Below, in pieces: positions 1-64,000 of a stretch of DNA of 64,000 nucleotides. The position numbers were made by a program, and so were the translations under genes. Below the pieces are notes generated by a model that was not told where the DNA came from, searched no databases, and was given only the letters and a program-made list of their open reading frames with translations. This DNA comes from Geosiphon pyriformis uo1. Taxonomy: Eukaryota; Fungi; Glomeromycota. Every line of letters begins with the position of its first letter. Position 1 is the stretch's first letter. Location of the stretch: contig JAAOMT010000515.1 of assembly GCA_016748015.1 (NCBI GenBank), positions 62,001 through 126,000 on the forward strand, given 5' to 3'.

Positions 1-1168
1 ATATCCAAAACTGATTTGTCGCAATGTTTCCACAACTCATTCGAGATACCAGAGAGACCAGCTGCCTTCCCATCAGGCAGGTTCGAAACAACACTAGACA
101 TCTCATCAAAATCAATTAGGCTCATTACACCAGAAAAAGCGTCATCAAAAACATACTCTAAAGGCTGATATTGGCAATCCTAGACACCAGTAACATCAGA
201 AACTACATTGTGCTTCCTAGTCCATCCCTCCATGACTGCATCTACTTTGGCCTTAACCAAAGCAGGCTCCAAAACCAATTCATTATCAACAACCAGATGA
301 TCCAAAGTTACTTTGCGAAAAAGACGTTCCAATACACTTTTAATAGTATGACTTTTGTCCAATTCAAAACTTTCCATCCTCTTATCTATCGCCAACCTGA
401 TTTGAGATTCCTTAACTCGCTCTGCTTCCGACATTTTGGATGTGCAATAAGACTTTTTGACCTTAGACAAAACTGACCGAATAGCATTGAAGTGGGAACC
501 TGATAGGAAGAGAGACTTCACCGCAGAAGCGTTGACCAAATCCAAACCTTCTTACCTGTCAAGCAAGGATGTAAACTCCCCAGCAAAATCCATATAAGAT
601 GCTTTAACCAACTTAGACACCAAGAGCTCTAGCTTGTGAAATTTGGACGAATTCTTGCTAAAACTTTTATCATATCCTTTGAACCACTTTTTCTTGAAAA
701 CTGCCTCAGCAGACAGACACATCACTCTATGGAGAGTGACTCACATCGAATCCAAGTCTGAGCGGACCTTGGCTGCAAAAAAATCATCATGAAGCATAGC
801 AGCATTTGCCGCCGTATCTTCTTTAAATTTGGCCCATTTAACATCATTCGCACCTTTGCAATCGTACTTCCAGCAATTTCTATTTGCTTACTTGCGAACA
901 GAATTCAACTGAACATCGAGCAGACCACCCAAACCCACTAACACTGAGATAGCCTGATGATCAATATTAAAGTATTCCCCAACACCAAACACATCGCGAC
1001 CCACTATCGCATTAACCAGATTTGAAGAAACAAACATAAAATCAATCATCTTAGCAACGCCCCGAGAATTGGACCAAGTCGGCAATTTCCAACAGGAGCT
1101 TCCACCCAAGGCATTAACCAGACCCAAATCCAGACACTTTTTAAAACTTGCACACTTGCGAGAACCGT
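1..1168 (-). mobile_element. LINE A, ORF2 continuation (end of APE endonuclease, linker, start of RT); runs off the window
   Basis: Minus-strand fragments PTWSNSRGVAKMIDFMFVS, DHQAISV (APE C-terminal motifs) and PDGKAAGLSGISNELWKH (RT entry). Joins in frame to the piece beyond 11089 once the LTR element is removed (GGDFNED-G-SRKCASF). Confidence 0.85.
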
Positions 1169-2141
1169 TGTTACCAGAGGTTTTTGGTCTCTTTTCTTAA
1201 ATGTTGTTAATGTCTGTTTGTTGTGAATTCATGTTTTCTAGAAGTAGTTAAACCTCCAATAACTGAATTTATCTTCAAATTATCTCTTATAATTTGAACT
1301 GCTGGGCTTATAAGTGGAATGGCCAATTCCGTGCCAGTTGTTTTGTGTAGTTACATTGTAGTAAATGTCAACTTTTTCCCAGGAATTGCTCGTCTGGAAG
1401 CTCACCAAAAATGTGTAGTTACTTTGCTGCAAAAGTCAACTCTTCTACAGGAATTTCGTCTGTAGGCTACCCTAATGATTGTAATAAGAAAAGAAAAGAA
1501 AAAAATAAAAGAAATGTAAAAGAAATAGAATTTTATCAAGAGAAACGTTTTCTATCCAGGCCTGGAGTCACTAACAGTTTACTGAAATTGGTAGCTAATC
1601 AATTTCAAAATGTTAGTTGGGTTGTGGGAATTTTCCAAGTACAATAATTAAAGAATTTGGTTTTTCGAATTATTTGATATTTATTTCTTTTTGTGTGTAT
1701 AGGAATGGTTTTAAGAAATAAATCTAAAGTAAGATACATTTTCCAGAAGAGAAAAGCTCTTCTTTTATACAATTTGTTGTAGTACTAGTTTATGAACTTG
1801 CACTTTTTCTCTTTGCCCAAATTCCAGCAAACTAAAGATACATTTTGATGAACTACAAGTTATTTTGTTGAACTATTAATTAATTTGGGTGAACTATTCA
1901 TAATTTTGGCGAATTTCTGTAAATTTCGGCGAATTTCTGAATGTTACAAAGTTCAGGGTATTGTGTAATTTGATCATCTTACTTTCTGTTATACTAATTA
2001 GATTATTTTAATTGAATCGTGATATGTGATAATTGATTAAATAATAAATGATAATTTGAAATGATATTAATATACTAATGAATTATAGGAATTATAAGGG
2101 TAATTTCATGCTAATTAATAGCTAAAATTCTACTGGTAACA
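1169..2141 (-). repeat. 3' LTR of Gypsy A1
   Basis: TGTTACCAG...CTGGTAACA termini; direct repeat of 10076-11089. Confidence 0.95.
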
Positions 2142-2829
2142 TAATCTCCTCCTCAAGACTGAGCTCCGTCGAAGTCCAAGCACTATCTGTAATATTGAGA
2201 TAGTGATCTAAAATAATTGAAGTAATCTGGTCTGAAAATTGTTGAAATTTCAGTTCTGTGAGTTTGCCAATGTGTTGGACTTTCATTGATTGCAGTATTG
2301 GATTTTGTAGAACATTTTCACAAGTATTAAACAAATCATAGAGTCTAAAAGCTGCTCTAAGTTTGTAGCGAGTGTTTGTTGGTCCAGCTGCTGTTTTGAA
2401 TTCATTGTAGATTTGTTTTTGTATAACTTCAGAAGTGAGATTTGTTGCTTCAAGTTCCAGTTTTCGTTCATAAAGTGTTTTTCTAATTTGAAAGTATTTA
2501 TAGATAAGAGTGTGTTCATTGCTCTGTTCATTAAGAAGTAGTAGTAGTTTTTGTTGCATTGTAGCATCTGGTGGAATGTCAATAGGAGCAATTAGCAGAT
2601 TTTCTTCTAGTGCCTGCTTCAAAAGTCTTGGTAATCTATTCTCAGAGTGACTTCTTGTTTCTCTTTTATAGGGGTGATAATTCTGTAAATGATTTGCTAC
2701 TGGGGCTGTGGTTTCTTTCTGAATGTATTTAATTTGACTTCCATTAATTGTTATAGATAAGTCAGGGAGTGTTTTTAAGGCTAACATTAATTTTTGGGAT
2801 ATTTGTTGAATATTTTGGGGAATAATCAT
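2122..2829 (-). CDS. Extra 3' ORF (ORF3, 235 aa) of Gypsy A, unknown function
   Basis: Intact ORF downstream of integrase that reads through the PPT into the LTR; homologues in A2 (~39793-40416) and in family B (~25460-26130). Confidence 0.75.
   Translation of the reverse strand: MIIPQNIQQISQKLMLALKTLPDLSITINGSQIKYIQKETTAPVANHLQNYHPYKRETRSHSENRLPRLLKQALEENLLIAPIDIPPDATMQQKLLLLLNEQSNEHTLIYKYFQIRKTLYERKLELEATNLTSEVIQKQIYNEFKTAAGPTNTRYKLRAAFRLYDLFNTCENVLQNPILQSMKVQHIGKLTELKFQQFSDQITSIILDHYLNITDSAWTSTELSLEEEIMLPVEF
2142..2154 (-). promoter_or_regulatory. Polypurine tract
   Basis: Minus-strand GAGGAGGAGATTA directly before the 3' LTR. Confidence 0.85.
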
Positions 2830-2972
2830 GATAAAATTGACTAATTATGAAAAGAGAGAATAAAGAAAATTATTTTTTGGATATGGAGTTTTTATTTGTT
2901 TTTGGGTTTGGGTGTTTTGTAATTATTTACTATTTTTGTCTTTGTGTTTTTAGTATAGAATTATTGTAAAAT

Positions 2973-5900
2973 TTAAGTGTTCAAGTTTGGTTGTTGTTTT
3001 ATTATAATTATTGATTCTAAATTTCGAGGAATATCTTCAGGATTAATTAAAGGGGAATGTGTACCAATTTGTGGAATTAATAGTTCAGAATTGTTTCTGG
3101 AATGATAGTGTTTCAGTCTGTCTCCATGTGCAACTTTTGCTAATATTTTGTTATCAAGTCTTAACTTATATGATCTATTGCCTAGAATTTCGTAAATATA
3201 AAATGGTCCATCCCATTTGTTTTCAAATTTCCCACTCCATTGTTTTTCAGCCTTAGTTCTGTGTAAGAGAACTTTATTTCCAACTTTAAATTCATTGGTA
3301 ATAGATGGTAATTTGTTGTTATGTCTTTCTTTTTGTTGAGCTTGGGAATGTTCAATATGAGCTGCTGCTATTCTTCTTTTTTCTTCCAATGTACTAAGAA
3401 GAGTGTAGGCTCTTCTTTGGAGTGTCTCTTGAAAGTTTTCTTCATTGATTGGTTGCACTGGGTATGTTTCCACTGTGAAATTAATTGGTAATGTTGCTGT
3501 CCTTCCATAAGTAAGATCAAATGGTATGTGTTTCGTAGTATCTTGTTTTAGTGTTCTGTATGCTAGTAACACTGATGGAATAAAGATATCTCATTCCTGT
3601 TCAAAGTCTGTTGAGACTTTGGCTAAAGATTCACACAATATTCTGTTGAAACGTTCTACAAGTTCATTTGTTTGAAGGTGATAAGATGATGATAGAAGTC
3701 TTTTGACATTGAACCATTCACAAATTTCTTGTATCAAGTTGTTCACAAAATGTGTTCCTTGATCAGATAAGAGTTCAATTGGGCATTCATGTCTACAGAT
3801 AATGTCTTCATAGATGAATTTTGCTACTGATTTTGCATCTGCTCTTTGGATGGCTCTAGCTTCAGGCCATTTGGTAAGATAATCCACTGCAACTGCAATA
3901 TAACAATTTCCTTGGGTTGTGATAAGTAATGGTCTGACTAAATCAATTCCAACTCTGTCAAAAGGTTGTCCAACTTTGATTGGATTTAAAGGTTCTGTGG
4001 GACGAGTTCCTCCTCTTCTTTGGCAGTTATCACAAGATTCTACATATTGTTGAATGTCTTTTTGCATGTGAGGCCAAAAATAATGTTCAAGGGTTTTTTG
4101 AATTGTTTCCTCTTTTCCCAAGTGTGCTGAAGACAGATCTGTGTACATGTTGTATAAAATTGTTTCTTTTTCATTCTCTTGTACTAATCTGAGTGGCTGG
4201 TTTGGTTTTCTGTGATTTTTATAATAAATTTTGTTCTGGTGTATGAAATATTGTTTTAATTGGTGTTGTAAGCGGTGTTTTTCACTTGGAGACCAGTTTT
4301 CTGGCATGGTAAGGGTCTCCAAATAATTTTTAAGATTGCTGTAGTTTCTGGGATCTATTCTTGTTTGGTTATTTTGTTGGTAAGTTGGTAAGTTGTGGTA
4401 GAATTGTTGTTGGTATTAATCTTGTCTCATTCTTGAGAGGCTATCAACATTGGTATGTAGTTTTCCTGGTTTGTGGTGTACAATATATCTGTAGTCTGCT
4501 AGGAAGTCATTCCATTGAGACTGTTTGGTACTTTGTTTAGTTTTCTTTTTATTGAGCCATTTGAGGCCAATGTTGTCCATTATTATGTCAAATTCTTTTC
4601 CATTTTTCAGATATTGTTGAAAATGTTTAAGAGCCCAAATAACTGCAGCAGCTTCTAATTCAGTTGAGCCATATTTGAGTTCTGTTGGCTTGAGTGTTCT
4701 GCTGGCATAGACAATAACTTGTTCTTGGCCATTTTCATCTAATTGTGATAAGATGGCACCAAATGCTATGTGTGAGATATCAGTGGCTAATTGGAATCGT
4801 TTGTTGAAGTCTGAATAAGCAAGAACTGGGGCTGTTGTCAATTTTGTTTTGAAAATTTCAAAAGCTTTTTGTTGTTCTTCAGTCTATTTGTATGGTATGT
4901 TTTTGTTGGTAAGATAATTGAGTGGTTTGGCAATTTCTGAGAATCCTTTTATGAATTTTCAATAGTAAGAGGCTAATCCCACAAATCCTTTTAGTTCTGT
5001 AGTATTTCTGGGAGTTTGAAAGTTTTTGACAGCATTGATTGTTTCTGGATTTGGTTTGATTCCATCTTTACTAACTATGTGTCCAAAAAAGATCAAACTT
5101 GTTTTTCCAAAGTGACATTTCTCAATATTTAACGTTAATCCTGCTTTCCGTAATCATTGAAAAACTTCTCGCAAGTGAATAATATAGACTTCAAAGCTTG
5201 GTGAGTATACATCAGTATCATCAAGATAAACAACTACTGATTGCCACAAGAGCCCTTCATAGACAACATCCATGAGTTGCTGAAATGTTGCTGGTGCATT
5301 GCAAAGTCCAAAAGGCATAACATTAAACTCATAATTTTCTTCTTGAGTAGTGAATGCTGTTTTGGGTCTATCTTTTGGGTCCATTTCGACTTGCTAGTAT
5401 CCACTTTCCAGGTCTAAAGTTGAAAAGAACTTGGCTTTTCCCAGAGCATCTAGCATGTCATCAATTCTTGGAAGAGGATAGGCATCTCTGATTATAACAC
5501 TATTCAGTTGTCTATAATCAACACAGAATCTAATTTTTCCGTTTTTCTTTTTAACCAAAACTACTGGTGAGGCCCAAGGACTTCTTGATGGTTGAATCAA
5601 TCCGTTATTGAGCATTCTTTGGACCTCTTTTCTGATAAATTAGTGGCTGGCAAGTGGCACTCGATAAGCTTGTTGACGTTTTGGTAGAGCATCTCCTGTA
5701 TGGATCTGATGTTGAACAATATTTGTTTTTCCCAAGTCATTGTTGTCTTTTGCAAATATATCTGCAAATTCAGCTATCAATTGTTTCAATTGTCTTTGTT
5801 GTTGAGGTTCTAAGGGACCCATATTGATTCGAGAAAGTTTTTCTTCCAACAAGTGGTAGTTTTCAGTAGTGGGAATGATATTTGGATTTAGGAGTAGAGT

Positions 5901-8900
5901 GTGCTTTATAATTTCGATAAAATTAGAGACAATTTAAGGGTTTTCATCTTGAAAGATATTGTTGTGTATGATTCCAATTTCTAATTTGTTTAATAAAACA
6001 ATAAGGTAATTATTGGGGTTGTAGAATGTAACTCGAAATTTTTTCATTCCTTTGGGAATATAAACGTTTGGAATTGATATTTCGTGCTTCAAACAGATTT
6101 GTTCATTAGATTCAAAGATTTGTTGTGTAGTGATGGGTTTTGAGCAAGTGTAAATTTCGTGATGTTCTCCAAAAGGTGAAATGGTAATTGGCTGAGGAAG
6201 TTGAAGAATCTGGTGAGATTCATTTTGTGTATTAAGAACTATGTTTACTGAAACTGTAAATTGTCCAGTTGAACCAAAACCTTGAGTTCCTCTTTCACTT
6301 TTTCCTAATTGTTCTCTGTTGTTTACTGATTGTAAACCCGAAATGTTGATTAAGAGTAAGTAAATTGCTTGAGCAATTTTTTCAGCATGTTCAATTTTGA
6401 ATGGTTTGTCTGTCTCATTCTGTAACATGATGGTAATGTCTTCAGTGTATCCTGCATCTATAACTCCTCCTCTAATATTGATTCTTTTGCTTGCCAATGA
6501 TGATCTGGAGGCAATTTGAACCATTGCTCCTGGTGGAATTTCAAGAGCAATTTTTAGATTGATTTTTGTCAAAGACTTTGGTTGAAGAATCAAAGTATCT
6601 TTTCCTGAGTATCTCAAGTCATATTCAGCATCAATTTTGTGTGCTTTTTCTGGTCTGATTCCTTGGCCATGGTTGTCAAAATATTTAAGTTGTAGAGGTG
6701 GTTGCTTTTCAAGAAGATAGATGGGAGTGGTTGGTAGTTCTTCTACTTGTTCAGATACTCCAAATTCGATTTCATTTTCATCATTCTCATCTGGCAAAGG
6801 AATGCTAAGAGCATAACATTCTAAACACCATTGGTCATCACAAGGCATAACACATTCTTCACACAATTGAATGTTCATTTGCTCTAATCATTGAATTTGA
6901 GCTTCTTTGGTCGGATATGTGTGGCTTGCAATTTGGTGGTAGGTTTCTACTTCATCTTCATAATCAAATCCAGCTAATTCTATAGTGTACTTAATATATT
7001 CAGCTTCTTTCATTTGGCAGATATCTTCTTGAATGGCTCCATTGATTAATGCCATTGCTAGGTCAAAAATCATTTCAGCATCATGAGGGTAGTGGTAAAG
7101 TTTATTAAGAGCACTGTTGTATGCTGCATCAAATAGTGTCCCTCTTCTGACTTTTTCCGAAATTGATAGAGCATATTGACAGGTTTGATTACATACTCCT
7201 CCTCTTATTGCTACATCAATCCAATTGCATTCTTCTGGTAGTATTTCTCCACATGTAAGACAAGATGTGCTGTCCCATTTTCCACTTCTTTTTGGAGATC
7301 CAAATCGTTCTCTATGGCATGCTTTGCAAAAGTAACAGGTACGAGTTTCATATTCCTCTTCTGGAGAAATACATGCTCCCATTGATGAAAGTTTTTTGTT
7401 GCAATCTTTGCATTTGAGTGGAATATAGAGTGGTTGTTTTTGTGGTTCTGGTGTGGAATATCTAACTTTTTTCCATCTCCTTGATTCTTTAAAAATTTCT
7501 TGTTCAGTTTCTTCAGCTCAATTGGATGTTGATCCAAGAGCCATGTAGGTTTCAGTAAGTGGCATTTCTTTCTCCTCTTCAAATTCAAATACTGGAGCTT
7601 TTTCTGATCGTTTGTTAAAGGTACCACAGGTTGCAGGTACTATAGTATATTGTCTTTGGTATGAGATTTTAAGTTCTTGAGTTTCCCAGTTCAGATTTGC
7701 ATTGGCCTTGAGAAGCCAATCATTTCTGACTAGAGCTTGGTATTAGGGTGCATCCATAACAAGAACTTTAACTAGAATGGTGATTCCATCAATTGAAAAA
7801 GAGAAATCATCAATTTCTCCTACTGGAGTCTTTTTCATATCATCAGCTGTGACAATAACTGTTTGAGCTGGTCTGTCTACGTTTTGTTTGAGTTGTTGCA
7901 TCAGCTGATAAGTGATGATACTTTCAGCTGATCCACTATCTAAGATTAAGCGTATGGGTTTTCCTTTTACTATAGCTTCTGTGTACATGGCAGTAATTGC
8001 TTTCTGTTCATTGACTGCTGCATTACTAAGCAGAAATGGTGATTCATTTGCCTCAAATTCAAATGGAAATATATCTGACAGATTAGCATTTTGGGCAATT
8101 TGAGCTGGGGAAATGGTGTGGTTGGAAGAATTTGATCTTGGTGCTGTAATTTCACCTTTAGTTTGTTGAAAATCCGATTCCTCTGGTATTGTGAGATAAC
8201 TGGGTTGAGTGTAATAGTGATTGGGTCTTTGCTGGCCCAAATTTCGGGAACCAACTGGTTATTTGGATTGATTCTGTTGTGGTTATTCTGCAATTGATTT
8301 TGGGGTGTGGATTGGTTATGTTAAACCAATCTTCTTGCTGGTACTTGATATTGTTGAGTGGGTGGTGTCTAATATGGCTGAATTGGTAAAGGTTGCTGAT
8401 ATTGTTGCTGCATTGATTGTGGAGCTGGTGGATAGTAACTGTTTTGATTTTGTGGTCTTGGTGAATAATAAGTTGGTGGTGGAGATTGGTAATAGAATTG
8501 TTGTGGTGAAGAGTAACGTTGATTACTCCTGTTTTGTTGGTCTCTTTGTAATTTTCTACAATCTCATTTCCAGTGCCCTGGAATTCCACAATAATGACAA
8601 TTTTGAGATTGGTTGTTGGATGATGATCCAAAATTGTTTTGGTTGTGTCATTGTAGGGGTTGATATCTTTGCGGTTGTTGTTGCTATTGTTGTTGGTTTG
8701 TAAAGTAGCTTTCAACTTTTTGTGTGAGTTGGTCTATCTTTTTTTCAGCTGCTGAGCTGGTTTCTCCAATTGCAAGGTTTACAAGCTTGGTGTGATTTGC
8801 TTCTTCCATTGTCATTTCATAGCTTTTTGCATGTCTAATAGCAGTTGCTAAGTCTGCTGGAGCATGTAGATAGACTTTCTTAATTAGTTTGTCTTTTAAC

Positions 8901-10027
8901 CCTGCTATAAACTAATCCAGAACTTGAGCATCAGAATAGTAGTCATTGGTTTCCAATTGTCAGATTCGTCTGAGAAGTTTGTTAAATCTTCCAAGATAGG
9001 TCATAACAGATTCAGATGTTTCTTGTTTGATATTGCGAAAGCAGTTTCTGAGAGTGATAGAGATATTGTTGTTGGTGAATTGTTGTAGAAAAGCATCTTT
9101 GAATGCTTGCCAGTTTTCAAATGGTTCTTCTAAATTTTCAAACCATTCTCCTGCTGTTCCTTGGAGAAAGTAGGGAATTGCTTTGAGCATTTTTGCTGCA
9201 ATCCAACCATTTACATCTCCTGCTTTTTGAACTTTGTCAAGCCATTCTTGGGGACTGATATCATTGTTTTCACCAGTAAATTCTGGGATTTTTGCAATGT
9301 AAGCAGTTGTCATTTCTTCTTCGTTTTCTGGAATTTCTTCTGGTTCTGATTCAGTTTCTTTACTTTCCAAGCTTTCTGAGTGATTACTTTCGTTTTCCTG
9401 TAAGTAATCAATGATATTGGCACTTGTTGATATTGGTTCCTGTTGTTGAGTAGGATTTCTAAGTGACTAAAAATTTTCTGGTCTGGAGAAATGGCTAAGT
9501 GGTAAACTTGGTGTTTGTGGTTGAACAAGTGAAATTGGAAATGGTGTAATAGAAAGTGGTAATTTGATACTGGTTCCTTGTTCAGGTGTTTGCAAGTGTT
9601 TAGCAGTTGTCTTTTGTAGTGTTGGAGTGTTTGGAGTGGTTCTTGAGTATTGCTTCAATCTTTGTTTGCCTTTATTGCTTGTTTCTGTCTCTGAGTCAAA
9701 GTCAAAAAAGTATTTAGACTGTACTGGGTATTTTTCTTTACAATGCTTAATAATATTAAAATTAAGTTCTTGGAAGTAGGTAACAAGTGTTTCACTGTTT
9801 AGGTCTTCTGTTCCCAAATGTGAATAATGCACTAAATTATTGTAGAGGTTACTTCTAACTTCTGAAACGTTGTAGTTTCCAAAAAGATAATTGTTGATGT
9901 GGTTTTCAATATATTGGTATACTAATTTCTTTACAATTTCAATTCCATCTGGAATGTTGAATCTTTGCTTGCAGTGGATGTAAATTGACTGGTAATACTC
10001 TAAAGTTGCTGTGTCTGGTGTGGTCAC
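2973..10027 (-). pseudogene. gag-pol: gag-pol polyprotein (ancestrally one ORF): gag with CCHC knuckle, aspartic protease, Cys-rich domain, dUTPase, RT, RNase H, integrase
   Basis: CHYCGIPGHWK..C; LILDSGS (~7935); VVVYLDD (~5220); RNase H LATD..ELE; integrase H-H-C-C, D..D..E and WDGPF. Fragments share one frame apart from a 1-nt deletion near 8246 that is absent in copy A2. Confidence 0.93.
6264..6670 (-). other. dut: dUTPase domain within pol, between protease and RT
   Basis: Trimeric dUTPase motifs DAE/GYDL, IASRSSL, GGVIDAGYT, KIAQAI, RGTQGFGSTG. Confidence 0.92.
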
Positions 10028-10055
10028 TACTTTGAATTTGTTGTTTCTGTGTTAT

Positions 10056-10073
10056 TTCCGTGGAAGAGCACCA
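10056..10073 (-). promoter_or_regulatory. Primer-binding site
   Basis: TGGTGCTCTTCCACGGAA 2 nt after the 5' LTR; the TGGTGCT start is shared with family B PBSs (~33490, 35471, 37715). Priming tRNA not identified. Confidence 0.85.
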
Positions 10074-10075
10074 AA

Positions 10076-11089
10076 TGTTACTGGAGGTTTTTGGTCTCTT
10101 TTCTTAAACATTGTTAATATCTGTTTGTTGTGAATTCACGTTTTCTAGAAGTAGTTAAACCTCCAATAACTGAATTTATCTTCAAATTATCTCCTATAAT
10201 TTGAACTGCTGGGCTTATAAGTGGAATGGCCAATTCCATGCCAGTTGCTTTGTGTAGTTATGTTGTAGTAAACGTCAACTCTTTTCCAGGAATTGCTCAT
10301 CTGGAAGCTCACCAAAAATGTGTAGTTACTTTGCTGCAAAAGTCAACTCTTCTACAGGAATTTCATCTGTAAGCTACCCTAATGATTGTAATAAGAAAAA
10401 AAAATAAAAAAATAAAAGAAATGTAAAAGAAATAGAATTTTATCAAGAGAAATGTTTTCTATCCAGGCCTGGAGTCACTAACAGTTTACTGAAATTGGTA
10501 GCTAATCAATTTCGAAATGTTAGTTGGGTTGTGGGGATTTTTCAAGTACAATAATTAAAGAATTTGGTTTTTCGAATTATTTGATATTTATTTCTTTTTG
10601 TGTGTATAGGAATGGTTTTAAGAGATAAATCTAAAGTAAGATACATTTTTCAGAAGAGAAAAGCTCTTCTTTTATACAACTTGTTGTAGTACTAGTTTAT
10701 GAACTTGCACTTTTTCTTTTTGCCCAAATTCCAGCAAACTAAAGATACATTTTGATGAACTACAAGTTATTTTGCTGAACTATTAATTAATTTGGGTGAA
10801 CTATTCATAATTTCGGCAAATTTTTGTAAATTTTGGCAAATTTTTTATAAATTTCGGCGAATTTCTGTAAATTTCAGCAAATTTCTGAATGTTACAAAGT
10901 TCAGGGTATTGTGTAATTTGATCATCTTATTTTCTGTTATACTAATTAGATTATTTTAATTGAATCATGATATGTAATAATTGATTAAATAATAAATGAT
11001 AATTTGAAATAATATTAATATACTAATGAATTATAGGAATTATAAGGGTAATTTCATGCTAATTAATAGCTAAAATTCTACTGATAACA
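10076..11089 (-). repeat. 5' LTR of Gypsy A1
   Basis: Direct repeat of 1169-2141, with extra copies of an internal ~20-bp AATTTCGGCGAATTTCTGTA repeat. Confidence 0.95.
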
Positions 11090-12693
11090 CTGTCTTCATT
11101 GAAATCGCCACCGAAAACAACGAAGGAAGATTCATTAACAGCTTTCGCAATGAGAGAGTTGACTTCACCAGCCTGAGAGAACCGAACTACTGAGGAAGCA
11201 CCAGCATACAGACCCAGAATAGACACTGAAAGTTTATTTTTGAAAAGTAACTTAATAGACAAGAGCCAACCAGGCACCTTTGACACTTTGCACACATGTC
11301 TTGCCAAAGAAAAATTCATGACGATTGCAACCCCAGAACCCATGTGACCAGAAACCAAACCAGAAGTAAAAACCCGAACACCTACAAACTTGTTCATAAT
11401 TCAAGAGCAAATCCCATCCTTCAACTTAGTCTTAGTAACAATTGAAATCATATTGTTCATTTCTTTATGCCAACGAATAACATCCTCCTGTTTCGCAGGA
11501 TTGTTCATTCCTCTAATATTGCACGTGGCAATTTTCCAAATATAATTGGTCATTGAGATGAGAAGAGGATCAGAGAACCCGAACCAGCACACAACTGCTC
11601 CAACTTCGCCAAAATCGAACCAATAAAGGCATCGAGAGCAACCAACTTCGATTCTAAAACACCAACTTTAAAAGTCAGCACCTTGGAACTGCTATGACCC
11701 AATTGAAAACTATCATTGCTAGAAGGGAAAGAAATGGGTTAAGCCAAAGGTATGTTTAATACCATGTTGAAATCCAAGTCAGAGTTAGCCACCATAAAAG
11801 AACCAGAGACAGACAGTTGAGGAGTATTCACTGAAGGAATCATATTAGAAGGAGGAGCTAAAGGCACCAAACTAAGATTGTTAAAACGAAGAAGAATGTT
11901 CAAAATTCGATCAGATAAAAGCTCTACAGAGCATTCCAGACGTGCCAAACACACACCCAAAGGGGCATCAACCATAGAGAGAAGAGGAGGGGTACCACCA
12001 GAACTCGAAGCACCAACAAATAGAAAACCAGAACCAGAGTCATCAAGAAGACCACGAGAGACCGAAGCAACTGAGACTACTTGGGCCCAGGATTTGCCTC
12101 CAAAAGCAACAGGACGAGAGATCGGAACCTTTTTTTTAGCATATAATTTGGCCAACTGGAGACAAGTATCCAAGTTAGCAGGCTTTTTAAATGACTTGGG
12201 TGACTGAGAAACTGATGTAACCTCAGCATCACATTCCAGGGCAGAATGACCAAACTTCCCACACCATTCACAGCGAATCAAATCCAATCTAGCCCATGAG
12301 AGTTTCACTCCACCAAAGATCGGCTCCATGTGAAAAGCTGATTCCATAGCTTCATCAGATTCAAAACATACCACAGCACAGTGTGTTCTGTTGCCAGTTT
12401 CCAATGAACAATTGATGACACAAGTTTTCCTACCGGCCCCTTCCAATAGATTTCCAAGATCATGAGCTGTCATTCCCACCAGCAAAGTAAACAGAAGCGC
12501 CCTGAATTGATCCCTAAAAGCCCATGTCTCATGATCTCCCACAGCTTTGGCCACACGCACAGAATCTTTCCCAATTAGGAAAGACCATTTTGACGCCAAC
12601 AGATCAATTTGGCTAGATTTGGCAAACTCCACCACAGCCTTCTGCCACAGCCCAATTAACTGAACTTTGATAGACACAATCTGACCATACTCG
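11090..12693 (-). mobile_element. LINE A 5' part: 5'-truncated ORF1 with CCHC knuckle and start of ORF2 (APE endonuclease)
   Basis: ORF1 CEWCGKFGHSALEC; ORF2 MTNYIWKIATCNIRG...GVAI...GLYA...GGDFN; ORF1 stop overlaps ORF2 start as ATGA at 11550-11553. Confidence 0.9.
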
Positions 12694-13210
12694 GGTATTT
12701 ATTTAATTAATTTTATTAAAAAAATTTATTAATAATTTATATTTAAAATAAAATTAGAAAACTATTAGTTAAAAGTATTTAATTTTTTTATTAACTTATT
12801 TATTTGTTTTATAAAATTAATAAACTGTATTTTAAATTAATAAACAATAATTTTATACAAAGTTTTTTATTATATAATATTAAAAAACTAAAAAAATCAT
12901 AAATAATTATATTTATTAACAAAAAATAATATAGATTTCTTAATAATATTATTATAATTAGCAAAATTTTTTGTTATAAACCAATAGATTTTAATTTAAT
13001 TTACAATTTATATATGTATTTATGTATTTTAAATTAGTATTTATTATAATATTTATATTTATTAACAAATTTTTTTGTTTTACTTAAACTTAATTTTAAA
13101 TATAAATATAGATTAAATAATTTTTTTAAATTTTAAAAAAATAAAAACTTTACAAATTTATCTATTTAATAACAAATTTTTTTTNNNNNNNNNNNNNNNN
13201 NNNNGCATTC

Positions 13211-13244
<34 letters not shown>

Positions 13245-13435
13245 AAACATAATTTTTTTTTATAAAAACTAAAATAAAAGATTTTATTTTTTTATGTTTT
13301 TAATATTTAATTCTTTATTAATACTATTATAAAACTGTCAACTTTATTATTTTAAAACACATAATTAAAGTTTTTGTTATATTTATGTTTAATATACCAA
13401 TAGAAAAATTCAATTTTTAATTTTTTAATATTAAG
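12694..13435. repeat. Extremely AT-rich segment; from ~12870 near-identical to ~52950-53567
   Basis: Almost no G/C; shared strings such as taaaaaactaaaaaaatcataaataattat and ccaatagaaaaattcaatttttaa. Confidence 0.75.
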
Positions 13436-13644
13436 NNNNNNNNNNNNNNNNNNNNNNNNNNNNNNNNNNNNNNNNNNNNNNNNNNNNNNNNNNNNNNNNN
13501 NNNNNNNNNNNNNNNNNNNNNNNNNNNNNNNNNNNNNNNNNNNNNNNNNNNNNNNNNNNNNNNNNNNNNNNNNNNNNNNNNNNNNNNNNNNNNNNNNNNN
13601 NNNNNNNNNNNNNNNNNNNNNNNNNNNNNNNNNNNNNNNNNNNN

Positions 13645-14000
13645 TCACGTGTTGGATCTGACCACTTAGGAGCCACTGCAAATGTTGTGTCTGCTTGTAA
13701 TGATGCACCATCAGCTAGTATGTTGGTTTACACTGACATACGAAAGTCCTCGTTTGCCTGCTGATGGGCATACTGAACGTCCGTATGGATATTTGTCGTC
13801 CTATTTGCCACAGACCACTATCACGTGTTGGATCTGACCACTTAGGAGCCACTGCAAATGTTGCGTCTGCTTGTAATGATGCACCATCAGCTAGTATGTT
13901 GGTTTACACTGACATACGAAAGTCCTCGTTTGCCTGCTGATGGGCATACTGAACGTCCGTATGGATATTTGTCGTCCTATTTGCCACAGACCACTATCAC
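13645..14000. repeat. Tandem array of 176-bp unit upstream of nuclease exon 1 (>=2 units, gap-flanked)
   Basis: CTGATGGG at 13761 and 13937 (period 176). Confidence 0.9.
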
Positions 14001-14506
14001 NNNNNNNNNNNNNNNNNNNNNNNNNNNNNNNNNNNNNNNNNNNNNNNNNNNNNNNNNNNNNNNNNNNNNNNNNNNNNNNNNNNNNNNNNNNNNNNNNNNN
14101 NNNNNNNNNNNNNNNNNNNNNNNNNNNNNNNNNNNNNNNNNNNNNNNNNNNNNNNNNNNNNNNNNNNNNNNNNNNNNNNNNNNNNNNNNNNNNNNNNNNN
14201 NNNNNNNNNNNNNNNNNNNNNNNNNNNNNNNNNNNNNNNNNNNNNNNNNNNNNNNNNNNNNNNNNNNNNNNNNNNNNNNNNNNNNNNNNNNNNNNNNNNN
14301 NNNNNNNNNNNNNNNNNNNNNNNNNNNNNNNNNNNNNNNNNNNNNNNNNNNNNNNNNNNNNNNNNNNNNNNNNNNNNNNNNNNNNNNNNNNNNNNNNNNN
14401 NNNNNNNNNNNNNNNNNNNNNNNNNNNNNNNNNNNNNNNNNNNNNNNNNNNNNNNNNNNNNNNNNNNNNNNNNNNNNNNNNNNNTTACTTCACCTTGTTC
14501 ACTCAA

Positions 14507-17500
14507 ATGGCAGAGTATTGGACGAAAGTTGAAAAACCATCACTACTCACGTACCTCACGTACCTGAAAGAGCATCAAGTATCAACTAAAACCCTACGGA
14601 AGAGAAGATCTTACAATCAATATGTTACCGAGATAAACACAATATTGCAGTTTGAAAAAAACAAGAGTCGTCTGAAAATAGCAACAAGAGCGCTAAAAAA
14701 ATTTATGGAAAGTCTGGTTTTTTAGAAGGCGGCATTTCTCGTCCGACCACTTAAGAGCTATGGCAAATGTTACGTCTGCTTGTAATGGTGCACCATCAGC
14801 TAGTATGCTGGTTTACACTGACATACGAAAGTCCTCGTTTGACTCCTGATGGGCATACTGAACGTCCGTATGGATATTTGTCGTCCTATTTGCCACAGAC
14901 CACTATCACGTGTTGAATCTGACCACTTAGGAGCTACTGCAAATATTGCGTCTGCTTGTAATGATGCACCATCAGCTAGTATGCTGGTTTACACTGACAT
15001 ACGAAAGTCCTCGTTTGACTCCTGATGGGCATACTGAACGTCCGTATGGATATTTGTCGTCCTATTTGCCACAGACCACTATCACGTGTTGGATCTGACC
15101 ACTTAGGAGCTACTGCAAATGTTGCGTCTGCTTGTAATGATGCACCATCAGCTAGTATGCTGGTTTACACTGACATACGAAAGTCCTCGTTTGGCTCCTG
15201 ATGGGCATACTGAACGTCCGTATGGATATTTGTCGTCCTATTTGCCACAGACCACTATCACGTGTTGGATCTGACCACTTAGGAGCCACGGCAAATGTTG
15301 TGTCTGCTTGTAATGATGCACCATCAGCTAGTATGCTGGTTTACACTGACATACGAAAGTCCTCGTTTGACTCCTGATGGGCATACTGAACGTCCGTATG
15401 GATATTTGTCGTCCTATTTGCCACAGACCACTATCACNNNNNNNNNNNNNNNNNNNNCTGATGGGCATACTGAACGTCCGTATGGATATTTGTCGTCCTA
15501 TTTGCCACAGACCACTATCACGTGTTGGATCTGACCACTTAGGAGCCACGGCAAATGTTGTGTCTGCTTGTAATGATGCACCATCAGCTAGTATGCTGGT
15601 CTACACTGACATACGAAAGTCCTCGTTTGCCTGCTGATGGGCATACTGAACGTCCGTATGGATATTTGTCGTCCTATTTGCCACAGACCACTATCACGTG
15701 TTGGATCTGACCACTTAGGATATCACGGCTAATGGGGACATTATTTGATCCTTCTTTTGACCCTTCTTTTGACCCTTCTTTTTTTGAATCACATTATCTT
15801 ATGCTTTTTTTATTTTGATTTAGGTTGAGAAAAAATCAAATGAGGTTAAGGCGTTCTGGGTAGGTTGATGATTTATAGTTTTCAATTTAACCATTTCAAA
15901 AAATTGAAAAACTGTTATTAAATAGCTTAGATATCCAAAAAATAAATCAATCTCTTTGAACGGCAAGACAGAAGAATCTTCTATTTCATTAGTTGAAACT
16001 AAAGTATTAAATCAGGAAAGACAAGATGATGGGGATATTGGTTTTGATAAACGAAGCTGTGTGAATAAGGTATTTTTTTGCTGCAAAGCCTACAACATGA
16101 ATTTTTTCTCACATTTCGAATATATATAAAGATAAGGACCAGCATTGGGACAGAGACCCCGAATAGCTCATCAGCTAATTCTTCGTATGTTCTACCCTCT
16201 CCATCCTCTTTCGATTCCTTGGAAGTGTTGATTGATAAAAGCAATAAGTATTATTTGAATTATTTCACTGGTCCTGGTATAACCGATTGGGTTCTGAAAA
16301 AAGCTTCAATTCGAGTAAGTGTTTTTAATGCATTAAGTATTACATAATATATCAATTGATTTTATATATTATTTCTTTTTTTCCAAATAGTGGATTGTAT
16401 GTGACGTTGATATCTCCGAAATATGTCTGGAGTACCGTGCCACTACTATTCAAAAGTGTGAATGTGAATCCACGATGGTTACTCTCAGTGCCAATGAAGA
16501 ATTGTTGGTATCATATTCCAATATTGATAATGAAAACAGCACTAGAATATATGATGATTATTTCTTACTCTCTTTTTATAGGGCTCTAAGCCATGTATTC
16601 GTTTTTCAAGAAGACAATTACGAATTTCAAGAGTATTTTGATGATGAAGTGTGGGAAAGCCTTTTTATTGAGTTTCGAAATCTGTATCCATATGAACCAA
16701 TCTCGAACGAAGTTTGTGAGTTGTTCGTGAAAGTTGTTAAGGTAATACATATATTATTTACTGTGTTAATTGTTATTGATGTTAATTTTGACCAGGTTTG
16801 TCTTTCATATTTTAGACTGCATCTGAGAAACCTAATCAACGAGAACGTCGAGCAATTTTAACACATTACTTGGAAGATTTCGAGAACACCGACAATGAGG
16901 ATGAAATGATGGTAGAGCTTATCAGGAACTTGTATGTTTCATAAAGGTTGCTAATTTGTGTTTTGTTTTGTTTCAATGAATTTATCCTTACTTGGGTATT
17001 ACATGTTATTTAGAATTGAAAATGAATCGTCTTCATTTACGAAAAATTATCACAATGAGGACACTCATATTCATTACAATGTTGCTCCAATAATACGACC
17101 TTTTTTTAAGAGCAAAAAGACTGTTGTTGATTGGGCAAACAAAATGTCTGTATCATCAGCATTGGCTAAAAAATCCTTTGATCCAAGCCTTTTAGGCGCC
17201 AAGCCAGATTTTACTATCAAGACAATAAATACTAGAAAATATATTGAATTGCTTATTGGAGAGGTAAAACCACCTAACACCAGGGATGTATTAATCGATA
17301 AAGATTTGATCTCTCTTGGAAAAACAATGAAGAATGCTTTGGATAAATCCATTGAGGATGGCGTGAATGATATGATTATTTGTGGGTTTCAAATAATTGG
17401 TAAGTAGCATCCTTTTTGGAAATAAAAAAATGATATTGTTTTCCTTCTACATTAATTATTTCATTTTATATTCCTAGGATTCTTGGGAAGAGCCTATGTA

Positions 17501-17844
17501 ATGGATCTCTTGTTTGATGGGGTTTATCGTATGCTAATGATTGGAGAGTTTAGGCTCCCAGAAGGTTATACTTCGTGGGGCACCATTTTAGGGTGCTATC
17601 AAATTCTGAACACAATTAAGGTAAGTATGATTAATTACGTAGATATTATCTGTACATTATAATTAATCGTGATGTATTTGTTCAGGTTATTGTTGATAAG
17701 GGAGCTGTTCATTATCAGTCTGCCATAAGAAAGAATGTCAACCAGACAAAATCTGAGAAGATAAAAATGATCAAGCCGATGTTTCATAGTCCGATGAAGG
17801 TACCAATTGGTAAAAACCCTGACGATCGCAAGTATAAAAAATAG
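14507..17844 (+). CDS. 10-exon gene, ~546 aa, C-terminal PD-(D/E)xK nuclease fold (Crinkler/CR-REase-like). Exons 14507-14707, 15824-15859, 15926-16069, 16132-16314, 16391-16503, 16582-16741, 16816-16931, 17014-17399, 17478-17620, 17686-17844
   Basis: Manually spliced frame is open end to end. Introns 2-9 are GT-AG; intron 1 starts GAAAGT. Motifs NEDTHI..IIRPFF, KPDF, IGEVKPP, DLISLGKTMK, GFQIIG, YVMDL..DGVYRM, FRLP. Confidence 0.8.
14745..15734. repeat. Intronic tandem array of 176-bp unit (>=5 units; 20-N gap)
   Basis: GAAAGTCCTCG at 14827, 15003, 15179, 15355 (period 176) and 15615. Confidence 0.95.
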
Positions 17845-18652
17845 ACCTTTATTCTATGCAATGTATCTAATATGGACTTAATCTTAGCTTTTTATTAAAA
17901 GCATTGTAAAAAATTTGTACGCTCATATTAGAAAAATAATATTTCATTTAATATGAATAAAGCTAGTGTAATATTTGAACTACAAAAATATTTTCTTAAT
18001 TATAATTAAATTGATTTTTTTATGTTATCATCCAAACGCAAAGGGATGGGAAAGTTCAATTCAATTTAGGTATGATCTTGCATGGCGAATGTAAATTCAG
18101 CGTCCTTCTGGCTTCAAAAAGCGGCTGGAAAGCTTATTTAGAAGCTGAAATGTTTTTAGTGAGTATTGAACGGTACATAAAGAACAATAATAAATATCAA
18201 GCTATAAGACTACTTGGGATGAAGCGTATGACCATTTTTGAGCCCCGGGAATGAATGCAATTTTTTTTAAGCTTTTCAAAGCATATATTTTGAGATTTCC
18301 AATTTTCATAAAATTATAAATTGAATAAAGTGGAAGAATCCCCGATGAACTTTTTCAATTTGTCTTAAGCAATTTTATATAAATGTTATATAGAACAAAA
18401 TTGTTTATTAATATTATAATCATATTTCAAACGAAATAAAATTTAGGATTTAAAATTCCTTTAAAAGAAATCCTATATAATGTGCTTTCCTGCCACAATA
18501 TAATTGTTGCTTGAACTCTAGCCTAAATCAAAAGAGGAGAGTGCGACTAAAAATGAATCATCTTTTTTATAAACTTCTCGGAAATTATAGAATATCGAAG
18601 CAACAGTTCTTTGTATATGCTATGTAAATCTTCAGAATAAGTAAAATAATAA

Positions 18653-19353
18653 GGGGACGAACATATATCACGTCATTATTGATTACTATAGGACCATCCC
18701 TCCATAATAATGTTATCTCACATTATAATAATATGCTATGCATGATGCACAATTATAAATACATGCACTATAAATATATGGCATGATCAAAATTATTATA
18801 AAAATATACTAGCCTAAGCATCTCAACTTATCGCATTGTCCTATTTATATAAAAATGGCCACGAATTTGTGTCTAATCTAATGTGTCTTTTATCTCCTGA
18901 TCTAGCGCGTCTTTTATTTCCTGATCTAGTGCATCTTTTATTTCCTGATCTATCGCATTTTTAATATTGTATTTTTGATTTCATTTATTGCTAAACTTTC
19001 CTAATATGCAAGTTTTCCTAACTATATCACAATACAACAAGTTTTATATTTATAAAACTCCTACAAATCAACACCAGAGATTTTGCAATGCATTTGGATA
19101 TAATCGTATGGTAAACACAGGAAATCCAGCATACTAAAAGTTCAATTTATGTATCATAAATTAGACTGCATTTCTATATTTTAATTGGCTAATAAATCAT
19201 GTGCCATTTAAAGTCGTAAGATTTTGACATTTCTATATTCTAATTAGCTAATAAAAATCCAAAATCACATACCATATAAAATCATGTGAAACATGAGATT
19301 TTGAATCCCCCCCCTCCCCCCCTTTTATAATGACGTGATATATGTTCGTCCCC
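18653..19353. mobile_element. Non-autonomous DNA transposon (MITE) with ~27-bp TIRs and TWA flanks (Zator- or PIF/Harbinger-like)
   Basis: GGGGACGAACATATATCACGTCATTAT ... ATAATGACGTGATATATGTTCGTCCCC; flanks TAA/TTA; subterminal C-tract; internal 24-bp x3 repeat (~18885-18960); absent from the paralogous site at 57940. Confidence 0.85.
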
Positions 19354-21558
19354 TTATTTAAAATATTAAAATATTCTTTAATTTTTAATTATTTAATATT
19401 AAATCTATTTTTTTAACTAAATTATAAATATAATTCTTTTTTATTTAATTTTATTGTAAAAATCAGATTTAAACAAGTTAAATTCTATATTATAATATTT
19501 AATAATATCTAATTATTGATATTAATATTAATATTACTTATAATTAAAACATATTTTATAACAAATATAATTGTTTACAACTTAACAAAATAAATATAAT
19601 ATTATTAATATATTTTTAATAATATTTAATAAACTTAATTTTTTAACAGAATTATTAATAAATATCACAATTTTATTTAAATATTTATTAAATCTAAATT
19701 CAAATATTTATTAAAATTAATATTTTGTTTAATGTTATTTTTATTAAAATTATTACTTAAAATTACAAATAAACTATTATTTATTGTTTTAACTATTATA
19801 GTATTAATATTACTAATTTGTTTTAATTCAATTATAGAAAAAATATTTGTGTAAAAATCCAAAATAATAATTAAAACTTATTTTTAAACAGTAAATAAAT
19901 TAATAAAAGCTAATTAAATACTTTAAAAACTTTAAAAATATGTTTTATTAAATTATTATTCAAAATAATTGCAATTTTATTATTATTATTATTATTATTT
20001 AAACAAGTATAATCCAGTTATTATCAAGTATATAAAATTAAATTAAATAATTCCAATTAAATACAACTTATGTATCTATTATATGTAATCAGCTACTAAA
20101 GCCAATTTAGGTAACACTACATACTTATATGCACAATTAAACTATTATTAATATCTAAAAAAAAAACATAAAACAAATATTTACCAAAACTAATTACCAT
20201 TAATTCAATAATACTTAGCATATAAACTATTTTATTCAACAAATTCATATATAATCTATTAATTACTGTAAATACTATATTATCATTACTTACTAACTTA
20301 AATTTCTTTGTTTTAGATTTGTGCCTAGTCTTAATTAACTATATTTTTTGGTAATAAAAATTAACCAATCAGTAAAAAAACCCATCAGTATAAAACTTAC
20401 TTTTTTATTATTATTATATATTGCCAAAGCATCTTTGAACCAATTTTTTATAACAAAGTTTTTGCAAAGTACCATGTACAAAGTGATATTAAAAAGACAA
20501 AAAAAGAGAGTCTACAACACAAAAAAAGACTCAAACAATTTACTACTAATTAAAAATAACTAATACTTAATATAATTTAATATCAAATTCCTTTACTGAT
20601 TCATATTCTTTAAGTATATAAATAAATAATCTGAAAATTTCATATTTTTATAGAATAAACAAAAAACATCTAAATATGATTTATTATACAATTTCTTACA
20701 AACAGCAACTAAAAGTCTTTTATAAATAGTCTTTATTATATAAATTTTAAAATAGACTGTGGTTCTACTAATAAAATCAGTAAACATATAAAAGTTAAAA
20801 TGCCAAATCAAAGTGGTTCTGATCCAATTAACATCAAAAACAAAAAAATTAGTAATAATTTTGGCACCAAAACTCACTTTTTAGTATATATTAGAAATTG
20901 TTATATAAATATTCCAAATAAAGTAATATGTATTATCAAATACAGTTATATTATTAGTTACCAAGAATTGTTCTAAAATTTCAATAAGAAAAAACAAAAA
21001 GGAGTAAATAACAGTTTTAATTAACTTATTTGTTTAATTATTTTCAAAAATATCTAAATAATTCTTAATTTTAAACCAAACCATTTTTAAATTCTTGTTT
21101 TTACTAAATTGACAACATAATATTTTTCTATTCAATATTAATTGTAAAAGTCTGGTCCAAAAGAATTAAATTCCAAAGTATATGTGTTAATAGCTAACTA
21201 ATTATTAAGATATAAAATCACTATGCTAAAAAAAGACACATATTTTAAAGCCAAAGCAACAGTCTACAGCTTAGTTATAATAGAAAACAACATTTCAGAA
21301 ACTTTAATACTTATGTTTACATTTATATTTAAGAAATATACAGCTGTTTCTCCAATTATTTTTAATAAGCCTAAATCTTTAAGCAAACTATATATGTACA
21401 TATTAAAAACATCAGCCCAAATCTCATATAACAAATCCTTAATTAAACCAAAATTATCTAAATTCAAAATATTATAAAACACTAAGCCCAAAACATTTAT
21501 TCTACTCTTAATAACAGATTTAAATTTATCTAAAAAACTAGTTACAACAATAAACCAT

Positions 21559-22504
21559 TGTTATTGAAGGTTTTTGGTCTCTTTTCTTGAATATTGTTAA
21601 TGTTTATTTGCTATTAATTCACATTTTTTGGAAGCTAGTAAATCTTCAATAACTAAATTTATTTTCAAATTATTTCTTATAATTTGAATTGCTGAACTTT
21701 CAAGTAGAATAACCAATTCTATGCCAATTATTTAATATAGTTATATTGTAATAAACATCAACTTTTTTTCAAGAATTGCATATCTAAAAGCTTACTTAAA
21801 ATGTATAGTTATTTTACTGTAAAAGTCAACTCTTTTACAGAAATTTTGTTTATAAGCTACTTTAATAATTATAATAAAAAAATAAAAAAAATGTAAAGAA
21901 AATCAAATTTTGTTAAGAAAATCGTTTTTTAGTTTAAGTCTAAAGTTATTAACAGATTACTGAAATTGATAGTTAATCAATTTCAAAACATTTAGTTGGA
22001 TTTTGGAGAAATTTTAAGTGTAAATAATTAAGAAATTTGGTTTTTAAGTATTTAATGTTTTTATTACTTTTTGTAAAGCTAATTAATGTAAATTAAGGTA
22101 ATTTTGAGTAAAATAGAATAATAAATATATTTTTTAAAGAGAAAAGCTTTTCTTTTATACAACTTGTTTTAATACTAGTCTATGAAATTAAACTTTTTTC
22201 TTTTCTATAATGTTGATAAACTAAAGATATATTTTGATAAACTACAAGTTATTTCAATAAACTATTAACTATTTTGGTGAATTATCTATTATTTTTACAA
22301 ATTTTTACAAATTTCAGTGAATTTTTGAATGTTATATAGTTTGAGATATTATGTAATTTAATTATCTTAATTTCTATTATATAAATTGATTTATTAATTA
22401 AATAATAAGTGATAATTTAAAATAATATTAATATATGCTAATTAATAATAAGAATTATAAAGTTAATTTTATGTTAATTAATAGCTAAAATTTTATTAGT
22501 AACA
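21559..22504 (-). mobile_element. Solo LTR, family A (older, eroded)
   Basis: Colinear with 1169-2141; TSD CCAT/CTAT; the LINE resumes across it. Confidence 0.9.
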
Positions 22505-23035
22505 CTATAATAAAACAATATTTTTTGGATCCAGTTTTTTCTATTAATAAAATGTTTTTTAAAACATTAAAACACCATGTTTATTTAAAAGTTTATTACC
22601 AAAAATAATCTTAAATTATTTTAAAAAAACTACTATCTTATAATAAACTGTTTTTACCAAGATATTAGATATTAAAAATCTGTTTGAACTGTAAAATACT
22701 TGCAGTAAGTTGTTTTTTAATGAAATTTTATTATTTAAAAAGACTTTTACTATTTTAGCAAAAAATTGTTCACAAAATTGACTTTTAACTTAACAGAATA
22801 TTGCAAAAAATTGGCTAAAATCCAGTTTAAAATCTGCAGATTCAAAAAACAATAATCAAAAAATAATTAAGAATACCTTTAAAATTAACAAACAAAACAA
22901 TTAAAGCCACTTTATCTTTAGTTTACAACTGTTTAAAAAATTTCAAGCCATACAGTAATAGATAATGCAAAGCTTTATTGGTAAAATTTTTAGACAATCC
23001 AGTTTTCAATTTTAAACTCTTTTTAATTAAAACAT

Positions 23036-23808
23036 TATTATTCATAGAAATTAGAAATTATAAAAATAAATAAAATAACCAATCAAAAATAAGTATAGTA
23101 AAATAAAAAATTCTAGAATTTTTTAAGAAATTACAGGATTTTTAAAATTGCAGAATTTCCTCAGAAAATTGCAAAATTTTCAGAAATTTTGTATAACACA
23201 AATTATGTATATATAACGAGAATATTAAAAGCAGAAAAGTATTCAGAATTTAATAAAGTTCAGAATCACTATATTTTTTCTTTAAAAAATAGTTTTCTAT
23301 AACTTAAAGTGAAAACACATTAATATTAATAAAATATCTAAGTATTATTCAATTTATGTTATTGTTACTTGATTGAAATATTAATTACTTTCCCCACTAT
23401 TAATATTTTATGTTAATAGAATCCAATACTAAACCAATAGCTTTTGATCATAGCTATTGACAAAATATTAATTTTTTGTTTTATTTCTTTGTTGTTTACT
23501 AATTAATTAAAGAAATTAAGCATTAAGTATTTAACATCAAAAATAACTTAGTAAAAGACCCAAAAATATAAGTAAAAATTTAAGAATAGTTTACCAGAAA
23601 AGCATAACTGTCAAAATAAACCAGCCACTATATTAAAAAAATAAATTCACAGAAAAAATCATTAATTAAATTTCTGTTTATTATACAAAAAACTTAACCA
23701 AAATCTTCAAACTTCAAAATTTTCAGAAATTACCAAGATTACCAGCTATTAAACACCAAATTACAGATTTGTTATTTGTTTTAACACCCCAAATAATTAT
23801 TTGTAACA
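23036..23808 (+). mobile_element. Solo LTR, family B
   Basis: Ends CCCCAAATAATTATTTGTAACA like other B LTRs; TSD ACAT/ATAT. Confidence 0.8.
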
Positions 23809-24560
23809 ATATTTTACTTGCAATAAACATTAATTAAAATAAAACTAAACTGTATACAATAATTAACTATGAACTATAAGATAGCAAAGACCAAGTAACA
23901 AAACTACTTATCTAATATTGTTTTTTTTAAAACCACATTTCCAAAAAACTTAACATCTAAATGAGCTTTGGCTAAATTGGACTTAAAAAAGTCTTTAGTA
24001 GAGAAAAAAATTCTTAAGTAATAGTATAACTTGTTTTTTTTGCAATTGATATAAAATATCTGCTAATTTTAAAGTAAGTATCTTTAACTTTCTAGTTAAT
24101 AAATATAATTACTGTTTTATTATTATTAATTAAAATATTATTGATTCTAAAAAACTTATTGGCAATATTTAAAATATATTAAGTTAAAACCTAATTATTC
24201 TCCACTCAAATAATATTATTAACAAAGACTTCAGCTGTAAAAAAAAAGTTTTTCTTTCATATTTTTCAATCTATTAGTTTTAAATACAAACTTTATATCA
24301 ATTCAGTAGTCACATAAATGTTCATGTTTTTTTATTTTACACAAAAAAGGGTCATAAAAAATTCTCCAAAGGAGAAATAAGAAAACTTTACTCTGGTTCA
24401 ATTTATTATGTATACAATAATTTCTTGTAAGACCAAAATTAGTTATTATTTTATTAACTCAATTCTAATATATGTTTCTAAAAAACTTAATAAATTGTTT
24501 ACACATTTTGATGCATTTCAAGCTATTTCTTAAATAATACCAGCCAACAGAATCATATGT

Positions 24561-27500
24561 TGTTACAGATGATTATTTGGGGTCTTAAATCAAATAACAA
24601 ATCTGTAACTTGATGCTCAATCTCTTAACAATACTGGTATTACTGGTATGTTGGTTATATCTGAAGATTTTTGAGTTGGAGTCCTTTGTATAATAGACAG
24701 AGATTTAATAGTGTTATTTTTTCACTAGCTTTCTAGAATTGCAATTCTATCGAATTTTTTTCTCAGCATGATGGCCAGTAAACTTGACAGAGATGTCTTT
24801 CTGGTAAGCTATTCTTAAGTATCCAATTCCTATACCCTTCCTTTGGGGTCTTTTACCAGACTATCTTTGATGTCAATAACTCAATGTTTTAATCTTTAGT
24901 CAATTAATAATCAACAATAAAATCAAAGAAGAAAAAAAAATAAAGAAAATGAAGAAAAGAAAATAAGCCAAAACGTTTGCAAGTTAGTATTCTATCAATA
25001 GCCATGATTAAAAGCTATTGTTCTAGTGTGGTTAAGTATCAATCTTTATCAACATGAGATGTTGATAATAGAGAGTAAATTAGAATAGTGAATAATTATT
25101 TATTGATATTTGTAATGTGGAAGGTTTCTTACTGATGAATTCTCTTCTTTCTATCTCTAATGTTACTGCTATATATACATAATTAATGTTTTATAAGATT
25201 GCTTACATTCTCGAACAATGTGCTATGATTTCTTGAGCAATACTTACATTGCTAAACAATATGCCCTAATTTTCTAACATTGCTCCACATTGTTGAGCAA
25301 TGTGCCATGCTTTCTGACATTGTTTCACATTGCTGAGCAATGTGCCATGATTTCTGACATTGCTCTACATTGTTAAGCAATGTGTTCATGTGCTAAATAC
25401 TATTCACTTATTGGTCTACTATTTTCTTATATCTGTTTTCTTTTTATTAGTAACATTATCTCCTCTTTTTTAATATTAAGCTCTGTCAAAATCTTCATTC
25501 TGAATTAGCTCTAATACTTCTTTTTCTAGTATTGTTTGTTTAACTTTGTTTTTCATGTCTTTTACTTGCACATTGTTCATTCTTCTCTATTGGTTAATGA
25601 TTATGGTTTCTATGTCAGAATGTAACAGTATTTCTGAATAGTTCTGAAATATGTTGTGCAGTTGGTAAATTGTTCTCACATGTAGTGTTGCATTTGTCTT
25701 CTTTCCAATAAATTCTTTAATTTGTTGTATTATGTTTTGGTTAAATATTCTCTTGGATTTGTCGATATACAATTCCTGAATGTTCAACTTCTGACCTAAC
25801 TGGTAGTAGCAGTATGAAATTGGGAGTTGTTCTGTCCATTGCTTCTAATTTTCTTTTGTAAGTTCTTCTGTTGGTGCCATAATAGGTATTTTCTCAAAAG
25901 TGTTCTTTACTTTTTCTATTATGTTATCTGACCAGTTTTTATCATTCTTTGTTAACTACTGATATGATGTGTTCTTTGTCTTTCTTTTTTTTGTTTTTCG
26001 ATAGCAAATTGTTTGGTTGTTAATGATAATTTCTATGTCTAAAAGTTGTTGACTTAAGGCCTGGAATAATTGTTGGGCTATGATGTGAATATAATCTGGT
26101 ATTTCTATTTTTTTTAGTTGCTTTTGTCATGTGTACTGTGTCTTTATATCTCTTTTGGTTGTTCAATTTGATGTGTTCAGTTCAATAACTATGATTGGTT
26201 TCAGATCTCGTGGAATCTCATTTGATTAAACTAGTATTCTTTGTACTCCCAGTTGTGGAATGTTATTGGTAGATGATAATGCTATCTGGTAATATGGTTT
26301 CAGTTGATCACTATGTGCTGCTTTGGCTAAGATTTTGTTGTTCCATCTTAATTTATAAGCTCCATTTCCAAGAATTTCTTTTATGTGAAATGGTTTGTTC
26401 CATTTGGAGTCAAATTTTCTATTCCTTGTTTTTCCACTTTGGTACAATGTAATAGTACTTTGTCTCTAATCTTGAATTCAACTGGTTTATCTGGTAGTTG
26501 GTTATCATGTCGTTCTTTTTGCTTTTCTTGTGACTTTTGGATGTTATCAGTTGCTTTTTGTTGTTTGTTTTCTAGTGTTTCTATTAAGTCATATGTTCTT
26601 CTCAACAATGTTTCTTGGAAATTCTCTTTTGTTATTGGTTCTGTTGGATATGTGTTAACCTCTATCTCAACTGGTAATGTTGCTGTTCTACTATATACTA
26701 ATTCAAATGGTGTTACTTGTGTGGTGTCTTGTTTCATTATCCAATAAGCAAATAATATTGATGGTATAAACAAATCTTATTCATCCTGGTTTTTTTAATT
26801 GATCTTGGCGATTGCTTCACACAGTGTTCTATTGAATCTTTCAACTAATCCATTGGTTTGTGGATGGTATGGCGATGATAATGGTCTTTTTATTCCAAAT
26901 CTCTGACTTAATTCTGCTAATGTTCTGTTCACAAAGTGGGTTTTTTGATCTGATAATAGTTCTTTTGGACATCCATGTCAACAAATCAAATTTTGGTGAA
27001 CAAATTTGGCAACAAATTCTGCATCTACTCTTTGAATGGCTTTTGCTTCTGGCCATTTAGTGAGATAATTCATGGCTACTGCAATATATCTGTTGCCTCT
27101 ATTGGTAATTGTTAATGGTCTGATTAAGTCAATTCCAATTCGATTGAATGGTTGTCCTACTTTGATTGGTCTCAATGGTTTGCTGGATTTTGTTCCTCCT
27201 CTTCTTTGACAAGCATCACAATTTTGAACATACTGGATGATATCTAGATACATTAATGGCCAATAGTATTTTTTTTTTAGTTCTTTCTATGGTTGCTTCT
27301 TTATGAAAATGTCTTACTGTTAGATCTAAGTACATATTAAACAATATGGTTTTTTTTTCTGGTTTTTTGATTACTCTAGTTGGTTAATAAAATATTTTGA
27401 TTGTTGTTTTATGTTGTTTTGTTTTTTTTGAGATAATTTCTTCTTAAACAATTGGGTATTTATATAATGTTGGAGTTGTTGATATTTTTGTATATTTATC

Positions 27501-30500
27501 TTTTGTTATATTTTTAAGTTAAAATGTTTTTAGATTTGTCTCATCTGTAACAATCTGTTAGCATTTCTATTTTTTTTTTCCTTTTTTGTAATGTACTGTA
27601 TAATTAAATAATGAAAGTTCTATTTTCCATTTGGCATGGCAATCGTCTCCAAACTCTTGCTTCTAAATTAAAATCAATTCTTTATGATCCATGTATATGT
27701 TAAATTTTTAGCTTAAGTATTCCTTTCATTTCAATACTGCCCAATAGATTGCTAAGTGTTCTAATGCTGATGTTTTATAGTTTTTTTCTCCTGGACTCAA
27801 GTTTTGACTGGTATATACTACTGGATATTCTCTTTTATCTGGTCCTCTCTGCAACAATACTGCTTCCAATGCTTGGTCTGATGTATTAGTGGTAATAATG
27901 AATGGTTTGCTGTGATCTAGATATATCAACACTGGAGCTTGAATAAGCTTTCTTCTTAATATGTCGAAAGCTTCTTGCTGGTTTTTTGTCTATTCATACT
28001 TGGTGTTTTTTAATTAGAGCTGGTGTAATGACTGGACCAGTTTAGAAAAATCTTTAATAAAGTGGTGATAGTATCTGGCAAATTTCAAAAATGTCCTTAG
28101 TTCTGTCAAGTTAGTTGGTATTGGAAAGTTTTTGACTACTTCAATCTTGTCTGGATCTGTTTTGATACTGTTTTTGCTCACAATATGTCCCAAAAACTTG
28201 AGTTCAGTTTTTCAAAGAAACATTTGGTTGCATTTAATTTTAATTCAGCTCTTTTTAGTCTTTAAAATATTTGTTAAAGATGGCGTAGATGATTATTAAA
28301 TGTTTTAAAAAACACATTAGTGTTATTCAGATATATGACTATTAATTTTCATAGCAGTCTAGTATAAACAATTTCTCTAAGTTATTGAAATGTTGTTGGT
28401 GTATTTATTAAGCCAAATGGCATAATTTCAAATTCAAAATTTTCTTTTCAAATTGTGAAAGCTGTTTTTTTCTTGTTTTTTGGTTTCATGACTACTTGCC
28501 AATAACTGTTGTCTAAGTTCAGAGTTGAAACCCATTTTTTTCTTCCAAAAGCATCGAAAAGTTCTTGGATCTTTGAAGCCAGGTAGCTATCATCTTTGGT
28601 TACTCTATTCAGTTTCCAGTAATTCACACAAAAGCAAATTTTTCTATTCTTTTTATAGACTAATACCACTGGTAATGACCATGGGCTCATTGATGACTGA
28701 ATTAGCCTATTGTCAAGCATCTAGTTGATTTCTTAATGAATAATCTCATGGCTGGTAAGTAGTACTTAGTATGCTCTTTGTTTGATTGGCATTGCATTTT
28801 CAGTTTTGATCTGGTGCTAGATTATGTTAGTTCTGTCAAATTTATTTTCACTGGCAAAAATATTGTTGAAGTTGTTGAGTAGCATCTTAAGCTGCATATA
28901 TTGTAGTGGGTCTAGATTCTCTAAGTTCATCTGTTCTAATTGTTTTGATTAAAGCAGATAATATTTTTTTTGTCTGTATATTGTTTGAGATGTGATATCT
29001 ACATATCCACACAATTATAAAAAGTCTGAAATAGGGTTTGGTGATTGTTTTTTAATTTTGGTGATTAAATATCTAATAGTGGTTCTTTCTGGTATTTTAA
29101 TGATGTCTCCTGTGTTGTTGTAAATAGGAATTTTTATGTAACTGTAGTTCTTGACTGGTATGTATAAATTGACTAATCCAATCTTTCTTAATTCACACAG
29201 TATTGCTTTTGCCTCAAAAATCTGAACTTGATCTTTTACTTTTTTTTTATAACTAACATGTACTGGTTATATGATAAAATAAAAATTGCTTAATAGATGA
29301 AGATAATTTCTTCCTTGTTAACAACTTTTTTTCTGCCATATTGACTGGTATATTTATTTTACTTGTGGATCTAAATCTACTAATTTCTTTAGCTGTAATT
29401 CTTAGTTCTTTCTTGTTTCTCACTAATACTAATTGAACTATTTTAACCAGAAACAGGAATATTGTCTATGCTATCTTTTTATTTGGCTTTATGATATAAG
29501 TCTTTTCTGAATTATTTTGTAGTATTGTAATAATATTTTTTACATATTTTGCATCAATTATTCCTTCTCTAATGTTGATTCTTCTTTTTGTTAAACTATT
29601 CTTAAATGCTAATTGAACCATTGTTGTTACTGGAATTTCCAGTGCTACCTTGAGATCAATGTAGGTGTGTAAATGTGGTTCCAATTTGATGGCTTTTTTT
29701 TCCAAATATTTCAGATCAAACTCTGCATTAGTATCATATATACATTCTGGTATAATACCTTCATTATTATTGCTGAATCATTTAAGTTTCTGCTCCTTAG
29801 TGAGATTAAAAATCGCAATATATTGTTCTGAGTTTAAATCAAAATCAGAATTGTTGTTATTTTTATTGCCATTTTGAACAGAACTGAAACCATTATTTTC
29901 ATTGTTATTGTTGTTAGAGGTTGAATTAGGATGGAATGTTGATTCTAATTCTGATACACAGTTGCTAATTGGTTTTTTTTCTTCTGGAATTGTGTAAATC
30001 ATGTGCAGTGATAGATTGTAGATAAGATTATACTCATTACAATATTGAAAGTCACATAAAATTAAACAATGGTCACATAGTTGAGTATTAATTTTTTTTA
30101 AGTGTTATTCCTATTCTTCTTTTGTAAATGCTAATTTTTGGTAATGTTTATGAAATTGTTCTGGGTTTATAGAGTCTAAAACCATATCTAAATTTGGGTT
30201 TCAATTAAGTTCTATGGGTTCTGATAAGTTGTTTTTAATCACTTTTATTTTATTTAGTGATGCTTCTTTGATTTTGATAAATGCCATGTACCATATTTGT
30301 TGTTGTTGTATGGATACTTATCCAAATGTTTTACTGTTCTTTTTCATACTGCTTCTATTAATGTTTTTTTTATATCCAGTCACTTATTAAGATTGTGTAT
30401 TAGCACAATTTATCACATATTTCTTCTCACTTTGAAATGTTATTCTATATTTTTTTGTTTAATAAAGTTTCTCTACATGTAAGGCATGGTTTATTATCCC

Positions 30501-33500
30501 ATTTCTCTTGTTATTTAGGCTGTTCAAAATGCTCTAAAATGCATGGTCAGCAATAAAACTTGGTTGCCATTAGCCATTTTTTATTATTACTACAGCATAT
30601 ATCTATTGATGACAATTTTTTGCCACAGTTAACACATACTAACTTTGGTTGACAATAGTAAAATTGAGATATAGTGTATGGAATATAAGTGGAAGTGATG
30701 GTATAAGTGAGTTTTTTTTTTCTTTTGTCTTTTCAAATTAAAATTGGCAGTAGTTTGTTGTGATTATTTTTGGCCCATAACACTTGATACACTTCCCAGG
30801 TAGGTTTGTTTTTTCTTTTTCCAATTTTATAAGTGGTGTTGGAGTAGAGTTTGTCTGAAAGTGGTCACACATGACTGGTACACATGTATTCTAACTGTTT
30901 TGACTGAGTTAAAACTCTTATATAGTCTAATCAAATACTGTATTGGTTTTGAACAATCAGTTATTGCCAACTAATGCTTGATATTGAGTTGCTTTTATCA
31001 CCAAGACTTTGATGAAAGCTATGATACCATTGACTTCAAAAGAAAAGTCGTCAATTTTACTAATAAGAGTTTTAGTTGCTCTATCAACTATAATGATTTT
31101 GGCACTAGCAGTGCAATCAACTCGACAACCTAATTGGTCCATAAGTTGTCATGTGATAATGCTGTCTATTAATCTACTATCAAGAATCAGTTTAATAAAC
31201 TGACCATCAACTTTAACATCAGTATACATTGCAGTAATGAGTTTTGCATTAAGAGCAGCTTTATTAAAAAGAGGTATTTTTGTTGGTTTCTTTATTTTGA
31301 AGGGAAAAATTGCTGCTAATGATTTGTTATTGGTAACAGTTGCTGGTGGAATGTTACTGGTAAGTAGTATTTGGCTAGTTTTCTGATTGTTGGTTTGAGT
31401 ATTTTTTGGGATCACAAGAAGGCTTAAATAGTTCTGAAAATTCAGGTTTTGGGTGTACTTGGTTCCTGAATTCTACTGACATGGTCCTGATTGTGAAGTT
31501 GATAAATTGGAAATTGGTTGATGGACTACTATTACCAATCTCCAGTTTTGTTGAATAGTTTTCAGTTTTTGATTTCCAGTGGATATTGTTATTTGTGGTA
31601 GTATTTGGATTTGTTAAGATTAATAAATTATTTGTGGTTGTGGTTGATAAACAACTGGTGCTGGAATTTAATAAATGGGTGATTAATAAATTGGCTGCTG
31701 TGTTATTAGTAGGTAATTTGGTTGATATAGTTCTGGATTTAATTGATAATTCAGAGTTTGAAATTGGCAATTGGGATTTTAATATTGATTTTTCAATTAT
31801 TGGTCATTTAAGTAGTTGTAACAGTCAATTTGTAAGTGCTTTTGTTTACCACAATAGTGGCAACTATGTATTTCAGTTCACCATTGCTGATTGGTGGATG
31901 ATAATAATTGTTAACTAAGTATCTTTTTAATTTCTAATTAATGAATTCTGTTAATTGTTTTAGTTTCAAATTCAGATCAGATGATTTGTTCATTACTAGA
32001 TTAATAGCTTGAGCATGGTTGGCTTCTAATTCAGCTGATTTTAAATCTTTGGCATGGTTAATGGTGTTCTGAAAAGTAGCTGGGCATAGTAAATGTACAT
32101 ACTATAGTAAACTGCTGCACAACTTGCAAATAAACTGATTCAAAATTTGGAATACTGTAAAGTAATTTGTGTTAATAGCCTGAATTTGACATAGATTTTG
32201 ATAGAAATATCTCAAGTAAGTTGTGACTGCTTCAGTGTCTTTTTGCTTGATAATAGTGAAATTAGTTGCTAAGCAATTAATACTGTTATAATTACTGAAA
32301 TATTACAAGAATACAACTTTGAATGCATTAAAATCTTGGAGTTTGTTTACAAAATTTTGGTACTAAGAATCAATGGTGTCTTGTAAAAAGTACAAGACGG
32401 CTTGCATTGTTCTAGTGTTATCCCAGTTGTTGGTGGTTATTGCTTTGGCTATGTTATTGAGCCAAACTTGGGTGTTATCTTCTTTGCTGGTGAATTTTTC
32501 TAGCTTAACAATTGGTATATAAGTCATTAATACAATTAATGATTGTTAAGGTAACTATTGAAATGGTTGTTGAAGTGGTTGTTGCTGAGATTGTGATAAT
32601 GGTATGACAATTGGTGGTGGATTGATCATGATTGCTGGAGATAAGTTTTACTAATTAATAATGTTAAGGTTCAAATTATTCTAATTTGACAGAGTTAAAA
32701 CATATAAAGTTTGGATTTTTGGGTTTTCTGAAATTAGGTTTTTAATATTAATTTCCTGATCACTATTTTCTTCTTTGGAGTCAGTTAATTCTCAAGAACT
32801 GGTGGCTCCGAAATCTGGTAGTGGTAATGGTGATAATTAAACTTCTGATAGTATTAGGAATTGTAATTTAAATCCCTCAAAATAATTGCCATATGTTCCT
32901 AATAACTCTGCTTTTTTCTGTTTACTTTAGAACAAGATTCTGTTCAATAGTGTTGTTATACTAGCTGTAGATATATCTATTATATTGATAGTGCTTCTGG
33001 GTGTGTAATAATATAATAGATTAGCAAGTGAATCAAATCTTTGTTTCTTTCAAGTAGGTAGTTAGATTTGCTTTGGGATTTTTGTGGGTGTTTGTAATTT
33101 TCCTTTTTCTTTGTCAGCAAAAATGATAAAAAATCTTTGCTTGATGTATTTTTCAATTTCTTTGTTTATTTCTGTGATTAAGGATGTGAATAAATAGTTT
33201 TATGAAAGAGTAGTGCTTTGGAGTAGTTTACTAAAAAAATTGTTGAAAGTGGATTCTGGATCTCTTTGACCTCCCAAGTAGTATGCAATTCTTTTGTTGA
33301 TGTAACAATTAAAAGCTGATTCTGTTAGCCAATTACTATTTTTTAATCCGAAATGGGTGTGATAATGTTGGAATAATAATTTTGCAAATTCCAAGTGGTT
33401 TGTCTCTGTTTCTTTGGATTCTGCCACTGTTTCAGATAATTGCTGTTGGTGCTGATTCTCTGTTGAATTAAATTTCATAGAGAGCACCAAATGTTACAAA

Positions 33501-34439
33501 TGATTATTTGGGATCTCAAATCTAATAACAAACCTGTAATTTGGTACTCAAGAGCTATAATTGATGGTATTGTCTGAAGATTTTACAATCTAAAGGTTTT
33601 GTATCTAAAAGTTTTGGTTAAGTCTTTTGTATAATGAACAGAGATTCAATGGTGTGCAATTTTTTGGTGATGAGTTTCCCAATTTTTTTTTTTAGCTTGG
33701 TGGCTGGTTTATTCTGGCAGTTGTGTTCTTCTGGTAAGCTATTCAATTATTACTCTGTACTCTTCTATTCAAGTCTTTTACCAGGCTATCTGAGATGTCA
33801 ATAACTTAGTACTTAATCCTTAATCAATTAGTAAACAACAATAAAAAATGAAATAAAAAAAGTAAAAGAAAATAAAGAAAATAAGTCAAGAGAATGGAAG
33901 TTAGTATTCCATCAATAGTCATAATTAAGAGTTATTGTTTTAGCATAATTAAGTATTGGCAACTATCAACATAAAGTGTTAATAGTCAAAGTTTGATAAA
34001 TGTTTCTTAATCAAATAATAGCAACATAAATTGGATATGTATAAGTATTTTATTGATATTTTGATGATTTCATTTTAGTAAATATAAACTATCTGTAAAG
34101 TGACTAGTAAATAAATAGAAAAAAAAGTTCAAAACTAAAAAGTTTTGATCATTGTTCTTTTTTTCTGCTTTTAATGCTCTTGCTATATATACATAATTTA
34201 GGTTTTATGAAATTGCTTATATTTTCGAGTGATGTGTTATAATTTCTTGAGCAATACTTATATTGCTAAACAATGTGCCCTAATTTTCTAATATTGCTTT
34301 ACATTGCTAAGCAATGTGCTGTAATTTCTGATATTGCTCTATATTGCTAAGCAATATGCTTTTATGTTAACTACTATTTTCTTATTGGTCTATTTGTTTT
34401 TTCTATTATTTTCTTTATATGTTTTTTTTATAAGTAATA
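24561..34439 (-). mobile_element. Ty3/Gypsy family B element, degenerate (LTRs 24561-25455 and 33492-34439)
   Basis: PPT from 25456; PBS TGGTGCTCT at ~33481-33489; relics of gag, PR (LILDSRL), dUTPase (~29370-29730), RT, RH, IN and ORF3. No TSD match and LTRs differ markedly, so probably recombinant. Confidence 0.88.
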
Positions 34440-34624
34440 CTTAAAAAAACTATAAAACATGTACTTATTACTACTGTAAAGCATATTATAGAAAACATTT
34501 TAGTTACTCAAAACAACAGAGAAAATGAGACAACAAACTATGTTTTACTTGCAAAGAAATGCTACTTAACAAAAAAATATGGAATAACATTTTTGGTTAA
34601 GAAGAAATATGTAATATATCATGC
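34440..34624 (+). mobile_element. Gypsy internal fragment (Cys-rich region)
   Basis: YYCKAYY / CFTCKE relic homologous to CYFCKAC / CLTCGE of family A. Confidence 0.55.
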
Positions 34625-36938
34625 TATTACTTATAGAAATTAGGAATATTATAGTTAAAGAAATAACCAATCAGAAATAGGCATAGTAACAGAAGAATTT
34701 TAGGATTTTAAGAATCTTATATAACACAAAATATGTATATATAACAGTAGTATTAAAAACAAAAAAAGTATTCAAATTTTAGTTTAGTTCCAAGTTAACA
34801 TCCCTTTTATTATCTATTAATTAACTTTTATTTCACAAATAGTTAATATTAGCTAAAGTAAATTCATTAACACAATCACAAATAAAAACATATTTATTAT
34901 CATCCAATCCATGTTATTACTGCTTGATTGAAAATCTAATTACTCTTCTATTTATTAACATTTTATGTTGATAATATCCAATACTTAACCATACTAAAAC
35001 AATAGCTCTTGATTATGGCTATTGACAGAATACTAATTTTTTATATTTTTTCATTTTTCATTTATTTTTTTTATTTTCTTTTGTTGTATTGACTTATTAA
35101 ATGATTAAAAAAATTAAGCACTAAGTAATTGATGTTAAAAATAGTCTGATAAAAGACCCAGAAATAAGAATATAAAAATTATAAATTAATAGATAGCTTA
35201 TCAAAAGAACATAACTGCCAAAATAAACTGGCTATCATGTTAAAGAAAAAAATTTGATAGAATAATTATTCTAAAAGATTACTGACACAACTATTAAATC
35301 TTTGTTCATTATACAAAAGACTTCACTAAAACTTTTAGATACCAAAACCTTCAAATATAAAAACTTTTAGATCACAAAAACCTTTAGATTTACCAATATC
35401 AGTCAAATTATTAAGCACCAAGTTACAGGTTTGTTATTTGTATCAACACCCCAAATAATTATTTATAATATTTGGTGCTCCCTATAAGATATAATCTAAC
35501 AGAGAACTAGCACCAACAATAATTATCTGGAACAGTGGCAAAATCAGAAGAAACAAGAACAAATCATTTGAGATTTGTAAAAGCTTTATTTCAACACTAT
35601 CAAACTTACCTAGAATTAACCAATAACCATTGGCCAGCAGAATTAACTTTCAATTTTTATGTCAATAAAAAGATTAAATCTCATTTAAGAGATCAAAAAA
35701 ATCCAGAAGCAGCACTTATTAATTTCTATAGCAAATTATTTCAGAGTACTACACTGCTACAGAATTATTTGTTTACTTTAATAATTACAGAAATTAACAA
35801 AAAAATTAAGAAACATATTAAACAGAAATTCCTTATTACTTTTGTAGACAATAAAAAAGAAAAATTACAAACTCTGGCAGAAACACCAAGAAAAATATGA
35901 CTTCTTATGTAAAAGAAGCCAAGAGTCATTTTATTTATACACCTATTATATCATCATATGTCTGAAAATACTATTAATATATTATTTAGAGGTGCATTAT
36001 CATCAGCAAAAGTGCTATTAACAAGAATAAAATTCTAAAACAGCCAAAAAAAAGACAATTTATTAGGAATCTATAGTGATTACTTTGAAAGATTTAAATT
36101 GTGATTACCAATATTATCAAGATTTTAATTACTGCTGCCTCAATCTAATTTCAGAGTTACTAGTCCTTAGAAAATAATCAACTCAAAAGAAAAAAAAGAT
36201 AAAAATCAAGAATTTAATTACCAAAATCTGATTTCAGAAAACCTAGAAATACAGACTCAAATTATTCCAACTCAGCAAAATCAGAATAATTTAAATCCTT
36301 TTTTTTTGTTCTTCAAAACTTATCTCCAGTAATTGTGATCAATTCACTACCAGCTGTACCAATTACCAAACCACAATAACAGTTGCAACCACTATTCCAA
36401 CAACAACAACTTTAACAACAACAATTACAATTATTACTTACACTACTGGTTTATACATCAATTGCAAAACTTAAGAAATTTATCAGCAAAAAAAATAATA
36501 CACAAGTCTGGCTTAATGATATGAAAAAAACCATTGCAGCCAATAGATAAGATAATGTTAGAGCATTATAGACAATCCTATATTTTTTTCAAGATACCAT
36601 CAATTTATGATATCAAAGCTTGATTCAAAAACCCCAAAACTTCAATGTGTTCAAACTAGAATTTCTAAAATATTTTAGTAACAATAATAGCATCAATTGC
36701 CTAGCAAATACTTTTACAATTATCAAACAAGGAAATATTGAAGCAGTTACTATTTATTTGGAATGCTTTCACTAAAATTTGTAACAAATACAAGTCATTA
36801 ATGCAAATTATTTTATTGTGCCACAAATCTTAAACCAATTTATTTGTGATCTGTGCAGTAGTTTTTTATAATGTATACATTTAATATACCCACAAATACT
36901 CCAAAACACAGTCACACATGTCAGAGATTTTGAATCAA
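34625..36938 (+). mobile_element. Family B 5' LTR (34625-35470) + PBS + gag stub, truncated by the next LTR
   Basis: LTR end followed by TTTGGTGCTC; gag relic at 35535-35900 matches 33200-33490. Confidence 0.8.
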
Positions 36939-38279
36939 TGTTACTCATAAAAAAAGCATACAAAAAAATAGTAGAAAAACAGATAGACCAATAGGAGAAT
37001 AGTAGTTAACACATAAGCATATTGTTTAAAAAATTATAGCATATTACTTAAAAATGTGAGCAATCACATAGAACTCAAATTATGTATATATAGTAAAAGC
37101 ATTAAAATCAGAAAAAACAGAATTAATACCAAGATCTCTTGGTTAAAACATCTTAGTTAAAATCATCAATATTAATAAATAATTATTTACTATCTAAATC
37201 ACTTTTCTCACTATTAACTCTTTATGTTAATAATATCCAATACTTAATTATACTAGAATAATAGCTCTTGATTATGGCTATTAATAAGATATTAACTTTT
37301 TTTGTCTTGGCTTATTTTTTTATTTCTTTTTTTATTATTTTTATTATTTTTTTATTTTTATTTTTATTATTTTTGTTTTATTGTTAATTTACTAATTGAT
37401 TAAAAGATTAATATGTGGAGTATTAATGTCAAGATATAGCATTGGTAAAAAATCCAAAAATAAGAATAGACACTCATAATTGAGAATAATTTATTAGAAG
37501 ATTGCCAGCCACTATGCTGAGAAAAAAATTGACAGAATTGTGATTTCAAAAAACAACTAAAAACAATTATTGAATTTCTGGTTATTATACAAAGAACTCA
37601 ACCAAAATCTTCAGACAACCAAAATCTTCAGATATTATCAACTTAATTTAGCTATTAAGCACCAAGTTACAGGTTTGTTATTTAATTTAAGACTCTAAAT
37701 AATTATCTGTAATATTTGGTGCTTTTTGTGAAATATAATCTAATAAAAAACCAGCACCAACAACAACCATCTGAAACAATGGCAGAATCAAAAAAAATAA
37801 AAACAAACCACTTGGAATTTGTAAAATCCTTATTTCAATATTAAAAAGAGTATTTTGGATTAACAAATAATAATTGGCCAGCAGAAACAGCTTTCAATTG
37901 CTACATTAATAAAAAGATTGTATATTATTTGGGAGGCCAAAGAAATCCAGAATTTACTTTCAATAATTTCTTTAGTAAACTATTCCAAAGCACTATACTG
38001 TTACAGAATTATTTATTTGCACCACTAATTACAAAAATAAACAGAGAAATTGAAAAGTACACTAAACAAAAAATTTTTATTATCTTTGCTAACAAAGAAA
38101 AAAAAAGATTGTAAACACCAGCAGAAACCTCAAAGCAAATACAATTATCCACTTGAAAAAAACAGAGAGTTGATTTATCTGTTAATCTATCATATAATTA
38201 CATATCTGGAAGCACTATTAATATAACATCAATAAGTGCATCTACAGTAAACACGACAACACCACTAAAAAAATTCTGT
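36939..38279 (+). mobile_element. Family B 5' LTR (36939-37714) + PBS + gag stub
   Basis: TGTTACTCATA start, TTTGGTGCT PBS, gag relic at 37929-38114. Confidence 0.8.
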
Positions 38280-38910
38280 TGTTACTCATAGAAAAAGAAT
38301 ACAAAAAAAATAGTAAAAAAAACAGATAGAGAAAATAGACTAATAAGAGAATAGTATTTAGTATATAAACATATTGCTTAGTAATATAAAGCATTGTCAG
38401 AGAATTATGGCATATTGCTCAGCAATGAGCACATTGTCAGAAATTACAAATATATTGCTCAGCAATGTGAGTATTGTTCAAGAAATTATAACATATTGCT
38501 TATAAATATATGGAATCTTGTATAATATAAATTATATATATATAGCAAGAGTATTAAAAACAGAAAAAATAATTCCAGGAGAATTCAATAGAGTTTTATT
38601 AATTTAAAACAATCCTCTTTTTTCTCTATTTATTAAATCTTATTTTAAGAATAGTTGCTATTAACTAAAATAGAATTATATAAATAAAATATCTCTTCAA
38701 TTTTTCCAATTTATGTTATTGTCATTTGTTTGAAAATCTAATCACTCTTTTACTATCAACACTTCATGTTGATAGTATTTAATACTTGATTACACTAGAA
38801 CAATAGCTCTTAATCATAGCTATTGACAGAATACTAATATAAATAGTTTTGGCTTAAAATTCTTCTTTATTTTCTTTTTTTTCTGTTATTTTTCTTTTAT
38901 TTTTGTATAC

Positions 38911-41900
38911 TGTTACTGGAGGTTTTTGGTCTTTTTTCTTAAATGTTGGTAATGTTGATTTGCTGTGAATTCACGTTTTCAGGAAGTAGTTGAACCTCCA
39001 ATAACTGAATTTATCTTCAAATTATCTCCTATAATTGAACTGCTGGGCTTATAAGTGGAATGGCCAATTCCTTGCCAGTTACTTTATGTAGTTACGTTGT
39101 AGTAAACGTCAACTCTTTCCCAGGAATTGCTTGTCTGGAAGCTCACTAAAAATGTGTAGTTACTTTGCTGTAAAAGTTAACTCTTCTACAGGAATCTTGT
39201 CTGTAGGCTACCCTAACGATTATGGTAAGAAAAATAAAAAAAAATAAAAAAAATGTAAAAGAAAATAGAATTTTGTCAAGAGAAACGTTTTCTATCCAGG
39301 CCTGGAATCACTAACAGTTTACTGAAATTGGTAGCTAATCAATTTCGAAATGTTAGTTGGGTTTTGGGAATTTTCCAAGTACAATAATTAAAGAATTTGG
39401 TTTTTCAAATTATTTGGTATTTATTTTTTTTTGTGTATGTAGAAATGGTTCTAAGTGATAAATCTAAAGTAAGATATATTTTCCAGAAGAGAAAAGCTCT
39501 TCTTTTATACAATTTGTTGTAGTACTAGTTTATGAACTTGCACTTTTTCTCTTTGCCCAAATTCCAGCAAACTAAAGATACATTTTGATGAACTACAAGT
39601 TATTTCGCTGAACTATTGATTAATTTGGGTGAACTATTCATAATTTCGGCGAATTTTTTATAAATTTCGGCGAATTTCTGTAAATTTCGGCGAATTTTTG
39701 AATGTTACAAAGTTCAGGGTATTGTGTAATTTGATCATCNNNNNNNNNNNNNNNNNNNNNNNNNNNNNNNNNNNNNNNNNNNNNNNNNNNNNATCTAAAA
39801 TGATTGAAGTAATCTGGTCTGAAAATTGTTGAAATTTCAGTTCTGTAAGTTTGCCAATGTATTGGACTTTCATTGATTGCAGTATTGGATTTTGTAGAGC
39901 ATTTTCACAAGTATTAAACAAATCATAGAGTCTAAAAGCTGCTCTAAGTTTGTAGTGAGTGTTTGTTGGTCCAGCTGCTGTTTTGAATTTATTGTAGATT
40001 TGTTTTTGTATAACTTCAGAAGTGAGATTTGTTGCTTCAAGTTTCAGTTTTCGTTCATAAAGTGTTTTTCCAATTTGAAAGTATTTATAGATAGGGGTGT
40101 GTTCATTGTTCTGTTCATTAAAAAGTAGTAGTAGTTTTTGTTACATTGTAGCATTTGGTGGAATGTTAATAGAGGCAATTAGCAGATTTTCTTCTAGTGC
40201 TTGCTTCAAAAGTCTTGGTAATCTATTCTCAGAGTAACTTCTTGTTTCTCTTCTATAGGGGTGATAGTTCTGTAAATGATTTGCTACTGGGGCTGTGGTT
40301 TCTTTCTGAATATATTTAATTTGACTTCCATTAATCGTTATAAATAAGTTAGGAAGTGTTTTCAAGGCTAACATTAATTTTTGGGATATTTGTTGAATAT
40401 TTTGGGGAATAATCATAATAAAATTGACTAATTATGAAAAGAGAGAATAAAGAAAATTATTTTTGGATATAGGGTTTTTATTTGTTTTTGGATTTGGGTG
40501 TTTTGTAATTATTTACTATTTTTGTCTTTGTGTTTTTAGTAGAGAATTATTGTAAAATTAAGTGTTTAAGTTTGGTTGTTGTTCTATTATAATTATTGGT
40601 TCTGAATTTCGGGGAATATCTTCAGGATTAATTAAAGGGGAATGTGTACCAATTTGTTGAATTAATGGTTCAGGATTGTTTCTGAAATATTAGTGTTTCA
40701 GTCTGTCTCCATGTGCAACTTTTGCTAATATTTTGTCATCAAGTCTTAACTTATATGATCCATTGTCTAGAATTTCGTGAATATAAAATGGTCCATCCCA
40801 TTTGTTTTCAAATTTCCCACTCCATTGTTTTTCAGTCTTAGTTCTGTGTAAGAGAACTTTATTTCCAACTTTAAATTCGTTAGTAATAGGTGGTAATTTG
40901 TTGTCATGTCTTTCTTTTTGTTGAGCTTGGGAATGTTCAATATGAGCTGCTGCTGTTCTTCTTTTTCTTTCCAGTGTACTAAAAAGAGTGTAGGCTCTTC
41001 TTTGGAGTGTCTCTTGAAAGTTTTTTTCATTGATTGGTTGCACTGGGTATGTTTCTACTGTGAAATTAATTGGTAATATTGCTGTCCTTCCATAAGTAAG
41101 ATCAAATGGTGTGTGTTTCATAATATCTTGTTTTAGTGTTCTGTATGCTAGTAACACTGATGGAATAAAGATATCCCATTCCTGTTCAAAGTCTGTTGAG
41201 ACTTTGGCTAGAGATTCACACAATGTTCTGTTAAAACGTTTTACAAGTCCATTTGTTTGAGGGTGATAAGGTGATGATAGAGGTCTTTTGACATTGAACC
41301 ATTCACAAATTTCTTGTATTAAGTTGTTCACAAAATGTGTTCCTTGATCAGATAAGAGTTCAATTGGGCATCCATGTCTACAGATAATGTCTTCATAGAT
41401 GAATTTTGCTACTGATTTTGCATCTGCTCTTTGGATGGCTCTAGCTTCAGGCCATTTGGTAAGATAATCCACTGCAACTGCAATATAACGATTTCCTTGG
41501 GTTGTGATAGGTAATGGTCCGACTAAATCAATTCCAATTCTGTCAAAAGGTTGTCCAACTTTGATTGGATTTAAAGGTTCTGTGGAGCGAGTTCCTTCTC
41601 TTCTTTGACAGTTATCACAAGATTCTACATATTGTTGAATGTCTTTTTGCATGTGAGGCCAAAAATAATGTTCAAGAGTTCTTTGAATTGTTCCCTCTTT
41701 TCCCAAGTGTGCTGAAGACGGATCTGTGTGCATGTTGTATAAAATTGTTTCTTTTTCATTCTCTTGTACTAATCTGAGTGACTGGTTTGGTTTTCTGTAA
41801 TTTTTATAATAAATTTTGTTATGGTGTATGAAATATTGTTTTGATTGGTGTTGTAAGTGATGTTTTTTACTTGGAGACCAGTTTTCTGGCATGGTAAGGG

Positions 41901-44900
41901 TCTCCAAATAATTTTTAAGATTGCTGTAGTTTCTGGGATCCATTCTTGTTTGGTTATTTTGTTGGTAAGTTGGTAAGTTGTAATGGAATTGTTATTGGTA
42001 TTAATCTTGTCTCATTCTTGAGAGGCTATCAACATTGGTATGTAGTTTTCCTGGTTTGTGGTGTACAATATATCTGTAGTCTGCTAGGAAGTCATTCCAT
42101 CAAGACTGTTTGGCACTTTGTTTAGTTTTCTTTTTATTGAGCCATTTGAGGCCAATGTTGTCTGTTATTATGTCAAATTTTTTTCCATTTTTCAGATATT
42201 GTTGAAAATATTTAAGAGCCCAAATAACTGCAGCAGCTTCTAATTCAGTTGAGTCATATTTGAGTTCTGTTGGCTTGAGTGTTCTGCTGGCATAGGCAAT
42301 AACTTGTTCTTGGCCATTTTCATACAATTGTAATAAGATAGCACCAAATGCTATGTGTGAGGCATCAGTGGCTAATTGGAATTGTTTGTTGAAGTCTGGG
42401 TAAGCAAGAACTGGGGCTGTTGTCAATTTTGTTTTGAGAATTTCAAAAGCTTTTTGTTGTTCTTCAGTCTATTTGTATGGTACGTTTTTGTTGGTAAGAT
42501 AATTGAGTAGTTTGGCAATTTCTGAGAATCCTTTTATGAATTTTCGATAGTAAAAGGCTAATCCCACAAATCCTCTTAGTTCTGTAGTATTTCTGGGGGT
42601 TTAAAAGTTTTTGACAGCATTGATTGTTCCTGGATTTGGTTTGATTCCATCTTTACTAACTATGTGACCAANNNNNNNNNNNNNNNNNNNNNNNNNNNNN
42701 NNNNNNNNNNNNNNNNNNNNNNNNNNNNNNNNNNNNNNNNNNNNNNNNNNNNNNNNNNNNNNNNNNNNNNNNNNNNNNNNNNNNNNNNNNNNNNNNNNNN
42801 NNNNNNNNNNNNNNNNNNNNNNNNNNNNNNNNNNNNNNNNNNNNNNNNNNNNNNNNNNNNNNNNNNNNNNNNNNNNNNNNNNNNNNNNNNNNNNNNNNNN
42901 NNNNNNNNNNNNNNNNNNNNNNNNNNNNNNNNNNNNNNNNNNNNNNNNNNNNNNNNNNNNNNNNNNNNNNNNNNNNNNNNNNNNNNNNNNNNNNNNNNNN
43001 NNNNNNNNNNNNNNNNNNNNNNNNNNNNNNNNNNNNNNNNNNNNNNNNNNNNNNNNNNNNNNNNNNNNNNNNNNNNNNNNNNNNNNNNNNNNNNNNNNNN
43101 NNNNNNNNNNNNNNNNNNNNNNNNNNNNNNNNNNNNNNNNNNNNNNNNNNNNNNNNNNNNNNNNNNNNNNNNNNNNNNNNNNNNNNNNNNNNNNNNNNNN
43201 NNNNNNNNNNNNNNNNNNNNNNNNNNNNNNNNNNNNNNNNNNNNNNATCTCCTGTATGGATCTGATGTTGAACAATGTCTGTTTTTCCCAAGTCATTGTT
43301 GTCTTTTGCAAATATATCTGCAAATTCAGCTATCAATTGTTTCAATTGTCTTTGTTGTTGAGATTCTAAGGGACCCATATTGATTTGAGAGAGTTTTTCT
43401 TCCAACAAGTGGTAGTTTTCAGTAGTGGGAATGATATTTAGATTTGGGAGTAGAGTGTGCTTTATAATTTCGATAAAATTAGAGACAATTTGAGAGTTTT
43501 CATCTTGAAAGATATTGCTGTGTATGATTCCAATTTCTAATTTGTTTAATAAAACAATAGGGTAATTATTGGGGTTGTAGAATATAACTCAAAATTTTTT
43601 CATTCCTTTGGAAATATAAACGTTTGGAATTGATATTTCATGCTTCAAACAGATTTGTTCATTGGATTCAAAGATTTGTTGTGTAGTGGTGGGTTTTGAG
43701 CAAATGTAAATTTTGTGATGTTCTCCAAAAAATGAAATGGTAATTGGCTGAGGAAGTTGAAAAATCTGGTGAGATTCATTTTGTGTATTAAGAACTATGT
43801 TTACTGAGACTGTAAATCGTCCAGTTGAACCAAAACCTTGAGTTTCTCTTTCACTTTTTCCCAATTGTTCTCTGTTGTTTACTGATTGTAAACCCGAAAT
43901 GTTGATTAAGGGTAAGTAAATTGCTTAAGCAATTTTTTTAGCATGTTCAATTTTGAATGGTTTGTCTGTCTCATTCTGTAACATGATGGTAATGTCTCCA
44001 GTGTATTCTGCATCTATAACTCCTCCTCTAATATTGATTCTTTTGCTTGCCAATGATGATCTGGAGGCAATTTGAACCATTGCTCCTGGTGAAATTTCAA
44101 GAGCAATTTTTAGATTGATTTTTGTCAAAGACTTTGGTTGGAGAATCAAAGTATCTTTTCCTGGATATCTCAAATCATATCCAGCATCAATTTCGTGTGC
44201 TTTTTCTGGTCTGATTCCTTGGCCATGGTTGTCAAAATATTTAAGTTGTAGAGGTGGTTGCTTTTTAAGAAGATAGGAGTGATTGGTAGTTCTTCTACTT
44301 GTTCAGATACTCCAAATTCGATTTCATTTTCATCATTCTCATCTGGCAGAGGAATGCTAAGAGCATAACATTCTAAACACCATTGGTCATCACAAGGGAT
44401 AACACATTCTTCACACAATTGAATGTTTATTTGCTCTAATCGTTGAATTTGAGCTTCTTTGGTCAGATATGTGTGGCTTGCAATTTGGTGGTAGGTTTCT
44501 ACTTCATCTTCATAATCAAATCTAGCTAATTCTATAGTGTACTCAATATATTCAGCTTCTTTCATTTGGCAGACATCTTCTTGGGTGGCTCCATTGATTA
44601 ATGCCATTGCTAGGTCAAAAATCATTTTAGCATTATGAGGGTAGTGGTAAAGTTTATTGAAAGCACTGTTGTATGCTGCATCAAATGGTGTTCCTCTTCT
44701 GACTTTTTCCGAAATTGATAAAGCATATTGACAGGTTTGATCACATACTCCTCCTCTCATTGCTACATCAATCCAATTGCATTCTTCTGGTAGTATTTCT
44801 CCACATGTAAGGCAAGGTGTGTTGTTCTATTTTTCACTTCTTTTTGGAGATCCAAATCATTTTCTATGGCATGCTTTGCAAAAGTAACAGGTATGAGTTT

Positions 44901-47900
44901 CATATTCCTCTTCTGGAGAAATACATGCTTTCATTGATGAAAGTTTTTTGTTGCAATCTTTGCATTTGAGTGGAATATAGAGTGGTTGCTTCTATGATTC
45001 TGGTGTAGAATATCTAACTTTTTTCCATCCCTTTGATTCTTTGAAAATCTCTTGTTCGATTTCTTCAGCCCAATTGGATGTTGATCCAAGAGCCATGTAG
45101 GTTTCAGTAAGTGGCATTTCTTTCTCTTCTTCAAATTCAAATACTGGAGCTTTTTTTGATCATTTGTTAAAGGTACCACAGGTTGCAGGTACTATGGTAT
45201 ATTGTTCTTGGTATGAGATTTTAAGTTCTTGAGTTTCCCAGTTCAGGTTTGCATTGGCCTTGAGAAGCCAATCATTTCCGACTAGAACTTGGTATTGGGG
45301 TACATCCATAACAAGAACTTTAACTGGAATGGTGATTCCATTAATTGAAAAAGAAAAATCATCAATTTCTCTTACTGGAGTCTTCTTTATATTATCAGCT
45401 GTGACAATAACTGTTTGAGCTGGTCTGTCTACATTTTGTTTGAGTTGTTGCATCAGCTGGTAAGTGATGATACTTCCAGCTGATCCACTATCTAAGATTA
45501 AGCAAATGGGTTTTTCTTTCACTGTAGCTTCTGTGTACATGGCAGTAATTGCTTTCTGGTCATTGACTGCTGCATTACTAAGCAGAAATGGTGATTCATT
45601 TGCCTCAAATTCAAATGGAAATATATCTGACAGATTAGCATTTTGGGCAATTTGAGCTGGAGGAATGGTGTGGTTAGAAAAGTTTGATCTTGGTGCTGCA
45701 ATTTCATCTTCAAAAAGTGCAGTTTGTTGAAAATCCGATTCCTCTGGTATTGTAAGATAACTGAATTGAGTGTGATAGTGATTGGGTCTTTGCTGGCCCG
45801 AATTTCAGAGAACCAACTGGTTATTTGGATTGATTCTGTTGTGGTTATTCTGCAATTGATTTTGGGGTGTGAATTGGTTATGTTGAACCAATCTTCTTGC
45901 TGGTACTTGATATTGTTGAGTGGGTGGTGTCTGATATGGCTGAATTGGTAAAGGTTGATGATATTGTTGCTGTATTGATTGTGGAGCTGGTAAATAATAA
46001 CTGTTTTGATTTTGTGGTCTTGGTGAATAATAAGTTGGTGGTGGAGATTGGTAATAGAATTGTTGTGGTACAGAGTAACGTTAATTACTTCTGTTTTGTT
46101 GGTCTCTTTGTAATTTCTTACAATCTCATTTCCAGTGTCCTGAAATTCCACAATAATGACAATTTTGAGATTGGTTGTTGGATGATGATCCAAAATTGTT
46201 TTGGTTGCATTGTTGTGAGGGTTGATATCTTTGTGGTTGTTGTTGCTGTTGTTGTTGGTTTGTGAAGTAGCTTTCAACTTTTTTTGTGAGTTGGTCTATC
46301 TTCTTTTCAGCTGCTGAGCTGGTTTCTCCAATTGCAAGGTTTACAAGCTTGGTGTGATTTGCTTCTTCTATTGCCATTTCATAGCTCTTTGCATGTCTAA
46401 TAGCAGTTGCTAAGTCTGCTGGAGCATGTGGATGGACTTTCTTAATCAGTTTGTCTTTTAACTCTGCTATAAACTGATCCAAAATTTGAGCATCAGAATA
46501 GTAGTCATTGGTTTCCAATTGTTGGATTTGTCTAAGAAATTTGTTAAATCTTCCAAGATAGATCATAACAGATTCAGATGTTTCTTGTTTGATATTGCGA
46601 AAGCAGTTTCTAAGAGTGATAAAGGTATTGTTGTCGGTGAATTGTTGTAGAAAAACATCTTTGAATGCTTGTCAGTTTTTAAATGGTTTTTCTAAATTTT
46701 CAAACCATTCTCTTGCTGTTCCTTGGAGAAAGTAGGGAATTGCTTTGAGCATTCTTGCTGCAATCCAACCATTTGCATCTCCTGCTTTTTGAACTTTGTC
46801 AAGCCATTCTTGGGAACTGGTATCATTGTCTTCACCAGTGAATTCTGAGATTTTTGCAATGTAAGCAGTTGCCATTTCTTCTTCATTTTCTGGGATTTCT
46901 TCTGGTTCTGATTCAGTTTTTTTACTTTCCAAGCTTTCTGAATGATTACTTTCGTTTTCCTGTAAGTAATCAATGATATTGGCACTTGTTGATATTGGTT
47001 CCTGCTGTTGAGTAGGATTTCTAGGTGACTGAAAATCTTCTGGTCTGGAGAAATGGCTAAGTGGTGAACTTGGTGTTTGTGGTTGAACAAGTGAAATTAG
47101 AAATGGTGTAATAGAAAGTGGTAATTTGACACTGGTTCCTTGTTCAGGTGTTTGCAAGTGTTTGGCAGTTGTCTTTTGTAGTGTTGAAGTGTTTGAAGTG
47201 GTTCTTGAGTATTGCTTCAATCTTTGNNNNNNNNNNNNNNNNNNNNNNNNNNNNNNNNNNNNNNNNNNNNNNNNNNNNNNNNNNNNNNNNNNNNNNNNNN
47301 NNNNNNNNNNNNNNNNNNNNNNNNNNNNNNNNNNNNNNNNNNNNNNNNNNNNNNNNNNNNNNNNNNNNNNNNNNNNNNNNNNNNNNNNNNNNNNNNNNNN
47401 NNNNNNNNNNNNNNNNNNNNNNNNNNNNNNNNNNNNNNNNNNNNNNNNNNNNNNNNNNNNNNNNNNNNNNNNNNNNNNNNNNNNNNNNNNNNNNNNNNNN
47501 NNNGTTTTTGGTCTCTTTTCTTAAATGTTGGTAATGTTGATTTGCTGTGAATTCACGTTTTCAGGAAGTAGTTGAACCTCCAATAACTGAATTTATCTTC
47601 AAATTATTTCCTATAATTTGAACTGCTGGGCTTATAAGTGGAATGGCCAATTCCTTGTCAGTTACTTTATGTAGTTACATTGTAGTAAATGTCAACTCTT
47701 TCTCAGGAATTGCTCGTCTGGAAGCTCACTAAAAATGTGTAGTTACTTTGCTGTAAAAGTCAACTCTTCTACAGGAATCTTGTCTGTAGGCTACTCTAAC
47801 AATTATGGTAAGAAAAATAAAAAAAAATAAAAAAAATGTAAAAGAAAATAGAATTTTGTCAAGAAAAACGTTTTCTATTCAGGCCTGGAGTCACTAACAG

Positions 47901-48475
47901 TTTACTGAAATTAGTAGCTAATCAATTTCGAAATGTTAGTTGGGTTTTGGGGATTTTCCAAGTACAATAATTAAAGAATTTGGTTTTTCAAATTATTTGG
48001 TATTTATTTCTTTTTGTGTGTGTAGAAATGGTTCTAAGTGATAAATCTAAAGTAAGATATATTTTCCAGAAGAGAAAAGCTCTTCTTTTATACAACTTGT
48101 TGTAGTACTAGTTTATGAACTTGCACTTTTTCTTTTTGCCCAAATTCCAGCAAACTAAAGATACATTTTGATGAACTACAAGTTATTTCACTGAACTATT
48201 AATTAATTTGGGTGAACTATTCATAATTTCGACGAATTTTTTATAAATTTCGGCGAATTTCTGTAAATTTCGGCGAATTTTTGAATGTTACAAAGTTCAG
48301 GGTATTGTGTAATTTGATCATCTTACTTTCTGTTATACTAATTAGATTATTTTAATTGAATTGTGATTGATTAAATAATAAATGATAATTTGAAATGATA
48401 TTAATATACTAATGAATTATAGGAATTATAAGGGTAATTTCATACTAATTAATAGCTAAAATTCTACTGGTAACA
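38911..48475 (-). mobile_element. Ty3/Gypsy family A copy 2 (full length, three assembly gaps)
   Basis: LTR termini at 38911 and 48475; perfect TSD ATAC (38907-38910 / 48476-48479); colinear with A1. Confidence 0.95.
40690..41943 (-). pseudogene. Integrase region of Gypsy A2 (417-aa open stretch)
   Basis: H-H-C-C zinc finger, GIDLVGP, LSDQGTHF, TNGLVKRFN (catalytic E>K), WDGPF. Confidence 0.85.
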
Positions 48476-48779
48476 ATACTAATTGATTAAGGATTAAGTA
48501 CTGAATTATTAATGTCAAGAATTGTCTGGTAAAAGATCTCTGTGAAAAAATAAATACTTGAATTTAAGAATTACTTACCAGAAGATTGCCAATTACCAAG
48601 CCAAGAAAAAAATTGACAGAATTATGATTTCGGAAGGCTATTAAAAACAACTATTGAATCTCTGTCTATTATACAAAAAACTTAATCAAAACTTTCAGAA
48701 ACTAACACCATTATATTAATTAAGCACCAAGTTATGGATTTGTTATTTGATTTAAGACCCCAAATAATCATCTATAACA

Positions 48780-51700
48780 TAATAGTTAATGTTTTTGAGT
48801 TTTTTAATACAGATTATAAAACTGTTTTGGTCTTAATTGAATTAAACAGTCTACTAAATATACAAATAAACATTATTTAAAAGCTGGCTAATAAAAATTG
48901 TTAAAGATTCAAAATCAAAGATACAGATAATTCTAAGTGGGCTGGTTTTAAGAATTGCTTGTTATTTTTACTTTCTTTAGTAAAAGATGAATTTATTAAT
49001 ACCAATAATAATAGTGATTTGAAGATAATATGAGAAATCTTATGAAATATAATATTAGATTCAGCAGAAAAAGTGTTTTCTAAACAATAATACAATAAAG
49101 CAAAGTGTTTTTTTAATAAACAGTCATCAAGATTTTATAAGTTAGAATTATTAGTTGTCAAGTTTGCTAAAGCCTTAAGTATTAAAAACAATATATAATT
49201 CAATTATTTTCTATAAGTCTAGCTAATTACTAATCATAAAAAAGCCTTGGAAATTCAGAGCATAGTTCAGAATAATATAAAGTCAAATAACATTTTTTGT
49301 AGTTTGTTAAAAATCAAAAAAAGTATTATAAATTCAAATTATATAAGTCAAAGGTTATTGAGACTACAATTATTAATACTACAATAGAAAAAAAATGGAA
49401 AATTTCTGTTCAAATAAAAGCCAAATAATTAAAAGCATTCTGAAAAAACTTTTTCACAAAATGGTTTTGGATTATTTGGTGATTAATAAAGAATTGATTT
49501 TAAAACTTAATAAAATTAAAACCAAAATAAATGAGATAATAAAAAACTACACCAAGAAATAAAAAATTCTAAAGTTTTTTTCTAAGATTTGGACAAATTA
49601 ACATGTTCTTTTGGAGTATGTAAGTAATTAAACTTTTTTTAAGATAATAAATGCTATTGATTATAAAAAATTGAGTCAGATAATTAAAAAATTATCAGAC
49701 AAAAAAACTGTTGTTTTGAGTAATATACCTAATAAGTTATAAAAATATTATAAGAATAGTATTCTAAAGTCTTGCTAAACATGTTAAATTTTTGTTTGTT
49801 TTCAGATAAAATTTTAATATTGTAAAAACATGCTTAGGTTTCAATAATATCTAAGCCATATAATTAGAAAAGAGTCTTAATAAATATCTGATTTATTATT
49901 CTAATCAAAATGACAAGAAAAATTTTGTGCAAAATTCTAATAGAATTTTTTTTATTTATAGTAAATTTGAAATACTTTATAGAGACAATTTTTTAGTGCT
50001 AAAAAGTACTTTAAATTCCAATTTTAGTCATAGGCTCTGTAATTAAAAATACTTTAGAAAAAAATAAAGAATTATAACTGGTTCTATAGAATATACACAA
50101 GGCATATAAATTAGTTGGTTGACATTATTTGTATAATAACTTAATTAGAATTAAGATGTATAAATACTTTATTAAGTTTTTTGAAAATATTCACAATAGA
50201 AAAATCAATTGGATTATAACAAATTTTAGGCTTTTAGATAAATACATAGTTCATAATAAGCTTGATTAAGAAATTTTTTCATTTTTGTTATAAAAAAATT
50301 TTTATGATCCCTTGCTTTACAAGATTAAAAGACATAAAAGTTTATGTAATTACAAAATAAATTCAAATTTTTTTACAAAAACTGGCAAACCTAATTTTAA
50401 AGATGACAAGACTTTTTTCTTTGTTGCAAATACTTTTATAAATAATACTATTTGGATTAAGAACTGCAAAGCAGCAATACAATATATTTTAGATATTGTA
50501 AGTAAGTTTTTTACTATTAATAATATTTTAATTAATATAAACAAAACAGTTACTATTTTTATTAATTAAAGAGCTAAAAGGACTGTATTGTCTTTTAGTA
50601 ATTCAAAAATTTTAATGGTCAAAAAGAGCAAATTTTATAAATATTTGAAAATTTTTCTGTTAACTAATAGCCTATTCAAGCTTGATCAACTTATTCAGAT
50701 ATCAGGTTTTTTTTTAATGTAATTTTAAGAAAAACTATTATTTAAAAACAATTTCTATATTTGGTGTCTGTTGTTTTGCAGTTTATTATTAACTATAAAA
50801 TATAATTTGGTTATGTTTTAGAAAGTATGTGTAAAAAATAGGATAAAATATTAAGAAAAAAACTGAAACTTAAAACCAATTTGCTTAAAGACTTCTCTAA
50901 TAAAACTTTATATTATCTTAAATTATATAGTCTTAAAATATTTAAACAAATACTGGCTAAAAATTTGATGACCAATTTGGTTAATTTTGCTAATATAGAT
51001 AAAATTTTTAGCAAATTATTTGAGCACAGAACAATAGATTTATAGATTACTAAATAAATATTTTAGCATCCTTTTTAAGTTTTAGTTAAGTTGTTAATTA
51101 ATCTTATAAATTATTTTTAAGCAGATATGATATATATTCTTACTTTTTGTAATTTGTTTTTGGATGGCAATTTGCTTAATGTCTTTTGGACTAGAAATAA
51201 CATTGCAGTTTTAGATATGTTTGGCTTAAATAGTTATATGAATATAATAAAGTCTCTTAAAAAATTTGACATTATTTTGTGAATCAGTTTTTAGATTATC
51301 ATAATATATGCTTTATATAAAACACTTTTTGCAGATAAAAAAAACTAGATCTTAAAAATTTAATTTCTGACTGATTTAATTTATTGGTCAAGTTTATTAA
51401 AAATAGTAGTTTAACAAATAGTAAAGTATTGGTCTTTTATTTTACTCTTATAGATTATTTTTGTGATTTAGATTATATTAATAAATGTTTGTTGAATTTT
51501 GGGTTAAATAGCATAAATGTTTACATAAATAGTTCTGTCAAAAGTCTGAAATCAGTAAATGCTTGTAAAGATACTGCCACTTATTTTTTGAATATTAATA
51601 TAGGCATTAAAATAAGAGTAAATAGTTTGCTGTTTTTGATTTTGATAGAATTGCAGACTATTGCTTTTGTTTTGGAATATGTATTTGTTTCTAACTCTAT

Positions 51701-52940
51701 TATTTTGTTTACAGATAGTCAAACATTATTGAATATGTGTTGTTTTATTAAGGTATAACTGATTCTAATTTTCACAGTAAATGCTATATTAAGAAAAAAC
51801 ATATTTGCCAAATTATTTTGAAAAAATGTTTGTTAATTGTTTAGAAAAAAATCAAGAGTCATTCTAAAGTTGTTAAAAATAAATATGCTAATTTTTATGT
51901 TAATGCTGTTATTATTTTTGGATTTATATTGCTTTTTTAGATGCTCTGCTATTTTTTTATTATTAAAAACAGATTTGTTTTTAGAAATACTTGTTATTTT
52001 GTTAAAAATTTGTTTAATACAGTTAATTTTATTAGTTAAAAATTCAAATATGCGAATAATACTATAAATATAAGCATTAATATCAATTTTAATATAATTA
52101 AAACTTTTAATATTTGGCATCTTAATAGCAAAATCCACTTTAGTTACATTAGTTTATTGTCAATAATATTTTAGTCTTATCTTATAAAAGCATTGTTTTG
52201 TTACTTATTTGTGACTAAAAGAAAAAAATTATAAAATTTAAAATATTTAAGTATAGTTTATATATAATATGGAATGATAAAGGACTCTAATTACTTGTTT
52301 TTATATATATATAATAGCAATATTAAAGAGAAATTATTATCAAATATTGTCTTAAAATAGAATGAATTATTGGGTGTTTTTGCTAAAAAAAATATAGTTG
52401 TTTAATTTTTGTATAAAACTAAGTTGTATGTTAATCTGTACATATTGCTAACTAAAAACTTTGTGTTAAAGTGTTGAATGGCTAATACAATGTACTGTTT
52501 AGATGCTAAATTTAATGGTAGTATATTGGTTGTCAAATTGGTTTATGGTTTTGCTAAGAGTTATAAATTTGTTATTTAATTGCCAATGACTAAGTTGAAA
52601 TTTTACTATAAGAAGTATAATTTTTTGCCAAGTAATAAATCTAATGCTTTTTTGGTTTTTGGCTTGTTATCATTGTGATTTTTTGAATTAATTTATAGTT
52701 TTAATATTAAATTAGGTATTTATGTTTGCTTTGGATAAAATTTTTGTCTATTTAGATTAAGTTTTGTTTTTTTAAAAAATGTTTTATTGATAAATAATTT
52801 AAGTATATAATACTGTTTTAATTGGTCTAAATGACTGGTTACATGTAGAAAAAACATGAATTATGCTTAATTTAAAATTTTGTATGATTTTATTTCTTTA
52901 GGTAGTGGTTAAACTGCATTTATATAAACTTAATAAAAAA
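48780..52940 (+). mobile_element. LINE C: heavily decayed ORF2 (end of EN, RT, RNase H) with probable 3' end
   Basis: Relics TFINNTIW (AFVDDTIW-like), VYINSSVK (VYTDGSL-like), ELQTIAFVLE; ends in an A-rich tract. Confidence 0.72.
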
Positions 52941-54010
52941 AACTAATATTAAAAAACTAAAAAAATCATAAATAATTATATTTATTAACAAAAAACAAAA
53001 AACATTTAATATAAATTTCTTAATAATAATATTATAATTAGCAAAATTTTTTGTTATAAATCAATAAATTTTAATTTATTTACAATTTATATATGTATTT
53101 ATGTATTTTAAATTAGTATTTATTATAATATTTATATTTATAAACAAATTTTTTGTTTTGCTTAAACTTAATTTTAATATATAAATATAGATTAAATAAT
53201 TATTTTAAATTTAAAAAAAATAAAAACTTTATAAATTTATCTATTTAATAACAAATTTTTTTAAAACATAAAAAAAGATATTAAAAATATTATTATTATT
53301 TAAAATACCAAAATTAGATTATTTAATAAGCTTTTTTAACAAAAAAACTAATTTAAGTGTTTTAAAAAGTTATATTATTTTATAGTTTATTAATATAATT
53401 GGTTTTTTAATATTATATTTTTTTATGTTTTTAATATTTGATTTTTTATTAATACTATTATAAAAACTGTTAACTTTATTATTTTAAAACACATAATTAA
53501 AGTTTTTGTTATATTTATGTTTAATATACCAATAGAAAAATTCAATTTTTAATTTTTTAATATTAAGTTTTCTAGTTTTTTTGTTTATTTTATTAAAAAC
53601 ATACTTAGAAATATTTTTTTACACTATAGCAAATTTTTTTTATTATATTAATAACAGAAATATTTACTATATTCAGCTTAATAAACAAAAATATATTAAA
53701 AAAGATAACAAAAAAAAACCAAAAAAAAAANNNNNNNNNNNNNNNNNNNNNNNNNNNNNNNNNNNNNNNNNNNNNNNNNNNNNNNNNNNNNNNNNNNNNN
53801 NNNNNNNNNNNNNNNNNNNNNNNNNNNNNNNNNNNNNNNNNNNNNNNNNNNNNNNNNNNNNNNNNNNNNNNNNNNNNNNNNNNNNNNNNNNNNNNNNNNN
53901 NNNNNNNNNNNNNNNNNNNNNNNNNNNNNNNNNNNNNNNNNNNNNNNNNNNNNNNNNNNNNNNNNNNNNNNNNNNNNNNNNNNNNNNNNNNNNNNNNNNN
54001 NNNNNNNNNN

Positions 54011-54505
54011 GGTAACGGCAAATGTTGCGTCTGCACCATCAGTTAGTATGCTGGTTTACACTGACATATGAAAGTCCTCGTTTGACTTCTGATGGACATA
54101 CTGAACGTCCGTATGGATATTTGTCGTCCTATTTGCCACAGATCACTATCACGTGTTGGATCTGACCACTTTGGGGTAACGGCAAATGTTGCGTCTGCAC
54201 CATTAGTTAGTATGCTGGTTTACACTGACATATGAAAGTCCTCGTTTGACTTCTGATGGACATACTGAACGTCCGTATGGATATTTGTCGTCCTATTTGC
54301 CACAGACCACTATCACGTGTTGGATCTGACCACTTTGAGGTAACGGCAAATGTTGCGTCTGCACCATCAGTTAGTATGCTGGTTTAAACTAACATATGAA
54401 AGTCCTCGTTTGACTTCTGATGGACATACTGAACGTCCGTATGGATATTTGTCGTCCTATTTGCCACAGACCACTATCACGTGTTGGATCTGACCACTTT
54501 GGGGT
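54011..54505. repeat. Tandem array of 164-bp unit upstream of exon 1 of nuclease copy 2
   Basis: GAAAGTCC at 54070, 54234, 54398; unit equals the 176-bp unit minus TTGTAATGATGC. Confidence 0.92.
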
Positions 54506-54744
54506 NNNNNNNNNNNNNNNNNNNNNNNNNNNNNNNNNNNNNNNNNNNNNNNNNNNNNNNNNNNNNNNNNNNNNNNNNNNNNNNNNNNNNNNNNNNNNNN
54601 NNNNNNNNNNNNNNNNNNNNNNNNNNNNNNNNNNNNNNNNNNNNNNNNNNNNNNNNNNNNNNNNNNNNNNNNNNNNNNNNNNNNNNNNNNNNNNNNNNNN
54701 NNNNNNNNNNNNNNNNNNNNNNNNNNNNNNNNNNNNNNNNNNNN

Positions 54745-57046
54745 AATATGTTGCGGAGATAAAAACAATATTGGAGTTTGAAAAAAACCAACGTCGTCTG
54801 AAAATAGCAACAAGAGCGCTAAAAAAATTTATGGAAAGTCTGGTTTTTAGAAGGCGGCATTTCTCGTCCGACCACTTAAGAGCTATGGCAAATGTTACGT
54901 CTGCTTGTAATGGTGCACCATCAGCTAGTATGCTGGTCTACACTGACATACGAAAGTCCTCGTTTGACTGCTGATGGGCATACTGAACGTCCGTATGGAT
55001 ATTTGTCGTCCTATTTGCCACAGACCACTATCACGTGTTGGATCTGACCACTTTGGGGTAACGGCAAATGTTGCGTCTGCACCATCAGTTAGTATGCTGG
55101 TTTACACTGACATATGAAAGTCCTCGTTTGACTTCTGATGGACATACTGAACNNNNNNNNNNNNNNNNNNNNNNNNNNNNNNNNNNNNNNNNNNNNNNNN
55201 NNNNNNNNNNNNNNNNNNNNNNNNNNNNNNNNNNNNNNNNNNNNNNNNNNNNNNNNNNNNNNNNNNNNNNNNNNNNNNNNNNNNNNNNNNNNNNNNNNNN
55301 NNNNNNNNNNNNNNNNNNNNNNNNNNNNNNNNNNNNNNNNNNNNNNNNNNNNNNNNNNNNNNNNNNNNNNNNNNNNNNNNNNNNNNNNNNNNNNNNNNNN
55401 NNNNNNNNNNNNNNNNNNNNNNNNNNNNNNNNNNNNNNNNNNNNNNNNNNNNNNNNNNNNNNNNNNNNNNNNNNNNNNNNNNNNNNNNNNNNNNNNNNNN
55501 NNNNNNNNNNNNNNNNNNNNNNNNNNNNNNNNNNNNNNNNNNNNNNNNNNNNNNNNNNNNNNNNNNNNNNNNNNNNNNNNNNNNNNNNNNNNNNNNNNNN
55601 NNNNNNNNNNNNNNNNNNNNNNNNNNNNNNNNNNNNNNNNNNNNNNNNNNNNNNNNNNAGTTAGTATGCTGGTTTACACTGACATATGAAAGTCCTCGTT
55701 TGACTTCTGATGGACATACTGAACGTCCGTATGGATATTTGTCGTCCTATTTGCCACAGACCACTATCACGTGTTGGATCTGACCACTTTGAGGTAACGG
55801 CAAATGTTGCGTCTGCACCATCAGTTAGTATGCTGGTTTAAACTAACATATGAAAGTCCTCGTTTGACTTCTGATGGGTATACTGAACGTCCGTATGGAT
55901 ATTTGTCGTCCTATTTGCCACAGACCACTATCACGTGTTGGATCTGACCACTTTGGGGTTACGGCAAATGTTGCGTCTGCACCATCAGTTAGTATGCTGG
56001 TTTACACTGACATATGAAAGTCCTCGTTTGACTTCTGATGGGTATACGGAACGTCCGTATGGATATTTGTCCTCCTATTTGCCACAGACCACTATCACGT
56101 GTTGGATCTGACCACTTAGGAGATCACGGCTAATGGGAACATTATTTGATCCTTCTTTTTTTGAATCACATTATCTTATGCTTTTTTATTTTGATTTAGG
56201 TTGAGAAAAAATCAAATGAGGTTAAGGCGTTCTGGGTAGGTTGATGATTTATAGTTTTCAATTTAACCATTTCAAAAAATTGAAAAACTGTTATTAAATA
56301 GCGTAGCTATCCAAAAAATAAATAAATCTCCTTAAACGGCAAGACAGAAGAATCTTCTATTTCATTAGTTGAAACTAAAGTAATAAATCAGGAAAGACAA
56401 GATGATGGGGATATTGGTTTTGATAAACGAAGCTGTGAAAATAAGGTATTTTTTGCTGCAAAGCCTACAACATGAATTTTTTCTCACATTTCGAATATAT
56501 ATAAAGATAAGGACCAGCATTGGGACAGAGACCCCGAATAGCTCNNNNNNNNNNNNNNNNNNNNNNNNNNNNNNNNNNNNNNNNNNNNNNNNNNNNNNNN
56601 NNNNNNNNNNNNNNNNNNNNNNNNNNNNNNNNNNNNNNNNNNNNNNNNNNNNNNNNNNNNNNNNNNNNNNNNNNNNNNNNNNNNNNNNNNNNNNNNNNNN
56701 NNNNNNNNNNNNNNNNNNNNNNNNNNNNNNNNNNNNNNNNNNNNNNNNNNNNNNNNNNCCCAGAAGGTTATACTTCGTGGGGCACCATTTTAGGGTGCTA
56801 TCAAATTCTGAACACAATTAAGGTAAGTATGATTAATTACGTAGATATTATCTGCACATTATAATTAATCGTGATGTATTTGTTCAGGTTATTGTTGATA
56901 AGGGAGCTGTTCATTATCAGTCTGCCATAAGAAAGAATGTCAACCAGACAAAATCTGGGAAGATAAAAATGACCAAGCCGATGTTTCATAGTCCGATGAA
57001 GGTACCAATTGGTAAAAACCCTGACGATCGCAAGTATAAAAAATAG
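54745..57046 (+). pseudogene. Second copy of the PD-(D/E)xK gene; partly in gaps; premature TAA in exon 3
   Basis: Same exon boundaries; TCA>TAA at 56323-56325; the middle exons fall in an undersized gap (56545-56758). Confidence 0.7.
54870..56135. repeat. Intronic tandem array, copy 2 (first unit 176-type, rest 164-type; gap inside)
   Basis: Same entry and exit junctions as 14745-15734. Confidence 0.92.
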
Positions 57047-59486
57047 ACCTTTATTCTATGCAATGTATCTAATATGTACTTAATCTTAGCTTTTTATTAA
57101 AAGCATTGTAAAAAATTTGTACGCTCATATTAAAAAAATAAAATTGTATATATGTTGGACAAAATAAACATTCAATTAATAATGTTAATTCAATTGATAA
57201 CAATGTAATTAAACATGATTTAAATTTTAAATATGTATAATATTTCATTTAATATTTCGTAATATTTGAACTACAAAAATATTTTCTTAATTATAAATAA
57301 ATTGATTTTTTTATGTTATCATCCAAATGCAAAGGGATGGGAAAGTTCAATTCAATTTAGGTATGATCTTGCATGACGAATGTAAATTCAGCGTCCTTCT
57401 GGCTTCAAAAAGCGGCTGGAAAGCTTATTTAGAAGCTGAAATGTTTTTAGTGAGTATTGAACGGAACATAAAGAATAATAATAAATATCAAGCTATAAGA
57501 CTACTTGGGATGAAGCGTATGACCATTTTTGAGCCCCGGGAATGAATTCAATTTTTTTTAAGCTTTTCAAAGGATATATTTTGAGATTTCCAAATTATAA
57601 ATTGAATAAAGTGGAAGAATCCCCGATGAACTTTTTCAATTTGTCTTAAGCAATTTTATATAAATGTTATATAGAACAAAATTGATTATTAATATTATAA
57701 TCATATTTCAAACGAAATAAAATTTAGGACTTAAAATTCCTTTAAAAGAAATCCTATATAATGTGCTTTCCTGCCACAAAATAATTGTTGCTTGAACTCT
57801 AGCCTAAATCAAAAGAGTAGAGTGCGACTAAAAATGAATCATCTTTTTTATAAACTTCTCAGAAATTATAGAATATCGAAGCAACAGTTCTTTGTATATG
57901 CTATGTAAATCTTCAGGGATTAAAATAAATAAAATAATAAGCAGTATAAAAAATTGGCACTTTTATTCAGATAAAACGAATAAACAGCATATTGGAAAAT
58001 GTACTTGTGAAACATAGCTTAATTATGATTTTCTTATTAACGAGACGAGAAAACTCATTTTATAGTTTTGGACGATATATATATAAATTTTACTGTAAGA
58101 TGAATGAAATTATAGTATATTTTTAAATTAATGAAATGAGCAATTTTAAATTAATGACATAAAAATGGCAAGAATTCTCCACAATTTTGATTGAGGGAGT
58201 ATTAACTTTTATTATCAGAAAAATGGTTTCTGCATTTAACGAGAGTGCAAAAAATCTTTCTTGCTTTATCATTATTAAAAAAACTATGTGAGAATATTCT
58301 TAAATTTGTTAATGATTAAAACTTTTTCATAAAAGCCAATTATTCGATACAAAGCTTCAGAATAATTGATTATAAAAAATATGAATGTGAAATTATTTCA
58401 ACTTTTATAATCTTTCAAAAGATTTTTCAACAGAACTCATAAATGTCTAAATTGGAGTGTGGAAAATAAACTGCAAATTTCAATTACTCGAGAAGTTTTC
58501 TCAATAATCATTTATTAAACATACAAGTTAAATGATTGCATGATAAGATTTGTGGATCCTCTGAAATAATGAATATGTAATATCAAATATATGTTTCATC
58601 AAATCTAAGCTGACATTTTTTAGCAAGGAAAAATTTTTCCAATTTTTAAGAACTTGGATTTTCCATTTTAAAACTTCTAGCCTCAAAAATAGATCAATTA
58701 TAATTTGATGGTTAATTTTCAAAATATGAAAAATGGTCAATTGATTAATTTTGTGAACCAATATTTACTCAATTTTTCAACAAAGAATTCTTTCCATTTT
58801 GACAATTTTTGTAGAATTCCATCAAGAAATCAATCAAAATCTTGACAAAAGGTGGCTTACAAGATGAATTCTACATATCCCTAATTATTAAGGAGATTAT
58901 GCTTAAGTTTGGTTTCACAAATTAAAATAAACCTTTTTAGCGATGACCAAATATTTAGCTTTTAATAGGGATAGTGGATTGTTTTGAACAAGATGATGTA
59001 CAGTTATGATTTTTAATTAGTTGCACGATAGAACTTGAAATCTTTTAAGCGGTTTTTAATGATTATAGATGGATGTATTGACAGTTTTTTGTAACCCTGG
59101 AATGGAATGAAAGAGCATTCTCAAAAATCCTAATTTAGAGATCGAAATAAAGCGATGCTTGTCATAGTACCCATTTAGATGTCAAGTTCTCTACGAAAGG
59201 TTCCATGACTTAACCTTTCAAATAATAAAGGTTATGATCATTCAAATCAAACAAAGACGTGATAAACCAAGACGATTTCTATCACGACTATTGCTGATAT
59301 GCCTAAAAAGTTTTTAGGATTATAGTTTTAATTTCGGGATGATAAGGATTTAAATTCGTATTTAACACTATTGATATAATTTAAACAAAATTACAGCAAT
59401 TAAAGGGTAATTTTCAAAATATCTTCTTTCAACACCGAGTAGTCAATTCCAAATTAATTGAAGAAAATCATACGAGTAGGATTCTT

Positions 59487-60793
59487 TTAAACAGGACAAC
59501 GACCCATTTCGTATCCGAGATAAGGTCCATTGTGTGACTCCATAAGACCAAGTGACATAAAGCTATTATTGCACTCCTGTTTAAGTTCAAGAAATATTTT
59601 AATGATTTATATTAACTAATAATTGACTAAGAAATAGTTACCTTGTTTTCGGTAATTTCACCAGTTCGCTCATTCAAAATGGTACCTTCGCATTTATAAA
59701 TTCTATCTTGACCAGCGCAATCACAATCTTCCGAAATCCAATATTCCTCAATGTGATGTACTAATTCTATATCACCACCAATTAATGGCAATCTTGGCAA
59801 AAAATCATTGCCATTTGTCACTCGAAATACTTGAAGATTTTTTCTTGTTAATCTGTTGATTGATTTGGCGAATTCCACATCGCCAATTTTTGGTTGTCCA
59901 AATGTGAAAACCCTGATTTCTGCCTTGATGGAGGTTTCCGAAAGTTCTTTTGCAGCAAGCACAGCATATACTGTGGGGGGGGGGGGGAGGGGGGGATGTT
60001 ATAGAATTAATGGCGAAGAAAATTTTATGTCTCTAACCCAAATACAAAATTAAGACTACTCAAATCATTTAACAAAAATGGCCGTTGAAAGTTTAATCAC
60101 ATACCACCACTTACGCCATGTCCGATTAAATTAATTTTGGGTCTGAAGATGCCACTTGTTTGGATTGTAATGACTGCTTCCCGTAGAGCATTCAAAACAG
60201 TGGTGCTTGCTAAACGCCAAGAAATAAACTCAGAATCAATTAGCGAAGGGTCGTTTGTATAAAATGCTTGTAGAACAGGCTCTCTTTCATAATAATCTTG
60301 CCGAGAAAGTTGTAGCACATTAAAATAGTAATTGATTTCTTCATTTTTTATTTCGATTTTCGCTGAGAATTTTGAATAAAAGAAAATGACTTTTAGTAAA
60401 TTAATTTTTACTAACAAATTCCATGAATTGAAACACACCCTTAATCCCAGAGTCTATGCCAACCGTATCTTTTTTAAGAAGGCAGTAAGATAATTGTGCA
60501 TACTTAGCCGCACTTGACAACATCTCAAAGATCGAAGGGTTCTCCCTCCGAGTTAACAAAATTTTTTTTCCACCACCACTATCGGCTGCGACTCGTTTGA
60601 TGATTGTGGAATTTAAAAATGATTTTTGCTGGTTGATATAGTATTTTTGATTAGAGTATATTGAATTTTCTGAATTAAAGGAAGTTTTTACAGGTGAGAC
60701 ATTTTGTAGTGATTTCCAAATAATTGTGAGAATTATCAAGTTAGTGAATATAAGCCAGATACGCCAATGTTTTTCTTTTTCCTGCAGGCTCAT
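59487..60793 (-). CDS. Class-3 lipase-like protein, ~352 aa; exons 60793-60439, 60389-60105, 59970-59642, 59576-59487
   Basis: N-terminal hydrophobic segment, AAKYAQLSYC, LIGHGVSGVYAVLAA, TFGQPKIGD, RVTNGNDFLPRLP, HNGPY; GT-AG introns keep the frame. Confidence 0.85.
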
Positions 60794-61723
60794 TTTCCAA
60801 AATATAATACAAGTGATTTTCTTTTGAGCAGAGTTTGAGTAAATTTCTATAGAGTGAAAATTCAAAGGCTTCGAAGAGATTTTAAATTTTAATAGATTTC
60901 TAAAAGCTCTATTATGATTTACCCATGTCAATAATAAAAAAAAAACGATCGGTAGAATCATAATTTCCATAAGATATATCAATTATAAAGTTTTACATTA
61001 TTCATTTATGTTATAATGAAAGGACAATTTAAAAAATAATAATAATTAAACCTTTCGATTGAAGATATTTAATTTTAAAAATATTTACAGATTTCCTCAT
61101 TAATATCTAAAGGATCTCTTCACATAAAGAAATAAGATAGGCTCTTGATGCCTAAAGAATGATATAAGGGGTGTTATCAGTAAAACATAATTTAAATTTA
61201 TTTTAGTTTTGTTTGTAAATAGTGTCAAAGAATATTTTGAGTGTTTTGTGGGATGGGAAATTTTGATAGATGCTGGGTCTTGCAATTTTTAGAATATTCT
61301 TAATGAAAAAATATGAACGATTTATCGTTAAATTTTAATCCGAAAATGATTATCCTTAATATTTATAGGTAGCAGGGTTTCAACGTCACATTTTAATCCA
61401 AGTTTTTTAATCTTTACTAATTTGATTTTCTTTGTTTTTTTTTTTGTTTTTTTTTTGTTTTTCAAATCCTAGAATTGAAATGATTTGAAAGCCAAGTTTA
61501 AGTTTTAATCAATTAATTTTTTAGATCTTTCGATTCTTAGATTCGGTGATTTATTTAGATGTCGATCAAAAAGATCTTTTTGATTTTTTGATTTTTTTGA
61601 ATTTATTTACATAGGGATATATAATTCCTAGTAGTAAGCAAAATTTTACATATTGCAGTAACCAAAAAAAGAATCAAAACAACCAGATCATTAAAACGTT
61701 CCACCTTTGTTCCCTGGCTTTCA

Positions 61724-62128
61724 TCATCCAAGAAAAACCGTTTGATCTGAGGCTTCATTATTCGAAGATTCCAGAGCATTTCCTTGATTATTTACTAATT
61801 CAAGGTTATCACTGTTTAAACCCTGGACTGCCTTATTCAATTGGGAATTTTCTGTTGAAACCAAAGCACCAAGAGCTGAACCGGAAGATGGATTATTAAA
61901 AAGAGTTTTGGCAACTTCAGAATTTTCGGTATTTTCTAATTGATTAAGGCGTGCTGAGGTCAAAGCCTGGTTATTTGTGTTTGCGATCCCTAAATTGTTG
62001 TTTTTTTCATTTTGAGCCGTGTTAACCAAAGATCGTAAAAAAATGGTATAAGTAGGAGTGGACTTGTTGACTGGGACTAGAGCCATCAAGATCGTTACAA
62101 AGATAAAGAAAGTGGTTGGTGACATCAT
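61724..62128 (-). CDS. Small secreted Asn-rich protein (134 aa)
   Basis: Signal-peptide-like MMSPTTFFIFVTILMALVPV; Cys-free N/S/E/Q-rich mature part; GC higher than the flanks. Confidence 0.7.
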   Translation of the reverse strand: MMSPTTFFIFVTILMALVPVNKSTPTYTIFLRSLVNTAQNEKNNNLGIANTNNQALTSARLNQLENTENSEVAKTLFNNPSSGSALGALVSTENSQLNKAVQGLNSDNLELVNNQGNALESSNNEASDQTVFLG

Positions 62129-63265
62129 GAAATTGGTCTTGAGCTTTAAAAAAAATTGTAGAAAAAGATGTATCAAATTAATCTGATCGTAAATTATTAT
62201 TTTTTTGTTAATTTTTTGAGGGCTTAAAATATTATTTTTTGGTTTTTTTTTTGGTTTTGAATTAAAAAGAAAACAAGTACGAAGGAGCAAGGAATTTATA
62301 CAAGTTTTTCCAAATCATCTATGGTCAAAGAAAGCTTTTGAAACATAACTTAATTGAAAGATTGATGAAATCAATTTAAAAATTTAGTTTTCTTAAATGA
62401 TTTGAATCAGAATAGATCATAATCAAAGCATATCATTGATATCGAGATTCTTTCGGGTTTGAAATTGGGTAAAAAAATTTCAAAGTGATAAAAATTTGAG
62501 TCAAAAGATTTAAAAGTTTTAAATATTTTTTAAATTTTGAAAAGCTTGAAAAATAAAAATCTCTAATTTAATCTTTTAATTTCCCATATAAAACTGAAGA
62601 TTTTAATAAAAATTAAAAAATTTAAATATTAACTCTTTGATGATTTATTTCTGAGTTAATCTTGCTAAAAATTATAATAAGTAACCGAGGATGAAGAAAA
62701 TATTTTCATATATTTCCAAAAAATATAAATGATTATTTTAAATTAAAAACATCATATATATGTATATATTGACATTATAATCACAAATATTTCTATCTAA
62801 TTTTAAATTACAAAGAATATTATTCAAATAATTAAACTGAGAAAAGAGATTTTTAGGATATATATATATATTTTTTTGTCTATCGAAATTGAAAAACTTG
62901 TTTACATGAAAAATAATTTTAATTTCTTAGTGATTGTGTAGTAATAACGTGAACATATTCATGCTCTCTAAATTAATTTGCCCTACATCCTTGTTTTCAG
63001 AAATTTGACAAACCTTGATGAAAATGAAAAAGCTAATCTTCGAAATGAAAAGTGATTTTAAATTCATCTGATGCGACAAATTTCTTTAAAAAAAATATAT
63101 ATTATAGAAAATTATATGATCTAAACTTTTGAGGCCACAAAAAAAATATAAATAAATCAATATTATTATTGTGTATTAAAAGGTTTATTTAAAACATGAA
63201 TCTACTACACTCTAAAAAATTAAAAGAAGTCTTTATTAGATTAACTGAAAATTTATTTTATATCT

Positions 63266-63592
63266 CTATTTTAATGCTTCAGTGTTCCCATTTTTACACA
63301 CTTCACCATCTTTCAAACAGTTTATCTCCTTTTTCGCCTTCGCTTCAGCTACCTTTCTTCTATTTTCCTCGAGAGCGGATTTTACATGTCTTGCATGTCG
63401 ACTTAACCAGGTTGAGATTAAAACTAATTCACGTAAATCTTCCTCATGATTTAGATGCCGAAGTTTTGTGTAAGAAAGTTCACATATATATCTAAAACTT
63501 ATGTTTTTTTTTGAAGTTTGGGTTTGAACTAGAATGTCTTCATTAATTAGAATGTTATTTTTATCCCCAATTTCTTTATTATATCCCGTCAT
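63266..63592 (-). CDS. Hypothetical 108-aa protein with SERTA-like helical motif
   Basis: ATG-initiated ORF; LSYTKL...DLRELVLISTWL resembles SERTA SLxKL...LRRxVLIxNxL. Confidence 0.45.
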   Translation of the reverse strand: MTGYNKEIGDKNNILINEDILVQTQTSKKNISFRYICELSYTKLRHLNHEEDLRELVLISTWLSRHARHVKSALEENRRKVAEAKAKKEINCLKDGEVCKNGNTEALK

Positions 63593-64000
63593 TTGTGTAA
63601 AAATTAAAGGTAAATAGATGCAAAGTTTAAAGTATGAACTGCAGCTGGGGGTGTTGAGATATAATTAACAAGTTATTTAAAAATTTTGATTTTTCTTTTA
63701 GAATGTACTTTTAATGGACCTTTTTATATTATATATAAATCATTTTTTTAAATTGCTCTCTGTAGTAAATAATAAAAAAAACCTTATTCTGATTAATTTT
63801 TTTTCATTGAATGATTTCTTGATTATTTCGTAAAATCATCGTGATGATATCACAATATTATTCAGTGATATCGCAATTGATAGGAAAGATTTCAAAAATT
63901 ATTTATTACATTGATAATTATCAGGATCTTTGACATATAACTTCAAGAAGTCTGATTTCTCAGTCACTTATTTGGATAAATCTCTTGCTTTTATTGGGTA

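Follow-up and report, generated by a model that had tools for sequence, protein, structure and literature searches.

Gene Structure and Nuclease Domain

The window, a 64,000-nucleotide stretch of the genome of the fungus Geosiphon pyriformis, contains on its forward (+) strand, to which all coordinates below refer, a gene of ten exons that runs from an ATG at 14507 to position 17844. An earlier note, made from the sequence of the window, had described the gene as open, and a check of the frame by script agrees; its length is 546 codons with one choice of donor and 549 with the other. The first exon (14507..14707) encodes an N-terminal header of 67 aa, a small helical bundle, and is followed by an intron (14708..15823) that holds a tandem repeat array, hereafter the array intron, and by a second header exon with a V-x-x-FW motif (exon 2, 15824..15859). 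Exons 3-7 (15926..16931; individually 15926-16069, 16132-16314, 16391-16503, 16582-16741, and 16816-16931) encode a low-complexity linker and a helical pre-nuclease region. The restriction-endonuclease (REase) core lies in exon 8 (17014..17399), and exons 9-10 (17478-17620 and 17686-17844) complete the gene. Introns 2-9 are short and AT-rich, as had been noted (62-82 nt, GC 0.17-0.27), and their GT..AG joints are present in two sequencing runs, X2 and X3, which identifies both runs as RNA. Gap-free copies of the gene contain an additional coding mini-exon and a short intron upstream, where the corresponding stretch of the window is a gap, which may make the array intron the second of 10. The gene is P0139 in the public annotation, and searches for it were run exon by exon or with homologs.

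The REase fold that had been proposed from the motifs is borne out by a structural model of a homolog, P0003 (57% identical to the window gene over exon 8; pLDDT 93.9), which matches DrdV (Z 9.2, rmsd 2.8), BpuSI (Z 8.6), and DUF820 proteins (Z 6-7); Foldseek returned zero matches at E<=0.001. The catalytic motifs E..PD..ExK appear in the family consensus as EDT, KPDF, ExK, and DL, and all of them are found in exon 8 of the window gene (EDT at 17054, KPDF at 17201, GEVK at 17258, and DL at 17297). Model and motifs place the gene in the PD-(D/E)xK / REase superfamily, and nuclease activity is predicted.

The link to Crinkler-type genes that the earlier note had drawn is likewise supported, by a modular context of this type. 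Headers are exchanged within the family, such that REase cores 70-84% identical bear unrelated N-termini, and one relative, P0149, carries the Pfam Crinkler domain PF20147, which was found in that protein only. The header of the window gene is all-helical and blank in Pfam. Pfam searches with single exons and with 57 family members yielded nothing over noise, ESM Atlas and fold searches with the header gave no specific match, and no RNA-binding signature is present in the header fold (best Z 5.3). The top homologs whose origin was looked up belong to Glomeromycota, plus one match from Jimgerdemannia. The gene fits the CR-REase architecture with a helical header, not that of a canonical LFLAK Crinkler (reviewed in PMC5289972). 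It shares with CR-REase proteins the swappable N-terminal header, here helical, on a REase-fold C-terminus, and the membership of a multigene family in early-diverging fungi (Zhang et al. 2016, in the review PMC5289972). However, it differs from CR proteins in lacking the ubiquitin-like LFLAK header (PF20147), a kinase, or an NTPase, and in having an intronic RNA element, which is not described for CR genes in the literature searched.

The Repeat Array and the Copies of the Gene

The array intron indeed contains tandem units of 176 bp (14745..15720), which are 95-100% identical to each other. A gap of 20 Ns at 15438-15457 interrupts the array and is not continuous as drawn, because the left flank breaks off at unit position 165 and the right one resumes at position 102. 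This break in unit phase implies that the gap conceals at least 112 nt and that the array comprises at least six units; since the gap lies inside the intron, the reading frame is unaffected. An estimate from summed DNA depth, in which the unit exceeds the gene ~12-fold, gives ~12 units per gene copy.

A second copy of the gene is located at 54745..57046, with a partial header exon to 54833, an array intron at 54834-56199, and exons from 56200. Its array (54870-56120) starts with one 176-nt unit and continues with 164-nt units, and an in-frame stop is present at codon 8 of exon 3 (56323-56325). The layout of the first copy had been said to recur at 54011-57046. What stands of this is a second copy with an intronic array, interrupted by large gaps that make up most of it, whereas the units upstream of it are probably misplaced. 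A third copy on the same contig breaks off just past the array. Altogether, six recent copies of the gene (93-100% identical) carry the 176-nt unit, in every case directly 3′ of the N-terminal header exon.

Units upstream of exon 1, which would have placed arrays around that exon, were not confirmed. Both upstream blocks are islands flanked by N gaps, one with two repeat units (13645..14000) and the other with three 164-nt units (54011..54505). In three gap-free copies, with an exon 1 identity to the window gene of 100% (L032 and L034) or 94% (L033), the region 5′ of exon 1 is 641-656 nt long and AT-rich and contains zero unit 20-mers. The gap estimates on both sides of the island at 13645-14000 total 693 nt, close to this real distance, so that the upstream islands most likely represent repeat contigs put in the wrong place, the first probably from within the intronic array. 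The arrangement of arrays around exon 1 is thus probably an artefact of the assembly. Across all units, similarity is 92-100%, and the differences amount to scattered substitutions and one 12-nt deletion; variable spacers are absent both between and inside units, in keeping with the earlier view that the array is not CRISPR-like.

Structure and Conservation of the RNA Element

The architecture of the unit emerges from comparison with the units of distant paralogs, to which it is 68-72% identical, and consists of a three-way junction followed by a small hairpin, a long arm, and a final hairpin. In one unit of the window, the core three-way-junction module occupies 14969..15028, in the order P1, UA, long hairpin P2, GAAA, short hairpin P3, and P1′. 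It is followed by the small hairpin P4 (15030..15048), by the long hairpin arm (15050..15122), which has a 10-bp and a 5-bp helix, an internal loop, and a distal stem and is kept in paralog units, and by hairpin P7 (15123..15144), of which the 164-nt unit class has lost the loop and the 3′ strand. Related sequence is present in the homologous intron of paralogs with a header identity of 36-47%; L059 and L062 have 1.5 long units each, and L058 has two short modules. One more long unit occurs at L066, where the header exon is absent and a short match to the end of L059 exon 2 lies downstream. Motifs had at first suggested HDV-like and hammerhead readings, which were abandoned when the paralog comparison revealed the actual pairing.

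In the junction, 87.6% of cells are paired and five pairs have changed on both sides (0/500 shuffles; slid controls 24-65% paired), and in the arm pairing reaches 94% with one A-U to G-C change, counts that come from few independent lineages, in which kinship alone can beat shuffles, and that are not probabilities. All 50 comparative pairs are still possible in the unit consensus of the window. Whole-unit folding shows no excess stability over shuffles (z -0.15), and Rfam searches with the array and six homologous loci found nothing meaningful. The comparison indicates that the unit descends from an old conserved RNA element, an undescribed RNA family. The earlier proposal of a structured RNA tied to the gene family is thus upheld by the conserved pairing and by the linkage to the header intron. 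In paralog modules, both loops share one gene-specific sequence, often a UNCG tetraloop (UUCG, UACG, UGCG, UGCUY, and UUACUGG across genes). The two loops of the window unit have diverged, and the twin UNCG-type loops are lost.

Retrozymes and hammerhead satellites consist of tandem units of similar length, with a three-way junction that contains GAAA. The tandem units of 170-180 nt, with a hammerhead-like junction order (stem, GAAA, stem, UC), could accordingly be a self-cleaving or mobile, retrozyme-like RNA carried in the intron. This is very unlikely, as the unit differs from such RNAs in having no catalytic core (CUGANGA is missing, and the linker is 2 nt, UA), Rfam is blank, and the copies are confined to the array intron rather than dispersed.

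Distribution of the Element and Its Link to the Header

A search of the G. pyriformis genome with the RNA model places 34 of 35 significant matches at header-intron loci; the 35th resembles a deleted relic, and weak further matches lie at C644:87805 and C707:152497. The unit is therefore not scattered through the genome apart from the gene family, and within the header class of the window gene homologous genes do not lack arrays. Many carriers of the element are pseudogenes. An RNA-only pattern matched twice among 241 million metagenome records; both matches are of one lineage and lie in the homologous intron of soil-metagenome genes, where the helices have changed and still pair. It had 0 matches in 596 Gb of prokaryote genomes and in viral contigs. 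In Funneliformis mosseae, a gene selected for its similar header contains the module in the homologous intron, as the sole match of the RNA model in 3.4 kb (E 0.0013). This module folds to the matching junction (z -4.35), with equal linker letters, while the helix letters differ but pair. Rhizophagus and Diversispora genes with a different header have, in a GC-AG intron, a module of equal topology but unalignable sequence; since the RNA model misses these modules, they are treated as a separate RNA type. Some family members have no module at all (L042, L044, and the L049 intron). The matches point to an RNA family that keeps its place in the header intron in at least two orders of fungi.

The nuclease domain shows a different relationship to the RNA. 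L058 and L059 share the module, yet their exon 5 has an identity of only 19-26% to that of the window gene; genes that reach 48-62% there have unrelated RNAs or none. Similarly, the nucleases of P0132 and P0135 are 84% identical, yet their headers and intron RNAs differ. By these comparisons the type of RNA tracks the swappable header rather than the nuclease domain, a linkage to which a position inside the header would by itself give rise.

That the RNA follows the header argues against a guide RNA or a nuclease-specific antitoxin, options that the earlier note had raised and that the uncoupling of the RNA from the nuclease side disfavours. An RNA that guides the nuclease to targets, or a DNA array that acts as a recognition or mobility site, would agree with the co-transcription of nuclease and repeat RNA and with the recent origin of the copies. 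Nevertheless, either is extremely improbable: the array has no variable spacers, most loops are stable tetraloops, RNA type and nuclease clade are uncoupled, and a check for terminal inverted repeats around the gene, as expected of a DNA transposon, was negative. Moreover, what is conserved is base pairing, which speaks against a DNA site.

A broader reading would be that each header class pairs with its own repeated RNA aptamer and that the header binds its cognate twin loops, so that header and intron form an exchangeable control cassette for nuclease payloads, working by splicing feedback and/or as an RNA antitoxin. We regard this as tentative and rather doubtful; no eukaryotic header-RNA cassette system is described in the literature searched.

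Transcription and Splicing of the Array Intron

RNA contigs from X2 and X3 extend from 15674/15705, inside the last unit, through exon 2 into spliced exons and are unbroken at 15824, which bears out the suggestion that the array is co-transcribed with the gene. The 3′ end of the array intron is mostly retained while introns 2-9 are spliced, as seen by comparing the sequence runs over 15533-18900 in contigs that may lose rare spliced forms. The donor at the position homologous to that of the paralogs is GA-AAGT in all six copies, an alternative in-frame GT-TTTT lies 9 nt downstream at 14717, and some relatives have a GC donor. GA-AG introns are rare, but they are spliced in some organisms (PMC7072748). 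Retained transcripts meet a stop codon a few codons into the intron, and the public annotation includes an 84-aa header-only protein. As a sign of splicing control, retention is confounded by the GA donor.

RNA contigs that connect the 3′ end of the intron to exon 2 would also fit an internal start site in the intron, from which short "poison" and long "antidote" isoforms might arise as in the wtf meiotic drivers. Intron 1 of wtf contains the poison promoter and offers a precedent (PMC9762604), and wtf likewise is a multigene family in which an unusual first intron decides the product. However, the window gene, unlike wtf, has no usable start codon past the intron: the frame is closed by a stop at the acceptor, and no Met follows in frame until 150 codons downstream, within the conserved region. 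In addition, the intron contains 33 ATGs, and a promoter needs no conserved RNA pairing such as distinguishes this family. An internal start is thus highly improbable.

Unit depth relative to gene depth is ~12-fold in DNA, ~14-17-fold in X2, and ~75-fold in X3, a ratio that hints at surplus array RNA in one sample, contig depth being unreliable and the truncated copy contributing. In type III toxin-antitoxin systems (ToxIN, CptIN, and TenpIN), tandem near-identical structured RNA units are co-transcribed with a nuclease. The array, which also comprises tandem RNA repeats co-transcribed with a predicted nuclease, might comparably act in trans and serve as a multivalent scaffold or RNA antitoxin that binds the header and holds or neutralises the nuclease. 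In keeping with this are the near-identical structured units that adjoin the nuclease, the paired loops, alike within a gene and different between genes, and the excess in X3 over DNA. The ratio in X2, however, matches retained introns, and contig depth is a poor measure to which the truncated copy adds array transcripts of its own. Furthermore, the RNA does not track the nuclease domain, and L042, L044, and the L049 intron do without a module. The element also differs from type III systems in being eukaryotic and intronic, with units of 60-176 nt, and in its lack of coupling to the nuclease. An action in trans is accordingly an unlikely explanation.

A Proposed Cis-Acting Brake on Splicing

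Among the options first listed for the array, a splicing switch fits best, given that the 3′ end of the intron is retained and that the RNA is conserved in the header intron. The element is proposed to be a cis-acting brake on the splicing of its own intron, which at the window locus has recently been amplified and has partly decayed; the chance that this is correct is put at about even. The RNA element sits in the intron that interrupts the exchangeable N-terminal header of Crinkler-type REase genes of Glomeromycota, and its folded modules would brake the removal of this weak-donor intron in cis. The brake would probably act via a protein bound at the two hairpin loops, either the gene's own header, which is a guess, or a cell factor. 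Translation of most transcripts would terminate where the intron begins, yielding just a short header peptide, and the nuclease would be produced only upon splicing of the array intron. The rise of the subfamily from 1-2 units to 6-12 would represent ordinary tandem amplification. The twin loops have decayed in the window subfamily, where the GA donor alone may explain much of the retention.

Intronic structures that autoregulate splicing have precedents in the introns of ribosomal-protein, lysyl-tRNA synthetase, and metacaspase 1B genes (PMC8216456). The likeness, with pairing kept in one intron of one gene family, makes splicing feedback plausible. In contrast to these structures, the element of the window family is repeated 1-12 times, its RNA types differ by header, its host is a nuclease family, and it has no sequence relation to any Rfam family.

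The amplification at the window locus looks neutral, because the helices show no depletion of change among the 19 distinct amplified units and the header pN is near pS. Helices and loops vary equally densely among these units (16/100 vs 11/76, p 0.84), and the excess of pair-keeping changes is not significant under transition bias (10/18, p 0.08). The array may be functionless here, the element having worked in ancestors, the subfamily having lost normal splicing at its GA donor, and the decayed unit having expanded as a minisatellite in transcribed near-pseudogenes. The absence of a selection signal among the units and the closeness of pN to pS in the header between copies would be expected of such a relic, as would the GA donor in six of six copies, one copy with a stop and one truncated past the array, the 10 of 12 coding variants in reads that are non-synonymous, and the loss of the twin UNCG-type loops and, in the 164-nt class, of P7. 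On the other hand, the unit consensus, 68-72% identical to paralog units, can still form all 50 comparative pairs, and the first copy has a fully open frame and intact catalytic motifs. As for the donor, GA-AG splicing occurs in some organisms (PMC7072748), and 9 nt downstream there is an in-frame GT. A relic of this kind is less probable than not by a wide measure, and a cis-acting brake on splicing remains the preferred reading.

Crinkler-related nuclease genes form one of the gene families that are expanded in arbuscular-mycorrhizal fungi, and a conserved RNA family in them provides a handle on how a multinucleate fungus with a shared cytoplasm restrains many nucleases. It also suggests that helical headers may serve self-control rather than host delivery. 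Being recently amplified and partly decayed, the window locus is less suited to testing than the two-unit paralogs. With a module of 60 nt and a header of ~80 aa, binding, probing, and splicing-reporter tests are easy.

Further copies of the header exon and array

A third copy of the header exon and its array lies outside the window, at 137.3-138.9 kb of the same contig (2841-4366 of locus L031), where it is followed by unrelated sequence; the junction between the array and this sequence was found in RNA run X2. Locus L034 reaches the end of its contig, and there, after the array, comes a fragment of exons 8-9 in inverted orientation (4466-4754), which may reflect either a rearrangement or an assembly error. 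Weak matches to the RNA pattern or model occur elsewhere in the Geosiphon pyriformis genome, at G000:C644:87805 and C707:152497.

Repeats at homologous genes

Structured intronic repeats of two more types are found at homologous genes and go with other header classes (L045, 3228-3424; L050, 3320-3500; L047, 3160-3400). The first of these types is common to Rhizophagus and Diversispora, and its host intron is of the GC-AG kind. In Diversispora and Acaulospora, homologous genes have GC-rich tandem repeats of ~100-190 nt directly 5' of their annotated start (L041, 3704-3903; L048, 2232-2549; L049, 2589-2862).

Nuclease fold

The model of P0003, a homolog 57% identical to the nuclease over exon 8, finds its top structural matches (Z 11-11.5) among proteins of the mitochondrial large ribosomal subunit that have an REase fold, and in this comparison these proteins outscore true restriction enzymes.

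Other repeats and duplications in the window

Shortly 3' of the nuclease gene, a 711-bp element (18648-19358) carries perfect terminal inverted repeats of 32 nt and is MITE-like. A block of ~8.5 kb is present in duplicate (1163-9664 and 38911-48475; 90-96% identity), bordered by a 1-kb repeat that occurs five times in the window. Sequence of 1-2 kb is also shared between 32036-35997 and 34709-38241, in diverged (~69%) inverted and direct copies.
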